A stretch of DNA of 50,180 bases, from contig JAFGJN010000161.1 in assembly GCA_016929055.1 (NCBI GenBank), forward strand, positions 1 through 50,180. Direction: 5' to 3'. A model generated the notes under the pieces. The model was not told the DNA's origin. It worked only from the letters and a program-made list of their open reading frames with translations, and made no database searches. Position numbers and translations under genes: made by a program. Numbering within the stretch: position 1 is the first letter of the stretch; each line of letters starts with the position of its first letter. Positions 1-50,180 of this stretch are shown in pieces. The DNA is from Candidatus Zhuqueibacterota bacterium (lineage in GTDB: Bacteria > Zhuqueibacterota > Zhuqueibacteria > Residuimicrobiales > Oceaniaggregativiventaceae).

Positions 1-20
1 ATCGTTTTGATCGTTTTCAT
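1..20 (-). CDS. Possible 5' end of a gene running off the left edge (MKTIKT...)
   Basis: Minus-strand ATG at 20 with AAGGA SD (30-34), downstream of ligA in the same orientation. Only 6 codons are visible. Confidence 0.35.
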
Positions 21-214
21 CGTTAAAAATCCTTGAAATCATTGCTCCGTAACCGGGTACCGGCCAAGTCATTGCCTGCGGTCGGTCTCGCAGACATTCC
101 ACCGGTCTATGGACCAGTCATGCATTTCCTGGCGATCGGCTGAGAACATATCTATTGCGAAACGATCCAGTCAAGGTCGTTCTGAGCCGACGCCATTCGG
201 TTTTATTGAAAAGT

Positions 215-2236
<2,022 letters not shown>

Positions 2237-2282
2237 TTACCCGGCTCGGCCTTTTCTGCACTGCGCTTCTTTCGGGCCCTGC

Positions 2283-4436
2283 TCATCTTTGTGGTATGCC
2301 CAATTCATCGAGCAATCGGTGCGCGGAGGAAAATTTTTGCATCAACCAGAGGATATAGCGTATATCGACGCAGATCGAACGGGTCAATTCGGGGTCGAAA
2401 CGATAATCAGCAACGATGCTTTCATAATTACCGTCGAACAATAGACCGATCAAATTCCCCTCGCTATCCAGAACCGGGCTGCCGCTGTTGCCGCCAGTGG
2501 TGTCCAGCGTGGTGAGAAAGTTGACCGGCATTTTTCCACTTTTAGGCTCCCGCAAGGCACCATAATCCGCTGTTCGAATCAGATGCAGCAACTCGTGGGG
2601 TGCATCAAAAGGATCGGTTCCGGTATATTTTTCCAGAATACCGTCGGTTGTTGTGGATGCGAGGTACTGAACCGCATCTCGCGGGGCGTAACCTTTAACA
2701 TGGCCAAAGGTGAGGCGTTTGGTGCCGTTTGCGTCCGGATAAAGGGTCCCCGGCATTTCCGTGCGTAGAATTTGCAGATAACGGGGCCGTAACCTTTCGA
2801 GTCGGGCATCGAAAAGACGTTGTTTTTCCCGCAGCGGTTCATATTCTTTATAAATTTCGCGGGCGAATACCAGCAAAGGATCCTGCGACTGCTGCAATTG
2901 TTCGGCGGTCAGATCAAACAACGCCAACCAGCTCGACAAATCTGTTAGAGAGGTTTTTTCATAGAGCTTTTTGGAAAAGGCTTGAAACGTGGTTTCGGCA
3001 TCTGGAGCCTTTTCAGCGACACGCGCTTGAATAAAGTGTGGTTTTTGGTTCTCGGGCAGATCGTTTGCCGCCTGGCAGAAAAAGACAAAGGTTAGTCGAT
3101 CGGTCTCGGCATTATAGTTGCGATATCGGAAACTGAGCCGATCTTTGTAATTCGCCATATCCCGATCCATATAGCCGCTTTTGCGTTCGGCTTCGGGTTT
3201 TTGCCGCTCATCTGCCCATGACAGTGCTTTGTGGGCCACACTCAAGAGTTGGTTGAAGCGCAGGAACCAGCCGAGACAATTTATGCCTTCGGCAAAAGAT
3301 TCGAGTTCATGGTATTGCACTTTCAACTCGCCCAAAAGATCCGCCTGCGGCGAAGGCTCTCCGTATTTTTTTGTCCATACATCTTCTTCCGCTCGCTTTT
3401 TCTCCAGCAAATCGGTTCGAATCAGACCGTCCAATTGCCCTCGGCTGTTTTTGAGCGAATTGTTCAGCGAAGCGAGGAGGCTGGCGACCTGGATCGCGCG
3501 ATTGGAATCGCTGTCGGCGAGGGTTTCGAGCAGATGGATGTAATCATTCAGAATACGAATCCGCCAGGGGTAGTAGCTGTTTTGGCGGTAGGCGATATCA
3601 AACGAACTACGGTATCTGGCGGTCGAGCCGGGATAGCCAATGACCATACAGAAATCGTTTTCCCGATATCCGTCGAGCGAGATTTTGAGCCAGCCCTCGG
3701 GGCGATAGGGGATGTTCTCATCAGCCGGGTCAGCCGGCCGACCATCCGGTCCGACATAGGCGCGCAGAAAAGTATAATCTCCTGTATGCCGCGGCCACTC
3801 GAAATTGTCGATGTCACCGCCAAAGACGCCGATCGTTTGTGGCGGAGCATAAACCAGTCGGACATCGCGTATTTCCATCGAGCGAAAGAGGATCGACTGT
3901 TCGCCGGCATGCATATCGACGATTTTAACATCCACAGTCGGATCGATTTTTTCTTCCGCGAGGATCAGAGCGTTTTTATTGGCATCCCTGGTTTTTTTTC
4001 TTTCCTGCGCCGGCATGTCATCGCCTATGCCGGCAGAGACTTTTTCGGTTACCTCCTGGAAAGAGAGCAAAACATAGACATGGGTTCCAAAAGTTGGCAG
4101 CTCTTCTTGAGTTGAGTTGGCAAGAAATCCGGTTATCAATAGATTGCGCTCCGGAGTGCTGTTGCGTTGCAGTGCACCCCGAGCACAATGATGGTTGGTG
4201 AGGATCAATCCGTCGGGTGAAACAAACGAAGCGGTGCATCCGCCGAGGCTGACCACAGCGCGTGCGATTCCGCCATCCCGCGGATTCCAGATGGCTGAGG
4301 CTGGAATGCGGCAGCCCTGTTGTTTGAGGTGTAGTTCGGCGATTTGATCGAGCAGAAACATGCCTTCTTCTGCCCGGGCCGATGAAAGGCCGAAGACCAC
4401 CGCAAAAATTAGCAAAGGCAAATATATCTTTTTCAT
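2283..4436 (-). CDS. S46 family dipeptidyl-peptidase (DPP7-like), exported
   Basis: Signal peptide then EEGMF, GCTASFVSPDGLILTNHHC, DNFEWPRHTGD, TTGGNSGSP catalytic Ser. FDGN has Gly at the S1-determining position, as in DPP7 rather than DPP11. Confidence 0.93.
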   Translation of the reverse strand: MKKIYLPLLIFAVVFGLSSARAEEGMFLLDQIAELHLKQQGCRIPASAIWNPRDGGIARAVVSLGGCTASFVSPDGLILTNHHCARGALQRNSTPERNLLITGFLANSTQEELPTFGTHVYVLLSFQEVTEKVSAGIGDDMPAQERKKTRDANKNALILAEEKIDPTVDVKIVDMHAGEQSILFRSMEIRDVRLVYAPPQTIGVFGGDIDNFEWPRHTGDYTFLRAYVGPDGRPADPADENIPYRPEGWLKISLDGYRENDFCMVIGYPGSTARYRSSFDIAYRQNSYYPWRIRILNDYIHLLETLADSDSNRAIQVASLLASLNNSLKNSRGQLDGLIRTDLLEKKRAEEDVWTKKYGEPSPQADLLGELKVQYHELESFAEGINCLGWFLRFNQLLSVAHKALSWADERQKPEAERKSGYMDRDMANYKDRLSFRYRNYNAETDRLTFVFFCQAANDLPENQKPHFIQARVAEKAPDAETTFQAFSKKLYEKTSLTDLSSWLALFDLTAEQLQQSQDPLLVFAREIYKEYEPLREKQRLFDARLERLRPRYLQILRTEMPGTLYPDANGTKRLTFGHVKGYAPRDAVQYLASTTTDGILEKYTGTDPFDAPHELLHLIRTADYGALREPKSGKMPVNFLTTLDTTGGNSGSPVLDSEGNLIGLLFDGNYESIVADYRFDPELTRSICVDIRYILWLMQKFSSAHRLLDELGIPQR

Positions 4437-4500
4437 CTATCTTCTCCGATTGGCAGGTTGCATCTTGTGTGACGGCCGACTGAATTCGGCATGAACAAAA

Positions 4501-5400
4501 TCAGCGAAGACCAAATAGGGCTTTGATAACATAAAGCGCGATTTTGGGGTTTTCTTTGAGACGTCGGACGCAATAGGCATGCCAGTGCTTGCCAAAGGGA
4601 ACATAGACGCGCAGATGGTGGCCGCTCCGAACGATGATGTCGCGGAGTTCTTCATCCACTCCCAATAGCATCTGAAATTCATAATCTTCTTTTTTCAAGC
4701 CGAGCTCATGGACAATGCGCAGACCTTGCCAAACAAGTTTTTCGTCATGGGTGGCGATTCCAACATACGACCCGTTTTTCAGGGCGGTTTCGACAAGGAG
4801 GGTGAAATTGTCGTTGACCGTTTGAGGATCTTTATAGGCGATTTGTCTCGGCTCCACATAGATGCCTTTGCAGACACGAAAATTCGTGTGGGTTTTCAGC
4901 AAGTCCGTTACATCGTCGAGACTGCGGCGCAAATAGGACTGGATGACGATGCCGACGTTGGAAAAGTCCTTTTGCAGCCGCAAAAAAAGATCGATGGTCA
5001 GCGTGGTGACGCTCGAGTCTTCCATGTCCACGCGAACAAAAGTCGCGGTTTCGGCCGCTTTGGCGACAATTTTTCTGATGTTATCGTAGCAAAACTCTGG
5101 GTCGATGTTCAAGCCGAGCTGGGTCAGTTTAATCGAGATATTGCTGTCCAGGTTTTCTTTTTGGATGGTATCGAGAACCGTGAGGTATTCCTCCACGGCT
5201 TGAGCGCATTCCTCGGCGGCTTGAGCGCTTTCGCCGAGGACATCGAGCGTAGCCATGATGCCCCTGGAGTTGAGGTCTTTGACCGACTGTACGGCATCTT
5301 CAAGTTTCGGCCCGGCGACATAGGGTTTGGAAAATAGGCGAACGATGGGTTTGGGGACAAGAGGAAGAAACCAGACGACCAAGAGGTTAAAGAGACGCAT
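4501..5400 (-). CDS. Monofunctional proline dehydrogenase
   Basis: TLDVLGE, SIKLTQLG, RVDMED, RVCKGIYVE, IATHD, EFQMLLG and RVYVPFG..W..Y..RRL.E motifs. Start set to ATG 5400, which has an AAAGGA SD. Confidence 0.95.
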   Translation of the reverse strand: MRLFNLLVVWFLPLVPKPIVRLFSKPYVAGPKLEDAVQSVKDLNSRGIMATLDVLGESAQAAEECAQAVEEYLTVLDTIQKENLDSNISIKLTQLGLNIDPEFCYDNIRKIVAKAAETATFVRVDMEDSSVTTLTIDLFLRLQKDFSNVGIVIQSYLRRSLDDVTDLLKTHTNFRVCKGIYVEPRQIAYKDPQTVNDNFTLLVETALKNGSYVGIATHDEKLVWQGLRIVHELGLKKEDYEFQMLLGVDEELRDIIVRSGHHLRVYVPFGKHWHAYCVRRLKENPKIALYVIKALFGLR

Positions 5401-5818
5401 GGCGATTCCTTTCTTATAAAAAAGCAAAAAGAACGGGTTGTGAACAAAGGTTATTGGGTTTGTGTGAAGAGGATCGACCCCGGAAAAGGAGGGGCGTGGC
5501 CGAGCGGAAACAACGCGCCACGATGAACCTTGGAGCGATAATGTCGCCCTGCCCGCGGGCCCAAACGGGCTGAAAAAGCACAGATCACAAGAGTCATCAA
5601 AACGGCTTGTTCATTTTGAGTTGAGGGCCAGTGCGCAACACTACCAAAAATAGGCGTTTTTCGAGCCATTGTCAAGGACAAACTCGGGAATGCCGAAATC
5701 GTTGTGAAGCGACCCAGCTGATGAGATGGCCGGATATTTTTGCAGATTCGTCAAACGGCAGCAACTCAATTGATTGTTTTGCGCCGGGTTCGGGGTCCCA
5801 AAGCGTGGAAACTTTATG

Positions 5819-5847
5819 TTGATTTTTTATTGCATTAGGTTTATATT
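5819..5847 (+). promoter_or_regulatory. Putative sigma70 promoter of the parAB operon
   Basis: TTGATT(5819-5824)-N17-TATATT(5842-5847). GGAGG SD at 5867-5871. Confidence 0.55.
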
Positions 5848-5883
5848 GGTTTACTTTATCAAACATGGAGGACGCCCGCACAA

Positions 5884-6672
5884 ATGGGCAAAGTGATCGC
5901 GATAGCCAACCAAAAAGGTGGGGTCGGGAAAACCACGACGTCGGTCAATCTGGCCGCCTGTCTGGCAGTTGCCGAATATCCGACTCTTTTGATCGATATG
6001 GATCCGCAGGCCAACAGCACCAGTGGTTTGGGGATCAATGCAAACGATCTCAATAAAACAATCTACAATGCGATCATCGAGGAGCAAGAAATCGACAATC
6101 TTGTGCTCGATACAGAGCTCAAGTATTTAAAATTGCTTCCTTCATCGATCAATCTGGTCGGCGCCGAAGTCGAATTGGTTTCGGTTATTTCGCGCGAGTA
6201 TCGTCTCGCGCACGCATTGGAAAATGTTCGCGATCAATACAAATTTATTTTGGTGGATTGTCCGCCCTCGCTGGGTTTGTTGACGATCAATGCGCTGACC
6301 GCTTCGGATTCGGTTTTAATTCCGATTCAATGCGAGTATTATGCGCTGGAAGGGTTGGGTCAGCTGCTGAACACGATACGATTGGTTCAAAAGCACCTCA
6401 ATCCCGATCTGGCCGTAGAGGGTGTGCTGTTGACCATGTACGACGCTCGGCTCAATCTGTCTCGTCAGGTAGCGGAGGATGTGCGCCGGTATTTTGATGG
6501 TCGTGTTTTTGACGTGATGATCAATCGAAATGTTCGGTTGAGTGAAGCGCCGAGTTTCGGTAAACCGATCATACTGTACGATGCAGTATCGACCGGATCG
6601 GAAAACTATATGAGCCTGGCTGAGGAAATCATCCGAAATGGCGAACAAGAAAGCGCTGGGAAGAGGGCTTAG
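5884..6672 (+). CDS. parA: Chromosome partitioning ATPase ParA/Soj
   Basis: Deviant Walker [47 protein letters not shown]. Confidence 0.97.
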
Positions 6673-7525
6673 GGCGCTGTTGCCGGATGCTCCTGCGTCG
6701 CCGGGTGAAGAACAGAGGGCGATGTCCGGAGCGATCGATTTTATTCCGGTCAACCGAATCACCCCGAATCCCTTTCAGCCGCGGGAAGTTTTCGATCCCG
6801 AACACCTGGCGGAACTGCGGCGTTCCATCGCCGAAAAAGGTATTGTGCAACCGATAACCGTTCGACGCCATGATGACGGTTATCAACTGATCGCTGGTGA
6901 GCGGCGCTTGCGAGCGGTGCGCGATCTGGAGATTCAAGAGATCCCGGCGTATATCCTCGAAATCGACAGCGACGAGGAGATGCTCGAGCTGGCGATCATC
7001 GAAAATATTCATCGAGAAGATTTAAATCCGGTCGACATCGCTCGAGGGTACAGGCGGCTGATCGACGAGTGCCGTTTGACTCAGGAGCAGGTGGCGGATA
7101 AAGTCGGCAAGGATCGCACGACGGTCACCAATTTTCTTCGCCTTCTCAAACTGCCGAGGCGGATTCAGTCGAGTTTACAGGCGGATGAACTGAGCATGGG
7201 GCATGCACGAGCTCTTTTGTCCTTACCGACAAGTGAAGAGCAGATTGCCCTGTGGCAAAAAATCGTCAGGCAAAAACTTTCGGTACGCCAGGTTGAAGAT
7301 CTGGCGCGTAACGCCCAGCGTAAAAGCGAAAAGCAGAAAAAACCGGTTGTAGTCGATCGCAGATCTTTGTATATCGAAGATGTGGAAAATCGACTGCGGA
7401 CCCATTTGACTACCAAGGTGCATATAAAATCTCGTCCCAAAGGCGGGGCGATCGAAATCGAATATTTTTCCGACGATGAGCTCGAGCGTCTCGTCAGCAT
7501 GATTTGCGGCGACGAATCGATTTGA
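6638..7525 (+). CDS. parB: Chromosome partitioning protein ParB/Spo0J
   Basis: ALGRGL ParA-stimulating peptide, [14 protein letters not shown] CTPase motif, [12 protein letters not shown]. Overlaps parA. Confidence 0.97.
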
Positions 7526-7614
7526 ACTCGATGATTTGGGGCCGCCTGGCCCCATTTACATCGGGCGAAATGCGATCGTGACGAGGCGCCAGAAGCAACC
7601 AACGAGAAGAAACG

Positions 7615-8520
7615 ATGGGCAAGAAAAAAAAGTATCGTAACGGCTTTCAGCTATTGTTTATTCCGGACGACCAGAGCGAGCCTAAAGCGTTTTCGGTTCG
7701 TGCCAGTCGTGTCAGAATCGTAAAAATCGCTGCGGTTCTTTTGGTTTTGCATCTGTTGGTCGGCTTGCTTGCCTATTGGCAGGTCGCCCGTCTCTATCTT
7801 AAAAACCGCGAGATGAATACACTCACGATTCAGCTCCAGGAGAACAACACTAAAGTTTACAAGTTGATAACGGCATTTGAAGAGCTCGAGGTTTCGCAGG
7901 GGAAAATCCGTTCGGCTTTGGGGTTGGGCAATGTGGAGAGCGTTGATTTGTCTGACAGCTACCGGCCGCAGGGCAATATCGATATCTATCCCGATGTCTT
8001 GCCCACGCTTGTTCCTTCACAGATGCAATTGGCCAACGCGGGGGATGTGGCGCTGGAGGATAAGCTGGGTTTTTTGCAGCGATCTTCTGCGCCTCTTCAT
8101 GGCTATCTCGAGAGCATCCCAACTTTTTTGCCGGTTGAAGGTATCCTGACCAGCGATTATGATGATTATCGCCATTTTGACCGCGGTCAACACCGCGGCA
8201 TCGATATTGCTGCACCTCGAGGAAGCTTTATTCGAGCAGCCGCCGATGGAATTGTCATGTTCGCCGGATGGACTCCCGATTTAGGCGATCTCATGATTTT
8301 GTATCACGGAAATGGTTTTTTTACCTATTATGGCCACAATCAACGATTGTTGTATAAAAGAAACGCTTTGGTGAAAAAGGGCGATCCCATCGCTCTGCTC
8401 GGAAATACCGGCCAGAGTTCTGCGCCTCACCTGCACTTTGAAATCTGGAAAGATGGGATTCCTTTGGATCCGAAGGATTTTATCCTGGCCTTTTCTCGGC
8501 CCGGCAAATGGTCTTCCTAG
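7615..8520 (+). CDS. Membrane-anchored M23 family metallopeptidase
   Basis: Basic N-terminus, one TM helix, coiled coil, HRGID (HxxxD), YYGH and GNTGQSSAPHLHFE (HxH). Confidence 0.93.
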   Translation: MGKKKKYRNGFQLLFIPDDQSEPKAFSVRASRVRIVKIAAVLLVLHLLVGLLAYWQVARLYLKNREMNTLTIQLQENNTKVYKLITAFEELEVSQGKIRSALGLGNVESVDLSDSYRPQGNIDIYPDVLPTLVPSQMQLANAGDVALEDKLGFLQRSSAPLHGYLESIPTFLPVEGILTSDYDDYRHFDRGQHRGIDIAAPRGSFIRAAADGIVMFAGWTPDLGDLMILYHGNGFFTYYGHNQRLLYKRNALVKKGDPIALLGNTGQSSAPHLHFEIWKDGIPLDPKDFILAFSRPGKWSS

Positions 8521-8542
8521 TTTAATCGATGGAAAACATGTG

Positions 8543-8950
8543 ATGTTTGGAAAACAAGAGATGAAAACCACGGAAAAAACAGGCGAACTCAACACACTGT
8601 TGGGAAAAGGATCGAGCTTTGAAGGTAACATCAAAGTCGAACACGGATTGCGGGTCGACGGTAAGGTGATTGGAGATATCACAACCAGCGATACGTTGGT
8701 GGTCGGCAAGGATGGTTCGGTCAAGGGCAACATCAAAGCTAAGAATCTCGTTCTCGGCGGCAGCATCAATGGAACCGTGCATACGACTGGCAAAATCGTT
8801 TTGGAGAACAAGTCGGTTTTTCGCGGCGAAATGAGCACTGGTAAATTGATCATCGATGAAGGAGCATTGTTTGAAGGCAAATGCTCCATGCCGAGCGAAA
8901 GTACCCGACCGGTTGAGGTGGCGTCGGCATCCGTCAAGGAACAAAGCTGA
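8543..8950 (+). CDS. Bactofilin (polymer-forming cytoskeletal protein, CcmA/DUF583)
   Basis: TLLGKGSSFEGNI..LRVDGKVIGDI..LVVGKDGSVKGNI..GALFEGKC beta-helix repeats. MFGK N-terminus. Start reassigned to ATG 8543. Confidence 0.93.
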   Translation: MFGKQEMKTTEKTGELNTLLGKGSSFEGNIKVEHGLRVDGKVIGDITTSDTLVVGKDGSVKGNIKAKNLVLGGSINGTVHTTGKIVLENKSVFRGEMSTGKLIIDEGALFEGKCSMPSESTRPVEVASASVKEQS

Positions 8951-9216
8951 TTAACGGCCGCTCTTTTTTACGCAGGTCAGCCTGTTTCATTCATATCTTC
9001 AGGTATACCCTGTGCCGGTGTCGACAGTTGGTTTAGATCAGCGATGCGAGGCCAAATATCGCTCAGCTTTTCTGATGGAAACAACCCTGATTTTTTCCTT
9101 CCTCAACAGGCAACAACCCAAGCCGCTTTGGTTTTTCGCGCCGAGCGAGCGGAGGTGGCTGCCGATTTGCCCCTGCATGAGCTGGTTTGATATTCCTTTA
9201 CAAGTCAAATAAATTC

Positions 9217-9245
9217 TTGACATAGTGGAAAAATCTTTATATTAT
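9217..9245 (+). promoter_or_regulatory. Near-consensus sigma70 promoter for the TPR/ExbBD/TonB-like cluster
   Basis: TTGACA(9217-9222)-N17-TATTAT(9240-9245) with an AT-rich upstream tract. Confidence 0.7.
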
Positions 9246-9312
9246 TTTTCAGATTGAATTCGGACCAGTTCACTGACGCCTTTTTCATATACAAGGTTGA
9301 CGAGGTTTCTCA

Positions 9313-12189
9313 ATGACCCGAAGGCTAGCTAACCCGCACGGCATGCTGAGGCGAGGGATGTTGCTGTTTTTGGCCGTATGGGCTTGCCGGCCGACCTTGT
9401 CATACTCGGGTCCGCCGTCCATCCCGGACAAGACCCAACTCCCATTTGAAGAAAAACTGCGTTACTATCTCGATCAAAACACCCAGGATATTGTCGAAGA
9501 GTTGTTGGCGCGCGAAATCCAACTCTTGCAGTTGGTCAACGGCATGTATGGAGAGCTGTTGGTTCGCGGTGACCAAGCTCTGCCTGCCTTTCAGAGCATC
9601 ACTCAAGAGCGCGATCGCCTGATCGAATCCTATGGTTCAGAACTTGCGTCGCTGCTGCATATCTATGACGATCTCGACCGATTACAGCGTATCGCCGAGT
9701 ACGGCGGCGATTTGCGAGCCTTAAAAGTCATCGATGACAATCGTGACAGCATTAAAGCCGCCATGGATCACCGCAAACTCTATAAAAAAGGGATCTATTC
9801 TCCGGAGCGTGTCGGTGGCATGATCGATTCCTATACGGCCGAGTTGGACACCCTGCTCGGGATGCACGATACGCTGGAATTTCTCAAGGTGCGGGCTCGC
9901 GCCAACAACGACACCCTCGCTTTGGAGCAAATCGCCGACCAGCAAAAAAATCTGATGCGCGTTTTCAGTTCCTGGGGTGGGTTGGGGCCATTGAATGAAG
10001 AAGATTATATTCGTTACCAGATCGAAGTTGAAAAGATCGCAAAAGTAGCGGGGCAAATCGACAAAGTCCTGCCACCCGGTGAAGCCGCGCGCGAAGACGA
10101 TTTGCTTCGAATGAAAAAGCAACTCATGAACAAACTCGACGCCTCGGTTTTTGATCTGCTTTCCCGTTCAGGATATGACCGCAATTTTTATCCCACAATT
10201 TCCGCCTATATCGATGCCTGGAAGGGAGAGCGAACGGTTGATATCCTGACGCGGTTGGCAGAATATCAGGCCGTTCGAAAAAAGCTACTTGCTTCCGGGG
10301 CGCCGGCGGATATCGAACGCCTTTTCGCCGATCAGATTTCGAATGCTTTGCTCAATTTTGCCGACGGTCTCTATTTGACCGCCGAATATCAACTGCGGGA
10401 TGCAATGGAAACCTGGCCCGAGCGGGATAAATTTTTTACTTCACTCAAGTATTATATCGGTGAATCGCGCCACCATCGCCAAGCTCTGGAGGGCGCGCGG
10501 GAATTCTATCTAAAGGTCCTGGAGGATCCGACGCCGTCGATTTATCACGCCGAGTCCTTGGTGCGCTTGATGCAGTATGCCGCCGATTTTGAAGGGACCA
10601 GTGCATTTCTGAATTATTACAACCATTTTTTGGAGATGCAATCGGTTGCACCCAGGCAACTCGTCGACTATGCTCATTACTTGACCGCCAATCGCTATTT
10701 CGACAATGCCCAATTTCATCAGACCAAAGAAGCTTTGTTGCAGATCGAGTCTGGAAGTGAATTTTTTCTGCCCGCTCAGCTTTTGCTCAGTGTGGTCTAT
10801 TTGAATTTGGATGAAACCGATTCGGCAATCCCGATCCTCGAAATGCTTGTAGATCGCGCCAGTTATCCCTGGACCAACCTCAATACGGCCTATATTCGCA
10901 ATACTGCGCTTTTACGCCTGGGCATGCTCTATTATCAACGGGGCAATTTTCTTCGAGCTCAAACCCTCTTTCAAGAGGTGTCAAAAGGGTATAGCGGATT
11001 TGACAAGGCATTGTTGGGGCAAGCGTGGATTGCCCTCGAACAAGGGGATTACAGCCGCGTGATCGAAAACAGCCATTCGCTTTTGCGCAATTATCTGGCC
11101 TCGAATTTTACTTATGAGGCTTTGGCTCTTTCCGCTCATTGCCAACGAATCCTCGGTCAATCCGAAGAAGCGCTGCATGCCTATCGATATGTCGTGCGAG
11201 CCCGGCATAATCTGGATATGCAACAAGAGTTCGATCGCGAACGCGCCACAGCTTTAGACCAAGTGCGGGAGCTCGATCGACTTGAACGAGATGCTCTGGA
11301 GACACGGCGCGAAGATCTCTTTTTATCTATCACTGGTGTACGCCAAGAGTTGAACGAGTTTTTGCTGCGGGTCAAGGGAAAAAGCGATACCGGCAATTTG
11401 CTGTTACAAGATTATTACGATGAGCGGATGGATATTCTTCGACATTTGGATAAGACCGATGAAATTCTCGAGTGGGCGGAAAAAGAAAACCGTCCCGATA
11501 TTGCCGCCAAAGCGATGCAGCAACGCGCCCGATTGGTTCGCGTGTTGGAGACGTTTCAGGCCGACCAGGATGTAGTCAACACGGCTTACCTGGTTGATTT
11601 TCCTCTGGTAGCCAAAGAGGGCGGCATGATCTATCGACGGGAAAATCTGGCTTCGGTTTATCGCGATCTGGAATTGGAAAAAAGAAGGCTGCAGGTTCGT
11701 TTTGATGAGATCGAGGTTTTGCAATCCCGCGCTGCCGATCAAGGCACGTTTTCCGATCGACTGGATCTCGAATTGTTGGAAAAAGATCTGGTCCGTTTGC
11801 AGGATCGATTGAGCGCTTTTCGAAAATGGATGGTCGAAGTCGTGCCAGACGAACCCGCTTCACAGCTCGATCGCTGGAGTGATTTTTCCGGCTTTGAAAT
11901 AACCGACATTATATATCGGTCCCGCCAGGAAAAACTTGAACAGATCAACACATTTACCACTCAAATTCAGACGATCGAGAGTATCTTTAGGGCTCGCAAG
12001 CAAGCGATCGAAGAACGTTTGGAGCAATTTGAAGCAGAAGTTGCGGCTTTGCAGCAGGTGTGGTTGGAAAAAAAGATCGCTTTGGAGCAGCAGGAAAAAC
12101 AAACCTATTTTGACAAGTATTATTTCGATGTTCGGGAACGGGAGGAAGAGGATTGGGAAAACCGCCTTCGAGAATTGATTGAGCGCTGA
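9313..12189 (+). CDS. Exported TPR/coiled-coil protein, GltC-like
   Basis: Signal-like N-terminus. TPR block ALLRLGMLYY...ALLGQAW...YEALALSA followed by a long coiled coil. First gene of the Agl-Glt-like cluster. The GltC assignment is inference. Confidence 0.7.
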   Translation: MTRRLANPHGMLRRGMLLFLAVWACRPTLSYSGPPSIPDKTQLPFEEKLRYYLDQNTQDIVEELLAREIQLLQLVNGMYGELLVRGDQALPAFQSITQERDRLIESYGSELASLLHIYDDLDRLQRIAEYGGDLRALKVIDDNRDSIKAAMDHRKLYKKGIYSPERVGGMIDSYTAELDTLLGMHDTLEFLKVRARANNDTLALEQIADQQKNLMRVFSSWGGLGPLNEEDYIRYQIEVEKIAKVAGQIDKVLPPGEAAREDDLLRMKKQLMNKLDASVFDLLSRSGYDRNFYPTISAYIDAWKGERTVDILTRLAEYQAVRKKLLASGAPADIERLFADQISNALLNFADGLYLTAEYQLRDAMETWPERDKFFTSLKYYIGESRHHRQALEGAREFYLKVLEDPTPSIYHAESLVRLMQYAADFEGTSAFLNYYNHFLEMQSVAPRQLVDYAHYLTANRYFDNAQFHQTKEALLQIESGSEFFLPAQLLLSVVYLNLDETDSAIPILEMLVDRASYPWTNLNTAYIRNTALLRLGMLYYQRGNFLRAQTLFQEVSKGYSGFDKALLGQAWIALEQGDYSRVIENSHSLLRNYLASNFTYEALALSAHCQRILGQSEEALHAYRYVVRARHNLDMQQEFDRERATALDQVRELDRLERDALETRREDLFLSITGVRQELNEFLLRVKGKSDTGNLLLQDYYDERMDILRHLDKTDEILEWAEKENRPDIAAKAMQQRARLVRVLETFQADQDVVNTAYLVDFPLVAKEGGMIYRRENLASVYRDLELEKRRLQVRFDEIEVLQSRAADQGTFSDRLDLELLEKDLVRLQDRLSAFRKWMVEVVPDEPASQLDRWSDFSGFEITDIIYRSRQEKLEQINTFTTQIQTIESIFRARKQAIEERLEQFEAEVAALQQVWLEKKIALEQQEKQTYFDKYYFDVREREEEDWENRLRELIER

Positions 12190-12285
12190 TCGAACCGAGC
12201 CTTGAATTTGTAACCCTCTCTCTCCTTCACGATCCGGGACGCCTCATGCTAGAGGCAGCTCTATACCTCATACGGGATTGAATAG

Positions 12286-15200
12286 ATGAATGCCAAGAAA
12301 ATTGCTCATGCCACTCTCATTGGAGTCTTTTTACTTTTGGCATTGAACGGTGTGCGAGCGCAGGAACCTCTGGTTTTTACTCCTCATCTGCAATCGCTAT
12401 CGCTTACCGATTCGGTCATTCAGGCCTTCAGTATAGAGGAACTCGAGCGGTTTCGTTCGTATTATTCACGCGAGCGCGAGCGGCTCAAGTGGGAACGAGA
12501 AGAGTTGCGCAAACAGGGGATCCGCGATGCCGAGCTGTTTCTCAGTCGCAATCCCCGGACCCGTGTTGGGGACAAGATATTGATGCGCCTGGCAGAGCTC
12601 TATTACGAACAGGAACAAGAAGAGTTTTCCAGACGAATGCAAGAATACGACCGTCTCTATTCTTTATACGAGCGCGATCAACTGGATGAAGCGCCACCAG
12701 AACCCCAGCGCGATTTTTCTCGCGCGCTTGTGTCCTACCAGACAGTAGTCGATCGCTACAGCAACAGCGACCTCGTGGATGATGCCCTTTACAATATCGG
12801 TGTCCTGCTCGAAGACTCTCAAGACCCCGACAGCGCACTGACCATCTATCAAAAAATCATTAAGGACTTTCCCGAATCGAAACTCCAGCCGGATGTCTTG
12901 ATGCGTATTGGAGAATACCATTTCAATCCGCCGCGCAATGCAGTAGTTCGGGCCATCGACTATTATCAACAGGTTTTGGCTTTTAAAGAAAGTCCCCGCT
13001 ATGATGAGGCTTTATATCGACTGGGATGGTGTTTCTACCGTCTCAGCGATTACGACAAGGCCATTTCATATTTTACCATTTTGGCCGATGATATCCAGAC
13101 CGTTCTTTCCTATGATCCGCTGCTAAAATACACCAACCCCTCTTTGATGGACGAATCAGTCGAGTATATCGGTCTCAGTTTTTTGGAAAAGGGCGGACCC
13201 GATGATGCTGCGGACTATTTGCGCTCCATTGGCGGACGGGATTACGGCGCAGCGATTCTGAGGCGTATGGGCGATGCCTACATGCAGGAAAAAGAAGATT
13301 ATCCCCGCGCGATTCGGGCGTTTGAGCTGATTATTGAATTTTATCCCAACCATGCCCAGGCGCCGACGATACAAGGGCATATCGTTCAGTGCCGGCGCCG
13401 GATGGGAGAAGAGGCACTCGCTTTTCTGGCACGTGATCTGCTCTTTACTCGTTACCGGGAAGGATCTGATTGGTGGGATGCCAATATTGATAAAAATGCA
13501 CGTGAACAGGCTTATATTCTTTCCGAAAGTGCCTTGCGCGACAATGTGACCTTTCTGTTCAACAGGGCACAAGAGACCGATCGGGGTGATCTCTATTATC
13601 AGATGGTTACTCAAAGCCGTCGTTATCTCCAAACTTTTCCAAAGGATTCGAGTGCCGCTCTGATTCATTGGAATATGGCTTTAACACTCGACACCAAATT
13701 GCGCCAGACTGGGGATGCCTATAATGAATACATGCGCATCAGCACCCTGTATTGGAATAGCCAGTATCAGCATTATGCTGCAAAGAACGCTGTTGCATTG
13801 GCGCGTGAGGCGGCCGAAGATACACTGGCACAGGTCAAAAAGCGAGTTTCTGAAGAAAAAATAGTCAGCCTAAGCGACCTAGCGGATGAAGCGGAAAAAA
13901 CCGGACAAGCGCGATTTAATTTTCGTGCACGAATGCAGTTACTCGAAACACCCTTGTCTTTGGAAGAAGAACGCCTGGCTCGAGCCTATGACAATTATAT
14001 CAAATTATTTCCGCACGAAGAAGAGACACCCCTCTTTCTCGCCAATGCCGGTGCTTTGTACTATCGTCATCATCAATTTAAAAATGCGCTCAAATATTTT
14101 AAAACACTTTTGAGGCATTTCCCTGGTTCTGAACAGGTCAATCAGGCGCGATTCGCCATTTTGGAAAGCTATTTTGGAAACGCCGATTTCGGCAGCTCGG
14201 AAATTGTCGCAAGAAGAATCATTGCCGATCCGGACGCCTCCCTCGAGCTGGTGTCACGAGCACGCCGTCGGTTAGCGGAATCGATCTTTTTGAATGCTGA
14301 AATGCTGGCAGAGTCGGACCGCCACCTTGAGGCCGGAAACGAATATCGGCGCATGGTCAACGAGGCACCTGAAAGCACGTTTACCGATTTGGCCCTTTTC
14401 AATGCTGCGCTTGAATATGACAAGGCAAGTGAATTCATGCGGGCGATTGAAACCTATACACTTTTGTTGGCCACACATCCGCAATCCGGTTATGTTTACG
14501 ATGCTCAGAACAACCTCGCTTTCGATTATGTCGAGTTGGGAGATTTTCACAATGCTGCGTTAACCTACGAGAGATTGGCCGACATTCATCCAGAAGAAAA
14601 CAAAGCTCGAGATGCGCTTTATAATTCGAGTTTTTATTTCGCCAAGGCCGAGGATTGGCAAAACGCAATCAAGATCAATCGATTGTTTTTGCAAAGATTC
14701 CCGCAGGACAGAGAAGCAGCCAACCTATCCTTTGAAATCGCCGGATTTCATCGGCAGTCGGGCGAATCGGATCAAGCTCATCAATCCTTGGGCGATTTTA
14801 TCGCCGGCTTTCCGGATCACCCTCGAGTGATCGAAGCTTTTTTCAGACGCGGGAACTATCTCGCCGAACGCAATCAGCCTTTGCAGGCGGTCTCTGAATA
14901 TCAAAAAGCGCTTTCCACAAACCGCGAAAGAGTCCAAGTGGGTATGGAAAGCGACGATTATTATGCGGCCGAGTCCGAATTCGCGATGGCGATGCTCAAA
15001 TATAAAGAGTTTGAAAAGATCGAATTTTTACTGCCCTCTGCCGATATGGCGCGCACCAAGGAACGAAAAAAGGATTTGTTGCTGGAAATCATTCGCCATC
15101 TGAACAACTGCACCACGTTTGGAACCAATCGTATTTACGAAGCCACCTTTATGATCGGCCGAGCTTACCAAGAGTTTGCCCGGACCTGGTCTGATCAGGA

Positions 15201-16866
15201 AATACCCGATATGGATGCAGTGCGCCGAATTGTGGCGCAAAAAGAAGTCAATGACGCCGCTCGTGTTTTATACGAACGAAGCGCCGAAGCCTACCGAAAT
15301 GGTATTCAAGTCCTGAATCGCCTGGGATCGACTTATCGCTCGACACTTTTGCGCGAAGCGGAGACCGCAGCGTCGATTCCTGTCGACACGCTGGCGATCG
15401 TCGCTCAGGATACGATTCTGCGCGCGGTCGATCGCTGGTCGGTGCGAAGCAAAGAGAATCTATCGCAGGTCAATTTCGAATCGGCGGATATATCGCTGAA
15501 AACAGCACGAATCGTCGCCAATGCCCCCGTACCACCCGGATTGGGCGATTTCCCACAACTGGTCTATAAAAAACAGGTGATCGATTCTGTGGTGGTGCCC
15601 ATCATTCGCTCCAGCCTGGATGGCTATCGATTGTGTTTGATTGAAGCGGATTCCCTGCAGATAAATTCACAGTGGGTGGAATTGGCCAAGCAAAAGTTGG
15701 TGTCGACCAAGCATCTCGCCGCTTCTTATTACCAGGATTTAACCCGGCAGGGGTTTGATCTGATCGGAAAAAACTTTGATGCCTACAGCGATCGAGTCTT
15801 TGGCGAGGGATCCTTTGATGATCACTTTTATGACCTACAGGTAATTGCTCAGGATGCCACAAACTCGATCACCTTTTCGCTGGCAACGATCATGAACAGT
15901 CTGGACCGATATGCTGAGGCGATACGGTTGGCAGGCCGAATGGATATCGAGGAGCACTATATTGTCAGCAGTCGCGATTCTATGATGATCACCGCTTATA
16001 ATTTTGCCCTGCAAGCGGATTCTTTGAGTCGGTATTCCAAGCGTCTGGCGGATCAGGCGCGGGAAGGATTTCTCAAGACCGAATCCCTTTTATTGGAAGA
16101 GGGTTTGTTCGCGTTTAACAGCAATTATTTTGCCCTGCGCGATATGGAGCGCGAAATACTCGAAAACGGTTATTCCATGGCTCAGGATTTGGAAATAAGC
16201 AACCTCTATTCAAAAAATCTGACCTTGCAATTGGTCCGATTCGATCCGGAGGAGTATGCTGGTCTAATCGGTTTATCTATCTCCTCTTTTTCTGTTGTCA
16301 CCGACAGCAGTTGGAAAGCTTATCCCAACTATACGGAAGGCTGGACTCTCGGCGGTTTCGACGACTCGAATTGGGGTGCTGCCATGATTGTAGATCCGGC
16401 AGTGGATGACGCCTGGTCTGCAATTTGGGTGTTTGCAGAGAAAGATACGATCGTTTCCGCCACAGAGGAAGATTCGACGCAAGTTCATGTTCTTCTGCAG
16501 CCGGCAACAACGGCCTTTTTTCGCAAAGCGATCCTCGTTCAGGGATTGCCTGTCGGATGTACGATTCGGTACATCCCCCACCCGGATGTCACTCTCTTTT
16601 TCAATGGAGATTTGGTCAAACGTACCGAAGGAACAGATTTCAAGAATTCCGACGGAGTAGTCGATGTTTCAGAATTGCTGGTCGATGGTTCCAATGTATT
16701 GGCGGTGGAAGTCAAAGGAACTGAAGCGTCCACTCAGAAATTTTCGGCAAGAGTTGAGCTGCGCAGTTTGCCGGAATGGGATCAACGAGTCCGGATGCTG
16801 AATCCTGAATTTGCCGATAAAGAAACCCAGGAAAAGGTTCTGATCGAAAGAAGCCGCATTCCCTGA
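12286..16866 (+). CDS. Large exported TPR protein, GltD/AgmU-like, with a C-terminal jelly-roll domain
   Basis: Signal peptide (VRA|QE). ILMRLAELYYE, DDALYNIG, LMRIGEYHF, ALYRLGWCFY and ALFNAA TPRs typical of AgmU/GltD-type proteins. Confidence 0.75.
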   Translation: MNAKKIAHATLIGVFLLLALNGVRAQEPLVFTPHLQSLSLTDSVIQAFSIEELERFRSYYSRERERLKWEREELRKQGIRDAELFLSRNPRTRVGDKILMRLAELYYEQEQEEFSRRMQEYDRLYSLYERDQLDEAPPEPQRDFSRALVSYQTVVDRYSNSDLVDDALYNIGVLLEDSQDPDSALTIYQKIIKDFPESKLQPDVLMRIGEYHFNPPRNAVVRAIDYYQQVLAFKESPRYDEALYRLGWCFYRLSDYDKAISYFTILADDIQTVLSYDPLLKYTNPSLMDESVEYIGLSFLEKGGPDDAADYLRSIGGRDYGAAILRRMGDAYMQEKEDYPRAIRAFELIIEFYPNHAQAPTIQGHIVQCRRRMGEEALAFLARDLLFTRYREGSDWWDANIDKNAREQAYILSESALRDNVTFLFNRAQETDRGDLYYQMVTQSRRYLQTFPKDSSAALIHWNMALTLDTKLRQTGDAYNEYMRISTLYWNSQYQHYAAKNAVALAREAAEDTLAQVKKRVSEEKIVSLSDLADEAEKTGQARFNFRARMQLLETPLSLEEERLARAYDNYIKLFPHEEETPLFLANAGALYYRHHQFKNALKYFKTLLRHFPGSEQVNQARFAILESYFGNADFGSSEIVARRIIADPDASLELVSRARRRLAESIFLNAEMLAESDRHLEAGNEYRRMVNEAPESTFTDLALFNAALEYDKASEFMRAIETYTLLLATHPQSGYVYDAQNNLAFDYVELGDFHNAALTYERLADIHPEENKARDALYNSSFYFAKAEDWQNAIKINRLFLQRFPQDREAANLSFEIAGFHRQSGESDQAHQSLGDFIAGFPDHPRVIEAFFRRGNYLAERNQPLQAVSEYQKALSTNRERVQVGMESDDYYAAESEFAMAMLKYKEFEKIEFLLPSADMARTKERKKDLLLEIIRHLNNCTTFGTNRIYEATFMIGRAYQEFARTWSDQEIPDMDAVRRIVAQKEVNDAARVLYERSAEAYRNGIQVLNRLGSTYRSTLLREAETAASIPVDTLAIVAQDTILRAVDRWSVRSKENLSQVNFESADISLKTARIVANAPVPPGLGDFPQLVYKKQVIDSVVVPIIRSSLDGYRLCLIEADSLQINSQWVELAKQKLVSTKHLAASYYQDLTRQGFDLIGKNFDAYSDRVFGEGSFDDHFYDLQVIAQDATNSITFSLATIMNSLDRYAEAIRLAGRMDIEEHYIVSSRDSMMITAYNFALQADSLSRYSKRLADQAREGFLKTESLLLEEGLFAFNSNYFALRDMEREILENGYSMAQDLEISNLYSKNLTLQLVRFDPEEYAGLIGLSISSFSVVTDSSWKAYPNYTEGWTLGGFDDSNWGAAMIVDPAVDDAWSAIWVFAEKDTIVSATEEDSTQVHVLLQPATTAFFRKAILVQGLPVGCTIRYIPHPDVTLFFNGDLVKRTEGTDFKNSDGVVDVSELLVDGSNVLAVEVKGTEASTQKFSARVELRSLPEWDQRVRMLNPEFADKETQEKVLIERSRIP

Positions 16867-16886
16867 AAGAAAATAGGAGTTGAACG

Positions 16887-17243
16887 GTGACCCTAAAAAT
16901 ATTCCAGATGGTTTTACTGCTGAGTGCTGTTGTTTTTGCGCAGGAAACGCCTTTGCCCGACACATTGCGGAGAAGTGAAGAGATCCCGCAGGTTATGCGC
17001 GCGGGCGAGTTTGAGGAACAGGTCCTCGAGACAATCAATATTGAGGCGATCATTGAAAAGCCCAGTGTAACCTTTGTACCGAAGCGAGCCGAAACCCAAG
17101 TCGGATCGTTGCCTCTTGAGCATCGTTCTTTTGAAGAAGAAATGCGACAAAAACCAGATGTGGTCTCGGAATATGGTCAAGATTTGGAAGGCGGTAAGCG
17201 GATCAAAAAAATAAAAAAATTACTTGCGAAAGAGGGTAAATAA
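16887..17243 (+). CDS. Small exported protein, GltF/CglF-like
   Basis: GTG start with AGGAG SD, signal peptide (VFA|QE), LETINIEAIIEKPSVTFVPKR...RSFEEEM motif resembling GltF/CglF, and position within the cluster. Confidence 0.6.
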   Translation: MTLKIFQMVLLLSAVVFAQETPLPDTLRRSEEIPQVMRAGEFEEQVLETINIEAIIEKPSVTFVPKRAETQVGSLPLEHRSFEEEMRQKPDVVSEYGQDLEGGKRIKKIKKLLAKEGK

Positions 17244-17386
17244 AAATATATTTTTTCTTTACAAACGTTGATCTTGTCAGGAACCCTGCATCAGGTTGTG
17301 TTGCTTTTGCGTCGGTTGCGGAGAAAGGTCGGCTAGAGAGAACCAGTGTTTTGCAGGTCTATCGTTACCGAGAAAGGGAGGTCTGA

Positions 17387-18037
17387 ATGTCCGAAATCCT
17401 CAGAAATTTCAGTCCGGATGTAGCCGGATGGCAGTTCATGTGGATTCTACTTGTACCGGCGGTTTTTACCGTTGCCATCGCCGTTGAACGGTCCATTTAT
17501 ATTTTGATCAAGAGCGACATAAATGCCAAAAAATTTATGGAAGAAATTCACAAACTGATCAAGGCTGGTAAAGCGAATCAGGCGTTGGATCTATGTGAAC
17601 GCGCTGGCGATCGCGCTTTGCCCAAAGTGGTGAGTTGTGGATTACGCGCGGTTGTGGATAAAGAGGAAGTGGATTTCCGGACCATTCAAAATTCAGTGGA
17701 TGAGGGAATGCTTGAGGTCGTTCCCAAGTTGGAAGAACGCACCCATTTTCTGGCCATGTTGGCAAATGTGGCAACTTTGATCGGTCTGATGGGAACGATT
17801 TATGGTCTGATACTTTCATTTCGTGCGGTTTCCGCTCCGGGAATCGATCCAACGGAAAAAGCGCGTTTGCTGGCCGCCGGTATATCCACCGCCATGAACA
17901 CGACATTGACAGGTTTGATCATCGCAGTTCCGGCCACTCTTTTTTATAGTTATTTACAGAGCCGCACGAAAAAGATTATCGATGAGATCGACGAACATTC
18001 GGTTAAATTGATCAACCTTTTGACCGGGAATCGCTGA
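17387..18037 (+). CDS. MotA/TolQ/ExbB proton channel subunit (AglR-like)
   Basis: Three TM helices, LANVATLIGLMGTIYGLI and LLAAGISTAMNTTLTGL. Strong AAAGGGAGG SD. Confidence 0.92.
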   Translation: MSEILRNFSPDVAGWQFMWILLVPAVFTVAIAVERSIYILIKSDINAKKFMEEIHKLIKAGKANQALDLCERAGDRALPKVVSCGLRAVVDKEEVDFRTIQNSVDEGMLEVVPKLEERTHFLAMLANVATLIGLMGTIYGLILSFRAVSAPGIDPTEKARLLAAGISTAMNTTLTGLIIAVPATLFYSYLQSRTKKIIDEIDEHSVKLINLLTGNR

Positions 18038-18039
18038 GT

Positions 18040-18576
18040 ATGGCTTACCAACCTTCAAAACGAAGCAGCCGTTCACCCGCTCCGATCGAAATCAACATGT
18101 TCCCCATGATGAATTTGATGGTGGTGCTGGTGCCGCTGTTGCTGTCAACTGCAACGGCAATCAAGATAGGTATCATTGAACTGAATTTGCCGCAGGCTGC
18201 GGGTGGTCCTGCGTCCGAATTGCAGTTGCCGAAAGAACCGAAACAAAATCTCGATTTAACGGTGACCATCACTTCGGAGGGGCTTTATCTCTCCAGCGTA
18301 CAAGCTGTTTTGCAAGACCCTGCGGATGGTGGGCCAACCCTGGCAAAGAATGCAGACGGCTCCTATGATTTTCAACGCTTGAACGAGATGCTGGTCGAGA
18401 TCAAGAGAAAAATAGCCGGCGGTTCATTGGATACCAAACGCATTATACTGCAAGCTGAATCGAATATCGATTATCAGACGCTGGTCAGTACAATGGATGC
18501 CGCCCGATCTTTTGTGGTTGATGATGCCGAACGCGAGCTCTTTCCTGAAGTGTCGATCAGTGCAGGGATTCTCTGA
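18040..18576 (+). CDS. ExbD/TolR family protein (AglQ position), Asn in place of the conserved Asp
   Basis: EINMFPMMNLMVVLVPLLL TM, IELNLP, IILQAE..IDYQTLVSTMDAAR. Confidence 0.9.
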   Translation: MAYQPSKRSSRSPAPIEINMFPMMNLMVVLVPLLLSTATAIKIGIIELNLPQAAGGPASELQLPKEPKQNLDLTVTITSEGLYLSSVQAVLQDPADGGPTLAKNADGSYDFQRLNEMLVEIKRKIAGGSLDTKRIILQAESNIDYQTLVSTMDAARSFVVDDAERELFPEVSISAGIL

Positions 18577-18603
18577 ACCGGTCGATTTTATTGAGGATGA
18601 TTT

Positions 18604-19098
18604 ATGGCTTTTATCCCGTCACGAATAAAAAAGCACGATACCAGTCCCAAGCGAGTATCGCTTAATTTGACTTCCATGATGGATATGTTTACAATCATTT
18701 TGGTTTTTCTTCTCAAAACGTATTCAACGGAAGGTCAGCTGATCCATCCCTCTGAAAATTTAACGCTGCCGATTTCATCGGTAAAAAATCCTGCCGAAAT
18801 CGCTCTGGATGTGGTGGTGTCTAAAGAATGGATCATGGTCAACAACGAGCCGGTTGTGCTGATAAGCGAGGTTGAGGAACAGCCTGGCCTGATCATCGAG
18901 CCCTTGAGCCGAATGTTGCAGCGTTATGCCACGGAAGCCCGGCGCATGGAAGAGATGTACGGGGTAAAATTTTCCGGCAAGGTCACCATTCAAGGTGACA
19001 AGGCACTTGCCTTTCGAATGCTGATCAAGGTAATGGCAACCTGTGGCCGTTCGGAATACCCGAATATGCGGTTGGTGGTCTATCAAAAGGAGGCTTGA
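18604..19098 (+). CDS. ExbD/TolR family protein (AglS-like)
   Basis: LNLTSMMDMFTIILVFLLK TM with Asp27, LTLPIS, TIQGDK...KVMAT. Confidence 0.9.
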   Translation: MAFIPSRIKKHDTSPKRVSLNLTSMMDMFTIILVFLLKTYSTEGQLIHPSENLTLPISSVKNPAEIALDVVVSKEWIMVNNEPVVLISEVEEQPGLIIEPLSRMLQRYATEARRMEEMYGVKFSGKVTIQGDKALAFRMLIKVMATCGRSEYPNMRLVVYQKEA

Positions 19099-19205
19099 GT
19101 CGGCTAACGATCAAGGATGGTGGGTAACCATGTTTGGCGCCCAGTTAAAGTCGAGCCGAACGAGAGTGTTTTTTACGGAGGTGTCTTATCTCTGCTCTTG
19201 CCCTA

Positions 19206-20309
19206 ATGAATGATTTCAAAAAACGTCCGTTCGAAGATATGGATCGGACGTTTTTGATTGTTTTGGCTTTGTCGTTTTTGTTTCATTTTACGACGGTGAT
19301 ATATTTTGTTCTCAATCCCCTGCCGTCAAAGGGAATTGTGCACACCGAAGCTCTCAAACGTGTGCAGGAAAGCTATGCGAATGTGGTGTTGGAATCAACG
19401 CCGCTCGAGTTTACCGGCAATATGCTAACACTGCCGCCTGCGGTGAAGCAAGAAATCGAGCGATTTGTTCCGTCAAGCGGTTCTTCGGAAACCGCTCCAC
19501 CTTCGAGTGTTCTGCCGACGCAAACACCTCCCGCCACGGCGAATTTAGCGGAAACGAAAAGTCCGGGCGGGACGGTAGATCGTGGCGTTGGGCGCGGCGG
19601 CGGGATAACCGGAACTGGCAATCCCGATGTGGCCAACCAAGGTTTGCTGGGGATTCTCACCAGTCCCAGCGGTGATCGCACCGACAATGCCATACAGGAT
19701 GTTTTGGCGCAGGGTACAATCCAGGAACAGGATTACGATAAGGCTCTGCGCAACATGGATCGTCTTGCCTCCCGCGGCCAATCCACAAGTGGCGGCGGGG
19801 TTGAAGGCAGCGGTACTGGCGGAAGCGGCGGCGTTCAGCGTCAGGCCATTACGAGCGGTCGAAGAACGGAGGGTGGTAATCTTGACGGTGTGGTTACAGG
19901 ATTGGGCAGCGCGGAATCCGCGGCATTTCAACGCCAGGCGGATTTTGCCGCATCGCAATTGGCTCCTTTAACGGATGAAGGTGAAGAAATTCAAACTTCC
20001 GGCGGGCGTTTGGCCGGTCGCGATATCAATCTGGTATCCACTGTTGTCTATGGGCACAGTGCTGCGATTCAATATTGTTATGAACGCGAACTCAAGCGCA
20101 ACCCCGATCTCAAAGGTAAAGTGGTTATTCGGTTCACCATAACTCCTGCAGGACAAGTGACCAATCCTCGAATTGTCTCGTCTACACTTAAAAGTGAAAG
20201 CGTCGAGCGCTGCATTTTGTCACGTGTCAGCCGATGGGACGATTTTGGACAGATCGATGCATCGCTGGGCAATGCGACCTTCCGCCAGGTATATACGTTC
20301 GGTTTTTAA
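19206..20309 (+). CDS. TonB-like energy transducer with AgmX/PglI C-terminal domain (GltG-like). True start may be ATC 19188.
   Basis: TM with SxxxH (SFLFH), Pro/Gly-rich linker, C-terminal IQYCYERELKRNPDLKGKVVIRFTI...STL..VERCI with a Cys pair. Confidence 0.87.
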   Translation: MNDFKKRPFEDMDRTFLIVLALSFLFHFTTVIYFVLNPLPSKGIVHTEALKRVQESYANVVLESTPLEFTGNMLTLPPAVKQEIERFVPSSGSSETAPPSSVLPTQTPPATANLAETKSPGGTVDRGVGRGGGITGTGNPDVANQGLLGILTSPSGDRTDNAIQDVLAQGTIQEQDYDKALRNMDRLASRGQSTSGGGVEGSGTGGSGGVQRQAITSGRRTEGGNLDGVVTGLGSAESAAFQRQADFAASQLAPLTDEGEEIQTSGGRLAGRDINLVSTVVYGHSAAIQYCYERELKRNPDLKGKVVIRFTITPAGQVTNPRIVSSTLKSESVERCILSRVSRWDDFGQIDASLGNATFRQVYTFGF

Positions 20310-20390
20310 ACCTTCTCCCCAGAGTTTTTTTCAGCAACCAGCGTTTCCGCCAGAGATTTCGGCGGCAGTGCCGCCTCATATCTCGATTGA

Positions 20391-20442
20391 TAGAAAAATC
20401 ACCGGTGTCCGGTCGTTCGACCGGACACCCATGTAGAAAAAT
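20391..20442. repeat. 12-bp perfect inverted repeat flanked by 9-bp direct repeats
   Basis: GGTGTCCGGTCG(20404-20415)-TT-CGACCGGACACC(20418-20429). TAGAAAAAT at 20391-20399 and 20434-20442. Confidence 0.8.
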
Positions 20443-20491
20443 ATGGATTTTTTGACAAAAGAACCAACAGCCAGAGTCAGAGGAATTGGAA

Positions 20492-22249
20492 ATGAAATGG
20501 AAAAGAACACATACGTGTGGAGATTTGACCAGCCGACAAGTAGGGACAGAAGCTGTTTTGATGGGGTGGGTTGAAAAACGACGGGATCATGGTGGGTTGA
20601 TTTTTATAGATTTGCGAGATCGTTATGGAATTACCCAGATTCGGATCGATCCGTCATCTGCGGCTTACGAAGAAGCCAAAAAACTGCGCAGCGAATATGT
20701 CGTCGGATTTAAAGGACGGGTTGAGCGACGCCCCGACAGCATGGAAAACAAAAATCTGCGTACTGGCGAAATCGAACTGGTCGCTGCGGAGATCGATCTC
20801 ATGAGCACAGCTCAAACTCCACCGATTCAGATATCCGGCAAAGTTTCCTCCTCAGAAGATTTGCGTCTCAAATATCGCTATCTCGATCTTCGCAATCCCC
20901 AGATGCAACATAACCTGATCGTACGACACCAAGCGGCACAGATCGTGAGAAATTATTTCAGTGAAAAGAACTTTGTCGAAATTGAGACACCCTACTTGAT
21001 GAAAAGCACGCCGGAAGGCGCTCGGGATTTCCTTGTGCCCAGTCGAATCTGGAAAGGCCGATTTTTCGCCTTGCCGCAATCACCGCAGACCTACAAGCAA
21101 TTGTTGATGATGTCGGGATTCGACCGTTATTTTCAGATCGTGCGCTGTTTTCGTGATGAAGATTTGCGCGCCGATCGTCAGCCGGAATTCACCCAGATCG
21201 ATGTGGAAATGTCTTTTGTCGATGAAGAGGATATTTTTGTCGTCGTTGAAAGTCTTGTGCAACGGATTTTCAAACAAATTCTGGATATCGATCTGTCTCT
21301 TCCCCTGCCGCGGTTATCCTATTCAGACGCCATAGCGCGTTACGGTTGCGACAAGCCCGATCTTCGTTTCGGCGCTGAGATCCATTCCTTTTCCGATTGG
21401 GCCAAAAAAGTCGAATTTCAGGTTTTTCGCGATAATTTGGAGCGCGGCGGCGTGATTGCCGGTATTTGCGCAAAACAGTGCGGCGGGTATTCGCGCAAGC
21501 AAATCGATCAGCTGACAGAGCAGGCGAAAAATTTGGGTGCCAAAGGTTTGGTGGCGATCAAAATTAAAGAAAATGATTGGGACAGTGGTCTGAACAAATA
21601 TTTTACACCGGCACAAAGATCGGCCTTGATTCAAGAAATGAACGCTCAGGAAGGCGACCTTTTGCTGCTTGTGGCCGATACGGAAGAAGTGACGCTGCAT
21701 GTTTTGGGGGAATTGCGGTTGCTTTTAGCCAAACAGGAAAAGTGGATTGATGGGAATCGGTTTCAATTCACCTGGGTCGTCGATTTCCCCTTGTTCGAAT
21801 ACAGCCAGGAAGAAGAGCGCTATGTTGCACGCCATCATCCTTTCACTTCCCCCAAAGCAGAGGATGTCAGCCGGCTGCAGGAGCATCCGGATAAGGTTCG
21901 AGCTCGCGCTTATGACCTGGTTCTCAACGGCAGCGAAATTGCTGGCGGAAGCATCAGAATTTCGGATCAAAAACTGCAAAGCGATATGTTTCAGGCGTTG
22001 GGGATATCAGAAAGCGAAGCACGCGACAAATTCGGGTTTTTATTGGATGCTCTTGCATTTGGAACACCGCCACACGGCGGCATCGCCTTTGGTTTTGACC
22101 GATTGGTCATGTTGCTAACGGGCACTACATCCATACGTGAGGTGATCGCTTTTCCCAAAACAGCAAGTGCCATGTCGCTGATGGATGGTGCACCATCCCA
22201 GGTGAGCGAAAAACAATTGCTTGAATTGGGGATTAAGCGAATTGTTTAG
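20492..22249 (+). CDS. aspS: Aspartate-tRNA ligase (probably non-discriminating)
   Basis: RTHTCG, RRDHGGLIFIDLRD, STPEGARDF, LPQSPQ, FRDEDLRADRQPEFTQID, GAD insert, PPHGGIAFGFDR. ATG 20492 with GAGGA SD. Confidence 0.98.
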   Translation: MKWKRTHTCGDLTSRQVGTEAVLMGWVEKRRDHGGLIFIDLRDRYGITQIRIDPSSAAYEEAKKLRSEYVVGFKGRVERRPDSMENKNLRTGEIELVAAEIDLMSTAQTPPIQISGKVSSSEDLRLKYRYLDLRNPQMQHNLIVRHQAAQIVRNYFSEKNFVEIETPYLMKSTPEGARDFLVPSRIWKGRFFALPQSPQTYKQLLMMSGFDRYFQIVRCFRDEDLRADRQPEFTQIDVEMSFVDEEDIFVVVESLVQRIFKQILDIDLSLPLPRLSYSDAIARYGCDKPDLRFGAEIHSFSDWAKKVEFQVFRDNLERGGVIAGICAKQCGGYSRKQIDQLTEQAKNLGAKGLVAIKIKENDWDSGLNKYFTPAQRSALIQEMNAQEGDLLLLVADTEEVTLHVLGELRLLLAKQEKWIDGNRFQFTWVVDFPLFEYSQEEERYVARHHPFTSPKAEDVSRLQEHPDKVRARAYDLVLNGSEIAGGSIRISDQKLQSDMFQALGISESEARDKFGFLLDALAFGTPPHGGIAFGFDRLVMLLTGTTSIREVIAFPKTASAMSLMDGAPSQVSEKQLLELGIKRIV

Positions 22250-22416
22250 TGCTTTGAAAACAGGTGGAATCACCGCTCTTTGGTCGTTCGACAAAAGACC
22301 CTGATGCTATTCTATTCAAATCAATGAGAAGGAATATAAACGCGAGAGCATGGGTTTTAATAGACATAATTTCAGTATTACTAGGAACGTGACCGTTTTA
22401 ATATATAATTTTCTTC

Positions 22417-22445
22417 TTGACTCTTATTCGTTTTTTTATTAACAT
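22417..22445 (+). promoter_or_regulatory. Putative sigma70 promoter of the lipoprotein-LysM pair
   Basis: TTGACT(22417-22422)-N17-TAACAT(22440-22445) with an AT-rich upstream region. Confidence 0.55.
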
Positions 22446-22536
22446 GCTTAAAGTGAGAGTGTTCAAAAAATAAACAGATCCTGAAGCACCAAAGAGGTTG
22501 TTAATCTCGCAGTCCTTGAAAGGAGGTGTACAATTG

Positions 22537-22812
22537 ATGACAAAGGCGATCCGGATTATTGTGACCCTCTCGTTGGTTGCCCTGTTTGCGTCCGTCGTTC
22601 TGACGGGGTGTAGCAAACATCCGAATCAGGAGCAACTGCAGCTTTTGGAGGAAACCAAACAAGCCGCACTGGCAGCTGAACAAGAACTTGCGGATTGTGA
22701 AAAAACCCAGGCTGAGGTCAAGAGTCAACTTGCCGACAAAAAGCAAGAATTGGCGAACGTGCAACAAGAAAAAACAGATGTTTCCAGTCGTTTAGCGGCC
22801 ATGGGAGAATGA
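22537..22812 (+). CDS. Small coiled-coil lipoprotein
   Basis: AGGAGG SD, lipobox LTGC, then about 65 aa of Ala/Gln/Glu/Lys-rich heptad helix. Confidence 0.85.
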   Translation: MTKAIRIIVTLSLVALFASVVLTGCSKHPNQEQLQLLEETKQAALAAEQELADCEKTQAEVKSQLADKKQELANVQQEKTDVSSRLAAMGE

Positions 22813-22843
22813 CACTTAACCACAAATCACTGGAGGGAAGGTG

Positions 22844-23698
22844 ATGAGTTTGTCACTAAGAAACATGCTTCGCCTTGCGCTTTTGCTTTCCTTCTCATTG
22901 ATCTTTGGTGCTACGGTATCCCTGGCCCAAGAGAAAATGAGCATGGAAGATTACAACGCTCAGCTGGCTCAATGGCAAGAGCGTGAAGCTACGGCGAAAA
23001 AAGCGCTTGATGAATGCGGTCAAGCCAGCGAAGAGATGAAAAAAGAAAGCGAAACCATTCAGGGCGATATCGACGCCACCTGGAAAGCGATCTATGACGA
23101 GATCGAAACCGATGCAGACGCGGTGGCCGCTTACCGTCAGAAACTTCAGGAATTGGACGCCAAGGTTTCGGGACTTTTGGCCCTTTCTCCGGAAGAACTT
23201 TTCAAAAAACGCGATGAGGTCAAAGAAGCGGAAGATATGTTGGCCGCTTTCAAAATGGACCGCATTTCTGCATTGACCGACATGCAGAACATGATTGCCG
23301 GGATCGAGGGTAAATTGACCCAGATCAAAAACAAGATGCCCAAAGCGATCTATGATGAATATTCGGTTGTGGTTGGTGATTATCTCTGGAAGGTTTCTGG
23401 CAAAGCCGATATCTATGGTAATCCGATGCAATGGATGCGGATCTACTCCTACAACAAGGAGCAGATCAAAGATCCGGACCTGATTTATCCCGAGCAGATC
23501 CTCAAGATTCAACGCGAAGTCGGACCGGAAGAATATTTGGTGGAAAAAGGCGATTATCTGGCCAAGATTGCCGGAAAAGCAGAGATGATGGGTGATCCAA
23601 GTACCTGGACTAAGATCTATGAAAAGAACAAAGCCATCATCGGCGATGATCCGAATATGATCTTTCCCTATACGGTTTTGGTGATCCCGGCCAATTAA
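22844..23698 (+). CDS. Exported coiled-coil protein with two C-terminal LysM domains
   Basis: Signal peptide (SLA|QE). YSVVVGDYLWKVS..IY..W..IY..N..DPDLIYP and YLVEKGDYLAKIA..W.KIY..N..PNMIFP. Confidence 0.9.
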   Translation: MSLSLRNMLRLALLLSFSLIFGATVSLAQEKMSMEDYNAQLAQWQEREATAKKALDECGQASEEMKKESETIQGDIDATWKAIYDEIETDADAVAAYRQKLQELDAKVSGLLALSPEELFKKRDEVKEAEDMLAAFKMDRISALTDMQNMIAGIEGKLTQIKNKMPKAIYDEYSVVVGDYLWKVSGKADIYGNPMQWMRIYSYNKEQIKDPDLIYPEQILKIQREVGPEEYLVEKGDYLAKIAGKAEMMGDPSTWTKIYEKNKAIIGDDPNMIFPYTVLVIPAN

Positions 23699-23782
23699 GA
23701 GCGTGAAGCGAATTGCGACAAACGTGCTCGGCGCGGTTTACTATCTCTATTGTCCGGCGATCGTTTTACGTGGATCCAATTG

Positions 23783-23816
23783 AAACTCTCGGTCTATTTT
23801 GGGCCGAGAGTTTTTT
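23783..23816 (+). terminator. Rho-independent terminator after the LysM gene
   Basis: Stem AAACTCTCGGTCT/GGGCCGAGAGTTT (two G-U pairs) ending in a T6 run. Confidence 0.75.
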
Positions 23817-23823
23817 ATTGATA

Positions 23824-23863
23824 AACTCATTCAGCCAGCCCCGGGTGGCCGGCTGAATGAGTT
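23824..23863. repeat. 13-bp perfect inverted repeat upstream of phoH
   Basis: AACTCATTCAGCC(23824-23836) / GGCTGAATGAGTT(23851-23863). T6 at 23870-23875. Confidence 0.8.
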
Positions 23864-23896
23864 CGGCGGTTTTTTGAGCACGATAGAGGAACAACG

Positions 23897-24874
23897 GTGG
23901 CGAGTGAAAAACGCATACAATTGCGCGGAATTGATCCAATCGCGTTTTATGGCTTGCAGGATGAGAATCTGCGCATGCTGGAAAGACTGTTTCAAATCGA
24001 TCTGGTGGGACGTGGTCAAGAGTTGATCCTCCGCGGCGATGAAAACTTGGTCGAAGAAGCGGTGCGAGTGATATCCGAGTTGATTTTTATGGTCAACAAG
24101 AATGGTTCGCTCTCTGCCGACGATATCGAGACCGTTTTTCGTTTGAGTCAGAGTCCGGATAGAAAAGCTGCGGAACATGATCCCGACTCTATCGTTCTCT
24201 ATACCAAAAACGGCATGATCAAACCCAAAACACCGGGACAAAATGCTTATTACCAATCGACAAAAAAAAATGACATTGTAGTCGCAATCGGGCCTGCTGG
24301 AACCGGCAAGACCTATCTAGCTGTAGCTGTTTCGGTTGCGCATTTACGAGAAAATCGCGTTGACCGCATTGTTTTATGTCGACCGGCGGTGGAGGCGGGG
24401 GAAAGCCTGGGTTTCCTCCCTGGGGATTTTCGGGAAAAAGTGGATCCCTATCTGCGGCCGCTTTACGATGCTTTGCATGAAATGATTCCTCAGGACAAGC
24501 TGAAGAGATTCCTGGAAACCCGGATTGTTGAAATCGTTCCTCTTGCCTACATGAGGGGGCGAACGCTGAACAACAGTTTCGTCATACTCGATGAGGCCCA
24601 AAACACCACTTCCGGTCAGATGAAAATGTTTTTAACCCGATTGGGCGCCAATACGAGGGCAATTATCACCGGAGATATCACCCAGATCGATTTGCCCAGC
24701 AGCAGTGAATCGGGTTTGATTCAGATTCAAGATGTTTTAAAAGGAATCGACGGTATTGATTTTGTTTATTTACACGAGCGCGATGTGGTTCGTCACCAAT
24801 TAGTCAAAAAAATCATCCGCGCCTATAAGGACTATGCCACCAGTTCTGAAAACGATAAGAATATACCATTATGA
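23897..24874 (+). CDS. phoH: PhoH family ATPase (YbeZ-like)
   Basis: GPAGTGKTYLA, RPAVEAGESLGFLPGD, PLAYMRGRT, LDEAQN, GDITQIDLP, DVVRH. Confidence 0.96.
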   Translation: MASEKRIQLRGIDPIAFYGLQDENLRMLERLFQIDLVGRGQELILRGDENLVEEAVRVISELIFMVNKNGSLSADDIETVFRLSQSPDRKAAEHDPDSIVLYTKNGMIKPKTPGQNAYYQSTKKNDIVVAIGPAGTGKTYLAVAVSVAHLRENRVDRIVLCRPAVEAGESLGFLPGDFREKVDPYLRPLYDALHEMIPQDKLKRFLETRIVEIVPLAYMRGRTLNNSFVILDEAQNTTSGQMKMFLTRLGANTRAIITGDITQIDLPSSSESGLIQIQDVLKGIDGIDFVYLHERDVVRHQLVKKIIRAYKDYATSSENDKNIPL

Positions 24875-27186
24875 GACTATCGAAATCCAAATCTTTTCGC
24901 AAATATCCTGAGGTGTTGAAAAGCGTTGTTTCGCATCGAAAGTTTCGCTTACAGGACTACCGTATACAGCTCGTCGGTCTTTTTATCCTGACGCTGCTGA
25001 TCACCCTGATGTTCCCTCGGGGCAAATCATTTCAATTCGCCGATCTCAAAGAAGGCCGGGTCTATGTCGGACCGGAAATAATCGCACCGTTCACCTTTCC
25101 GGTCAATAAAAGTGCCGATGAATACGAAGTGGATCGTCGACGCGCACGACAGAGTGTACCGCCGGTGTTTGTTTTTTCCGACAGCGTCGCTGAACATCAA
25201 CTCGATGCGATGATCAAATTGATCGGGCAGGTCGACAGACTTTTGCGATCTCCTGAGACCCAGGTCGAAGATCTTCAGCGGCTCATGCGTGATGCCGGCG
25301 TCGTGATCTCGAGCGAAGACGTTCAATTGGTACTTTTGGGATTTCCGGAAACAAACGAGCGCTTTCCCGCGTCAATCAATCCCGGCATTGTTCAGAGGCG
25401 AATTCTAGAGTTTGAAACGATTGCCAAAGCCGCATTGGCTGTAACAAGGGAAATTTTTAAGGCGGGTGTCTTGAGCGTCGACAAGAGCCAATTTTCTGCA
25501 GGAACCGACAAGTTGTCCATAAGCCGCAGCGGTCAAGACCATATTGAAGAACTCGAAGAGATGAATTATTACCAGAGTATCGTCGATTCCCGCAATACTC
25601 TGTTGGAATTGCTGCGCAAAGATACCGATCTCCAAGAGAGAGAGGTAAAAATCGCTTATCAAATAGCGGTAAACTTTTTGCAGCCGAATGTCTTGTATGA
25701 TCAGGTCGAACACCAGAGACGGATAGAGGATGCAGTTGCGACAGTTCCGCTGGCCAAGGATCAAATCCTGGCGGGCGAGAGAATCATCGACAGCCATCAA
25801 CGAATCACCCGCCAGCACATCGAGAAACTCAATTCTTTCGCGGTTGCCAAAGCCGAACGGGGAGAGGTATCCAGTTTTTGGAAGCGAGCAGTTCCTGCCG
25901 TCGGCAAATTTCTCTTTACGCTTTTCATTCTCAGCATACTGGTGATTTATCTCTATCGCGCCCGGCGTCCGATTGTGCTCGATCTCAAACGGTTGTTGTT
26001 GATTGCCTTGATCATTCTTTTGGTTTCTTTGTTCACGTTCATCGTCACCAGATTTGATCTATCGGCCTATTTGATTCCGGTGGCGATGGCGGCGATAATT
26101 ATCACGATTTTTTTTGATGCCGATGTTGGATTGGTGACGGCCGTGGCTTTAAGTCTGTTAACCGGTGCGATGCGGGGAAACGAATACAGCATCACTTTTA
26201 TTTCTTTGTTCGCTTCAACAATAGTTATTTTAACAGTTAGCAAAGTGCGGACGCGAAATTGGGTTTTGCATTCGATGGGTGCGACGATCGCTGCCTATTT
26301 GTTGGCGATTACCGTACATGATTTTGTCAGTTATATCTCATTTTCCGATATGGCCAAAAACTGGCTTTTTGGAATGATCAACGGCTTTTTTGCTCCTATT
26401 TTCGCCTATGGGATGGTTATCATTTTTGAATTCGCATTTGATTTGACAACGGACATGACCCTGCTTGAACTCTCGGACTTGAATCAGCCCTTGTTGCGGC
26501 AGTTGGCGATGCGGGCCCCCGGGACATATCACCACAGTATTGTGGTCGGCAATCTCGCAGAAGCGGCAACTGAGGCCATTGGTGGCAATCCTTTGTTGGC
26601 CAGGGTCGGCTCGTATTACCACGATATCGGTAAAATGGAAAAACCAGAATATTTTGTCGAGAATCAGACCAAAGGACATAATCCGCAGGAAAAATTGACG
26701 CCCTCTATGAGCTCCTTGATTCTGCTGAATCATGTTCGCAAAGGGGCGGATATGGCGCATTCCCAAGGATTGCCCCGTGAAATTGAAGATTTTATCTATG
26801 AACATCATGGCACCGGATTGATGGGTTATTTTTACCAAAAAGCTCTCGAACAGAGCGACGGTGAAAATATTTCTGCAAATGAATTCCGCTATCCCGGTCC
26901 CAGACCGCGAAAAAAGGAGACAGCTATCGTCATGCTTGCCGATGCCGTTGAGGCGACATCGCGTACTCTCAAAGATCCCACCCCAAGTCGGATTAAAAAC
27001 GTGGTGGAGAATTTGATTGACGAACGATTTAAAAGCGGAGAACTGGATGATTCGCCGCTGACCTTGCAGGATTTGTCTAAAATTTCTGAAGCGTTTCAAA
27101 AGATACTTAATGGCATCTTTCACAGCCGAATTGACTATCCCGCCGGAAATGGAGAAAGCGGTGAAAAAAAGGAAAAGAGCGTTTAA
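24871..27186 (+). CDS. 7TM-HD (HDIG) phosphohydrolase, PgpH/YqfF-like
   Basis: N-terminal TM, large extracytoplasmic domain, multiple TMs, APGTYHHS, YYHDIGK, YFVENQ, EHHGT, FRYPGP, MLADAVEA. Confidence 0.93.
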   Translation: MRLSKSKSFRKYPEVLKSVVSHRKFRLQDYRIQLVGLFILTLLITLMFPRGKSFQFADLKEGRVYVGPEIIAPFTFPVNKSADEYEVDRRRARQSVPPVFVFSDSVAEHQLDAMIKLIGQVDRLLRSPETQVEDLQRLMRDAGVVISSEDVQLVLLGFPETNERFPASINPGIVQRRILEFETIAKAALAVTREIFKAGVLSVDKSQFSAGTDKLSISRSGQDHIEELEEMNYYQSIVDSRNTLLELLRKDTDLQEREVKIAYQIAVNFLQPNVLYDQVEHQRRIEDAVATVPLAKDQILAGERIIDSHQRITRQHIEKLNSFAVAKAERGEVSSFWKRAVPAVGKFLFTLFILSILVIYLYRARRPIVLDLKRLLLIALIILLVSLFTFIVTRFDLSAYLIPVAMAAIIITIFFDADVGLVTAVALSLLTGAMRGNEYSITFISLFASTIVILTVSKVRTRNWVLHSMGATIAAYLLAITVHDFVSYISFSDMAKNWLFGMINGFFAPIFAYGMVIIFEFAFDLTTDMTLLELSDLNQPLLRQLAMRAPGTYHHSIVVGNLAEAATEAIGGNPLLARVGSYYHDIGKMEKPEYFVENQTKGHNPQEKLTPSMSSLILLNHVRKGADMAHSQGLPREIEDFIYEHHGTGLMGYFYQKALEQSDGENISANEFRYPGPRPRKKETAIVMLADAVEATSRTLKDPTPSRIKNVVENLIDERFKSGELDDSPLTLQDLSKISEAFQKILNGIFHSRIDYPAGNGESGEKKEKSV

Positions 27187-27619
27187 TCTATCGATTGAAA
27201 AAACGATCGATTTCGTTGCTCCGGAAACAGAACAAATACAAAAGATGGTGCAGGGTATCCTGGATCGTGAAAATATCTTTCATGATTGCGAATTTACTGT
27301 TATATTTATAGATGATGTTTTTATGATCGATTTGCATCAGCGGTTTCTGCAAACCGATGAAACAACCGATGTTATGGCGTTTGATTTGAGCGATACCGAT
27401 AAAGTTCTTGAAGGCGAGATTTATATCAATGTCGTTCAGGCAGAGAGGCAGGCGCAAGAATACGGTGTGGGCCTACAAAATGAGCTTTTTCGCCTGACAG
27501 CGCATGGAGTTTTGCATTTGCTTGGCTATGACGATCAAACTGAAGCACTGCGCCTGGTTATGGCTGAATTGGAAGATCAGGCTCTGGACGAAGTCAATTC
27601 ATCGAGGAGGGATTCGTGA
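27161..27619 (+). CDS. ybeY: rRNA maturation endoribonuclease YbeY
   Basis: TTDVMAF, GEIYI, HGVLHLLGYDD. Start reassigned to GTG 27161 (GGAG SD). Context after phoH and the HD gene. Confidence 0.9.
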   Translation: MKKRKRAFNLSIEKTIDFVAPETEQIQKMVQGILDRENIFHDCEFTVIFIDDVFMIDLHQRFLQTDETTDVMAFDLSDTDKVLEGEIYINVVQAERQAQEYGVGLQNELFRLTAHGVLHLLGYDDQTEALRLVMAELEDQALDEVNSSRRDS

Positions 27620-27675
27620 TATTTTCCCATCCTGTCCTTGATCTGTTCCTTATTATCAAAGGAGGTTGATCACTT

Positions 27676-28971
27676 TTGGAACCTGATCCATCGCTCTTTC
27701 TGGTGGTGATTGGCGGGCTGCTGATGATTTCGGCTTTTTTTTCCGGGACCGAAACGGCGTTTTTTTCCATGAGCAGCTTGATGGTAGAAAAGCTGGCTTC
27801 ACGGTCGGATAAAAAGAGCAGGCGCGTCGTTCGACTTTTGTCCAGTCCGCGAAAGTTGTTGATTGCTATTTTGATCTGCAATACGCTGGTTAATGTATCT
27901 GCTGCTTCGCTTGCCGCCATGTTGGTAACCCACTGGTCTGAGGCACATCGCTTTGATCCGCGTGTCGGACTCGTTCTGAATGTGGTTGTCATAACGTTTT
28001 TGATCCTTGTGATCAGTGAAATTACGCCTAAAATATTCGCCGTCAAAAAGCCCGACAGTTTTGCTCTCCAGGTTGCTCCCGCCGTGTCGCTTATCTATTA
28101 TTTCTTTTTGCCGGTTACGATCCTTATCGATAAAAGCATCAAAGGTTTGATCGAATTTTTAAAAATTCATGAACACGAAGAAGAACGTTTTCTCAAGTCC
28201 GGTGAAATGCGCGCGCTTTTAGAGATGGGACAGGAACAAGGTGAGCTTGAAGCGAATGAAAAGGAGATGATTCATTCGATTTTCGAGTTTGGGGACACGA
28301 TCGTTCGTGAAATTATGATTCCGCGCACGGATATGGTCTGTGTGTCCCATGACACGTCAGCGGAAGAATTGATCCTCTTGATCAAAGAGAAAGGCCATAC
28401 ACGAATTCCTGTTTATGAAGACACTATCGATCAAATTCGAGGAATCATCAATGCCAAAGATCTGTTGCCTTCTGTTTTGAACAAACGCAACAGCATCAAT
28501 CTTGTGCGGTTGGCGCGAACGGCTCTATTTGTGCCCGAGAGCAAAAAAATCGACGATCTGCTGAGATTGTTCCAAAAAGAACGACAGCATATGGCTATCG
28601 TGGTCGATGAATATGGTGGTACCGCTGGATTGGTTACCTTGGAAGACGTTCTCGAAGAAATTGTCGGAGAGATTCGTGACGAATACGATAGGGAAGTAGC
28701 TCTTTATAAAAAACTTGACGATAACACTTTTTTAGTCGACGCCAAGATTGACATCTATTCGTTAAATGATTTGATGGGACTTGCCATTCCGGAAAAAGAT
28801 GAATACGATACGCTTGGCGGTTTTATTTTTGAACTCACCGGCTCGGTGCCACAGGAAAATGAGTTAATCACCTATGAAAACCTCGAAATGGTTACCGTCA
28901 AAGTCGAACGAAACCGTATCGTCAAGGTAAAAATACAAAAAATCGTTGCCAAACCCGAAAACCATGATTAG
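27676..28971 (+). CDS. CNNM/DUF21-CBS-CorC protein (hemolysin C/TlyC/GldE family)
   Basis: SAFFSGTETAFFS, SEITPK, VREIMIPR, HTRIPVY, VVDEYGGTAGLVTLEDVLEEIVGEIRDE, YDTLGGF. TTG start with GGAGG SD. Confidence 0.93.
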   Translation: MEPDPSLFLVVIGGLLMISAFFSGTETAFFSMSSLMVEKLASRSDKKSRRVVRLLSSPRKLLIAILICNTLVNVSAASLAAMLVTHWSEAHRFDPRVGLVLNVVVITFLILVISEITPKIFAVKKPDSFALQVAPAVSLIYYFFLPVTILIDKSIKGLIEFLKIHEHEEERFLKSGEMRALLEMGQEQGELEANEKEMIHSIFEFGDTIVREIMIPRTDMVCVSHDTSAEELILLIKEKGHTRIPVYEDTIDQIRGIINAKDLLPSVLNKRNSINLVRLARTALFVPESKKIDDLLRLFQKERQHMAIVVDEYGGTAGLVTLEDVLEEIVGEIRDEYDREVALYKKLDDNTFLVDAKIDIYSLNDLMGLAIPEKDEYDTLGGFIFELTGSVPQENELITYENLEMVTVKVERNRIVKVKIQKIVAKPENHD

Positions 28972-29166
28972 ACCAGTTGGTTGATTTGCCCGGATTTGTG
29001 AAGGGGTTTCGATGTAATGTACCGAATCTCTTGCGAAATCAGCTGGATATCGATAAGCAAATGGCGAGTAAAGTAAATACCATAACTACATAAAGATTAG
29101 CATGTTGGGTGCATTGCGATTCGGTAAACACCGAATCTGGGTTCGAGTAACCTGAGGAGGTTAGAG

Positions 29167-30360
29167 ATGTTGACGTTGAGATTCGATGTTCGCGATTTAT
29201 TCCGCGCTCTCCGCATCGCTCTGAGTTTACAGCGGATGTGGATTCAACTGATCGGACTGTCCGTCGGCCTTGCTGGTTATTGGATTTTAACCTATGCCGG
29301 CTTTGGCATAAGCGGCTATTCTCTCACCGAGATTTGGGAGCAATATGGTCTGCTGATCTGCGTTTTTCAAACCGGCTTGTTCCTCAACTGGATATCCTGG
29401 ATATTTTTCGGACTCGCTTTTCTTATCCTGAGCGTCGCCCTTTTGCTTTCAGCCACTGCTGTTGCTCGAGCTGCCTATATGAGCGGCAAAGGAAATCATT
29501 TTTATACCTGGCACGAAGCCTACGCTTTTGCTTTTTGTAAAGCCGGTTCGGTTTTGATGACCCCGATATCGCTGGCGGTTTTAATCGGATTGATGGTTTT
29601 CGGGGGCTTTTTGGTGGGATTGCTGGGACGAATTCCCTATATTGGTGAAGTCGGTATTGCTTTGTTTGTGGTTTTCTGGTTTGCGGTAGCGCTGCTGTTG
29701 CTGCTGTTTGCAGCTGTTTTGTTGGTCTCATTTTTTTTGGTTCCGGTCATTATCGCTACCACCGACGAAGATGCGTTTGAAGCGGTTTTTCAGACTTTTT
29801 CTCTCGTCTGGTCTCAGCCCTGGCGATTGTTTTTTTATGGCGCGGTGAACCTTGGTATGGCCTTCCTGGGTCTGTTCCTTTTTGCATGGATCACCAAAAA
29901 AGCTTTGGTTTTGATGAATGGATTGTTTGCCTTGTTTATGGGCAGCGATTTTATCAATCTTGCCAACAACGGCCAGGCATCGGTGCAGAGTTGGCTTATC
30001 TATGCTCAGCCGATTGTAGAGCAGCTGCTTGGCGATTTCGCATCGGGGGTCTTTTTCTCACGCTATCATACGGCAATCGCTGCATCTGATTTGGCTGGAA
30101 CGGCCGTGGGACCAGCCTCTTTTATTTATGCCCTGGGTTTGCTGTTTATCGGTGGATGGGTTCTTTCCTATGGTGTTTCTACTTTCAATTGTGGCAACAT
30201 GCTCGCCTATCTGATCATGCGTCGTCACAAAGACGGCGAAAACTTGTTGGAGCGTCGGGATAAAGAAGAAGAGCAGGAATCCGACGATCAAGAGGCAGTG
30301 GAAGAATCGGCCCAAGATGCGGATGAAATGAAACCTGAAACAAATGTTTCTGAGACATGA
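29167..30360 (+). CDS. Polytopic membrane protein of unknown function with acidic tail
   Basis: GAGGAGG SD, about 6 hydrophobic segments, DAFEAV..FS..WSQPWR motif, acidic C-terminus. Confidence 0.8.
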   Translation: MLTLRFDVRDLFRALRIALSLQRMWIQLIGLSVGLAGYWILTYAGFGISGYSLTEIWEQYGLLICVFQTGLFLNWISWIFFGLAFLILSVALLLSATAVARAAYMSGKGNHFYTWHEAYAFAFCKAGSVLMTPISLAVLIGLMVFGGFLVGLLGRIPYIGEVGIALFVVFWFAVALLLLLFAAVLLVSFFLVPVIIATTDEDAFEAVFQTFSLVWSQPWRLFFYGAVNLGMAFLGLFLFAWITKKALVLMNGLFALFMGSDFINLANNGQASVQSWLIYAQPIVEQLLGDFASGVFFSRYHTAIAASDLAGTAVGPASFIYALGLLFIGGWVLSYGVSTFNCGNMLAYLIMRRHKDGENLLERRDKEEEQESDDQEAVEESAQDADEMKPETNVSET

Positions 30361-30439
30361 GGATTGACGGTTTGGCGCGTTTTTCTGTGTTTCGAGTTAA
30401 AATTTTCCGCAATTGTTTTGTTTGGGAGGTATAGATGTT

Positions 30440-30643
30440 ATGAAAATGGGGTTGGTGAAAAGCTGGGACGCTGGCCGGGGTTATGGCTTTGTCGTTTCCG
30501 ACGAGGGCGGGGATTTGTTTTTGCATGTATCCGATCTCGATGTTTCCCTTTCCCCCAATGAACTTCGCCCGGGTTTGCGAGTGCGTTTCGATGTGCGAAG
30601 CGATATGCGGGGAGATAAAGCTATTCGGGTTCGTAAAGCATAA
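30440..30643 (+). CDS. Cold-shock domain protein
   Basis: GLVKSW..GRGYGFV (RNP1) and DLFLHVSDL (RNP2). 67 aa from ATG 30440 with GGGAGG SD. Confidence 0.9.
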   Translation: MKMGLVKSWDAGRGYGFVVSDEGGDLFLHVSDLDVSLSPNELRPGLRVRFDVRSDMRGDKAIRVRKA

Positions 30644-30741
30644 GTCGGGGGTCTCCACGCCGCACCGAGCGTGCCGTAAAGAGCGAGACTCGACGGCTAA
30701 CGGTGCTTGTCAATCATCGTGCGTGGAAGCGAGGAATTAAA

Positions 30742-32025
30742 ATGCAAGTATTTGTCAAAATCCGAGATCAACAGTACGGTCCCTATACATCTGCGGATCT
30801 CGAAAAGTTGGTACAATCTGGTCAGTTTAAAAGCGACGATCTGGTGTTCAGCGAGGATCAACAGGAGTGGATTCGCGCCGAGGATCATACCGCCTATCAA
30901 TCGCTTTTCCAGAACGAATCCCAATCGGAAAAAAAACGAACAGTTTTTGCTGTCGGTGGAGGCAAGGGTGGCGTGGGGAAAACAGTCATAACCGCTTCCC
31001 TTGGTGTCGGATTGGCGAGTTTGGGCAAACAGGTTGTGTTGGTCGATGCAGATTTAGGCGGCGCTAACCTGCATACCTGCATGGGGATTTTGGAACCCAA
31101 ATTCACCTTTTATCATTTTTACTCTTTACAGCGCGACACTCTGGAAGATATTCTGCTGGATACGCCGATTGAAAATTTGCGGCTGATCAGCGGTACCTGT
31201 GGAACGCTTGGCCTGGCTAATCCGCGTTATTCCCAAAAGCAACGCTTTATCTCATCGCTTAAAAAAATCAATGCGGATTATTTGTTGCTCGATCTGGGCG
31301 CTGGTTCTTCATATAACGTGATCGATTTTTTTCTAGCCGCTGACGATCGAATCGTCGTTACGACTCCCGAGCCGATGGCGGTTCAGGAAACGTTTAATTT
31401 TGTAAAGATTGCGATTTTTCGAGCACTGCAACGTTTGTTTCGTGATAATCAGACTGTCTTGTCGTTGCTGGACAATGACATGTTTGCCGAGCCAGGCAGG
31501 TTGGGAACAACAATGCAGCAATTGTTGCATCAAGTTGAAAAAGCCGATGCGCAGGCAGGTAAACAAATTGGAGAATTTTTAGACGGATTTCGCCCCCGCC
31601 TGATACTCAATATGGTGCACGATTCGGATGAGGCCAGGGAAGGCGTTGCATTAAAAACGGCCGTGCTAGAGTTGCTCGGTGTGCAGATGGAGTTCTTGGG
31701 CGTCATCGAGTACGACGAAAGCGTGCGAAACTCGGTGAAGGAACTCAAGCCCTTTCTCATCAACGACCCGCGCTCCAAGGCTTCCCGAAGTCTGGCGAAA
31801 CTGATTTCGGTCGGTTTGCTCAAGAAAACAGGCTGGAAAGGATTTAGAGAGCGCCGTCGCGTCATTCGTCAAGTCGCTGATGAAGCTCAATCCTATCCCA
31901 CAAACCAACTCAAAGAAAGTGATGTGATCTGTTCAGTTAACTGTTTTTATTGGGGTGATTGCGATTTTCAAAATGGCGGCTACCCCTGCCCGGTTCGCCA
32001 TTTGGATCCAATTTTTAAGAAATAA
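30742..32025 (+). CDS. MinD/FlhG-type P-loop ATPase with N-terminal GYF_2 (DUF4339) domain and C-terminal 4-Cys motif
   Basis: QQYGPYT..L..LVQSG....DLVF....EW (GYF_2), VGGGKGGVGKT, VDADLGGANLH, LDLGAG, VTTPEP, C-x3-C-x5-C-x8-C tail. ATG 30742 with GAGGA SD. Confidence 0.88.
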   Translation: MQVFVKIRDQQYGPYTSADLEKLVQSGQFKSDDLVFSEDQQEWIRAEDHTAYQSLFQNESQSEKKRTVFAVGGGKGGVGKTVITASLGVGLASLGKQVVLVDADLGGANLHTCMGILEPKFTFYHFYSLQRDTLEDILLDTPIENLRLISGTCGTLGLANPRYSQKQRFISSLKKINADYLLLDLGAGSSYNVIDFFLAADDRIVVTTPEPMAVQETFNFVKIAIFRALQRLFRDNQTVLSLLDNDMFAEPGRLGTTMQQLLHQVEKADAQAGKQIGEFLDGFRPRLILNMVHDSDEAREGVALKTAVLELLGVQMEFLGVIEYDESVRNSVKELKPFLINDPRSKASRSLAKLISVGLLKKTGWKGFRERRRVIRQVADEAQSYPTNQLKESDVICSVNCFYWGDCDFQNGGYPCPVRHLDPIFKK

Positions 32026-32315
32026 CCTCTTTCGCTTGCCTCCCACTTGAAACATCAGGGGCTGTCTAAAATGAACGTCGGCTGTGCACTGTTCGAGCGG
32101 ACAATCGCAGGCTGCCGCTTTGACTGTTTTTGGGGGATTGCCCCATCATTTCCGTTTCCGATTGCAAGTCTAAGCGTCTATTTCCGGCAAATGGCAGTCG
32201 CATTGAAAGGACTAGAGGGCATTGCTTACAAGCCGGAAAAAGTCCTTTAAAGATTCCTCGAATTTGCGTACCTTGATTCTGATTCGTTTTTTTGCCCGAT
32301 ACAAGAGCAGCCTAG

Positions 32316-33710
32316 ATGTACCAAACACGCAAAAATGAACTCACTTTGAATCAAAGTTCTCGGCGCTTTACTCTGAGAATTCATCCCTCCCATACTCTGC
32401 CGCTTAGTTTTTTCATTTTAATTCTGCTGGGTTTTGTTCTGTTGGTCTTGCCCATTAGCCATCAGGAGGAACTGAGCGCGATCGATGCCCTGTTTACAGC
32501 GACATCGGCGACCTGTGTGACCGGATTGGTGGTGGTGGATACGGGTTCGCATTTGAGTTTATTCGGCCAATGGGTCGTTCTTTTTTTGATTCAGTTTGGC
32601 GGATTGGGGATCATGACATTTTCGGCTTTTTTTGTTTTTCTTTTTCAGGGTCGTTTTTCAATTAAAAGCCGGGATCTTGTTGAAAAGAGTTTTCGCGGTG
32701 GTTCCATACCCCAGTTGGGCCGGCTTTTGATGATGGTTATCATGATAACGCTGCTCCTGGAAACTCTGGGGGCTGTGGTTTTAACTTTGCGGTTTGCACA
32801 GGAATTTCCTCTGAGCCGGGCAATCTATTTGGCCGTTTTTCATTCGATATCGGCTTTTTGCAATGCTGGATTTTCTCTCTTTTCCACCAGTATGTTGGAT
32901 TTTCAAACCGATCTTACCGTCAATTTGACTTTGATGGTTCTGATCGTTTGCGGCGGATTGGGGTTCTGGGTGTTTTTTGATTTTTATCGCTGCTTTAAAA
33001 AACGGCGTTTCTTTCATGCGCTCTCTTTGCACTCGAAAATCGTTGTTTCCGTTACGGGCACACTGATTTTGGTTGGTTTTGTGCTGTTCCTGTTTTTCGA
33101 GTGGAACCACGCCTTGAGAGAATTCAGTTTCGGCCACAAAATGGTACTCGCCGCCTTTCAATCGATTACTACGCGTACAGCGGGATTTAATTCGGTCCCG
33201 ATCGAACAACTACGAAACGCAACATGCTTGCTCTTTATGATTCTTATGGTGATCGGTGCATCTCCAGGATCTTGCGGAGGTGGTATCAAGACAACCTCTT
33301 TTGCTGTATTGACGGCTGTGATCCTCTCCCGTTTGCGGGATCGCCGTCAGGTGCAGCTCTGGCAACGGGGAATTCCGGAGCATCTGGTCTCCAAAGCGAT
33401 CGCTATCGCATTTTTTTGGATTGTGGCGGTTACGGTTGTTTCGCTTTTTTTGATGAGTTTCGCCTATCCGGGCGTAAGCGATGATCAGAGTCGTGTTTTG
33501 TTTATTGAAATTCTCTTTGAATCCTTTTCTGCCATTGGCACCGTTGGCCTGAGCATGGGATTGACGCCCGAGCTGACGGATATTGGAAAAATCCTGATCA
33601 TTCTTTTAATGTTTGTTGGTCGTATCGGTCCAGCTACCCTGGCGATCGCTGTTGCGACGCGGAGTCATTCGCGCTTGCAACTGGCGGAAGAAGAATTTCT
33701 GGTTGGCTGA
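32316..33710 (+). CDS. ktrB: Ktr/Trk potassium transporter membrane subunit (KtrB/TrkH)
   Basis: Four pore loops with Gly filters (ATCVTGL, AFCNAGF, TRTAGF, AIGTVGL) and GASPGSCGGGIKTT. Confidence 0.93.
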   Translation: MYQTRKNELTLNQSSRRFTLRIHPSHTLPLSFFILILLGFVLLVLPISHQEELSAIDALFTATSATCVTGLVVVDTGSHLSLFGQWVVLFLIQFGGLGIMTFSAFFVFLFQGRFSIKSRDLVEKSFRGGSIPQLGRLLMMVIMITLLLETLGAVVLTLRFAQEFPLSRAIYLAVFHSISAFCNAGFSLFSTSMLDFQTDLTVNLTLMVLIVCGGLGFWVFFDFYRCFKKRRFFHALSLHSKIVVSVTGTLILVGFVLFLFFEWNHALREFSFGHKMVLAAFQSITTRTAGFNSVPIEQLRNATCLLFMILMVIGASPGSCGGGIKTTSFAVLTAVILSRLRDRRQVQLWQRGIPEHLVSKAIAIAFFWIVAVTVVSLFLMSFAYPGVSDDQSRVLFIEILFESFSAIGTVGLSMGLTPELTDIGKILIILLMFVGRIGPATLAIAVATRSHSRLQLAEEEFLVG

Positions 33711-33732
33711 TCTAGAAAGGACAGGATACTCT

Positions 33733-34389
33733 ATGCGTTCCTTTGCGATTATTGGTCTCAGCAGTTTTGGACATTACCTGGCGAGCTATCTGTCGGATTT
33801 CGGTCATCGAGTTTTGGCGGTCGATATCAATGAAGATAAAATCGAAAAGATCAAAAGCAATGTCGATCGGGCGGTAATTGCCGATGCCACCGACAAGAAG
33901 GTTTTGGACGAATTGGGTTTGTCCGATATGGACATCGTGGTGGTGAGCCTGGGAGACCAGATCGATGCGAGCATTCTCGTTACCCTTTATCTTCGCGAGC
34001 TCAAGGTCAAACAGATCCTGGCAAAAGCCCTGACGGAGGATCATGGAAAAATTCTGGATATCATCGGTGCGACTCGGGTGGTTTTCCCCGAACGCGATGA
34101 AGCTTTGCGTCTGGCAAAAACATTGGAGAACGATTATCTCTTGGACAATATCTCTCTCGGCGAAGGGATCAGCATTATCGAAATTGCTCCGCCGCAGGAT
34201 TTCATCGGCAAAACACTGGGCGAACTCGATTTGCGCAATAGACTGGGAGTTCTCGTTTTGGTTGTCAAAGAGATGATCCCCGAAAATGTGGTGATGATCC
34301 CGACCGCCGAGCACATGATCAAGGACAGCGATGTGCTGGTTTTGTTGGGCAAGGACCGGGATTTGGCCAGGATTAATAAACTCAAATAA
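33733..34389 (+). CDS. ktrA: Ktr/Trk potassium transporter RCK regulatory subunit (KtrA/TrkA)
   Basis: FAIIGLSSFG, VLAVD, ADATD, IGATRVVFPE, RCK_C FIGKTLGELDLR. Start ATG 33733 with AGGA SD. Confidence 0.92.
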   Translation: MRSFAIIGLSSFGHYLASYLSDFGHRVLAVDINEDKIEKIKSNVDRAVIADATDKKVLDELGLSDMDIVVVSLGDQIDASILVTLYLRELKVKQILAKALTEDHGKILDIIGATRVVFPERDEALRLAKTLENDYLLDNISLGEGISIIEIAPPQDFIGKTLGELDLRNRLGVLVLVVKEMIPENVVMIPTAEHMIKDSDVLVLLGKDRDLARINKLK

Positions 34390-34725
34390 AGCTGCTACAG
34401 GCTTACGGAGGTCCCATTCGAGGATAGCATCAAAGTTAATGGATATAAAAGTGGTGACCGATTTCGATGCCGATTATTCAGATTGCAGGCAATTTTCGTT
34501 TATCACAAGTCGATTATTTGGCGCAAGTCGTGAAAACCATCAGGAATTTGTTTTGGACAGCAATACAACAGGGAAAAGTAAAAAATTTGAATATTCGGTG
34601 CCGTATCAGGCGTTTAAGGTGAAGAGAAGAAAGGAGTCGATGATTCGGGTTTTATTTCGCTGGCCGGCACCAAATCCGAGTCAAAATAATACATTGAACG
34701 CTGTTTTTGGAAGGGAAGTAATGCC

Positions 34726-35148
34726 ATGTCTCTACAAATCGTTCGGGTGATCCGAGAGCTGACCGATACCGGCCAACAACCGGATCGAATGCGGCGTGCG
34801 GTTTTCTGTAAGGATCTCGGCGCTGCACTGTGGGAACCCAATACCGATATTGTCGAGAATCAGGATGCAGTTTTTATTCGTTTGGAGCTGGCAGGTGTTG
34901 AGGCGAACGATTTGTGTGTCAAGATTAAAAACGGCTGTTTGATGGTGAGCGGTGAACGAAAGGATGTTAGGCCGCAAAAACCATTGTTTTTTCACCAATT
35001 GGAACTTCGATACGGGCCGTTTTTTAAAAGCATTGCCATACCGGATGCCCTGGAACACAACCCCATTGAAGCGCATTTGAAACAAGGCATGCTGGAAATC
35101 ATCTTGTCCAAAAAAACTACAGCGGTCGAAATTCCCATCTCTCGATAA
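34726..35148 (+). CDS. Hsp20/alpha-crystallin small heat-shock protein
   Basis: WEPNTDIVE, LELAGV, LMVSGER, ELRYGPFFKSIAIP, AHLKQGMLEIILSK. Directly upstream of lon. Confidence 0.9.
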   Translation: MSLQIVRVIRELTDTGQQPDRMRRAVFCKDLGAALWEPNTDIVENQDAVFIRLELAGVEANDLCVKIKNGCLMVSGERKDVRPQKPLFFHQLELRYGPFFKSIAIPDALEHNPIEAHLKQGMLEIILSKKTTAVEIPISR

Positions 35149-35217
35149 AACGCCTTCTATCCGCTCTTTATTTGGGCTGGAACACAGAATTGAGAAAGCG
35201 TATTTGGAGAATACTCT

Positions 35218-37581
35218 ATGGATGATTATTCAATACAACTTGAAAACGAGGAAATACAAGGCAAGATACCCGATGAATTGCCCGTATTGCCTTTGCGCGA
35301 TACGGTTGTTTTTCCCAATATAGTTACACCACTGGTTGTGGCGCGCGAAAAATCGGTGAGTTTGATCAACGAAGTAATTTCCGGTTCGCGCATGTTGGGA
35401 CTGGTCACCCAGCGTGATGCAGAGGATGAAGATCCGAGTCCCAAGGATCTCTACTCTGTTGGTGTGGCCGCTGTTATTTTGCGCATGCTCAAATTTCCGG
35501 ATGGGTCGCTGCGTGTGCTGATTCAAGGCCTTTCGCGTATTCGTATAACTGAAATCCACCAGGTCGAGCCCTTTCTTAAGGCGAATATTAAAGTTATCGA
35601 TCGAACACTCAGGCCATCGACGGAAATTGAGGCACTCAAACGGAATTTGGTCATCCAGTTTCAAAAAGTCGTGAGTCTGGTCCCACAGCTACCAGACGAA
35701 CTACAGGTGGTGGTCGTCAACACCAATGACCCCGGCAAGCTGGCGGATCTGATCGCCAGCAATCTTAGCTTGTCCATCCAGGAAAAGCAAGAGATACTCG
35801 AAATAGTCGATGTTCATACGCGCCTGGAAAGATTGACGGTCTATGTCAACCGCGAGTTGCAGGTGCTGGAAATGGGCTCGAAAATTCAGGATAAAGTCCA
35901 GACCGAATTGGGTAAAAACCAACGCGAATATTTTTTACGCGAACAGCTGCGAGCGATTCAGAAAGAATTGGGTGTGGGGGATGATCGTTCGATAGAGATC
36001 GAAGAATTGCGGCAAAAAATCGTAAAAGCCGGTATGCCCGAGGAAGTAGAAGCGGAAGGTTTGCGTGAGTTGGATCGTCTGGCAAAAATGCAGCCGGGAG
36101 CGGCTGAATATACCGTGTCACGAACCTATCTCGATTGGATGATCGCTTTGCCCTGGTCGGTTTCGACGGTAGACAATCTGGATATCGAGCGTGCGCGACA
36201 GGTTCTGGACGAAGATCACTATGATCTCAAAAACGTCAAAGAACGGATACTCGAATACCTGGCGGTGCGCAAATTGAAATCCGATACCAAGGGACCGATT
36301 CTCTGCTTTGTCGGGCCTCCCGGAGTCGGTAAAACTTCTTTGGGACAGTCGATCGCTCGGGCGATGGGTCGGAATTTTGTTCGAATTTCGCTTGGCGGTG
36401 TGCATGACGAAGCGGAAATCCGCGGCCATCGCCGAACGTATATCGGTGCACTTCCTGGACGGATTATTCAGAATTTGAAAACCGCCGGCAGCAACAATCC
36501 GATTTTTATGCTCGATGAAGTAGACAAGATCGGTCAGGATTTCCGTGGCGATCCAGCTTCGGCTTTGCTGGAAGTGCTCGATCCACAACAAAATTTTTCC
36601 TTTTCAGATCACTATCTCGATGTTCCGTTCGATCTTTCGAAGGTGATGTTTATCACCACCGCCAATATCCTTCATACCATACCCGGCGCTCTTCGAGATC
36701 GGCTGGAGGTGATCGAATTGCCGGGCTATATCGAGGATGAAAAAGTCGAAATCGCTTTTAAATATTTGATTCCAAGACAAATCGACGAAAATGGGCTCAA
36801 ACGTCGACACATCCGTTTCAGCAAGCCCGCAATTCGTGCGGTTATTCAAAATTATACTCGGGAAGCGGGCGTTCGAAATTTGGAGCGACAGATCGCGACC
36901 ATCTGCCGCAAGGTTGCGCGCAAGGTGGTCGAGGGGACTGAGGAGACACAAAAAATCGAGCCTGCGAATCTGCGCGAGCTTCTTGGGCCGGCAAAATTCT
37001 TTTCCGAAGTGGCTGAACACAAAGACGAACCCGGTATCGTGACCGGCCTGGCCTGGACGCCAACCGGAGGCGATATTCTTTTTATCGAGGCCACTCAGAT
37101 GAAGGGCAACAAGGGCTTGATGCTCACAGGACAATTGGGAGATGTGATGAAAGAGTCCGTTCAGGCGGCACTCTCCTATATTCGTACACATGCCCGGGAT
37201 TTGGGAATCGAACCGACTTTTTTTGAAAATCTAGATGTACACGTACATGTGCCTGCCGGCGCCATTCCCAAAGATGGTCCTTCAGCAGGCGTAACTATGG
37301 CCACCGCTCTCTATTCCTTGTTCGTCGGACGACCGGTTCGGCACGATATCGCCATGACCGGCGAAATCACCTTGCGCGGCAAAGTCTTGCCTGTGGGTGG
37401 GATCAAGGAAAAAGTCCTGGCGGCGCGGCGTTCCGGCATCAAAAAAATCGTTCTGCCGGAAAAGAATCGCGATGATTTAGAGCAAGTTCCCGAAAATACC
37501 AAAAAGAGCATGACTTTTTATTTTGTTGATCAATTGGACCAGGTTTTCGATATTGCTGTGAGAAAAAAGGCGAAAAAGTGA
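35218..37581 (+). CDS. lon: ATP-dependent protease La
   Basis: LPVLPLRDTVVFP, QREYFLREQL, GPPGVGKT, LDEVDK, PKDGPSAG (catalytic Ser), GGIKEK (catalytic Lys). Confidence 0.98.
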   Translation: MDDYSIQLENEEIQGKIPDELPVLPLRDTVVFPNIVTPLVVAREKSVSLINEVISGSRMLGLVTQRDAEDEDPSPKDLYSVGVAAVILRMLKFPDGSLRVLIQGLSRIRITEIHQVEPFLKANIKVIDRTLRPSTEIEALKRNLVIQFQKVVSLVPQLPDELQVVVVNTNDPGKLADLIASNLSLSIQEKQEILEIVDVHTRLERLTVYVNRELQVLEMGSKIQDKVQTELGKNQREYFLREQLRAIQKELGVGDDRSIEIEELRQKIVKAGMPEEVEAEGLRELDRLAKMQPGAAEYTVSRTYLDWMIALPWSVSTVDNLDIERARQVLDEDHYDLKNVKERILEYLAVRKLKSDTKGPILCFVGPPGVGKTSLGQSIARAMGRNFVRISLGGVHDEAEIRGHRRTYIGALPGRIIQNLKTAGSNNPIFMLDEVDKIGQDFRGDPASALLEVLDPQQNFSFSDHYLDVPFDLSKVMFITTANILHTIPGALRDRLEVIELPGYIEDEKVEIAFKYLIPRQIDENGLKRRHIRFSKPAIRAVIQNYTREAGVRNLERQIATICRKVARKVVEGTEETQKIEPANLRELLGPAKFFSEVAEHKDEPGIVTGLAWTPTGGDILFIEATQMKGNKGLMLTGQLGDVMKESVQAALSYIRTHARDLGIEPTFFENLDVHVHVPAGAIPKDGPSAGVTMATALYSLFVGRPVRHDIAMTGEITLRGKVLPVGGIKEKVLAARRSGIKKIVLPEKNRDDLEQVPENTKKSMTFYFVDQLDQVFDIAVRKKAKK

Positions 37582-37599
37582 AATTAGAGACGGGATAAA

Positions 37600-39021
37600 A
37601 TGGAAAAATCCCCACCGGATTATCAAGCGCTGTCTGAAAAGCTCGAAAAGATCGATCAAGTGCATCTCTTGGCTTTTTGGGACGAGTTGAATCGGGAACA
37701 ACGTCTGCACTTGGCCGAACAGATCGATGAACTCGACGCAGATCTGATCCTCGAGCTCTCCGATAAAGTCCTCAAAGATTCGGGCTCAGTAGAGAAGCCG
37801 GATCCCGATCTTAAGCCGGCAGATGTGATCCTTTTGGACGAACTGGCATGCGATCTGAAGCGCCAAAAAAAAGCCGTCGAGGTGGGAAATGAAACTCTGG
37901 CGGCCGGGCAGATAGGAGTCGTGGTGGTGGCCGGTGGCCAGGGAACCCGACTGGGATTCGATTCTCCTAAAGGTGTTTACCCCGTGGGGCCGATTACGAA
38001 CCGCAGTCTATTTCAGTACCACACCGAAAAAATTCTGGCGCTGGAAAAGCGGTTCGCTGTTTCAATCCCCTTTTGCATCATGACGAGCGAAGCAACCGAT
38101 CTGGAGACGCGGGAGTTTTTCGCCAGGAATCGATTCTTTGGGAAAACAAAAGATTCGGTTTACTTTTTTCGTCAGGGTATGTTGCCATCCTTTTCACCCC
38201 AGGGAAAAATCCTGCTTGAAAAAAAATGGCAAATCAGTCGTTCTCCGGACGGCCACGGCGGCCTTTTGAATGCTCTGAACCAACGCGGACTGCTGCAAAC
38301 ACTACAGGCAAAAGAAATCGGTTACCTCTATTATTTCCAGGTCGACAACGTGTTGACCCGCATCGGCGACCCCCTTTTTATCGGTCTGCACCGTTTGACG
38401 GCAGCCGATATTTCCAGTAAAACCGTGCGCAAACGCGATCCCGATGAAAAACTGGGAAATATCTGCAAGATCGGCGACCGGTATCGGGTCGTCGAATATA
38501 CGGAACTATCCGAGCAACAAAAAATGCAAAACGATGCGCAGGGCAATCCTCTGTTTGCGCAAGGCAGCATCGCCATTCATCTCTTCAACCTTTCATTTAT
38601 GCAGTCGCTGCTCGGACAAGATCGGCGGCTGCCTTTTCATCTGGCTCGTAAAAAAATTTCCTGTATCGACAAACACGGCAATCCGCTCGAACCAGAGGAA
38701 CCCAACGGTTACAAGCTTGAGCAGTTTATTTTCGATGCATTTGTCTATGCCGACAAAGTCACTGTTGTCGAAACCGAGAGAGAAAGGGAATTCAGTCCGA
38801 TAAAAAACGCTTCAGGGAATGATTCTCCCCAAAAGGCCCAACAGGATTTGTCCAACATTTTTGCCGACTGGTTGGAATTTTGTGGAATTTCTGTTAAGCG
38901 CGATTTAAAGGGCAATTCTCTTGAACCGATTGAGATCTCCCCTCTATATGCGGATCAGCCCGATCTTTTGTGCAAAAAAATTGCCGCAAATCCCGACGTA
39001 AATTCATTTTTGTTCGAATAG
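37600..39021 (+). CDS. UDPGP type 1 family nucleotidyltransferase (eukaryote-type UDP-GlcNAc pyrophosphorylase, UAP1-like)
   Basis: AGGQGTRLG...PKG, PDGHGG, QVDN, VEYTE, KLEQFIFD, REREFSPIKN. Confidence 0.9.
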   Translation: MEKSPPDYQALSEKLEKIDQVHLLAFWDELNREQRLHLAEQIDELDADLILELSDKVLKDSGSVEKPDPDLKPADVILLDELACDLKRQKKAVEVGNETLAAGQIGVVVVAGGQGTRLGFDSPKGVYPVGPITNRSLFQYHTEKILALEKRFAVSIPFCIMTSEATDLETREFFARNRFFGKTKDSVYFFRQGMLPSFSPQGKILLEKKWQISRSPDGHGGLLNALNQRGLLQTLQAKEIGYLYYFQVDNVLTRIGDPLFIGLHRLTAADISSKTVRKRDPDEKLGNICKIGDRYRVVEYTELSEQQKMQNDAQGNPLFAQGSIAIHLFNLSFMQSLLGQDRRLPFHLARKKISCIDKHGNPLEPEEPNGYKLEQFIFDAFVYADKVTVVETEREREFSPIKNASGNDSPQKAQQDLSNIFADWLEFCGISVKRDLKGNSLEPIEISPLYADQPDLLCKKIAANPDVNSFLFE

Positions 39022-39071
39022 ATATCGACTTTTATAGCCTCCACATCTGAACCCTATCGATTTGAGCAGCG

Positions 39072-42000
39072 ATGCATGAATCAGAAAACAGCACCGTTTC
39101 CCAGCGGCGCGGCAGAAAAAAAATCCGACGCTGTCTTAAAAAAATCCTCTTCTTTATGGTTGGAGCGGGATTCTTGTTCAGCGTTGCTCTGGTGGTTGCG
39201 GTGCGTATTTTTTTCCCGCCTGAACGTTTGAAAGATATGGCGATCGTTGCAGCAGAGAAAGAACTGGGAAGACGTCTTTCCATTGGCGAGGTAGCATTCA
39301 ATCCGTTAAAGGGATTTCAATTTCGGGATCTCCACCTCACTTCGATATCGGATTCCCTTGACCGCGAATATCCCTTGCCGGTACGCGAAGCTTTTATTCG
39401 TTCGATGAGTATGCGTTATTCGTTGCGCGCAGTATTGCGAAAACACCTCGTATTAAAGAGTTTCTCTATCGATCATCCCCGACTCGTGTTGTTTCTCAAT
39501 TCGGAACTTGCTTCCAGGTCGGACGCCAAAGCGGATACGACCGCGGCTGTTGGTCTGGATCAATTGGTTCTGCCCGTCAGGCTGGATTTGCGGTCGATCG
39601 CTGTCAGGGAGGGGAGCTTTTCGATCGTCGTCAGGGATTCTTTGTCGGATACGCGCATCCAAATTGACTCCATCAGCCTGTTTCTGAGAGACGTCTCAAT
39701 TCCCCGTGGTCCGGTGATTTCCGATTCGACTCTTTTGCGCGGCAAAGTGCATTTGCTCGCCGATCAATCGCGGCTGAATTTCGAACAGGATGTCCGCTCG
39801 CCCGCCTCGCAAGCCACGCGTTTCCGGACGCTTCTCCAGGCCGATATTGGGTTGGAAATCAAAGGAATCGACAACGTCCAAACCTCAGTGAAAATCGATC
39901 TCCATGAGAGCTCTTTTTCATATCACGACAACGCCACCAGAATGGCACAAGAGTTGTCTCCTGTTGTCGGACTCGAGCTGCAGGCAACTGCTGATTTGCT
40001 GGATACATTGATCAATGTGCAGCAGCTGGCTTTCACACTCGATCGTCACCCCTGGTTGCAGCTTAAAGGACGGTTGGCACAGGTGGCCGAGGGAACGGCT
40101 GTCGATGTTCGAGTGAACGAGAGCCGCATTCCTTTTATCGGACTCTATAATCTGGCCAGCGATTGGATTCCCGGAACGAGGCTGATTCATTGGCACAATC
40201 CGAAAAGTGAGTTCACTCTTAAAGACAGCCAGGTACGCGGAATTCTGATAAACCGTCATAAAGAGCCTGACCTTACATTTCAGGTTCGGATGGCAAGTGA
40301 TGATTTCGGCATAACGATCAATCACGGCGAACAAGAGGTCGATCGATTCAGGGTCATCGCATCAGCTGATGGGCGGATCACCTCGTCCGGAATGGCTGAT
40401 CTGCATGCGGCTGTTCAGATGGGGGTGGATTCTCTCTATGTCGAATTGCCCGACGACTTGCTTTTAACAAGCGGCAAGATATCGTTGCAGGGGGAAACAC
40501 GTCTCGATTCCACACAAATGCCGGTGAAACTGGCATTGGGTATGACAGCTCGAAACCTGATGCAGGCAAATTTAGACGTGTATGTCGATTTGGCAGGTGA
40601 TCATTTCCAGTCTTTGTCCGGTTCTGCCAATGTGGGGCTGAAAAATATTCGCCCTCAGGTGGTGCCGGATCTACCGCTCCGCACCACCTTGTCCGCCGAT
40701 CTGGAAATAGATTTCAATACGCTCGATAAAATCAAAGGTGCCTTGAAGGTCAAAAGCGATTCCCTCTTTTATGTCGCGGACAAATCTCTCGGTTTTCCGC
40801 CAATCGCTCTTTCGACCGATTTTCAGGCACGTGTCGACCTGTCGGCTCAAGAGGCCCGAATCGATACCCTTCGGCTGCATCTCAATAATGTGCTCTCGGC
40901 AATGCTCCGGGTCCGGGTTTCGCCCCAGGATTTTCAAGTGAATCTCGACGAGCTGGCCATTGAGCATCAACCCCTTTATCGCTTGATTCCCCGTGAGATG
41001 CGTGAACAACTTTACGATCTTCGGCTGAGCGGATCCACCCACATTACGGCCCAAGCAAAAGGCAGGCAAAGCGATTCGCCGCCTTCATTTCAGCTCAAGG
41101 GTCGTGTGCATACGGCAAATACGCGTGTCGATTACCCCAGCCAGGGATTGACTCTCGATGGCGTGCATCTCGATCTAGACCTTGAATCCCATTCGACAGG
41201 ATCGACCCTGCTGTCGACTGTCCTGTCGATCGATGATATTTGTCTTGAATTCGAAAAGACGTTGCGCTATCGCAACAATCGTTTGTCATTCGGTGTCCAA
41301 ACACAAGACGGATCGACCGTCCACTTGAGGGATGGGCGGCTCGAACTTCCCGATCTTTCTGCTTCAGGCCATTTTGCGGCTATTTTGGAACAGTTGTCCG
41401 AAAATATCCGTTTCAGCGGTCAAGTCGAATTCGATCAGGCCATAGCCGACACCATTTATGTGGCTGATTTGCTGGGGATGCACGGGAGTCAGAGATTCTC
41501 GCTCAATTTTTTTGGCGATACGACCAAAGTCGATGTCAAGGCATTTTATACCGCCGAACACCTTGACTTGCTGTTGCCTGGAGAGACGATTGTGCGCGAC
41601 TTGAATGCACGTCTGGTAATCGAACAGGGCGTCGATCTGCTCAGTAGTCGCCTGCTCGCTCGAGAGGCTACGGCGATTCTAACCCCTTCGGACGCCGCTC
41701 TGGATTACCAGGTTTTGCGCGACTATTACCGAGCTGTCCTTAAAAATCGGTCAACGCTGTCGATCGCTTCCATCGAAGCGGCGGGTTATCGAATAAGCGA
41801 TGTCGCCGGAGAGATGTATCTGGGCGAAGGATGGATCGAAGTACCCTTTCTCCAGGCCAGCGCTTATGGAGGAAATCTTGTCGGCCGAATCGGTCTCGAT
41901 TTGGCATCCGGCGATTTACGACATGCTGTTTATACGTTATCGGCTCATTTCACGGAAGTCAATTCGGAACTGTTTTTGCCGGAAGAAAAAAACAAGGATG

Positions 42001-42374
42001 GCCGTGGTATAATCAACGGCAATTTAACCCTGAACGGCAACGGAGTCGACCCGGAATATGGCATGATGATCGGTGGGTATTTTTATCTCACCGAGATTGG
42101 CCCCCGTGTGGTTTTGAATCTATTGCGGGCGCTGGATCCCCAGGGAACCGATACCGGCATCGGGCTGACCCAACAGTTGATCGGTTGGGGCTTCAAACCC
42201 AGCCTGATGAGCTTTTTCATTCGGCACGGCTACTTTTATCCAGCCATCCATTTCGCACAACCCTGGTATTTTCCGGTTCGCCTGAGTCAGGGGAAAGTCG
42301 AGTTGTCGCGTGTGCCTGTGAAATTTTTTCTGCAGACCGCTTTGCGGCCGCCGAGCCAAACAATGACGAGGTAG
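39072..42374 (+). CDS. AsmA-like/YdbH-like intermembrane beta-taco protein
   Basis: Basic N-terminus and single TM, AEKELGRRLSIGEV AsmA_N-like segment, about 1000 aa of amphipathic beta strands, LQASAYGGNLVG motif. Followed by a DUF1318 gene. Confidence 0.75.
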   Translation: MHESENSTVSQRRGRKKIRRCLKKILFFMVGAGFLFSVALVVAVRIFFPPERLKDMAIVAAEKELGRRLSIGEVAFNPLKGFQFRDLHLTSISDSLDREYPLPVREAFIRSMSMRYSLRAVLRKHLVLKSFSIDHPRLVLFLNSELASRSDAKADTTAAVGLDQLVLPVRLDLRSIAVREGSFSIVVRDSLSDTRIQIDSISLFLRDVSIPRGPVISDSTLLRGKVHLLADQSRLNFEQDVRSPASQATRFRTLLQADIGLEIKGIDNVQTSVKIDLHESSFSYHDNATRMAQELSPVVGLELQATADLLDTLINVQQLAFTLDRHPWLQLKGRLAQVAEGTAVDVRVNESRIPFIGLYNLASDWIPGTRLIHWHNPKSEFTLKDSQVRGILINRHKEPDLTFQVRMASDDFGITINHGEQEVDRFRVIASADGRITSSGMADLHAAVQMGVDSLYVELPDDLLLTSGKISLQGETRLDSTQMPVKLALGMTARNLMQANLDVYVDLAGDHFQSLSGSANVGLKNIRPQVVPDLPLRTTLSADLEIDFNTLDKIKGALKVKSDSLFYVADKSLGFPPIALSTDFQARVDLSAQEARIDTLRLHLNNVLSAMLRVRVSPQDFQVNLDELAIEHQPLYRLIPREMREQLYDLRLSGSTHITAQAKGRQSDSPPSFQLKGRVHTANTRVDYPSQGLTLDGVHLDLDLESHSTGSTLLSTVLSIDDICLEFEKTLRYRNNRLSFGVQTQDGSTVHLRDGRLELPDLSASGHFAAILEQLSENIRFSGQVEFDQAIADTIYVADLLGMHGSQRFSLNFFGDTTKVDVKAFYTAEHLDLLLPGETIVRDLNARLVIEQGVDLLSSRLLAREATAILTPSDAALDYQVLRDYYRAVLKNRSTLSIASIEAAGYRISDVAGEMYLGEGWIEVPFLQASAYGGNLVGRIGLDLASGDLRHAVYTLSAHFTEVNSELFLPEEKNKDGRGIINGNLTLNGNGVDPEYGMMIGGYFYLTEIGPRVVLNLLRALDPQGTDTGIGLTQQLIGWGFKPSLMSFFIRHGYFYPAIHFAQPWYFPVRLSQGKVELSRVPVKFFLQTALRPPSQTMTR

Positions 42375-42381
42375 ATTCGAC

Positions 42382-42942
42382 ATGATACAAAAATATGTTT
42401 TGACCGCGCCATTTGCTGCGGTGATCGCTCTTTGTTTGGGTTGCAGCATTAAAGCGCCGGAAATTGTGGTGACCGGTGAAAAGACCGCCCTGGAAAACCA
42501 GATGCTGGGACGCTTCGAAAATATTGAAAGCGCAAATGATGTCATCGCTTCAACGCGCTCGATCGATCCTTTGCCCGAGGGCTATACATCCTCGAGTGTA
42601 CTCGAGGCCATCGAGAATCAGAGGCTTCGGCGCGACGAACTGGATGAACTCAAAAGACAGCATCTGGTGGGCGAAGCCAATGACGGTTTTTTGGCGGTTA
42701 TCAACTCGGAGCGTTATGAAAAGGATCCGATTTTGCAGGACAGAGTCGATCGTCTCGTCGCCCAGGAAAACAATGATCGCAGAACGGTTTTTAGCCGGAT
42801 TTTGACGCTGTATGGGGCCGAGTCGGCAAAAAATGATTCTGCCATCCGTCAGCAGCTGGTGCGGCTGTATGCGGATGACTCTCAAGCCGGCACGATGGTT
42901 CAGATGCCCGGAGGCGAATGGGTGGAAAAGCAAAAACGGTAA
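42382..42942 (+). CDS. Lipoprotein with DUF1318/YdbL domain
   Basis: Lipobox CLGC. LDELK..HLVGEANDGFL, LVAQENNDRR.VF and GTMVQMPGGEWVEK are YdbL-family motifs. Confidence 0.85.
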   Translation: MIQKYVLTAPFAAVIALCLGCSIKAPEIVVTGEKTALENQMLGRFENIESANDVIASTRSIDPLPEGYTSSSVLEAIENQRLRRDELDELKRQHLVGEANDGFLAVINSERYEKDPILQDRVDRLVAQENNDRRTVFSRILTLYGAESAKNDSAIRQQLVRLYADDSQAGTMVQMPGGEWVEKQKR

Positions 42943-43126
42943 GGTACGGTTTTTCTGCCAACAGCTGAGCGGATCGATGCCGGCTCACCGATGTTCAATT
43001 CGGGGACATCAGTTATTTTATGTGTACAATGGTTGGTTCTTTGTGTTATCTAGATTGTGAATTGTTCAGGCTAGTTTGTTTTTCACTAGTTAAACAAAGC
43101 GTCAAGAATCTGTTTGGACACCAATA

Positions 43127-46100
43127 ATGTCGGCTAATTATCGAAAAAATTTCCTGCAACCGGTGGTCTTGATATTACTGTATGCGTTCTCGACAAGGGC
43201 GATGCCGGTGTCTTTGCAGGAACCCCTTCAGGTAACCACCCATCCGGATATCGATTTGACTCCCCGGGTTTCATCTGACGGGAAATGGGTGGCCTATGTC
43301 AACCGACAGGCCGCCAATTATGACATTTGGATCACCAGTACAAGCGGAGGACGATCCCACCAAATCACTTTTCATAAGGCCGATGATCTCTATCCCGCCT
43401 GGGGGCCGGACAGCCGTACACTGGTTTTCGTTTCCCAGCGCAGCGACGCGGCCGGTGATATTTATCGTCTCAAATTACGGCAGGTGGGAGACAGACTGGT
43501 GCCCCGCGGGGAACCGGAACAAATCACCTTTTACCGCGGCTATGACGGTTATCCGACGGTATCTCCCGACGGCAAGAAAATTGCCTGGGTCTCCGACCGA
43601 TCGGGTCGTGAAGAGCTCTGGTTTTTTAATTACAACACCAGCAAAACGCTGCAATTGACCTTTCTTGGAGGAACCCATCCAGCTTGGAGTCCGGTGCAGG
43701 ATCTGCTGGCTTTTACCTCCTTTCGCGGAAGCGATCGAAATCAAGGCGATATCTATCTTATTCATCTCAAGGGGCCACGACCGACTCTGGCAGATGCGCC
43801 GCTGAGCGACAATCGAGAGTACCCGACCTATCAATTGACCCGGGGAACCGCGCTCGATGGTTTTCCCAGTTGGTCGTTAGATGCCAAGGCATTGTTTTTT
43901 CTGCGCTATGACAGAGATAGCAATGCTGACGGTATCATCAGTCCGGCGGATGTCGGAAATATCTGGCGGGCCGATGTCCATGAATTTCCGCAAGCAGCGG
44001 TCGAGCGCGATTCCCTTTATCCCGGTTTGAATCGATCGTTCAATCTTCGGCTTATCAGCAATGCCTACCCCCTCACCTGGTCGATGGTGCAGCAACTGCA
44101 GCCTTGGGGAGGTGCTGATGATCGAGTCTATTTTTCCAGCAATGAAAAAGGGAATCTGGATGTCTGGTCCGTTCCGATGGATGGTATCGTGCCTTTGATG
44201 GATTTCGTCGGCGACCAATTCTCTCTGGCGCAAACGATCGAGCTGCCCGACGGACTTGCTCCCTCCGGATCGACGATGCTTTTAACCGATGTCGATCCCG
44301 ATTCCTTGAATAGAGAATCACAACAGAAGATTTGGAATCGGGCATTGGCTTTTCGCCGGGTCATCGATTTTCACGGTCTAGGTCATCCCTATGCGGCCGC
44401 CGCGCTGTATGAACAGAGCCTCTGCCTCTTTTTCCTTGGTCGAAATGACCAAGCCGAGTCAGCTCTCGAAACGGTCTTGCAGCGTTTTAACGACAATCGC
44501 CGGGTTGCGGTCTATGCCGAAATGGCTCAACTTGAAATTCGCAGCCGAAATGAAGCTCCGGCAAAACGTCAGATAATTCTGCGTCAGGGTATGGCAGCGA
44601 TTTCCCGCAAGTACGCCGATCAGGAACGACCATCGGCGGAAGCGCAAATGGCCATCGGTCACCTTTTCGGCCATGAAGGACGAATCGATGAGGCTCGAGA
44701 CAGCTATGCGGCTGTTCGCTCCCGTTTTCCCCTGTTGCGCGACCTGGGGGCCGAAAGTCTTTTTCGTATCGGCAGATTGACAGAACAACAGGGCGAACGC
44801 CAAGAGGCACTCGAGATTTATCGTCGAGTGTGGAGGGATTATCCGGATCAAACGCGCTGGATTCGAGCAGCCCGCGATCAAATCCTGAAGGCAGAGGACG
44901 ATCGAGTTTTATCGATAGCCGATCGGAAAAGACGACTCGAGGCGTTAATTCTGGCCTATCCCGAAGACCCTCAGATTGTTGCAGAGGCTAGGCTGCGACT
45001 GGCTGATTTGGTTTTTCAGCAAAATGATTTTGAACAAGCATTGGCGGCTTTTCAAGCCCTCGAGCGGGATTTCCCCGAAAGCGAACAGGCGCACATTGCT
45101 CAGATCGCTCAGGCGCAAGGCCTATTCAAACTGGGCCGGAGCGATGAGGGCTATGATCGCCTGAACCGACTCATCGAGAAACATACAGAAAAGCGACCGG
45201 AATTCGCCCGCCAAGCCCGGGTAGCGCTTTTGCAGGCATTGTTGACCACTGCAGATGAGTTCAAGTCAACGCACGAGTATTCACAAGCCAGCCTGCGCTA
45301 TCAGCGCGCCAAAGATGTGGATCCCCGCTCATTGCATGCCCATCGGGGATATATCGAATGCGCCTATCGAATGCGCCGTATCGATGCCGTCGTGTCGGAA
45401 TATCGGCAAATTTCGGCAAATCAACGCGACAACATCCTGATCTATGCACTCGGTCTGGCTTTGTCTTATCAGGCGACCGAAAAAGTCGAGTTGGACGGAG
45501 ATCCAGGCGGATATCGCGCCGATCTTTTGGCCGAGTCCAGTGCGACAATCGCCCGAGCCTTGTCGTTTGACTATTCACTGGTCGAGGGCTATTTGACAAT
45601 CGCGTTCAATTATGAAATGATGGAATACCATCTCGCCCGGCAAAAGAGCAAGCCTAAAAGTTTTTCCCGCAGATTATTTGAAAGTATTGCGGCTCCACCG
45701 CGGGAGCTCTATCGGACCATAACCTTTCAACGCGAAGGCAAACCTCCGCGTTACGCCGAGCGTGCCATACACGAGTTGATCAAGGCTCTTGCCCTTAACG
45801 ATGAAAAGGAAAATTCTACCCTCGAGGCGGTTATTGCCATGAATTTGGCAAACAATTATTACCACCTCGGCGAGTACGGGTTGGAAAAGGCTTATGAATA
45901 CTATCGCATCAAACTGGCGAACGATACCACCTTTACCGATCCCAGACGAGAGGCTCTGATCTATGAGCGTTTGGGACACGCTTCTCTGGTCGTTCGGGAT
46001 TATGAAAACGGATCGCGATATCTGCGCCGGGCAATCGATCTTTACGGTCGGCTAGAGCGACCGGATAAAGTGTATTTGTGCACCAAACGCCTCGCTCTTC

Positions 46101-49100
46101 TTTATCAAGATGCTCATGAGCCACAATCTGCGATCGAGCAATTTATTCTGGCCGCCGAGTATGAAGGAAAAAATCGACGCCAAAGCGAGCTGATGATCAG
46201 CCTGCGCAGCATTGCTTACAATTATCTGGTAGATGGACAAATCGACAAGGCGATTGTATATGCGCGTCAGGCTCTGGAACTGATTGATTCAGGCCGGGTT
46301 AAGACTGTGGAGCATGAGGCCAAGCGGATCCAGCTCGGCTTTCTCGGTCTCTATGCACCACTACCCTTTGTCGATTTAACCCCTGTGGGTTCAGCCCGCG
46401 TTCACGGGTTAACCACGCGCGACGAACGCGCTCTAATCTATTCCATCCTCGGATCCAGCTATCGTGAACTGAAAAGCTATTCGGCCGCCATCGACTATTT
46501 GCAAAAGAAACTGGAAATATTTTCCGATGAAAAGGATCCCTATGCTGAAGCGGCGTTTTTAAATAACCTGGGTTATTTGTATCATCTGGATGGCAACCTG
46601 CAAAAAGCCCGGTATTATTTCGAGCGTTCTCTTGACGTGTGCAAAAAACATGGTCTTAATCACGGCTGGGTTACCAACAGTGTGAACCTCAGTCGGGCGG
46701 TACAGAGTGAGAAAACTGCCTTAATCCCCATTTCTTTCGGTTCGGCTTCTGACCTCATCGAAGCCGAGGAACACGCTGTTACAGAGCTGCGCCTGGCCAT
46801 TGAAACGTTCAGCACTGTTTTTGGGATGGAACGGCAGGTTGTACGAGCACAGCTGGAATTGGGCGAACTGCTTTTAAATGGGACAATCCGTCAGAATGGC
46901 GATCGATCTGTTGGAACGATCCATCACAGTTTTGTGCAGCTTGCCGAGGCGCAGACCCTGTTACAGGAAGCGTTGAATACAAGTTTGCGGCGAAAATTGC
47001 AGCGTGAAGAATGCGCCGCTAATTATACGCTTGGTCGTATTGCGGATAGGGCAGGCGACGCTGAAGAAGCCTATCGTCTGCTTTCGCGTAGCCGTTGGCT
47101 GGCGCTCAATTTGGGCTATTTCGATCTGTTGTGGCGAGTCGATTGCCTTTTGGGTGATGTCGTCGATGGAATCGGTTGGCAGCGACAGCAAGAGCTTGGA
47201 ATCACCGGCCATCCTCTGGAGTATTATGCGGAAGCGATCCAAGTCGTTGAATCGCAACCCTTGATTGACGACGGGCAAAGCGGCACAGAACTCAGACGTG
47301 CCAGGCAACTGCCCTATCTGCGCGAGGCTGCTTTTCTTTTGGACTTGGGATTGGTGGATGACGCATTGAACGCGGTTGAACGCCAGCGGGAAAGGCAGTT
47401 CCGCGATCTTGTTCCGTTGTCTGATTTTCCTGGCGCCGATGAACAGAGCGATGAATGGTTCCAATCGGCAATCGACTACCAGACAAACATCAATCGGCTA
47501 GAGCTGTCGCTAATGCAATTGCAGACCGGCAGTGAAAGAGCCAGACTCAAGCGTGAATTGCTCGCCACTCGGGATTCCTATGCCCGGTTTTTAAAGGACA
47601 TCCGCCGTCTGGAACCACAATTGGCCTGTCTGATCGAGCCTGAAACCGTCACTGTGAATGCGGTGCAACAGAATCTCGGTGCGGGAGACATCGTGCTCTA
47701 TTTTCATGATTTGGCAGGGATTATACAGGTGTGGACGGTTACGTCGGAGGATATCGATGCGCGACCGCTTTCATTGACCTCGGCCGAAATGGAACAAGCC
47801 TTTATCGCTGATGATCCGGAAGCACGCCAACGAGTCTCCACCGTTTTTTCTTCCATCCTGCAGCGCCCAGAGTTCCAGCGAGTCGTGTTGATACCGGATC
47901 CATCGTTACTTATTTATCCATGGACCTCTTTTTGGATGCAAGCCGATACATTGCGAAGGCCCCTTGTTCTGGCTTCGAGTTTGAGCGGATTGATGACATC
48001 CTTAAAAAATCGTCGGCATTCGGGGACGCGCATTTTTCTCTCCTCGGAAGAATTTGTTGATCGGCTCTCTGCACTTGATTTTACAACCTTTATGCCGGTC
48101 AGAAATCCCGCAAACAACAGTTTTGCCGATCAAGTCGGATATCTGCGGAGCGCCGACATCGTCCATCTCAAATTACAGGCCGAGTGGAATCATTTGAATC
48201 CGGCGCTGAGCAAAATGGGTTTTTTTGTTCGCGGTTCACAACCAGCCGTCTTTACACCACTTGAGTTGTTTGCTCTGCGATTGGATGCAGGCTTGGCGAT
48301 TTTGCACTTTACAAGTCCGCTCGATGCAAGGGTCGCTGCCGAATCTTTTCTATTATTGGAACGCGCTCTCTATTGCAGCGGTGTGAACGCTGTTATGATT
48401 CTGTCGCAACCGGAAAGCGAAATTGATGATTTTCTTATGCGCTTTTATAATGTCTGCAGCCAACAGCCGATCATCCCTGCTTTTATGGAGGCGAAAAGAG
48501 GCGCCGAGAACAGCTCCCAACTCTATGGATTCGCGGCCTCGACGCCGGACGAGGTCGAGGCTGTTTATGCCGAATTGCGTTCCGCTTTTGAACGAGCGGA
48601 ACAACACAGCCGCGAGCAACGCTGGGAAAAAGCTATTCAATTCTATCAACAAGCGTTGCGTGAAGCCAGACAGGACAGAGATCGGCTCAAAACTATTCAT
48701 ATGGGTTTGTTGAGCGCGGCGATTGGTACGGCGAACTGGCCTCTGGCCATAGACAGTCAAAGCGCTTTGCTGCAGATGGCACAGCAAAGACAAAATCGAA
48801 CCGATATCGCCACAGCGGGTTTTAGTCTGGCCGTTTTGCATCGCCGCAACAGCGAAGAGCAAACCGGTCGCGCGATAGAGAATCAATGGAGTCGTTTTTC
48901 GCAACGGTATGGCTTGCAGATACAGCAAGCAGAGGCATATGAATATCTGGCTACCATCGCTGCGAGGTGCGGCAATGCTTCGTTGGCGATCGATTGGTTC
49001 GAGCAGGCGCAAAAGCTTTTTGTAGCTTTGGGCGACGCCAAAGGCGCAATACGCTGTCGGGTTGAATTGGCCGGTATCGCCCTCGATCATTACCGGGAAC

Positions 49101-50180
49101 CCCTGCTGGTCATCGATACCCTGACACCCCTTCTCAAAGCCTTTTCAAATCACGGCGACACACTTTTGCACATGAATGCCCTGAACTTGCGCGCTCGGGC
49201 TCTGGAAGAATTGGGCAATTTGCATTCAGCCCTGGCAGACCGACAGTCCCTGTATCAGCTCCAGTTATTAACTGAAAAGCATCCGTGGGGTCGTGTTTAT
49301 CTGGATCTGGCCCGCCTCCATTTTCGCATGGGAGATATTCGTTCCGATTATTTACAGCGCGCTTTGGGTGATGAGGATGACGGGGTTCAGGTGGCCGCCG
49401 AAATGCTGCAGGCGGAAATAGATTTGCAGCTCGAACGTCCGAAAATGGCTTTGCAGCGGCTTCAGGATCTCCATCATCGTCTGTCCGGACGCGCCCTGGG
49501 TGATCTTTATGACCTCGAGGCCCGTATTCGGGTTCGGCAGGGTTTGCTGGAATTCGCTTTGCAGAGTCTTCAACTCGCCGCCGATACTGACTCGACCGAT
49601 ATCGCTTTGCTCTTTGATCGCATGGCAAATTACGCGCTTTTGGCCCATGCCATGAATGAACAATCAGCTGCACTTGAGGCGGTCGATAAATGCCGTGACC
49701 TGGCTTTTGCTCTGGCCGAGCCGGTACGCGATTTGGTTTATCGTTTTATTTTTTTAATGATTCAAGAAAGCGATTCATCTGCCGCAAACAAGATCTCTGC
49801 CTGGAAAAAATTGAGTGAGGATGCGCAGGCACTAGCCCTTCCGGAGATTGTCTGGCGTTGTTCGATGGAGACGCTTGTCGTTTTGCCGCCAGAAAAGAGA
49901 GCGGCAGAGTTTGAAAAAGCGATGACCTTTCTACAGGATTCATTCGAGGATCTAGTCGCTTTTTGGGTGTTGCGGGAGATTCGTCCGGCGCAGAAATTTT
50001 TCCATGAATGCGTTACTGAACTTTTGCAGCAAGGCCTGATGACAAAAGCCTGGCGTATCAGCAGCCAGGCGATGGCTCACGAATTTAGACAGGCCAACGC
50101 CAAGCGACCGATGGTTTTCGCGAATGGAGACGAGAATTTTGCCTGGAACTCGTTGGTACGCGCCCGCGAAGAATTCAATC
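43127..50180 (+). CDS. Giant exported protein (>2350 aa, 3'-truncated): PD40/TolB-like propeller, TPR array, degenerate CHAT domain, second TPR array
   Basis: I hand-translated segments from ATG 43127. They show a signal-like N-terminus, repeats PRVSSDGKWVAY, PAWGPDSRTLVF, PTVSPDGKKIAW, PAWSP and PSWS, TPRs, and a CHAT-like VVLIPD..L..YPW region. No ORF in this frame closes in the supplied track, consistent with run-off. Confidence 0.9.
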   Translation, partial: MSANYRKNFLQPVVLILLYAFSTRAMPVSLQEPLQVTTHPDIDLTPRVSSDGKWVAYVNRQAANYDIWITSTSGGRSHQITFHKADDLYPAWGPDSRTLVFVSQRSDAAGDIYRLKLRQVGDRLVPRGEPEQITFYRGYDGYPTVSPDGKKIAWVSDRSGREELWFFNYNTSKTLQLTFLGGTHPAWSPVQDLLAFTSFRGSDRNQGDIYLIHLKGPRPTLADAPLSDNREYPTYQLTRGTALDGFPSWSLDAKALFFLRYDRDSNADGIISPADVGNIWRADVHEFPQAAVERDSLYPGLNRSFNLRLISNAYPLTWSMVQQLQPWGGADDRVYFSSNEKGNLDVWSVPMDGIVPLMDFVGDQFSLAQTIELPDGLAPSGSTMLLTDVDPDSLNRESQQKIWNRALAFRRVIDFHGLGHPYAAAALYEQSLCLFFLGRNDQAESALETVLQRFNDNRRVAVYAEMAQLEIRSRNEAPAKRQIILRQGMAAISRKYADQERPSAEAQMAIGHLFGHEGRIDEARDSYAAVRSRFPLLRDLGAESLFRIGRLTEQQGERQEALEIYRRVWRDYPDQTRWIRAARDQILKAEDDRVLSIADRKRRLEALILAYPEDPQIVAEARLRLADLVFQQNDFEQALAAFQALERDFPESEQAHIAQIAQAQGLFKLGRSDEGYDRLNRLIEKHTEKRPEFARQARVALLQALLTTADEFKSTHEYSQASLRYQRAKDVDPRSLHAHRGYIECAYRMRRIDAVVSEYRQISANQRDNILIYALGLALSYQATEKVELDGDPGGYRADLLAESSATIARALSFDYSLVEGYLTIAFNYEMMEYHLARQKSKPKSFSRRLFESIAAPPRELYRTITFQREGKPPRYAERAIHELIKALALNDEKENSTLEAVIAMNLANNYYHLGEYGLEKAYEYYRIKLANDTTFTDPRREALIYERLGHASLVVRDYENGSRYLRRAIDLYGRLERPDKVYLCTKRLALLYQDAHEPQSAIEQFILAAEYEGKNRRQSELMISLRSIAYNYLVDGQIDKAIVYARQALELIDSGRVKTVEHEAKRIQLGFLGLYAPLPFVDLTPVGSARVHGLTTRDERALIYSILGSSYRELKSYSAAIDYLQKKLEIFSDEKDPYAEAAFLNNLGYLYHLDGNLQKARYYFERSLDVCKKHGLNHGWVTNSVNLSRAVQSEKTALIPISFGSASDLIEAEEHAVTELRLAIETFSTVFGMERQVVRAQLELGELLLNGTIRQNGDRSVGTIHHSFVQLAEAQTLLQEALNTSLRRKLQREECAANYTLGRIADRAGDAEEAYRLLSRSRWLALNLGYFDLLWRVDCLLGDVVDGIGWQRQQELGITGHPLEYYAEAIQVVESQPLIDDGQSGTELRRARQLPYLREAAFLLDLGLVDDALNAVERQRERQFRDLVPLSDFPGADEQSDEWFQSAIDYQTNINRLELSLMQLQTGSERARLKRELLATRDSYARFLKDIRRLEPQLACLIEPETVTVNAVQQNLGAGDIVLYFHDLAGIIQVWTVTSEDIDARPLSLTSAEMEQAFIADDPEARQRVSTVFSSILQRPEFQRVVLIPDPSLLIYPWTSFWMQADTLRRPLVLASSLSGLMTSLKNRRHSGTRIFLSSEEFVDRLSALDFTTFMPVRNPANNSFADQVGYLRSADIVHLKLQAEWNHLNPALSKMGFFVRGSQPAVFTPLELFALRLDAGLAILHFTSPLDARVAAESFLLLERALYCSGVNAVMILSQPESEIDDFLMRFYNVCSQQPIIPAFMEAKRGAENSSQLYGFAASTPDEVEAVYAELRSAFERAEQHSREQRWEKAIQFYQQALREARQDRDRLKTIHMGLLSAAIGTANWPLAIDSQSALLQMAQQRQNRTDIATAGFSLAVLHRRNSEEQTGRAIENQWSRFSQRYGLQIQQAEAYEYLATIAARCGNASLAIDWFEQAQKLFVALGDAKGAIRCRVELAGIALDHYREPLLVIDTLTPLLKAFSNHGDTLLHMNALNLRARALEELGNLHSALADRQSLYQLQLLTEKHPWGRVYLDLARLHFRMGDIRSDYLQRALGDEDDGVQVAAEMLQAEIDLQLERPKMALQRLQDLHHRLSGRALGDLYDLEARIRVRQGLLEFALQSLQLAADTDSTDIALLFDRMANYALLAHAMNEQSAALEAVDKCRDLAFALAEPVRDLVYRFIFLMIQESDSSAANKISAWKKLSEDAQALALPEIVWRCSMETLVVLPPEKRAAEFEKAMTFLQDSFEDLVAFWVLREIRPAQKFFHECVTELLQQGLMTKAWRISSQAMAHEFRQANAKRPMVFANGDENFAWNSLVRAREEFN

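Follow-up and report, generated by a model that had tools for sequence, protein, structure and literature searches.

The operon at 9217–20309 on the + strand of the window (the whole stretch of DNA analysed, 50,180 nucleotides) raised the question whether the motor core of the Myxococcus gliding machinery is present in a non-myxobacterial genome, and what such a motor would drive. One promoter-like site is followed there by seven genes in series, encoding a TPR protein (TPR-A), a second TPR protein (TPR-B), a small exported protein, ExbB, two ExbD proteins and a TonB-like protein, and then by aspS (Table 1). This composition and order, and the position of each part, agreed with an earlier note on this DNA, both in the open reading frames and in the Pfam and NCBIfam profile matches, judged by the family cut-offs. 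Also the near-consensus promoter of that note held up, being the top-scoring among 19 promoter-like sites in 8500–20700. The hairpin after the last gene may be the putative operon end, with no T run directly after it on the + strand. As had been claimed, no TonB-dependent receptor, TolB or Pal gene was found within 9217–20309 in the open reading frame list or with the profiles, and none of the seven genes encodes an outer-membrane partner.

Table 1. Coordinates of the operon features in the window.
Feature	Position	Strand	Details
Sigma-70-type promoter-like site	9217..9245	+	TTGACA-17 nt-TATTAT; 11/12 consensus positions; consensus match only
TPR-A	9313..12189	+	958 aa; secreted, all-alpha; Pfam TPR_6 37.8 bits; GltC-like position
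TPR-B	12286..16866	+	1526 aa; secreted scaffold; TPR arrays with CpoB/YbgF- and BamD-like modules
Small exported protein	16887..17243	+	118 aa (GTG start) or 111 aa (ATG at 16908); signal peptide, conserved core
ExbB/TolQ-family proton-channel subunit	17387..18037	+	216 aa; PF01618 MotA_ExbB 87.6 bits
ExbD1, ExbD/TolR family	18040..18576	+	178 aa; PF02472 49.8 bits; motif P-M-M-N-L-M
ExbD2, ExbD/TolR family	18604..19098	+	164 aa; PF02472 41.0 bits; motif S-M-M-D-M-F
GltG-type TonB-like force transducer (putative)	19206..20309	+	367 aa; NF033768 AgmX/PglI C-terminal domain
GC-rich palindromic hairpin	20404..20429	.	11-bp stem; between TonB-like tail gene and aspS

The nearest named homologues of the proteins of the genome were from MAGs of candidate division KSB1, in line with the non-myxobacterial origin proposed earlier. 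All seven genes were present in the same order in 20 of the 22 related loci (19 by BLAST, and L112 after the small gene was read by eye), and because of this the composition and order are far beyond chance. The two exceptions were L120, in which the contig stops before the tail gene, and L128, which lacks the three motor genes. Within the phylum of the window, TPR-B orthologues were detected in 129 of 167 species genomes (127 of 165 without the unpublished G163 and G167); they were also present in 80 of the 86 genomes in the phylum of the Calditrichota-labelled G035, and the same gene order was found in a third phylum (L134–136). The operon goes back to the ancestors of at least two FCB-group phyla, and its presence here is therefore the rule and not, as the earlier note presented it, notable outside the myxobacteria. 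In the phylum of this uncultured sediment bacterium it is an old, conserved component, not a gliding machine.

The operon ExbB remained under the equivalog cut-offs of both TolQ (70.9 vs 221 bits) and ExbB (46.1 vs 206.2 bits). In the IQ-TREE analysis it formed one clade (support 100/98) with the ExbB of a paralogous cluster of the same genome, and all reference sequences, namely three ordinary ExbB of this genome and the TolQ and ExbB of E. coli, were placed outside the clade. Also the operon ExbD sequences were placed outside the ordinary Ton genes of this genome and the E. coli TolR and ExbD, and the D1 and D2 lineages each contained the copy of the paralogous cluster. Judged from this topology, the divergence of ExbD1 and ExbD2 predates that of the two paralogous systems. 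The trees point to a motor lineage distinct from ordinary Ton and Tol, with a putative kinship to Agl drawn from the architecture. In ExbD1, Asn replaces the transmembrane proton-carrying Asp, in the alignment column where E. coli TolR and ExbD have theirs. The Asn was present in 21 of the 22 aligned sequences (L126 has Asp), while every ordinary ExbD compared keeps the Asp, as does ExbD2 in all 22 sequences. The Asn for Asp in one ExbD is a newly recognised detail.

The TonB-like protein consists of an N-terminal transmembrane helix (residues ~15–37), a Gly/Ser/Thr-rich linker of ~230 aa and an AgmX/PglI C-terminal domain. The Cys-paired tail recognised earlier was well supported: NF033768 matched with 86.6 bits (cut-off 40), Cys291 and Cys336 were invariant in 22 sequences, and BLASTP placed both Cys in the alignment with P0183, an NCBI-named Myxococcales GltG, which covered 69 aa at 33% identity (E 9e-13). 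Only the C-terminal part matched the GltG model, and its 67.6 bits stayed far short of the equivalog cut-off (650); for P0183, used as a positive control, the GltG model gave 984 bits and the tail model 105.6. The window-type tail of L134, from another phylum, aligned to GltG model positions 324–646, from the transmembrane helix to the end. No FHA domain was found on the tail of the window, whereas GltG has cytoplasmic FHA domains. In the tail helix, the motor-binding S-x3-H motif was kept only in closer kin, N or E taking its place in the distant families. The separation from ordinary Ton and Tol systems, on which the earlier reading depended, stood for ExbB and ExbD; the tree of the tail end domains gave no resolved branching, and long-branch TonB sequences fell inside it.

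The AlphaFold2 model of TPR-A (pLDDT 78.1) included long helices at ~45–300, a TPR core at ~300–615 and long coiled helices at ~617–936. The orthologues had signal peptides of the SPI type without a conserved lipobox, and 14 of 23 matched the GltC model NF033756 at E ≤ 0.1 (best 1.9e-14), although the TPR-A of the window itself did not match at this threshold. TPR-B was above the cut-offs of TIGR02795 (124.9 vs 90.1 bits) and BamD (81.6 vs 81.4), the former also being exceeded in 21 of 23 orthologues. None of the 23 matched Glt-specific models at E ≤ 1e-5, the similarity being just that of generic CpoB/BamD-type TPR. The GltE model reached E 0.09 on TPR-B, which was weaker than 25 other matches in the genome, and this model also matched 12 of 14 control genomes. 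In the model of residues 1000–1526 (pLDDT 87.2), a helical region (~1000–1330) was followed by a C-terminal beta-sandwich (~1333–1495; nt ~16282–16770) resembling the sugar-binding domain found at the N-terminus of GH2 glycosidases (Foldseek probability 1.00; VIA Z 13.3 against 6d50_A, rmsd 4.1 Å over 136 residues). The predicted sugar-binding-type fold of the TPR-B C-terminus is likewise newly recognised. The match to the Agl-Glt core claimed earlier was thus sustained in part: gene order parallels the published core (PMC3169522, in the passages available), and the AgmX/PglI tail and the GltC matches of the TPR-A orthologues agree with it, but TPR-B, the own TPR-A of the window, the low-scoring tail lacking FHA and the lack of a CglB match in the genome do not.

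No Pfam or NCBIfam family matched the small exported protein. It has the core motif E..L..I.IEA.IEKP.V.I.PKR...RSF..E and a basic C-terminal tail, and residues E44, L47, P59, V61, R80, F82 and E85 were invariant in 21 sequences. The motif recurred in L112, in L134–136 and in a 139-aa protein of the paralogous cluster. This cluster, located on contig C111, repeats the seven-gene layout and has a tail with an FHA domain matching GltG model positions 224–646, a weakly GltC-like TPR protein and a putative outer-membrane protein. The genome thus holds two paralogous systems together with orphan tail proteins, and also ordinary Ton sets on contigs C277 and C188.

Within the family of Agl/Glt-type 'core complexes', the operon is probably a KSB1-lineage member, that is, a PMF-driven trans-envelope machine and not a gliding apparatus. 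In such a machine, ExbB would form an inner-membrane channel around a heterodimeric plug of ExbD1 and ExbD2, in which the proton-carrying Asp is present only in ExbD2 and ExbD1 has Asn. The N-terminal helix of the TonB-like protein would dock on ExbB, and its flexible linker of 230 residues would span the periplasm and display the disulfide-braced TonB-like end domain, which may take its partner by strand addition. As partners, the two secreted TPR/coiled-coil scaffolds and the small exported protein, through its conserved strand motif, would be the best candidates, an arrangement paralleling the AlphaFold model published of GltG with GltD and GltF (PMC11761067, in the part available). The sugar-binding-type beta-sandwich of TPR-B suggests that the output is therefore probably force on a glycan-linked wall or outer-membrane structure, and the outcome could be envelope maintenance, or moving or organising of surface complexes.

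Alternatively, the operon could be a functional stand-in for Tol-Pal/CpoB, the motor pulling CpoB-like TPR scaffolds so that constriction of the outer membrane and wall synthesis are coordinated during division. This reading concerns function and is compatible with Glt-core homology; it is unlikely, yet deserves more weight than the others. It draws on the several YbgF/CpoB modules in TPR-B, on the adjoining parA, parB, M23 peptidase and bactofilin genes directly upstream, and on the nearly phylum-wide retention, which resembles that of a housekeeping function. No TolB equivalog was found in the genome (best match 81 bits vs 343; genome completeness 90.5%), and Bacteroidetes are described as lacking identifiable tol-pal loci in passages of PMC12204202. 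However, the operon has no Pal or TolB-like gene, ExbB and ExbD fall far short of the equivalog cut-offs for TolQ and TolR and lie far from the E. coli proteins in the trees, and the genome has the further paralogous system and the orphan tails. The M23 peptidase gene was upstream in only 6 of the 22 loci, many flanks being short, and the window-type TPR-B was missing in 38 of the 167 phylum genomes and is therefore dispensable there.

Far less probable is an ordinary Ton system with TPR accessories, energising TonB-dependent receptors for nutrient uptake. Public annotations do name the homologues 'TonB family protein' or 'energy transducer TonB', and ExbB-ExbD-ExbD-TonB is a common Ton layout, also found on C277. 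TIGR01352 tonB_Cterm exceeded its cut-off on the tail (31.3 vs 27.1 bits) while Pfam TonB_C did not (22.1 vs 24.6), and TonB-dependent cellodextrin import has been proposed for similarly named Fibrobacter genes (PMC6851124, in the part available). Against this, the Ton sets of C277 and C188 already exist, with a TonB that matches tonB_Cterm at 71.8 bits and the AgmX/PglI tail model at only 24.6; the 100/98 branch separates the operon ExbB from the Ton ExbB of the genome, ExbD1 lacks the Asp, and none of the 22 loci has an adjoining receptor gene. Least probable of all is that the operon provides the core for a functioning Myxococcus-style machine for gliding or surface-polymer transport, with the missing outer-membrane and cytoplasmic parts encoded elsewhere in the genome. 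The architecture parallels the Agl/Glt core, an MglB-like gene is present on contig C53 (60.8 bits vs cut-off 200), the paralogous cluster has its putative outer-membrane protein and FHA-bearing tail, and TPR-B carries the sugar-binding-type domain. The CglB model, however, had no match in the genome at E ≤ 1, no MglA was confirmed, and the GltJ model matched only the shared end domain of the tail (30.1 bits vs 450). The tail of the window also lacks a cytoplasmic FHA domain for reaching a cytoplasmic platform, and the core genes are insufficient for motility according to passages of Luciano et al. (PMC3169522). Gliding, which the earlier note had included among the functions, found no support as such.

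The 'core complex' reading places the operon in a kind of motor known since 2011, to which it would add a new member. In the parts available, Luciano et al. defined the complex as the Group B genes gltC, gltD, gltE, gltG, aglR, aglQ and aglS with one extra gene at a single locus, carried by gammaproteobacteria, one betaproteobacterium, Geobacter and Fibrobacter succinogenes, the last already an FCB-group carrier (PMC3169522); the role outside myxobacteria is described as not established (PMC3169522, PMC3858216, passages available). Like it, the operon combines at a single locus TPR proteins, one gene of the TolQ/ExbB type, two differing genes of the TolR/ExbD type, a single-pass PglI/AgmX-class TonB-like protein and an extra small gene, and it has no gliding-specific genes. 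It differs in having two giant TPR proteins instead of three TPR genes, the larger without detectable Glt-specific similarity and ending in the sugar-binding-type beta-sandwich.

The cluster FSU_2396–FSU_2403 of F. succinogenes S85 encodes OmpA, TPR, TPR, ..., ExbB, ExbD, ExbD and TonB family proteins and is up-regulated on cellulose, the TPR and OmpA proteins being found in a surface or vesicle multiprotein complex (PMC6851124, in the part available). This envelope-located cluster has the same series of names, TPR, TPR, ExbB, ExbD, ExbD, TonB, and is likened to the operon by gene names and order only; it is headed by an OmpA-family gene, which the operon of the window lacks. As a relative in this sense, it provides the sole experimental hint. 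To our knowledge, KSB1 is not cellulolytic in the way of Fibrobacter.

With the Agl-Glt and Agl-Nfs spore-coat machines of Myxococcus xanthus the operon shares a tail with the paired cysteines of GltG and GltJ, TPR scaffolds in the periplasm, a TolQ-like channel with a pair of unlike TolR-like subunits, and a small, largely unstructured exported protein at the place of GltF; unlike them, it has no FHA domains on the tail and no GltJ-type protein, and CglB was not found in the genome (E ≤ 1). Tol-Pal with CpoB (YbgF) has a motor of the same 5:2-type family, a single-pass transducer whose linker is long, and the kind of CpoB TPR module that exceeds the family cut-off in TPR-B. It differs in its TolB and Pal and in its motor parts, since those of the operon all score far under the Tol equivalog cut-offs, and the TPR proteins here are 4 to 6 times the length of CpoB and the ExbD-like pair is unlike, one without the Asp. 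Also the PVC-group clusters described in PMC12204202, in the searched parts of which GltG is not mentioned, follow the same logic of a TPR gene, one tolQ-like channel, two unlike tolR-like subunits and a single-pass transducer, but the transducer ends there in a von Willebrand A fold and here in a TonB-like disulfide-paired domain.

The seven genes of the operon (9217–20309) are co-oriented, with intergenic gaps of 2 to 143 nt, and all seven ORFs lie exactly where the earlier note had placed them, behind the promoter it had claimed; family scans agreed with the gene identities. This single locus, with one promoter-like site upstream of all seven genes, has the clustering that characterizes the core complex, the Agl/Glt Group B gene set of Luciano et al. 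2011 (PMC3169522). As had also been claimed, no TonB-dependent receptor, tolB or pal was present in 9217–20309, and the search for Pal found no OmpA-family ORF in this interval. An Rfam scan of positions 8400–9400 gave no match.

Features of the operon, its neighbours in the window and the paralogous system elsewhere in the genome
Feature	Position	Strand	Description
parA	5884–6672		upstream of the M23 and bactofilin genes
parB	6638–7525		directly before the M23 and bactofilin genes
M23 peptidase	7615–8520		5' of the bactofilin gene
bactofilin	8438–8950		ORF; PF04519, 92.2 bits
promoter-like site	9217–9245	+	TTGACA-17-TATTAT; 11/12 consensus matches, best of the region
TPR-A	9313–12189	+	958 aa; TPR repeats by family scan
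TPR-B	12286–16866	+	1526 aa; TPR repeats by family scan
small protein	16887–17243	+	118 aa; signal peptide
ExbB	17387–18037	+	216 aa; MotA_ExbB, 87.6 bits
ExbD1	18040–18576	+	178 aa; ExbD, 49.8 bits
ExbD2	18604–19098	+	164 aa; ExbD, 41.0 bits
TonB-like tail protein	19206–20309	+	367 aa; AgmX/PglI C-terminal domain NF033768, 86.6 bits (cut-off 40)
GC-rich hairpin	20404–20429		3' of the tail gene
aspS	20486–22249		downstream of the operon; family scans
ORF without family	29167–30360		397 aa; precedes the GYF_2 ATPase
MinD/ParA-type ATPase	30703–32025		N-terminal GYF_2, PF14237, 37.7 bits
AsmA/DUF748-like protein (1100 aa), then DUF1318 protein	39072–42942	same strand	further envelope pair
giant ORF	43127–50179		>2351 aa, runs off the window; N-terminal PD40 (TolB-type propeller) repeats, many TPR; TolB model 96.8 bits (cut-off 343)
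paralogous collinear system	contig C111, ~15215–26615		locus L085

The M23 peptidase and bactofilin genes upstream of the operon form a recognised cell-shape pairing; the bactofilin gene had been missing from the list of the earlier note. A minus-strand ORF at 8281–8937 was rejected as a conserved gene, as it is the antisense shadow of the bactofilin gene.

The window corresponds to contig C230 of a MAG with 366 contigs, a total length of 4.05 Mb and a completeness of 90.5%, in which no 16S rRNA gene was detected. No named record was more than 65% identical to the AspS of this genome, the top labelled matches being Kryptonium, Melioribacter, Ignavibacteria and Calditrichota MAGs. For the tail protein and its paralogue, the nearest homologues with a name are labelled 'candidate division KSB1 bacterium' at NCBI, followed by Calditrichaeota. 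Because of these AspS matches and tail homologues the genome was placed outside the myxobacteria and in the FCB group, most likely in KSB1. The claim of a non-myxobacterial genome was thus borne out, partly by the aspS placement that had been proposed for checking it.

TPR-B is the most specific marker of the operon, and its orthologues were delimited by E ≤ 1e-83 in frames of about 1430–1640 aa or in contig-end fragments. They were present in 129 of the 167 species genomes of the phylum (127 of 165 when the unpublished genomes G163 and G167 are left out), while 35 genomes had paralogue-level matches only and three had none. The tail-domain protein was found in all 31 genomes of the order. The loci compared comprised 22 spread over the phylum and one from a Calditrichota-labelled MAG (G035). 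All seven genes were detected by BLAST in the same order in 19 fetched loci, L112 joins these once its small gene is read by eye, and at L120 the contig stops short of the tail gene. In locus L128 (contig C11 of genome G066), TPR-A, TPR-B, a small-protein-like ORF and then the tail gene follow one another with no ExbB or ExbD genes in between.

The phylum of G035, which includes genomes with megabase-scale contigs, had a TPR-B orthologue in 80 of its 86 species genomes. The operon is therefore near-universal and conserved in order in at least two little-studied phyla, a pattern other than that of sporadic transfer, and this argues for a basic role in the envelope. In a third phylum, represented by genome G172, the tail domain exceeded its cut-off in 17 of the 401 sampled genomes. 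Three of its loci (L134–136) show the gene order of the window, the small gene included. Seven others (L137–143, type II) have the order TPR, ExbB (~260 aa), ExbD, ExbD, Cys-paired tail (~335 aa) and TPR, and may form a third branch of the same family. Since TolB was found in none of the five genomes of this phylum tested, the phylum is probably Bacteroidota in the wide sense and not Pseudomonadota, and equating the type II clusters with the gammaproteobacterial core complex was for this reason ruled out.

In 15 of the 22 loci, distributed over two phyla, and also in L134–136, aspS is the next gene 3' of the operon. For a housekeeping gene with no evident relation to the operon, so stable a neighbourhood is unusual. 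When the C-terminal 527 residues of TPR-B were used as a profile, 125 clusters out of 1.84 billion representatives matched at E ≤ 1e-30, so the window-type system is widespread in a few phyla rather than universal. Clusters resembling the tail were most frequent in Pseudomonadota and Fibrobacterota in the Protein Atlas, which is taken as a lead only.

One TolQ/ExbB-like gene and two unlike TolR/ExbD-like genes adjoin at 17387–19098, in the pattern of aglR, aglQ and aglS. The scores with the equivalog models were all below the cut-offs (TolQ 70.9 bits against 221, TolR 27.7 against 127.3, ExbB 46.1 against 206.2). IQ-TREE analysis of 29 ExbB sequences united the 22 of window type with the two of C111 type (those of the paralogous second system) in one clade (support 100/98), which sits on a long branch and excludes the three ordinary ExbB of the genome as well as E. 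coli TolQ and ExbB. The FastTree of ExbD, which included the window and 11 of the 21 other loci, picked to span families, joined the ExbD1 of both systems together and likewise the ExbD2 of both, with ordinary ExbD and TolR apart. ExbD1 and ExbD2 are old paralogues. Grouping with ordinary Ton or Tol systems, which the earlier note had regarded as counter-evidence, was therefore not seen, the motor genes forming separate clades in trees that took in the Ton genes of the genome and E. coli TolQR/ExbBD.

The proton-binding residue of ExbD, TolR and MotB is an Asp. At this position ExbD1 has Asn in 21 of the 22 aligned window-type sequences, in all three of L134–136 and in both C111-type copies; ExbD2 retains the Asp in 22/22, and both ExbD subunits of the type II clusters carry it as well. 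A PDB sequence search with ExbD2 gave no match. Such an asymmetric stator, with Asn for Asp across three phyla and in the paralogous system, sets a testable constraint on how this class of 5:2 motor turns.

The TonB-like protein with a Cys-paired AgmX/PglI tail, as described in the earlier note, was confirmed by the NF033768 score and by alignment of its cysteines with those of P0183. This positive control, from a Myxococcales MAG and named GltG by NCBI, was the one bona fide GltG protein recovered for comparison, and it scored 984.4 bits on the GltG equivalog (NF033760) and 105.6 on the tail-domain model. The window tail reached 67.6 bits on the equivalog against a cut-off of 650, with only model positions 472–626 matched. 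Its transmembrane helix begins at about residue 15, and the two cytoplasmic FHA domains that precede this helix in full-length GltG are absent. The two proteins share 33% identity over 69 residues (E 9e-13), with the motifs YCY and E.C coinciding and both Cys aligned. All window-type tails compared (12 of the 22 sequences) have the Cys pair, as do those of L134 and L136, the type II tails and P0183–P0185; it is missing in the C111-type tails, the orphan tail of contig C310 and ordinary TonB. Also the window-type tail of L134 in the third phylum aligns to GltG model positions 324–646, from the transmembrane helix to the end. Because of the P0183 alignment, the Cys pattern and the model alignment from the transmembrane helix on, the window tail is interpreted as a GltG-type transducer without the cytoplasmic FHA part.

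With the TonB models the tail fell below the cut-off of Pfam TonB_C (22.1 against 24.6) and exceeded that of TIGR01352 (31.3 against 27.1), and a PDB sequence search gave TonB matches only, which were marginal (E 0.24). Public records label its homologues 'TonB family protein' or 'AgmX/PglI C-terminal domain-containing protein'. The membrane helix contains S-x3-H, part of the SHLS motor-binding motif (PMC12204202), in the closer families only, and the linker has 15% Gly and an invariant G146/L148 motif. The tree of the tail end domain lacked resolution, the Cys pattern being its sole usable output. Five 'delta'-labelled or related genomes had no GltG over the cut-off, plasmids had no tblastn match to the tail, and of longer proteins bearing the end domain only two uninformative hits were obtained.

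For the TPR proteins, the specific similarity to GltC or GltD on which the earlier note had made its reading depend was seen only towards GltC, in a subset of the TPR-A orthologues. Fourteen of the 23 TPR-A orthologues matched the GltC model NF033756 at E ≤ 0.1 (best 1.9e-14), all far under its 450-bit cut-off, and the window copy itself did not match; GltC was the second commonest family among the TPR-A orthologue matches, behind the generic YbgF model. TPR-A is predicted to be helical throughout, with long helices flanking a TPR block at its centre (pLDDT 78). Among the 23 TPR-B orthologues no Glt model matched at E ≤ 1e-5. The GltE model NF033758 gave E 0.09 with TPR-B, weaker than 25 matches elsewhere in the genome, and is unspecific, with generic TPR matches genome-wide and also in 12 of 14 control genomes. 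TPR-B exceeded the cut-off of YbgF/CpoB TIGR02795 (124.9 bits against 90.1) through repeated modules within its 1526 aa, as did 21 of the 23 orthologues, and BamD-like matches occurred throughout these. Both TPR proteins have SPI-type signal peptides and no conserved lipobox.

Residues ~1333–1495 of TPR-B are predicted to have the fold of the N-terminal sugar-binding beta-sandwich of GH2 glycosidases (Foldseek probability 1.00; VIA Z 13.3, rmsd 4.1 Å over 136 residues; many GH2 entries at Z 10–13). The modelled domain thus shares a sugar-binding-type fold, in itself no proof of sugar binding, and points to a glycan-linked target. In the small exported protein an invariant core surrounds EKPxVxxxPKR...RSF..E and the C-terminal tail is basic; the C111 paralogue and the other phyla share the motif. 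Its signal peptide and conserved strand motif make this protein a candidate GltF-like adaptor, and it may likewise correspond to the 'extra gene' of the core complex.

The paralogous system on C111 has the order TPR (486 aa), TPR (957 aa), small protein (139 aa), ExbB, ExbD (154 aa), ExbD (170 aa) and tail (461 aa), the first ExbD being of the Asn type and the second of the Asp type. Two unassigned genes lie upstream of it, one for a membrane protein of 727 aa and one for a possible outer-membrane protein of 452 aa. Its tail, of a type present in 31/31 genomes of the order, has an N-terminal FHA-like domain (the homologue P0135 has Pfam FHA) and matches GltG model positions 224–646 with 88.5 bits; the 486-aa TPR protein gave a weak GltC match (29.5 bits). 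Orphan tail-domain proteins without motor or TPR genes alongside occur on C310 (6262–6939), L108 (18380–19543) and L109 (18120–19289), the first adjoining a response regulator and a ParA-like ATPase; these tails may plug into motors encoded elsewhere. The ordinary Ton sets of the genome are on contigs C277 and C188.

Among other gliding components, CglB (NF033757), one of the proteins for which the earlier note had proposed a genome search, had no match at E ≤ 1 in this 90.5% complete genome. The GltJ model matched the shared end domain only, and an MglB-like ORF on contig C53 reached 60.8 bits against a cut-off of 200, its adjoining ORFs being without family match.

Around the parts observed directly, with their order, conservation, distinct motor lineage, Asp/Asn asymmetry, GltG-type end domain and folds, a mechanism is proposed whose steps draw on established knowledge of the Ton, Tol and Mot 5:2 motors and on the AlphaFold model of Agl-Glt (PMC11761067). 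ExbB would encircle an ExbD1–ExbD2 heterodimer, and proton flow via the single Asp site would lead to a conformational or rotary cycle. The tail helix would ride on ExbB, with the linker spanning the periplasm and the end domain taking hold of a partner through strand addition. The Myxococcus model places GltG on GltD, with GltF pairing a strand to the GltG sheet (PMC11761067); the small protein and the two TPR scaffolds may take the GltF and GltD positions.

The joint reading, speculative and rather unlikely to hold as a whole, is that of an ancient FCB envelope machine giving a close picture of the Agl-Glt ancestor. With only a single proton-carrying Asp in each ExbD heterodimer, it would pull a TPR scaffold that binds glycans along the wall or the outer membrane, and in TolB-less lineages it would perform the envelope coupling of Tol-Pal or, as hinted in Fibrobacter, move surface enzyme complexes. 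A serious rival on function is that the operon stands in for Tol-Pal. It shares the CpoB/YbgF TPR domain with that system, and TolB TIGR02800 reached 81.3 bits in the genome against a cut-off of 343, all matches being PD40 repeats inside other proteins; in contrast to Tol-Pal, however, the operon has neither TolB, TolQ/TolR equivalogs nor a motor-adjacent Pal. The ideas on the basic envelope role, the stator, the scaffold and the small protein become testable at the bench if there are cultured strains among the carriers.

For a likely relative of the operon, the only experimental hint comes by analogy from Fibrobacter succinogenes FSU_2396–2403, which is likened to it by the same run of gene names. 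These genes are reported to be up on cellulose, with the TPR and OmpA proteins in a surface/vesicle complex together with cellulases (PMC6851124). In 2011 one organism of the FCB group was already among the carriers of the core complex (PMC3169522). The complex was termed a possible 'basal transport machinery' in 2013 (PMC3858216), and a later survey took in only one FCB genome (PMC9946355). No description of the operon in KSB1 or Calditrichota was found in the literature, and the small gene and the gene order may already be drawn in the supplements of Luciano et al. 2011. The present work sharpens, without solving, the question of what the core complex does outside the myxobacteria. The match to the Agl-Glt core claimed in the earlier note does not extend to TPR-B, which matched no Glt model at E ≤ 1e-5, nor to the FHA part of the tail, and it holds for the motor gene pattern, the GltG-class tail and the clustering. 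Among known systems the operon comes closest to the core complex of Luciano et al. 2011, of which it is probably a further member, with the kinship of its motor judged by architecture.

Follow-up and report, generated by a model that had tools for sequence, protein, structure and literature searches.

Three adjacent genes of a Candidatus Zhuqueibacterota bacterium were found to be kept, moved and lost together, which supports their being one conserved unit across a little-studied phylum, and the trio points to an undescribed cell-envelope machine. The window analyzed here, a stretch of 50,180 nucleotides, is a whole contig (JAFGJN010000161.1), and the giant third gene is therefore cut by the assembly. 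On the plus strand lie P1 (39072-42374; 1100 aa), P2 (42382-42942; 186 aa) and P3 (43127-50179; 2351 aa, running off the end of the window), with 7 nt between P1 and P2 (42375-42381) and 184 nt between P2 and P3 (42943-43126). A first-pass annotation had proposed three co-oriented genes at these positions, and the list of open reading frames matches it exactly. Full-length orthologues in dozens of genomes indicate that all three are real genes rather than chance ORFs. Our preferred reading, which we consider probable though by no means secure, is that P1, P2 and P3 form one envelope module akin to YdbH-YnbE-YdbL of E. coli but built differently, a module whose binding and function we infer.

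We found no published description of a P1-P2-P3 system. The literature gave nothing on DUF1318 together with AsmA, and the DUF1318 work that was found is unrelated. Combining CHAT domain, periplasm, TPR and lipoprotein returned only studies that are unrelated by title and the start of the abstract, and 'AsmA-like' with CHAT returned no relevant title. CHAT, AsmA, lipoprotein and outer membrane are all absent from the main text of the paper describing the Zhuqueibacterota phylum; the supplements of that paper could hold gene tables. The movement of bulk phospholipid to the Gram-negative outer membrane, and its regulation, is an open problem for which the AsmA-like proteins YhdP, TamB and YdbH are the current candidates.

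P1 encodes a putative inner-membrane-anchored AsmA-like repeating-beta-groove protein, as the first-pass annotation had it. Pfam AsmA (PF05170) matched aa 24-185 only, at 34.3 bits against a cut-off of 29.8, the same place scored only 17.5 bits in a six-frame search of the whole genome, and DUF748 reached 41.2 bits, under its cut-off of 50. The AF2 model (pLDDT 82.5) begins with a helix at aa 15-47 (39114-39212, plus strand), the predicted membrane helix, followed by ~55 long strands, and a basic-then-hydrophobic N-terminus was present in 19 of 19 orthologues. Foldseek matched the model to LPD-3 (9cap_A; E 4.6e-8; probability 1.00) and to an N-terminal fragment of Vps13 (6cbc; probability 1.00), with the low TM-scores expected for long rods. 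P1 is accordingly modeled as a single N-terminal membrane anchor with a long periplasmic beta-groove rod, a prediction in keeping with the beta-taco fold anticipated for the 1100-aa protein. The description of P1 as 'YdbH-like' held for fold class and gene context but not for sequence: the P1 profile aligned to E. coli YdbH (879 aa) with an hhalign probability of 0.2%, no specific similarity was detectable between the two proteins, and P1 was rejected as a YdbH orthologue. Beyond weak AsmA and T2SSN matches, aa 301-1100 returned no Pfam family at E<=10.

P2, on the same strand, fits the DUF1318 lipoprotein that had been placed 7 nt downstream of the AsmA-like gene. Its lipobox (L-G-C, Cys21) stands at the head of the lipidated N-terminal segment (aa 21-65), which is conserved; 28 of 29 aligned relatives retain the Cys, the remaining row being cut too short. 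The segment is followed by a DUF1318/YdbL-like domain (aa 84-183; 42631-42930, plus strand) with invariant W180 and K183, which matched Pfam PF07027 at 46.1 bits (cut-off 27) and at 47.2 bits in the genome search. The P2 model was confident over aa 70-186 (pLDDT >90), and its top Foldseek match was the crystal structure of E. coli YdbL (28oj; E 2e-4; probability 1.00; TM 0.72 on target); a sequence search of the PDB with P2 gave nothing significant. By hhalign, P2 matched YdbL at 92.6%, with W180/K183 aligned to YdbL W104/K107, so that P2 retains the C-terminal Trp-x-x-Lys of YdbL. In the recent E. coli work, W104 and K107 are predicted to touch YdbH (PMC11126948; bioRxiv 10.64898/2026.03.16.712125).

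Like the E. coli YdbH-YnbE-YdbL system, the locus has a gene for a membrane-anchored AsmA-like beta-groove protein directly upstream of one for a DUF1318/YdbL-fold protein. Unlike YdbL, which is soluble in the periplasm, P2 is itself lipidated and ~80 aa longer, and unlike the E. coli system the trio contains neither a YnbE gene nor detectable YnbE homology. No separate gene for YnbE, a ~60-aa lipoprotein, lies between the bridge gene and the YdbL-type gene, where the gap is only 7 nt. Most relatives have P2 and P3 abutting or overlapping, so the short ORFs inside the 184-nt spacer here are not conserved genes. The N-terminal segment of P2 aligned to YnbE with 1.7% probability, over the lipobox region only, and aa 1-85 matched no lipoprotein family in Pfam at E<=10. 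We therefore rejected P2 as a YnbE-YdbL fusion by homology, and such a fusion is a functional conjecture only. With P1 lacking likeness to YdbH and the P2 N-terminus lacking likeness to YnbE, the bridge analogy draws on the class of fold, on the YdbL domain and on gene context. A further difference is the third gene, of ~2,740 codons. The first-pass annotation had stated that E. coli ydbH-ynbE-ydbL has no giant partner, which agrees with the E. coli locus itself and with the published work on it (PMC11126948; bioRxiv 10.64898/2026.03.16.712125). The role of YdbL in E. coli was defined only recently.

The window holds the first 2351 aa of P3, a putative exported scaffold of ~2,740 aa whose orthologues measure 2,650-2,830 aa; the remainder, including the C-terminal CHAT domain, lies on the minus strand of another contig (G000:C332; L034 1492-2673). 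The product had been described as a signal-peptide protein of more than 2350 aa with a TolB-like propeller and TPRs, and each of these elements was recovered. A signal-peptide-like N-terminus without a lipobox Cys can be read at aa 1-25 (43127-43201, plus strand), and in 19 of 19 orthologues a hydrophobic N-terminus precedes a conserved QVTTHPD motif. Next comes a PD40 (TolB-like) beta-propeller at aa ~30-360 (43214-44206, plus strand), which matched Pfam PD40 at 92.7 bits and the NCBIfam TolB propeller model TIGR02800 at 96.8 bits (E 1.3e-27; equivalog cut-off 343.15); with a column conservation of 0.66-0.72, it ranks among the two best-conserved parts of the protein. Many TPR families were also matched. 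A TPR solenoid at aa ~480-1200 (44564-46726, plus strand) includes a YbgF/CpoB-like stretch at aa 487-578 (TIGR02795; E 7.2e-15; 55.6 bits against an equivalog cut-off of 90.1) and a highly conserved block at aa 720-1120. Downstream of a middle domain homologous to CHAT, a second TPR region with weak TPR matches (aa ~1810-2351; 48554-50179, plus strand) leads to the C-terminal CHAT. The propeller, the middle domain and the conserved TPR block (aa 720-1120) make up the core of P3. In the ESM Atlas, aa 1-1250 matched only unnamed PD40 clusters.

P3 thus shares a PD40 propeller and a YbgF-like TPR stretch with TolB and CpoB/YbgF of the Tol-Pal system. The gene for the lipoprotein Pal adjoins that for TolB, and an outer-membrane-type lipoprotein gene, P2, likewise lies beside P3. 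Unlike TolB and CpoB/YbgF, however, P3 falls far under the equivalog cut-offs, its propeller and TPR stretch are fused to ~2,000 more residues, and no tolQRA genes were present among the ten neighbors scanned.

A CHAT fold had also been claimed for P3. Pfam was silent on CHAT in the window part of the protein, even at E<=10 for aa 1340-1840, yet hhalign aligned the profile of aa 1480-1830 to the Pfam-positive C-terminal CHAT of the orthologues (99.3%; E 3.2e-20; 293 columns), so that the claim stands as remote homology. This middle domain (aa ~1532-1805; 47720-48541, plus strand) is without both the catalytic His and the catalytic Cys in 19 of 19 aligned orthologues, with Gln at the His column here, and we refer to it as a pseudo-CHAT. 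The C-terminal CHAT matched Pfam PF12770 strongly in an orthologue (L010; E 8.8e-74) with TPRs ahead of it. Of 37 further ORFs inspected, 34 retain its His-Cys dyad, and the L022 protein is an example of a dyad-intact orthologue. In the present genome, the C-terminal CHAT keeps the His and has Ala at the Cys column, as placed by alignment with genome G001. Judged by these residues, P3 of this lineage is a pseudo-protease, and with both CHAT domains lacking the catalytic Cys it would act only as a non-catalytic scaffold in this organism. The 'caspase-fold switch' suggested in the first-pass annotation accordingly fails here as a catalytic device. Catalytic residues were lost in several lineages with the rest of P3 retained, and the second CHAT module was wholly absent in some, leaving P3 forms of 1,640-1,815 aa. 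Neither the middle domain nor the C-terminal CHAT profile had a significant match in sequence and profile searches of the PDB. TPR-CHAT caspase-like proteases (PF12770) include the CRISPR-associated TPR-CHAT; like them, P3 orthologues have TPRs followed by a strong C-terminal CHAT whose dyad is mostly kept. Unlike them, P3 is exported, with an N-terminal propeller and two CHAT modules in tandem, the first of them inactive throughout.

We examined the linkage of the three genes in related genomes. Within the order, gene order and strand were the same in 18 of 18 loci holding all three genes (20 loci surveyed, the other two being both sides of a contig break in G037). Upstream, Lon and a gene for a UDPGP-family sugar-nucleotide pyrophosphorylase (37600-39021, plus strand; Pfam UDPGP E 7.3e-42) were also kept, in 13 and 14 of these 18 loci; with such high background synteny, adjacency within the order is weak evidence alone. 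Of 40 loci with enough upstream DNA (some genomes counted twice), 28 have the UDPGP gene immediately before P1; its membership of the module is uncertain.

Across the phylum (167 genomes), P3 was found in 113 genomes, P2 in 119 and P1 in 120. P2 and P3 were both present in 111 genomes and both absent in 46, with P2 only in 8 and P3 only in 2, a two-by-two table that overstates the association because related genomes are not independent. Five of the eight genomes with P2 only belong to one family (f10), and two f10 loci examined carry a short P3 of 1,636-1,646 aa. In most relatives the giant gene adjoins the AsmA/DUF1318 pair: P2 and P3 were adjacent in 93 of 111 genomes, P1 and P2 in 80 of 115, and the full trio was contiguous in 68. 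The P2-P3 pair was also seen in a Caldithrix sp. MAG (L073). P3 is single-copy and holds a fixed position in 20 of the 26 families. Beyond the phylum, all three gene families were present in 3 of 3 Delongbacteria genomes.

A possible objection is that P1 and P2 form a YdbH/YdbL-type pair and that P3 is a vertically inherited neighbor with an unrelated periplasmic role (e.g. Tol-Pal-like or peptide-processing). Conserved synteny of Lon and UDPGP upstream, and of GlgC-like genes downstream of the trio, is consistent with this, as is the 184-nt spacer between P2 and P3 here, in which 42990-43010 resembles a terminator and 43003-43030 a promoter, both weakly and neither above shuffle expectation. 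Moreover, the trio genes are dispersed in three genera of family f15 (g68-70) and in Delongbacteria, where P3 is unlinked from P1 and P2, showing that adjacency is not obligatory. However, P2 and P3 stay paired in families f11-13 although P1 and UDPGP lie elsewhere, and family f15 retains the order P3-FecR-P1 although P2 is upstream or elsewhere. Where P2 and P3 are adjacent in relatives, the gap between them, extrapolated from match starts, was <=60 nt in 53 of 93 genomes, and several loci have overlapping ORFs; the shared presence and absence of P2 and P3 likewise argues against a mere neighbor. Finally, in genus g11 the trio is excised cleanly as one block between retained flanking genes: the order is Lon-UDPGP-P1-P2-P3 in genome G014 but Lon-UDPGP-GlgC in G030, where UDPGP and GlgC lie 7 nt apart, and G032 resembles G030. 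On balance, we regard P3 as an unrelated neighbor as unlikely. Two metatranscriptome runs of the same study contained next to none of the locus's sequence words.

We return to the preferred reading of one envelope module, for which we infer all binding, lipid transport, the localization of P2 and any regulatory role. P1 would be anchored in the inner membrane and span the periplasm as a repeating-beta-groove rod, an AsmA-like architecture for which delivery of phospholipids to the outer membrane has been proposed. P2, a lipoprotein of probable outer-membrane location, would cap or dock the far end of P1 and could combine the roles that E. coli splits between the lipoprotein YnbE and soluble YdbL. 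P3 would serve as a periplasmic scaffold, with its TolB-like propeller, TPR solenoids and two CHAT domains, and may bind P2, its tightest genomic partner, thereby positioning or regulating the bridge. In most relatives, a dyad-intact C-terminal CHAT could cleave a component of the module. More specifically, we tentatively suggest, as a possibility well short of even, that P3 docks on the lipidated YdbL-type P2 and controls where and when the AsmA-like lipid bridge assembles, by proteolysis in most lineages and by scaffolding where the nucleophile is lost. Complex prediction of P3 aa 27-800 with P2 aa 21-186, using alignments for both, scored 0.00 in two runs that included no controls, and the score speaks neither for nor against binding.

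The locus represents a widespread alternative design, with a lipid-anchored YdbL domain, no YnbE, and a giant protein that is co-inherited, moved and lost with the bridge. If the link is physical, P3 would be a candidate regulator of intermembrane lipid transport and one of the few caspase-fold proteins of the periplasm. If P3 controls assembly of the bridge, the module would contain a component devoted to regulating how bulk lipid flows to the outer membrane, a component that E. coli lacks.

P1 could instead be a conduit for lipidated cargo other than bulk phospholipid, such as the acyl chains of P2 (with P3 bound), as has been suggested for GspN, or a glycolipid made by the neighboring sugar-nucleotide enzymes. 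GspN is an AsmA-like protein of type II secretion, and GspN models give weak matches to the anchor region at the N-terminus of P1 (TIGR04411, 20.6 bits, cut-off 50; T2SSN, E 0.0094). A 2025 mBio report implicates AsmA-like GspN in surface transport of lipoproteins (PMC12802150). The UDPGP gene upstream, the GlgC-like genes downstream and a PMT_2-type glycosyltransferase gene that separates P2 from P3 in two genomes would suit a glycolipid. However, the GspN matches fall under their cut-offs and cover only an anchor region common to all AsmA-like proteins, P1 is ~4x as long as the models (280 and 211 positions), and no T2SS genes were present among the ten neighbors scanned. The sugar-nucleotide genes also remain when the trio is excised, indicating that they do not depend on it. 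We consider a cargo of this kind improbable.

Lastly, NLR-like defense systems commonly combine TPR with CHAT, and we rejected as very improbable that P3 is a TPR-CHAT conflict protein beside envelope genes by chance, since its PADLOC match was to a generic TPR model only (also for the full-length orthologue, with none for P1 or P2), since the signal peptide and periplasmic-type PD40 propeller occur in 19 of 19 orthologues, since its single copy and fixed position across families are not patchy, and since the protein outlasts its catalytic residues in several lineages. Loss of the dyad, absence of the C-terminal module and excision of the trio in one genus provide natural experiments on which parts of the giant are core.

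We found the three co-oriented open reading frames (ORFs) that the first-pass annotation had claimed: P1, an AsmA-like gene (39072-42374, plus strand, 1100 aa); P2, a DUF1318 lipoprotein gene (42382-42942, plus strand, 186 aa); and P3, a gene for a giant exported propeller-TPR-CHAT protein (43127-50179, plus strand, 2351 aa, open at the contig end). In the ORF listing, 7 nt separate P1 from P2 and 184 nt separate P2 from P3. The source draft genome comprises 366 contigs (90.5% complete), of which the window is one entire contig, and the assembly splits P3. Its remainder sits on a second contig of this genome, at one end of C332 (locus L034, 1492-2673, minus strand), as a frame of the last 393 codons that overlaps the window's final four residues, giving ~2,740 aa in total. 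A GlgC-like nucleotidyltransferase gene follows the end of P3 on C332 (L034, 181-1449), and the genes 5' of the trio in the window are ordinary (TrkH/TrkA, Hsp20, Lon and a UDPGP-family pyrophosphorylase).

Among 40 relatives within the order, P3 orthologues were detected in 35, P1 in 35 and P2 in 34 at E<=1e-5 (35 with a fragment in genome G037 included), and all three genes were missing from the same five genomes. The order P1-P2-P3 on one strand was observed in 18/18 fetched loci of the order holding all three; P2 and P3 ORFs often overlap, and P2-P3 gaps in relatives were extrapolated from match starts. The upstream Lon and UDPGP genes, taken as a control, are likewise widely conserved, and adjacency inside the order alone therefore says little. 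Mere synteny is a rival but less likely reading. Across 167 genomes of the phylum, P3 was present in 113, P2 in 119 and P1 in 120. Counts of co-occurrence and adjacency come from related genomes and hence are not independent: P2 and P3 occurred together in 111 genomes, P2 only in 8, P3 only in 2 and neither in 46, with P2-P3 adjacent in 93/111, P1-P2 adjacent in 80/115 and a contiguous trio in 68 (93/109 and 80/113 for the two pairs without the unpublished genomes G158 and G162).

Behaviour under rearrangement is stronger evidence for a unit than adjacency. P2 and P3 stay paired in families f11-13, with P1 elsewhere; families f16-18 carry additional genes between P1 and P2; and in family f15 the gene order is P3, a FecR-domain gene and P1, P2 lying close upstream or at another place. 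In genus g11, one genome reads Lon-UDPGP-P1-P2-P3 and two others pass from Lon-UDPGP directly to GlgC. Where the trio is missing, only 7 nt separate UDPGP from the GlgC-like gene (L110, 9707-14998, compared with L019, 3-15490). The trio was thus removed as one block in g11, by a natural deletion that cleanly took out P1, P2 and P3 and nothing else. The UDPGP-family gene (window 37600-39021) is kept where the trio was excised; it lies directly 5' of P1 in 28/40 loci with enough upstream DNA, some genomes being counted twice, and a UDPGP-like ORF lies ~0.8 kb 5' of P1 in a locus where P1 is apart from P2-P3 (L088, genome G135). This pyrophosphorylase may work together with P1 or may only be a stable neighbour.

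Several lineages carry inserted genes. The f15 insert between P3 and P1 encodes an exported ~260-aa protein in 3/3 loci examined (L083 6721-7545, L084 6229-7020, L085 11540-12316), with the FecR-domain match confirmed for two. A 512-519-aa multi-pass membrane protein matching PMT_2 (GT39-type glycosyltransferase) lies between P2 and P3 in genomes G012 and G036 (L018 5683-7221, L021 6892-8451), and spacing indicates the same type of insert in G020. In one lineage (L074 2579-5069, L075 2821-5137, L080 2677-5007), two genes separate P1 from P2, one encoding ~280-345 aa without a Pfam match and the other a ~500-aa lipoprotein with a sub-threshold solute-binding-protein match.

Outside the phylum, all three families were present, unlinked, in 3/3 Delongbacteria genomes. 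The P2 homologues there (L097 8874-9446, L098 9607-10176, L099 3104-3685) carry the same lipidated N-terminal motif and occur on their own next to a dapB-like gene and a convergent ~1,290-aa ORF, with the P1-like and P3-like genes lying elsewhere. A protein search also returned a 2,581-aa relative labelled Deltaproteobacteria. Depositors label the relatives as candidate division KSB1, Ca. Zhuqueibacterota or Calditrichota. Public sources give P3 relatives only generic names, such as 'CHAT domain-containing protein' or 'Tol biopolymer transport system component'.

P1 matched Pfam AsmA above the cut-off at aa 24-185, and DUF748 below that family's cut-off. An AlphaFold2 model built from an alignment of 19 orthologues (mean pLDDT 82.5) has one helix at the N-terminus (aa 15-47) and then ~55 long beta-strands. 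The structures closest to it belong to bridge-like lipid-transfer proteins, namely LPD-3 (9cap_A), at E 4.6e-8 and probability 1.00, and an N-terminal fragment of Vps13 (6cbc), also at probability 1.00; global TM-scores were low, as expected for flexible rods. Because the model is a beta-strand rod matching such proteins, the earlier expectation of a beta-taco fold holds. The proposed likeness to YdbH was not detectable, as the P1 profile matched E. coli YdbH at 0.2% probability and Pfam matched no YdbH-type family. Conservation of P1 is highest in its C-terminal 230 residues. A second, longer AsmA-like gene on another contig of the source genome (G000:C254:413-877; open frame 1312 aa) scores higher than P1 against PF05170 and probably represents a paralogue of the TamB or YhdP type.

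P2, the only DUF1318 gene found by search of the source genome, has a lipobox Cys21; the stretch after it is strongly conserved (C-S-I/V-K-A-P-E-x-x-V-T-G-E-K-T-A-L-E-N-Q) and leads into the DUF1318 domain. Its model is confident at aa 70-186, and the sole significant PDB match was E. coli YdbL, in a crystal structure from 2026 (28oj; E 2e-4, probability 1.00, TM 0.72 on target). Profile comparison with YdbL gave 92.6% probability and aligned the invariant W180 and K183 with YdbL W104 and K107, which a preprint predicts to lie within the YdbH-YdbL contact (bioRxiv 10.64898/2026.03.16.712125). Neither profile comparison nor Pfam detected similarity to YnbE in the lipidated N-terminal segment, and the trio genes leave no room between them for a separate ynbE gene. 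With its lipobox, YdbL fold and YdbL profile match, P2 is a lipid-anchored YdbL-type protein, which we infer additionally takes over the YnbE role. The P1-P2 core is a variant of the YdbH-YnbE-YdbL kind, differing from the E. coli system in that P2 is lipidated and ynbE is absent at the trio locus. The literature consulted, supplements aside, yielded no described system with a giant P3-like partner.

P3 begins with a signal-peptide-like N-terminus that has no lipobox; all 19 orthologues share this, followed by a conserved QVTTHPD motif. Next come a PD40 propeller, TolB-like yet far under the TolB cut-off, and TPR solenoids that include a YbgF/CpoB-like stretch. A middle domain (aa ~1532-1805), not recognized by Pfam, is CHAT-homologous at 99.3% probability against the orthologues' C-terminal CHAT profile and is followed by further TPRs; none of the orthologues has either catalytic residue in it. 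At the C-terminus of full-length orthologues (2,650-2,830 aa) Pfam strongly matches CHAT (in L010, E 8.8e-74), whereas the entire C-terminal module is missing from shortened forms (L015, 1,815 aa; family f10, 1,636-1,646 aa). The C-terminal His-Cys dyad is intact in 9/17 order-level orthologues and in 34/37 further ORFs (named records, other families and Delongbacteria), two sets that partly overlap in genomes; G001, a relative from the source genome's own genus, has lost it, and the source genome keeps the His and has Ala for Cys. Since some lineages have lost the dyad or the whole module, the conserved core of P3, as judged from sequence, is the propeller, the TPR block at aa 720-1120 and the middle pseudo-CHAT domain. 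By the same comparison, proteolysis cannot be its essential conserved activity. TPRs with a CHAT domain would also suit a defence protein, an unlikely reading in view of the signal peptide, the PD40 propeller and the loss of catalytic residues in several lineages that keep the rest of the protein.

The genes for the AsmA-like beta-groove protein, the lipidated YdbL-fold protein and the exported scaffold have thus been passed on, relocated and lost in concert. P1 would bridge the periplasm from the inner membrane, and its 1100 aa may nearly span it, by proportion to published YdbH figures; a less likely alternative is that it serves a different lipidated cargo. P2, in the outer membrane, would dock through its YdbL domain onto the far end of P1, and P3 would bind P2 and scaffold or regulate the bridge; P2 adjoins P1 in most lineages and P3 in even more. 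Free YdbL in E. coli is cleared by DegP, according to published work, and in lineages with an intact dyad a dedicated CHAT protease could exert comparable stoichiometry control. In the source organism, P3 would serve as a scaffold only.

Elsewhere in the window, an ORF at 30703-32025 joins an N-terminal GYF_2 domain to a ParA/MinD-type P-loop ATPase, and two large plus-strand ORFs of 958 and 1526 aa lie at 9313-12189 and 12286-16866.
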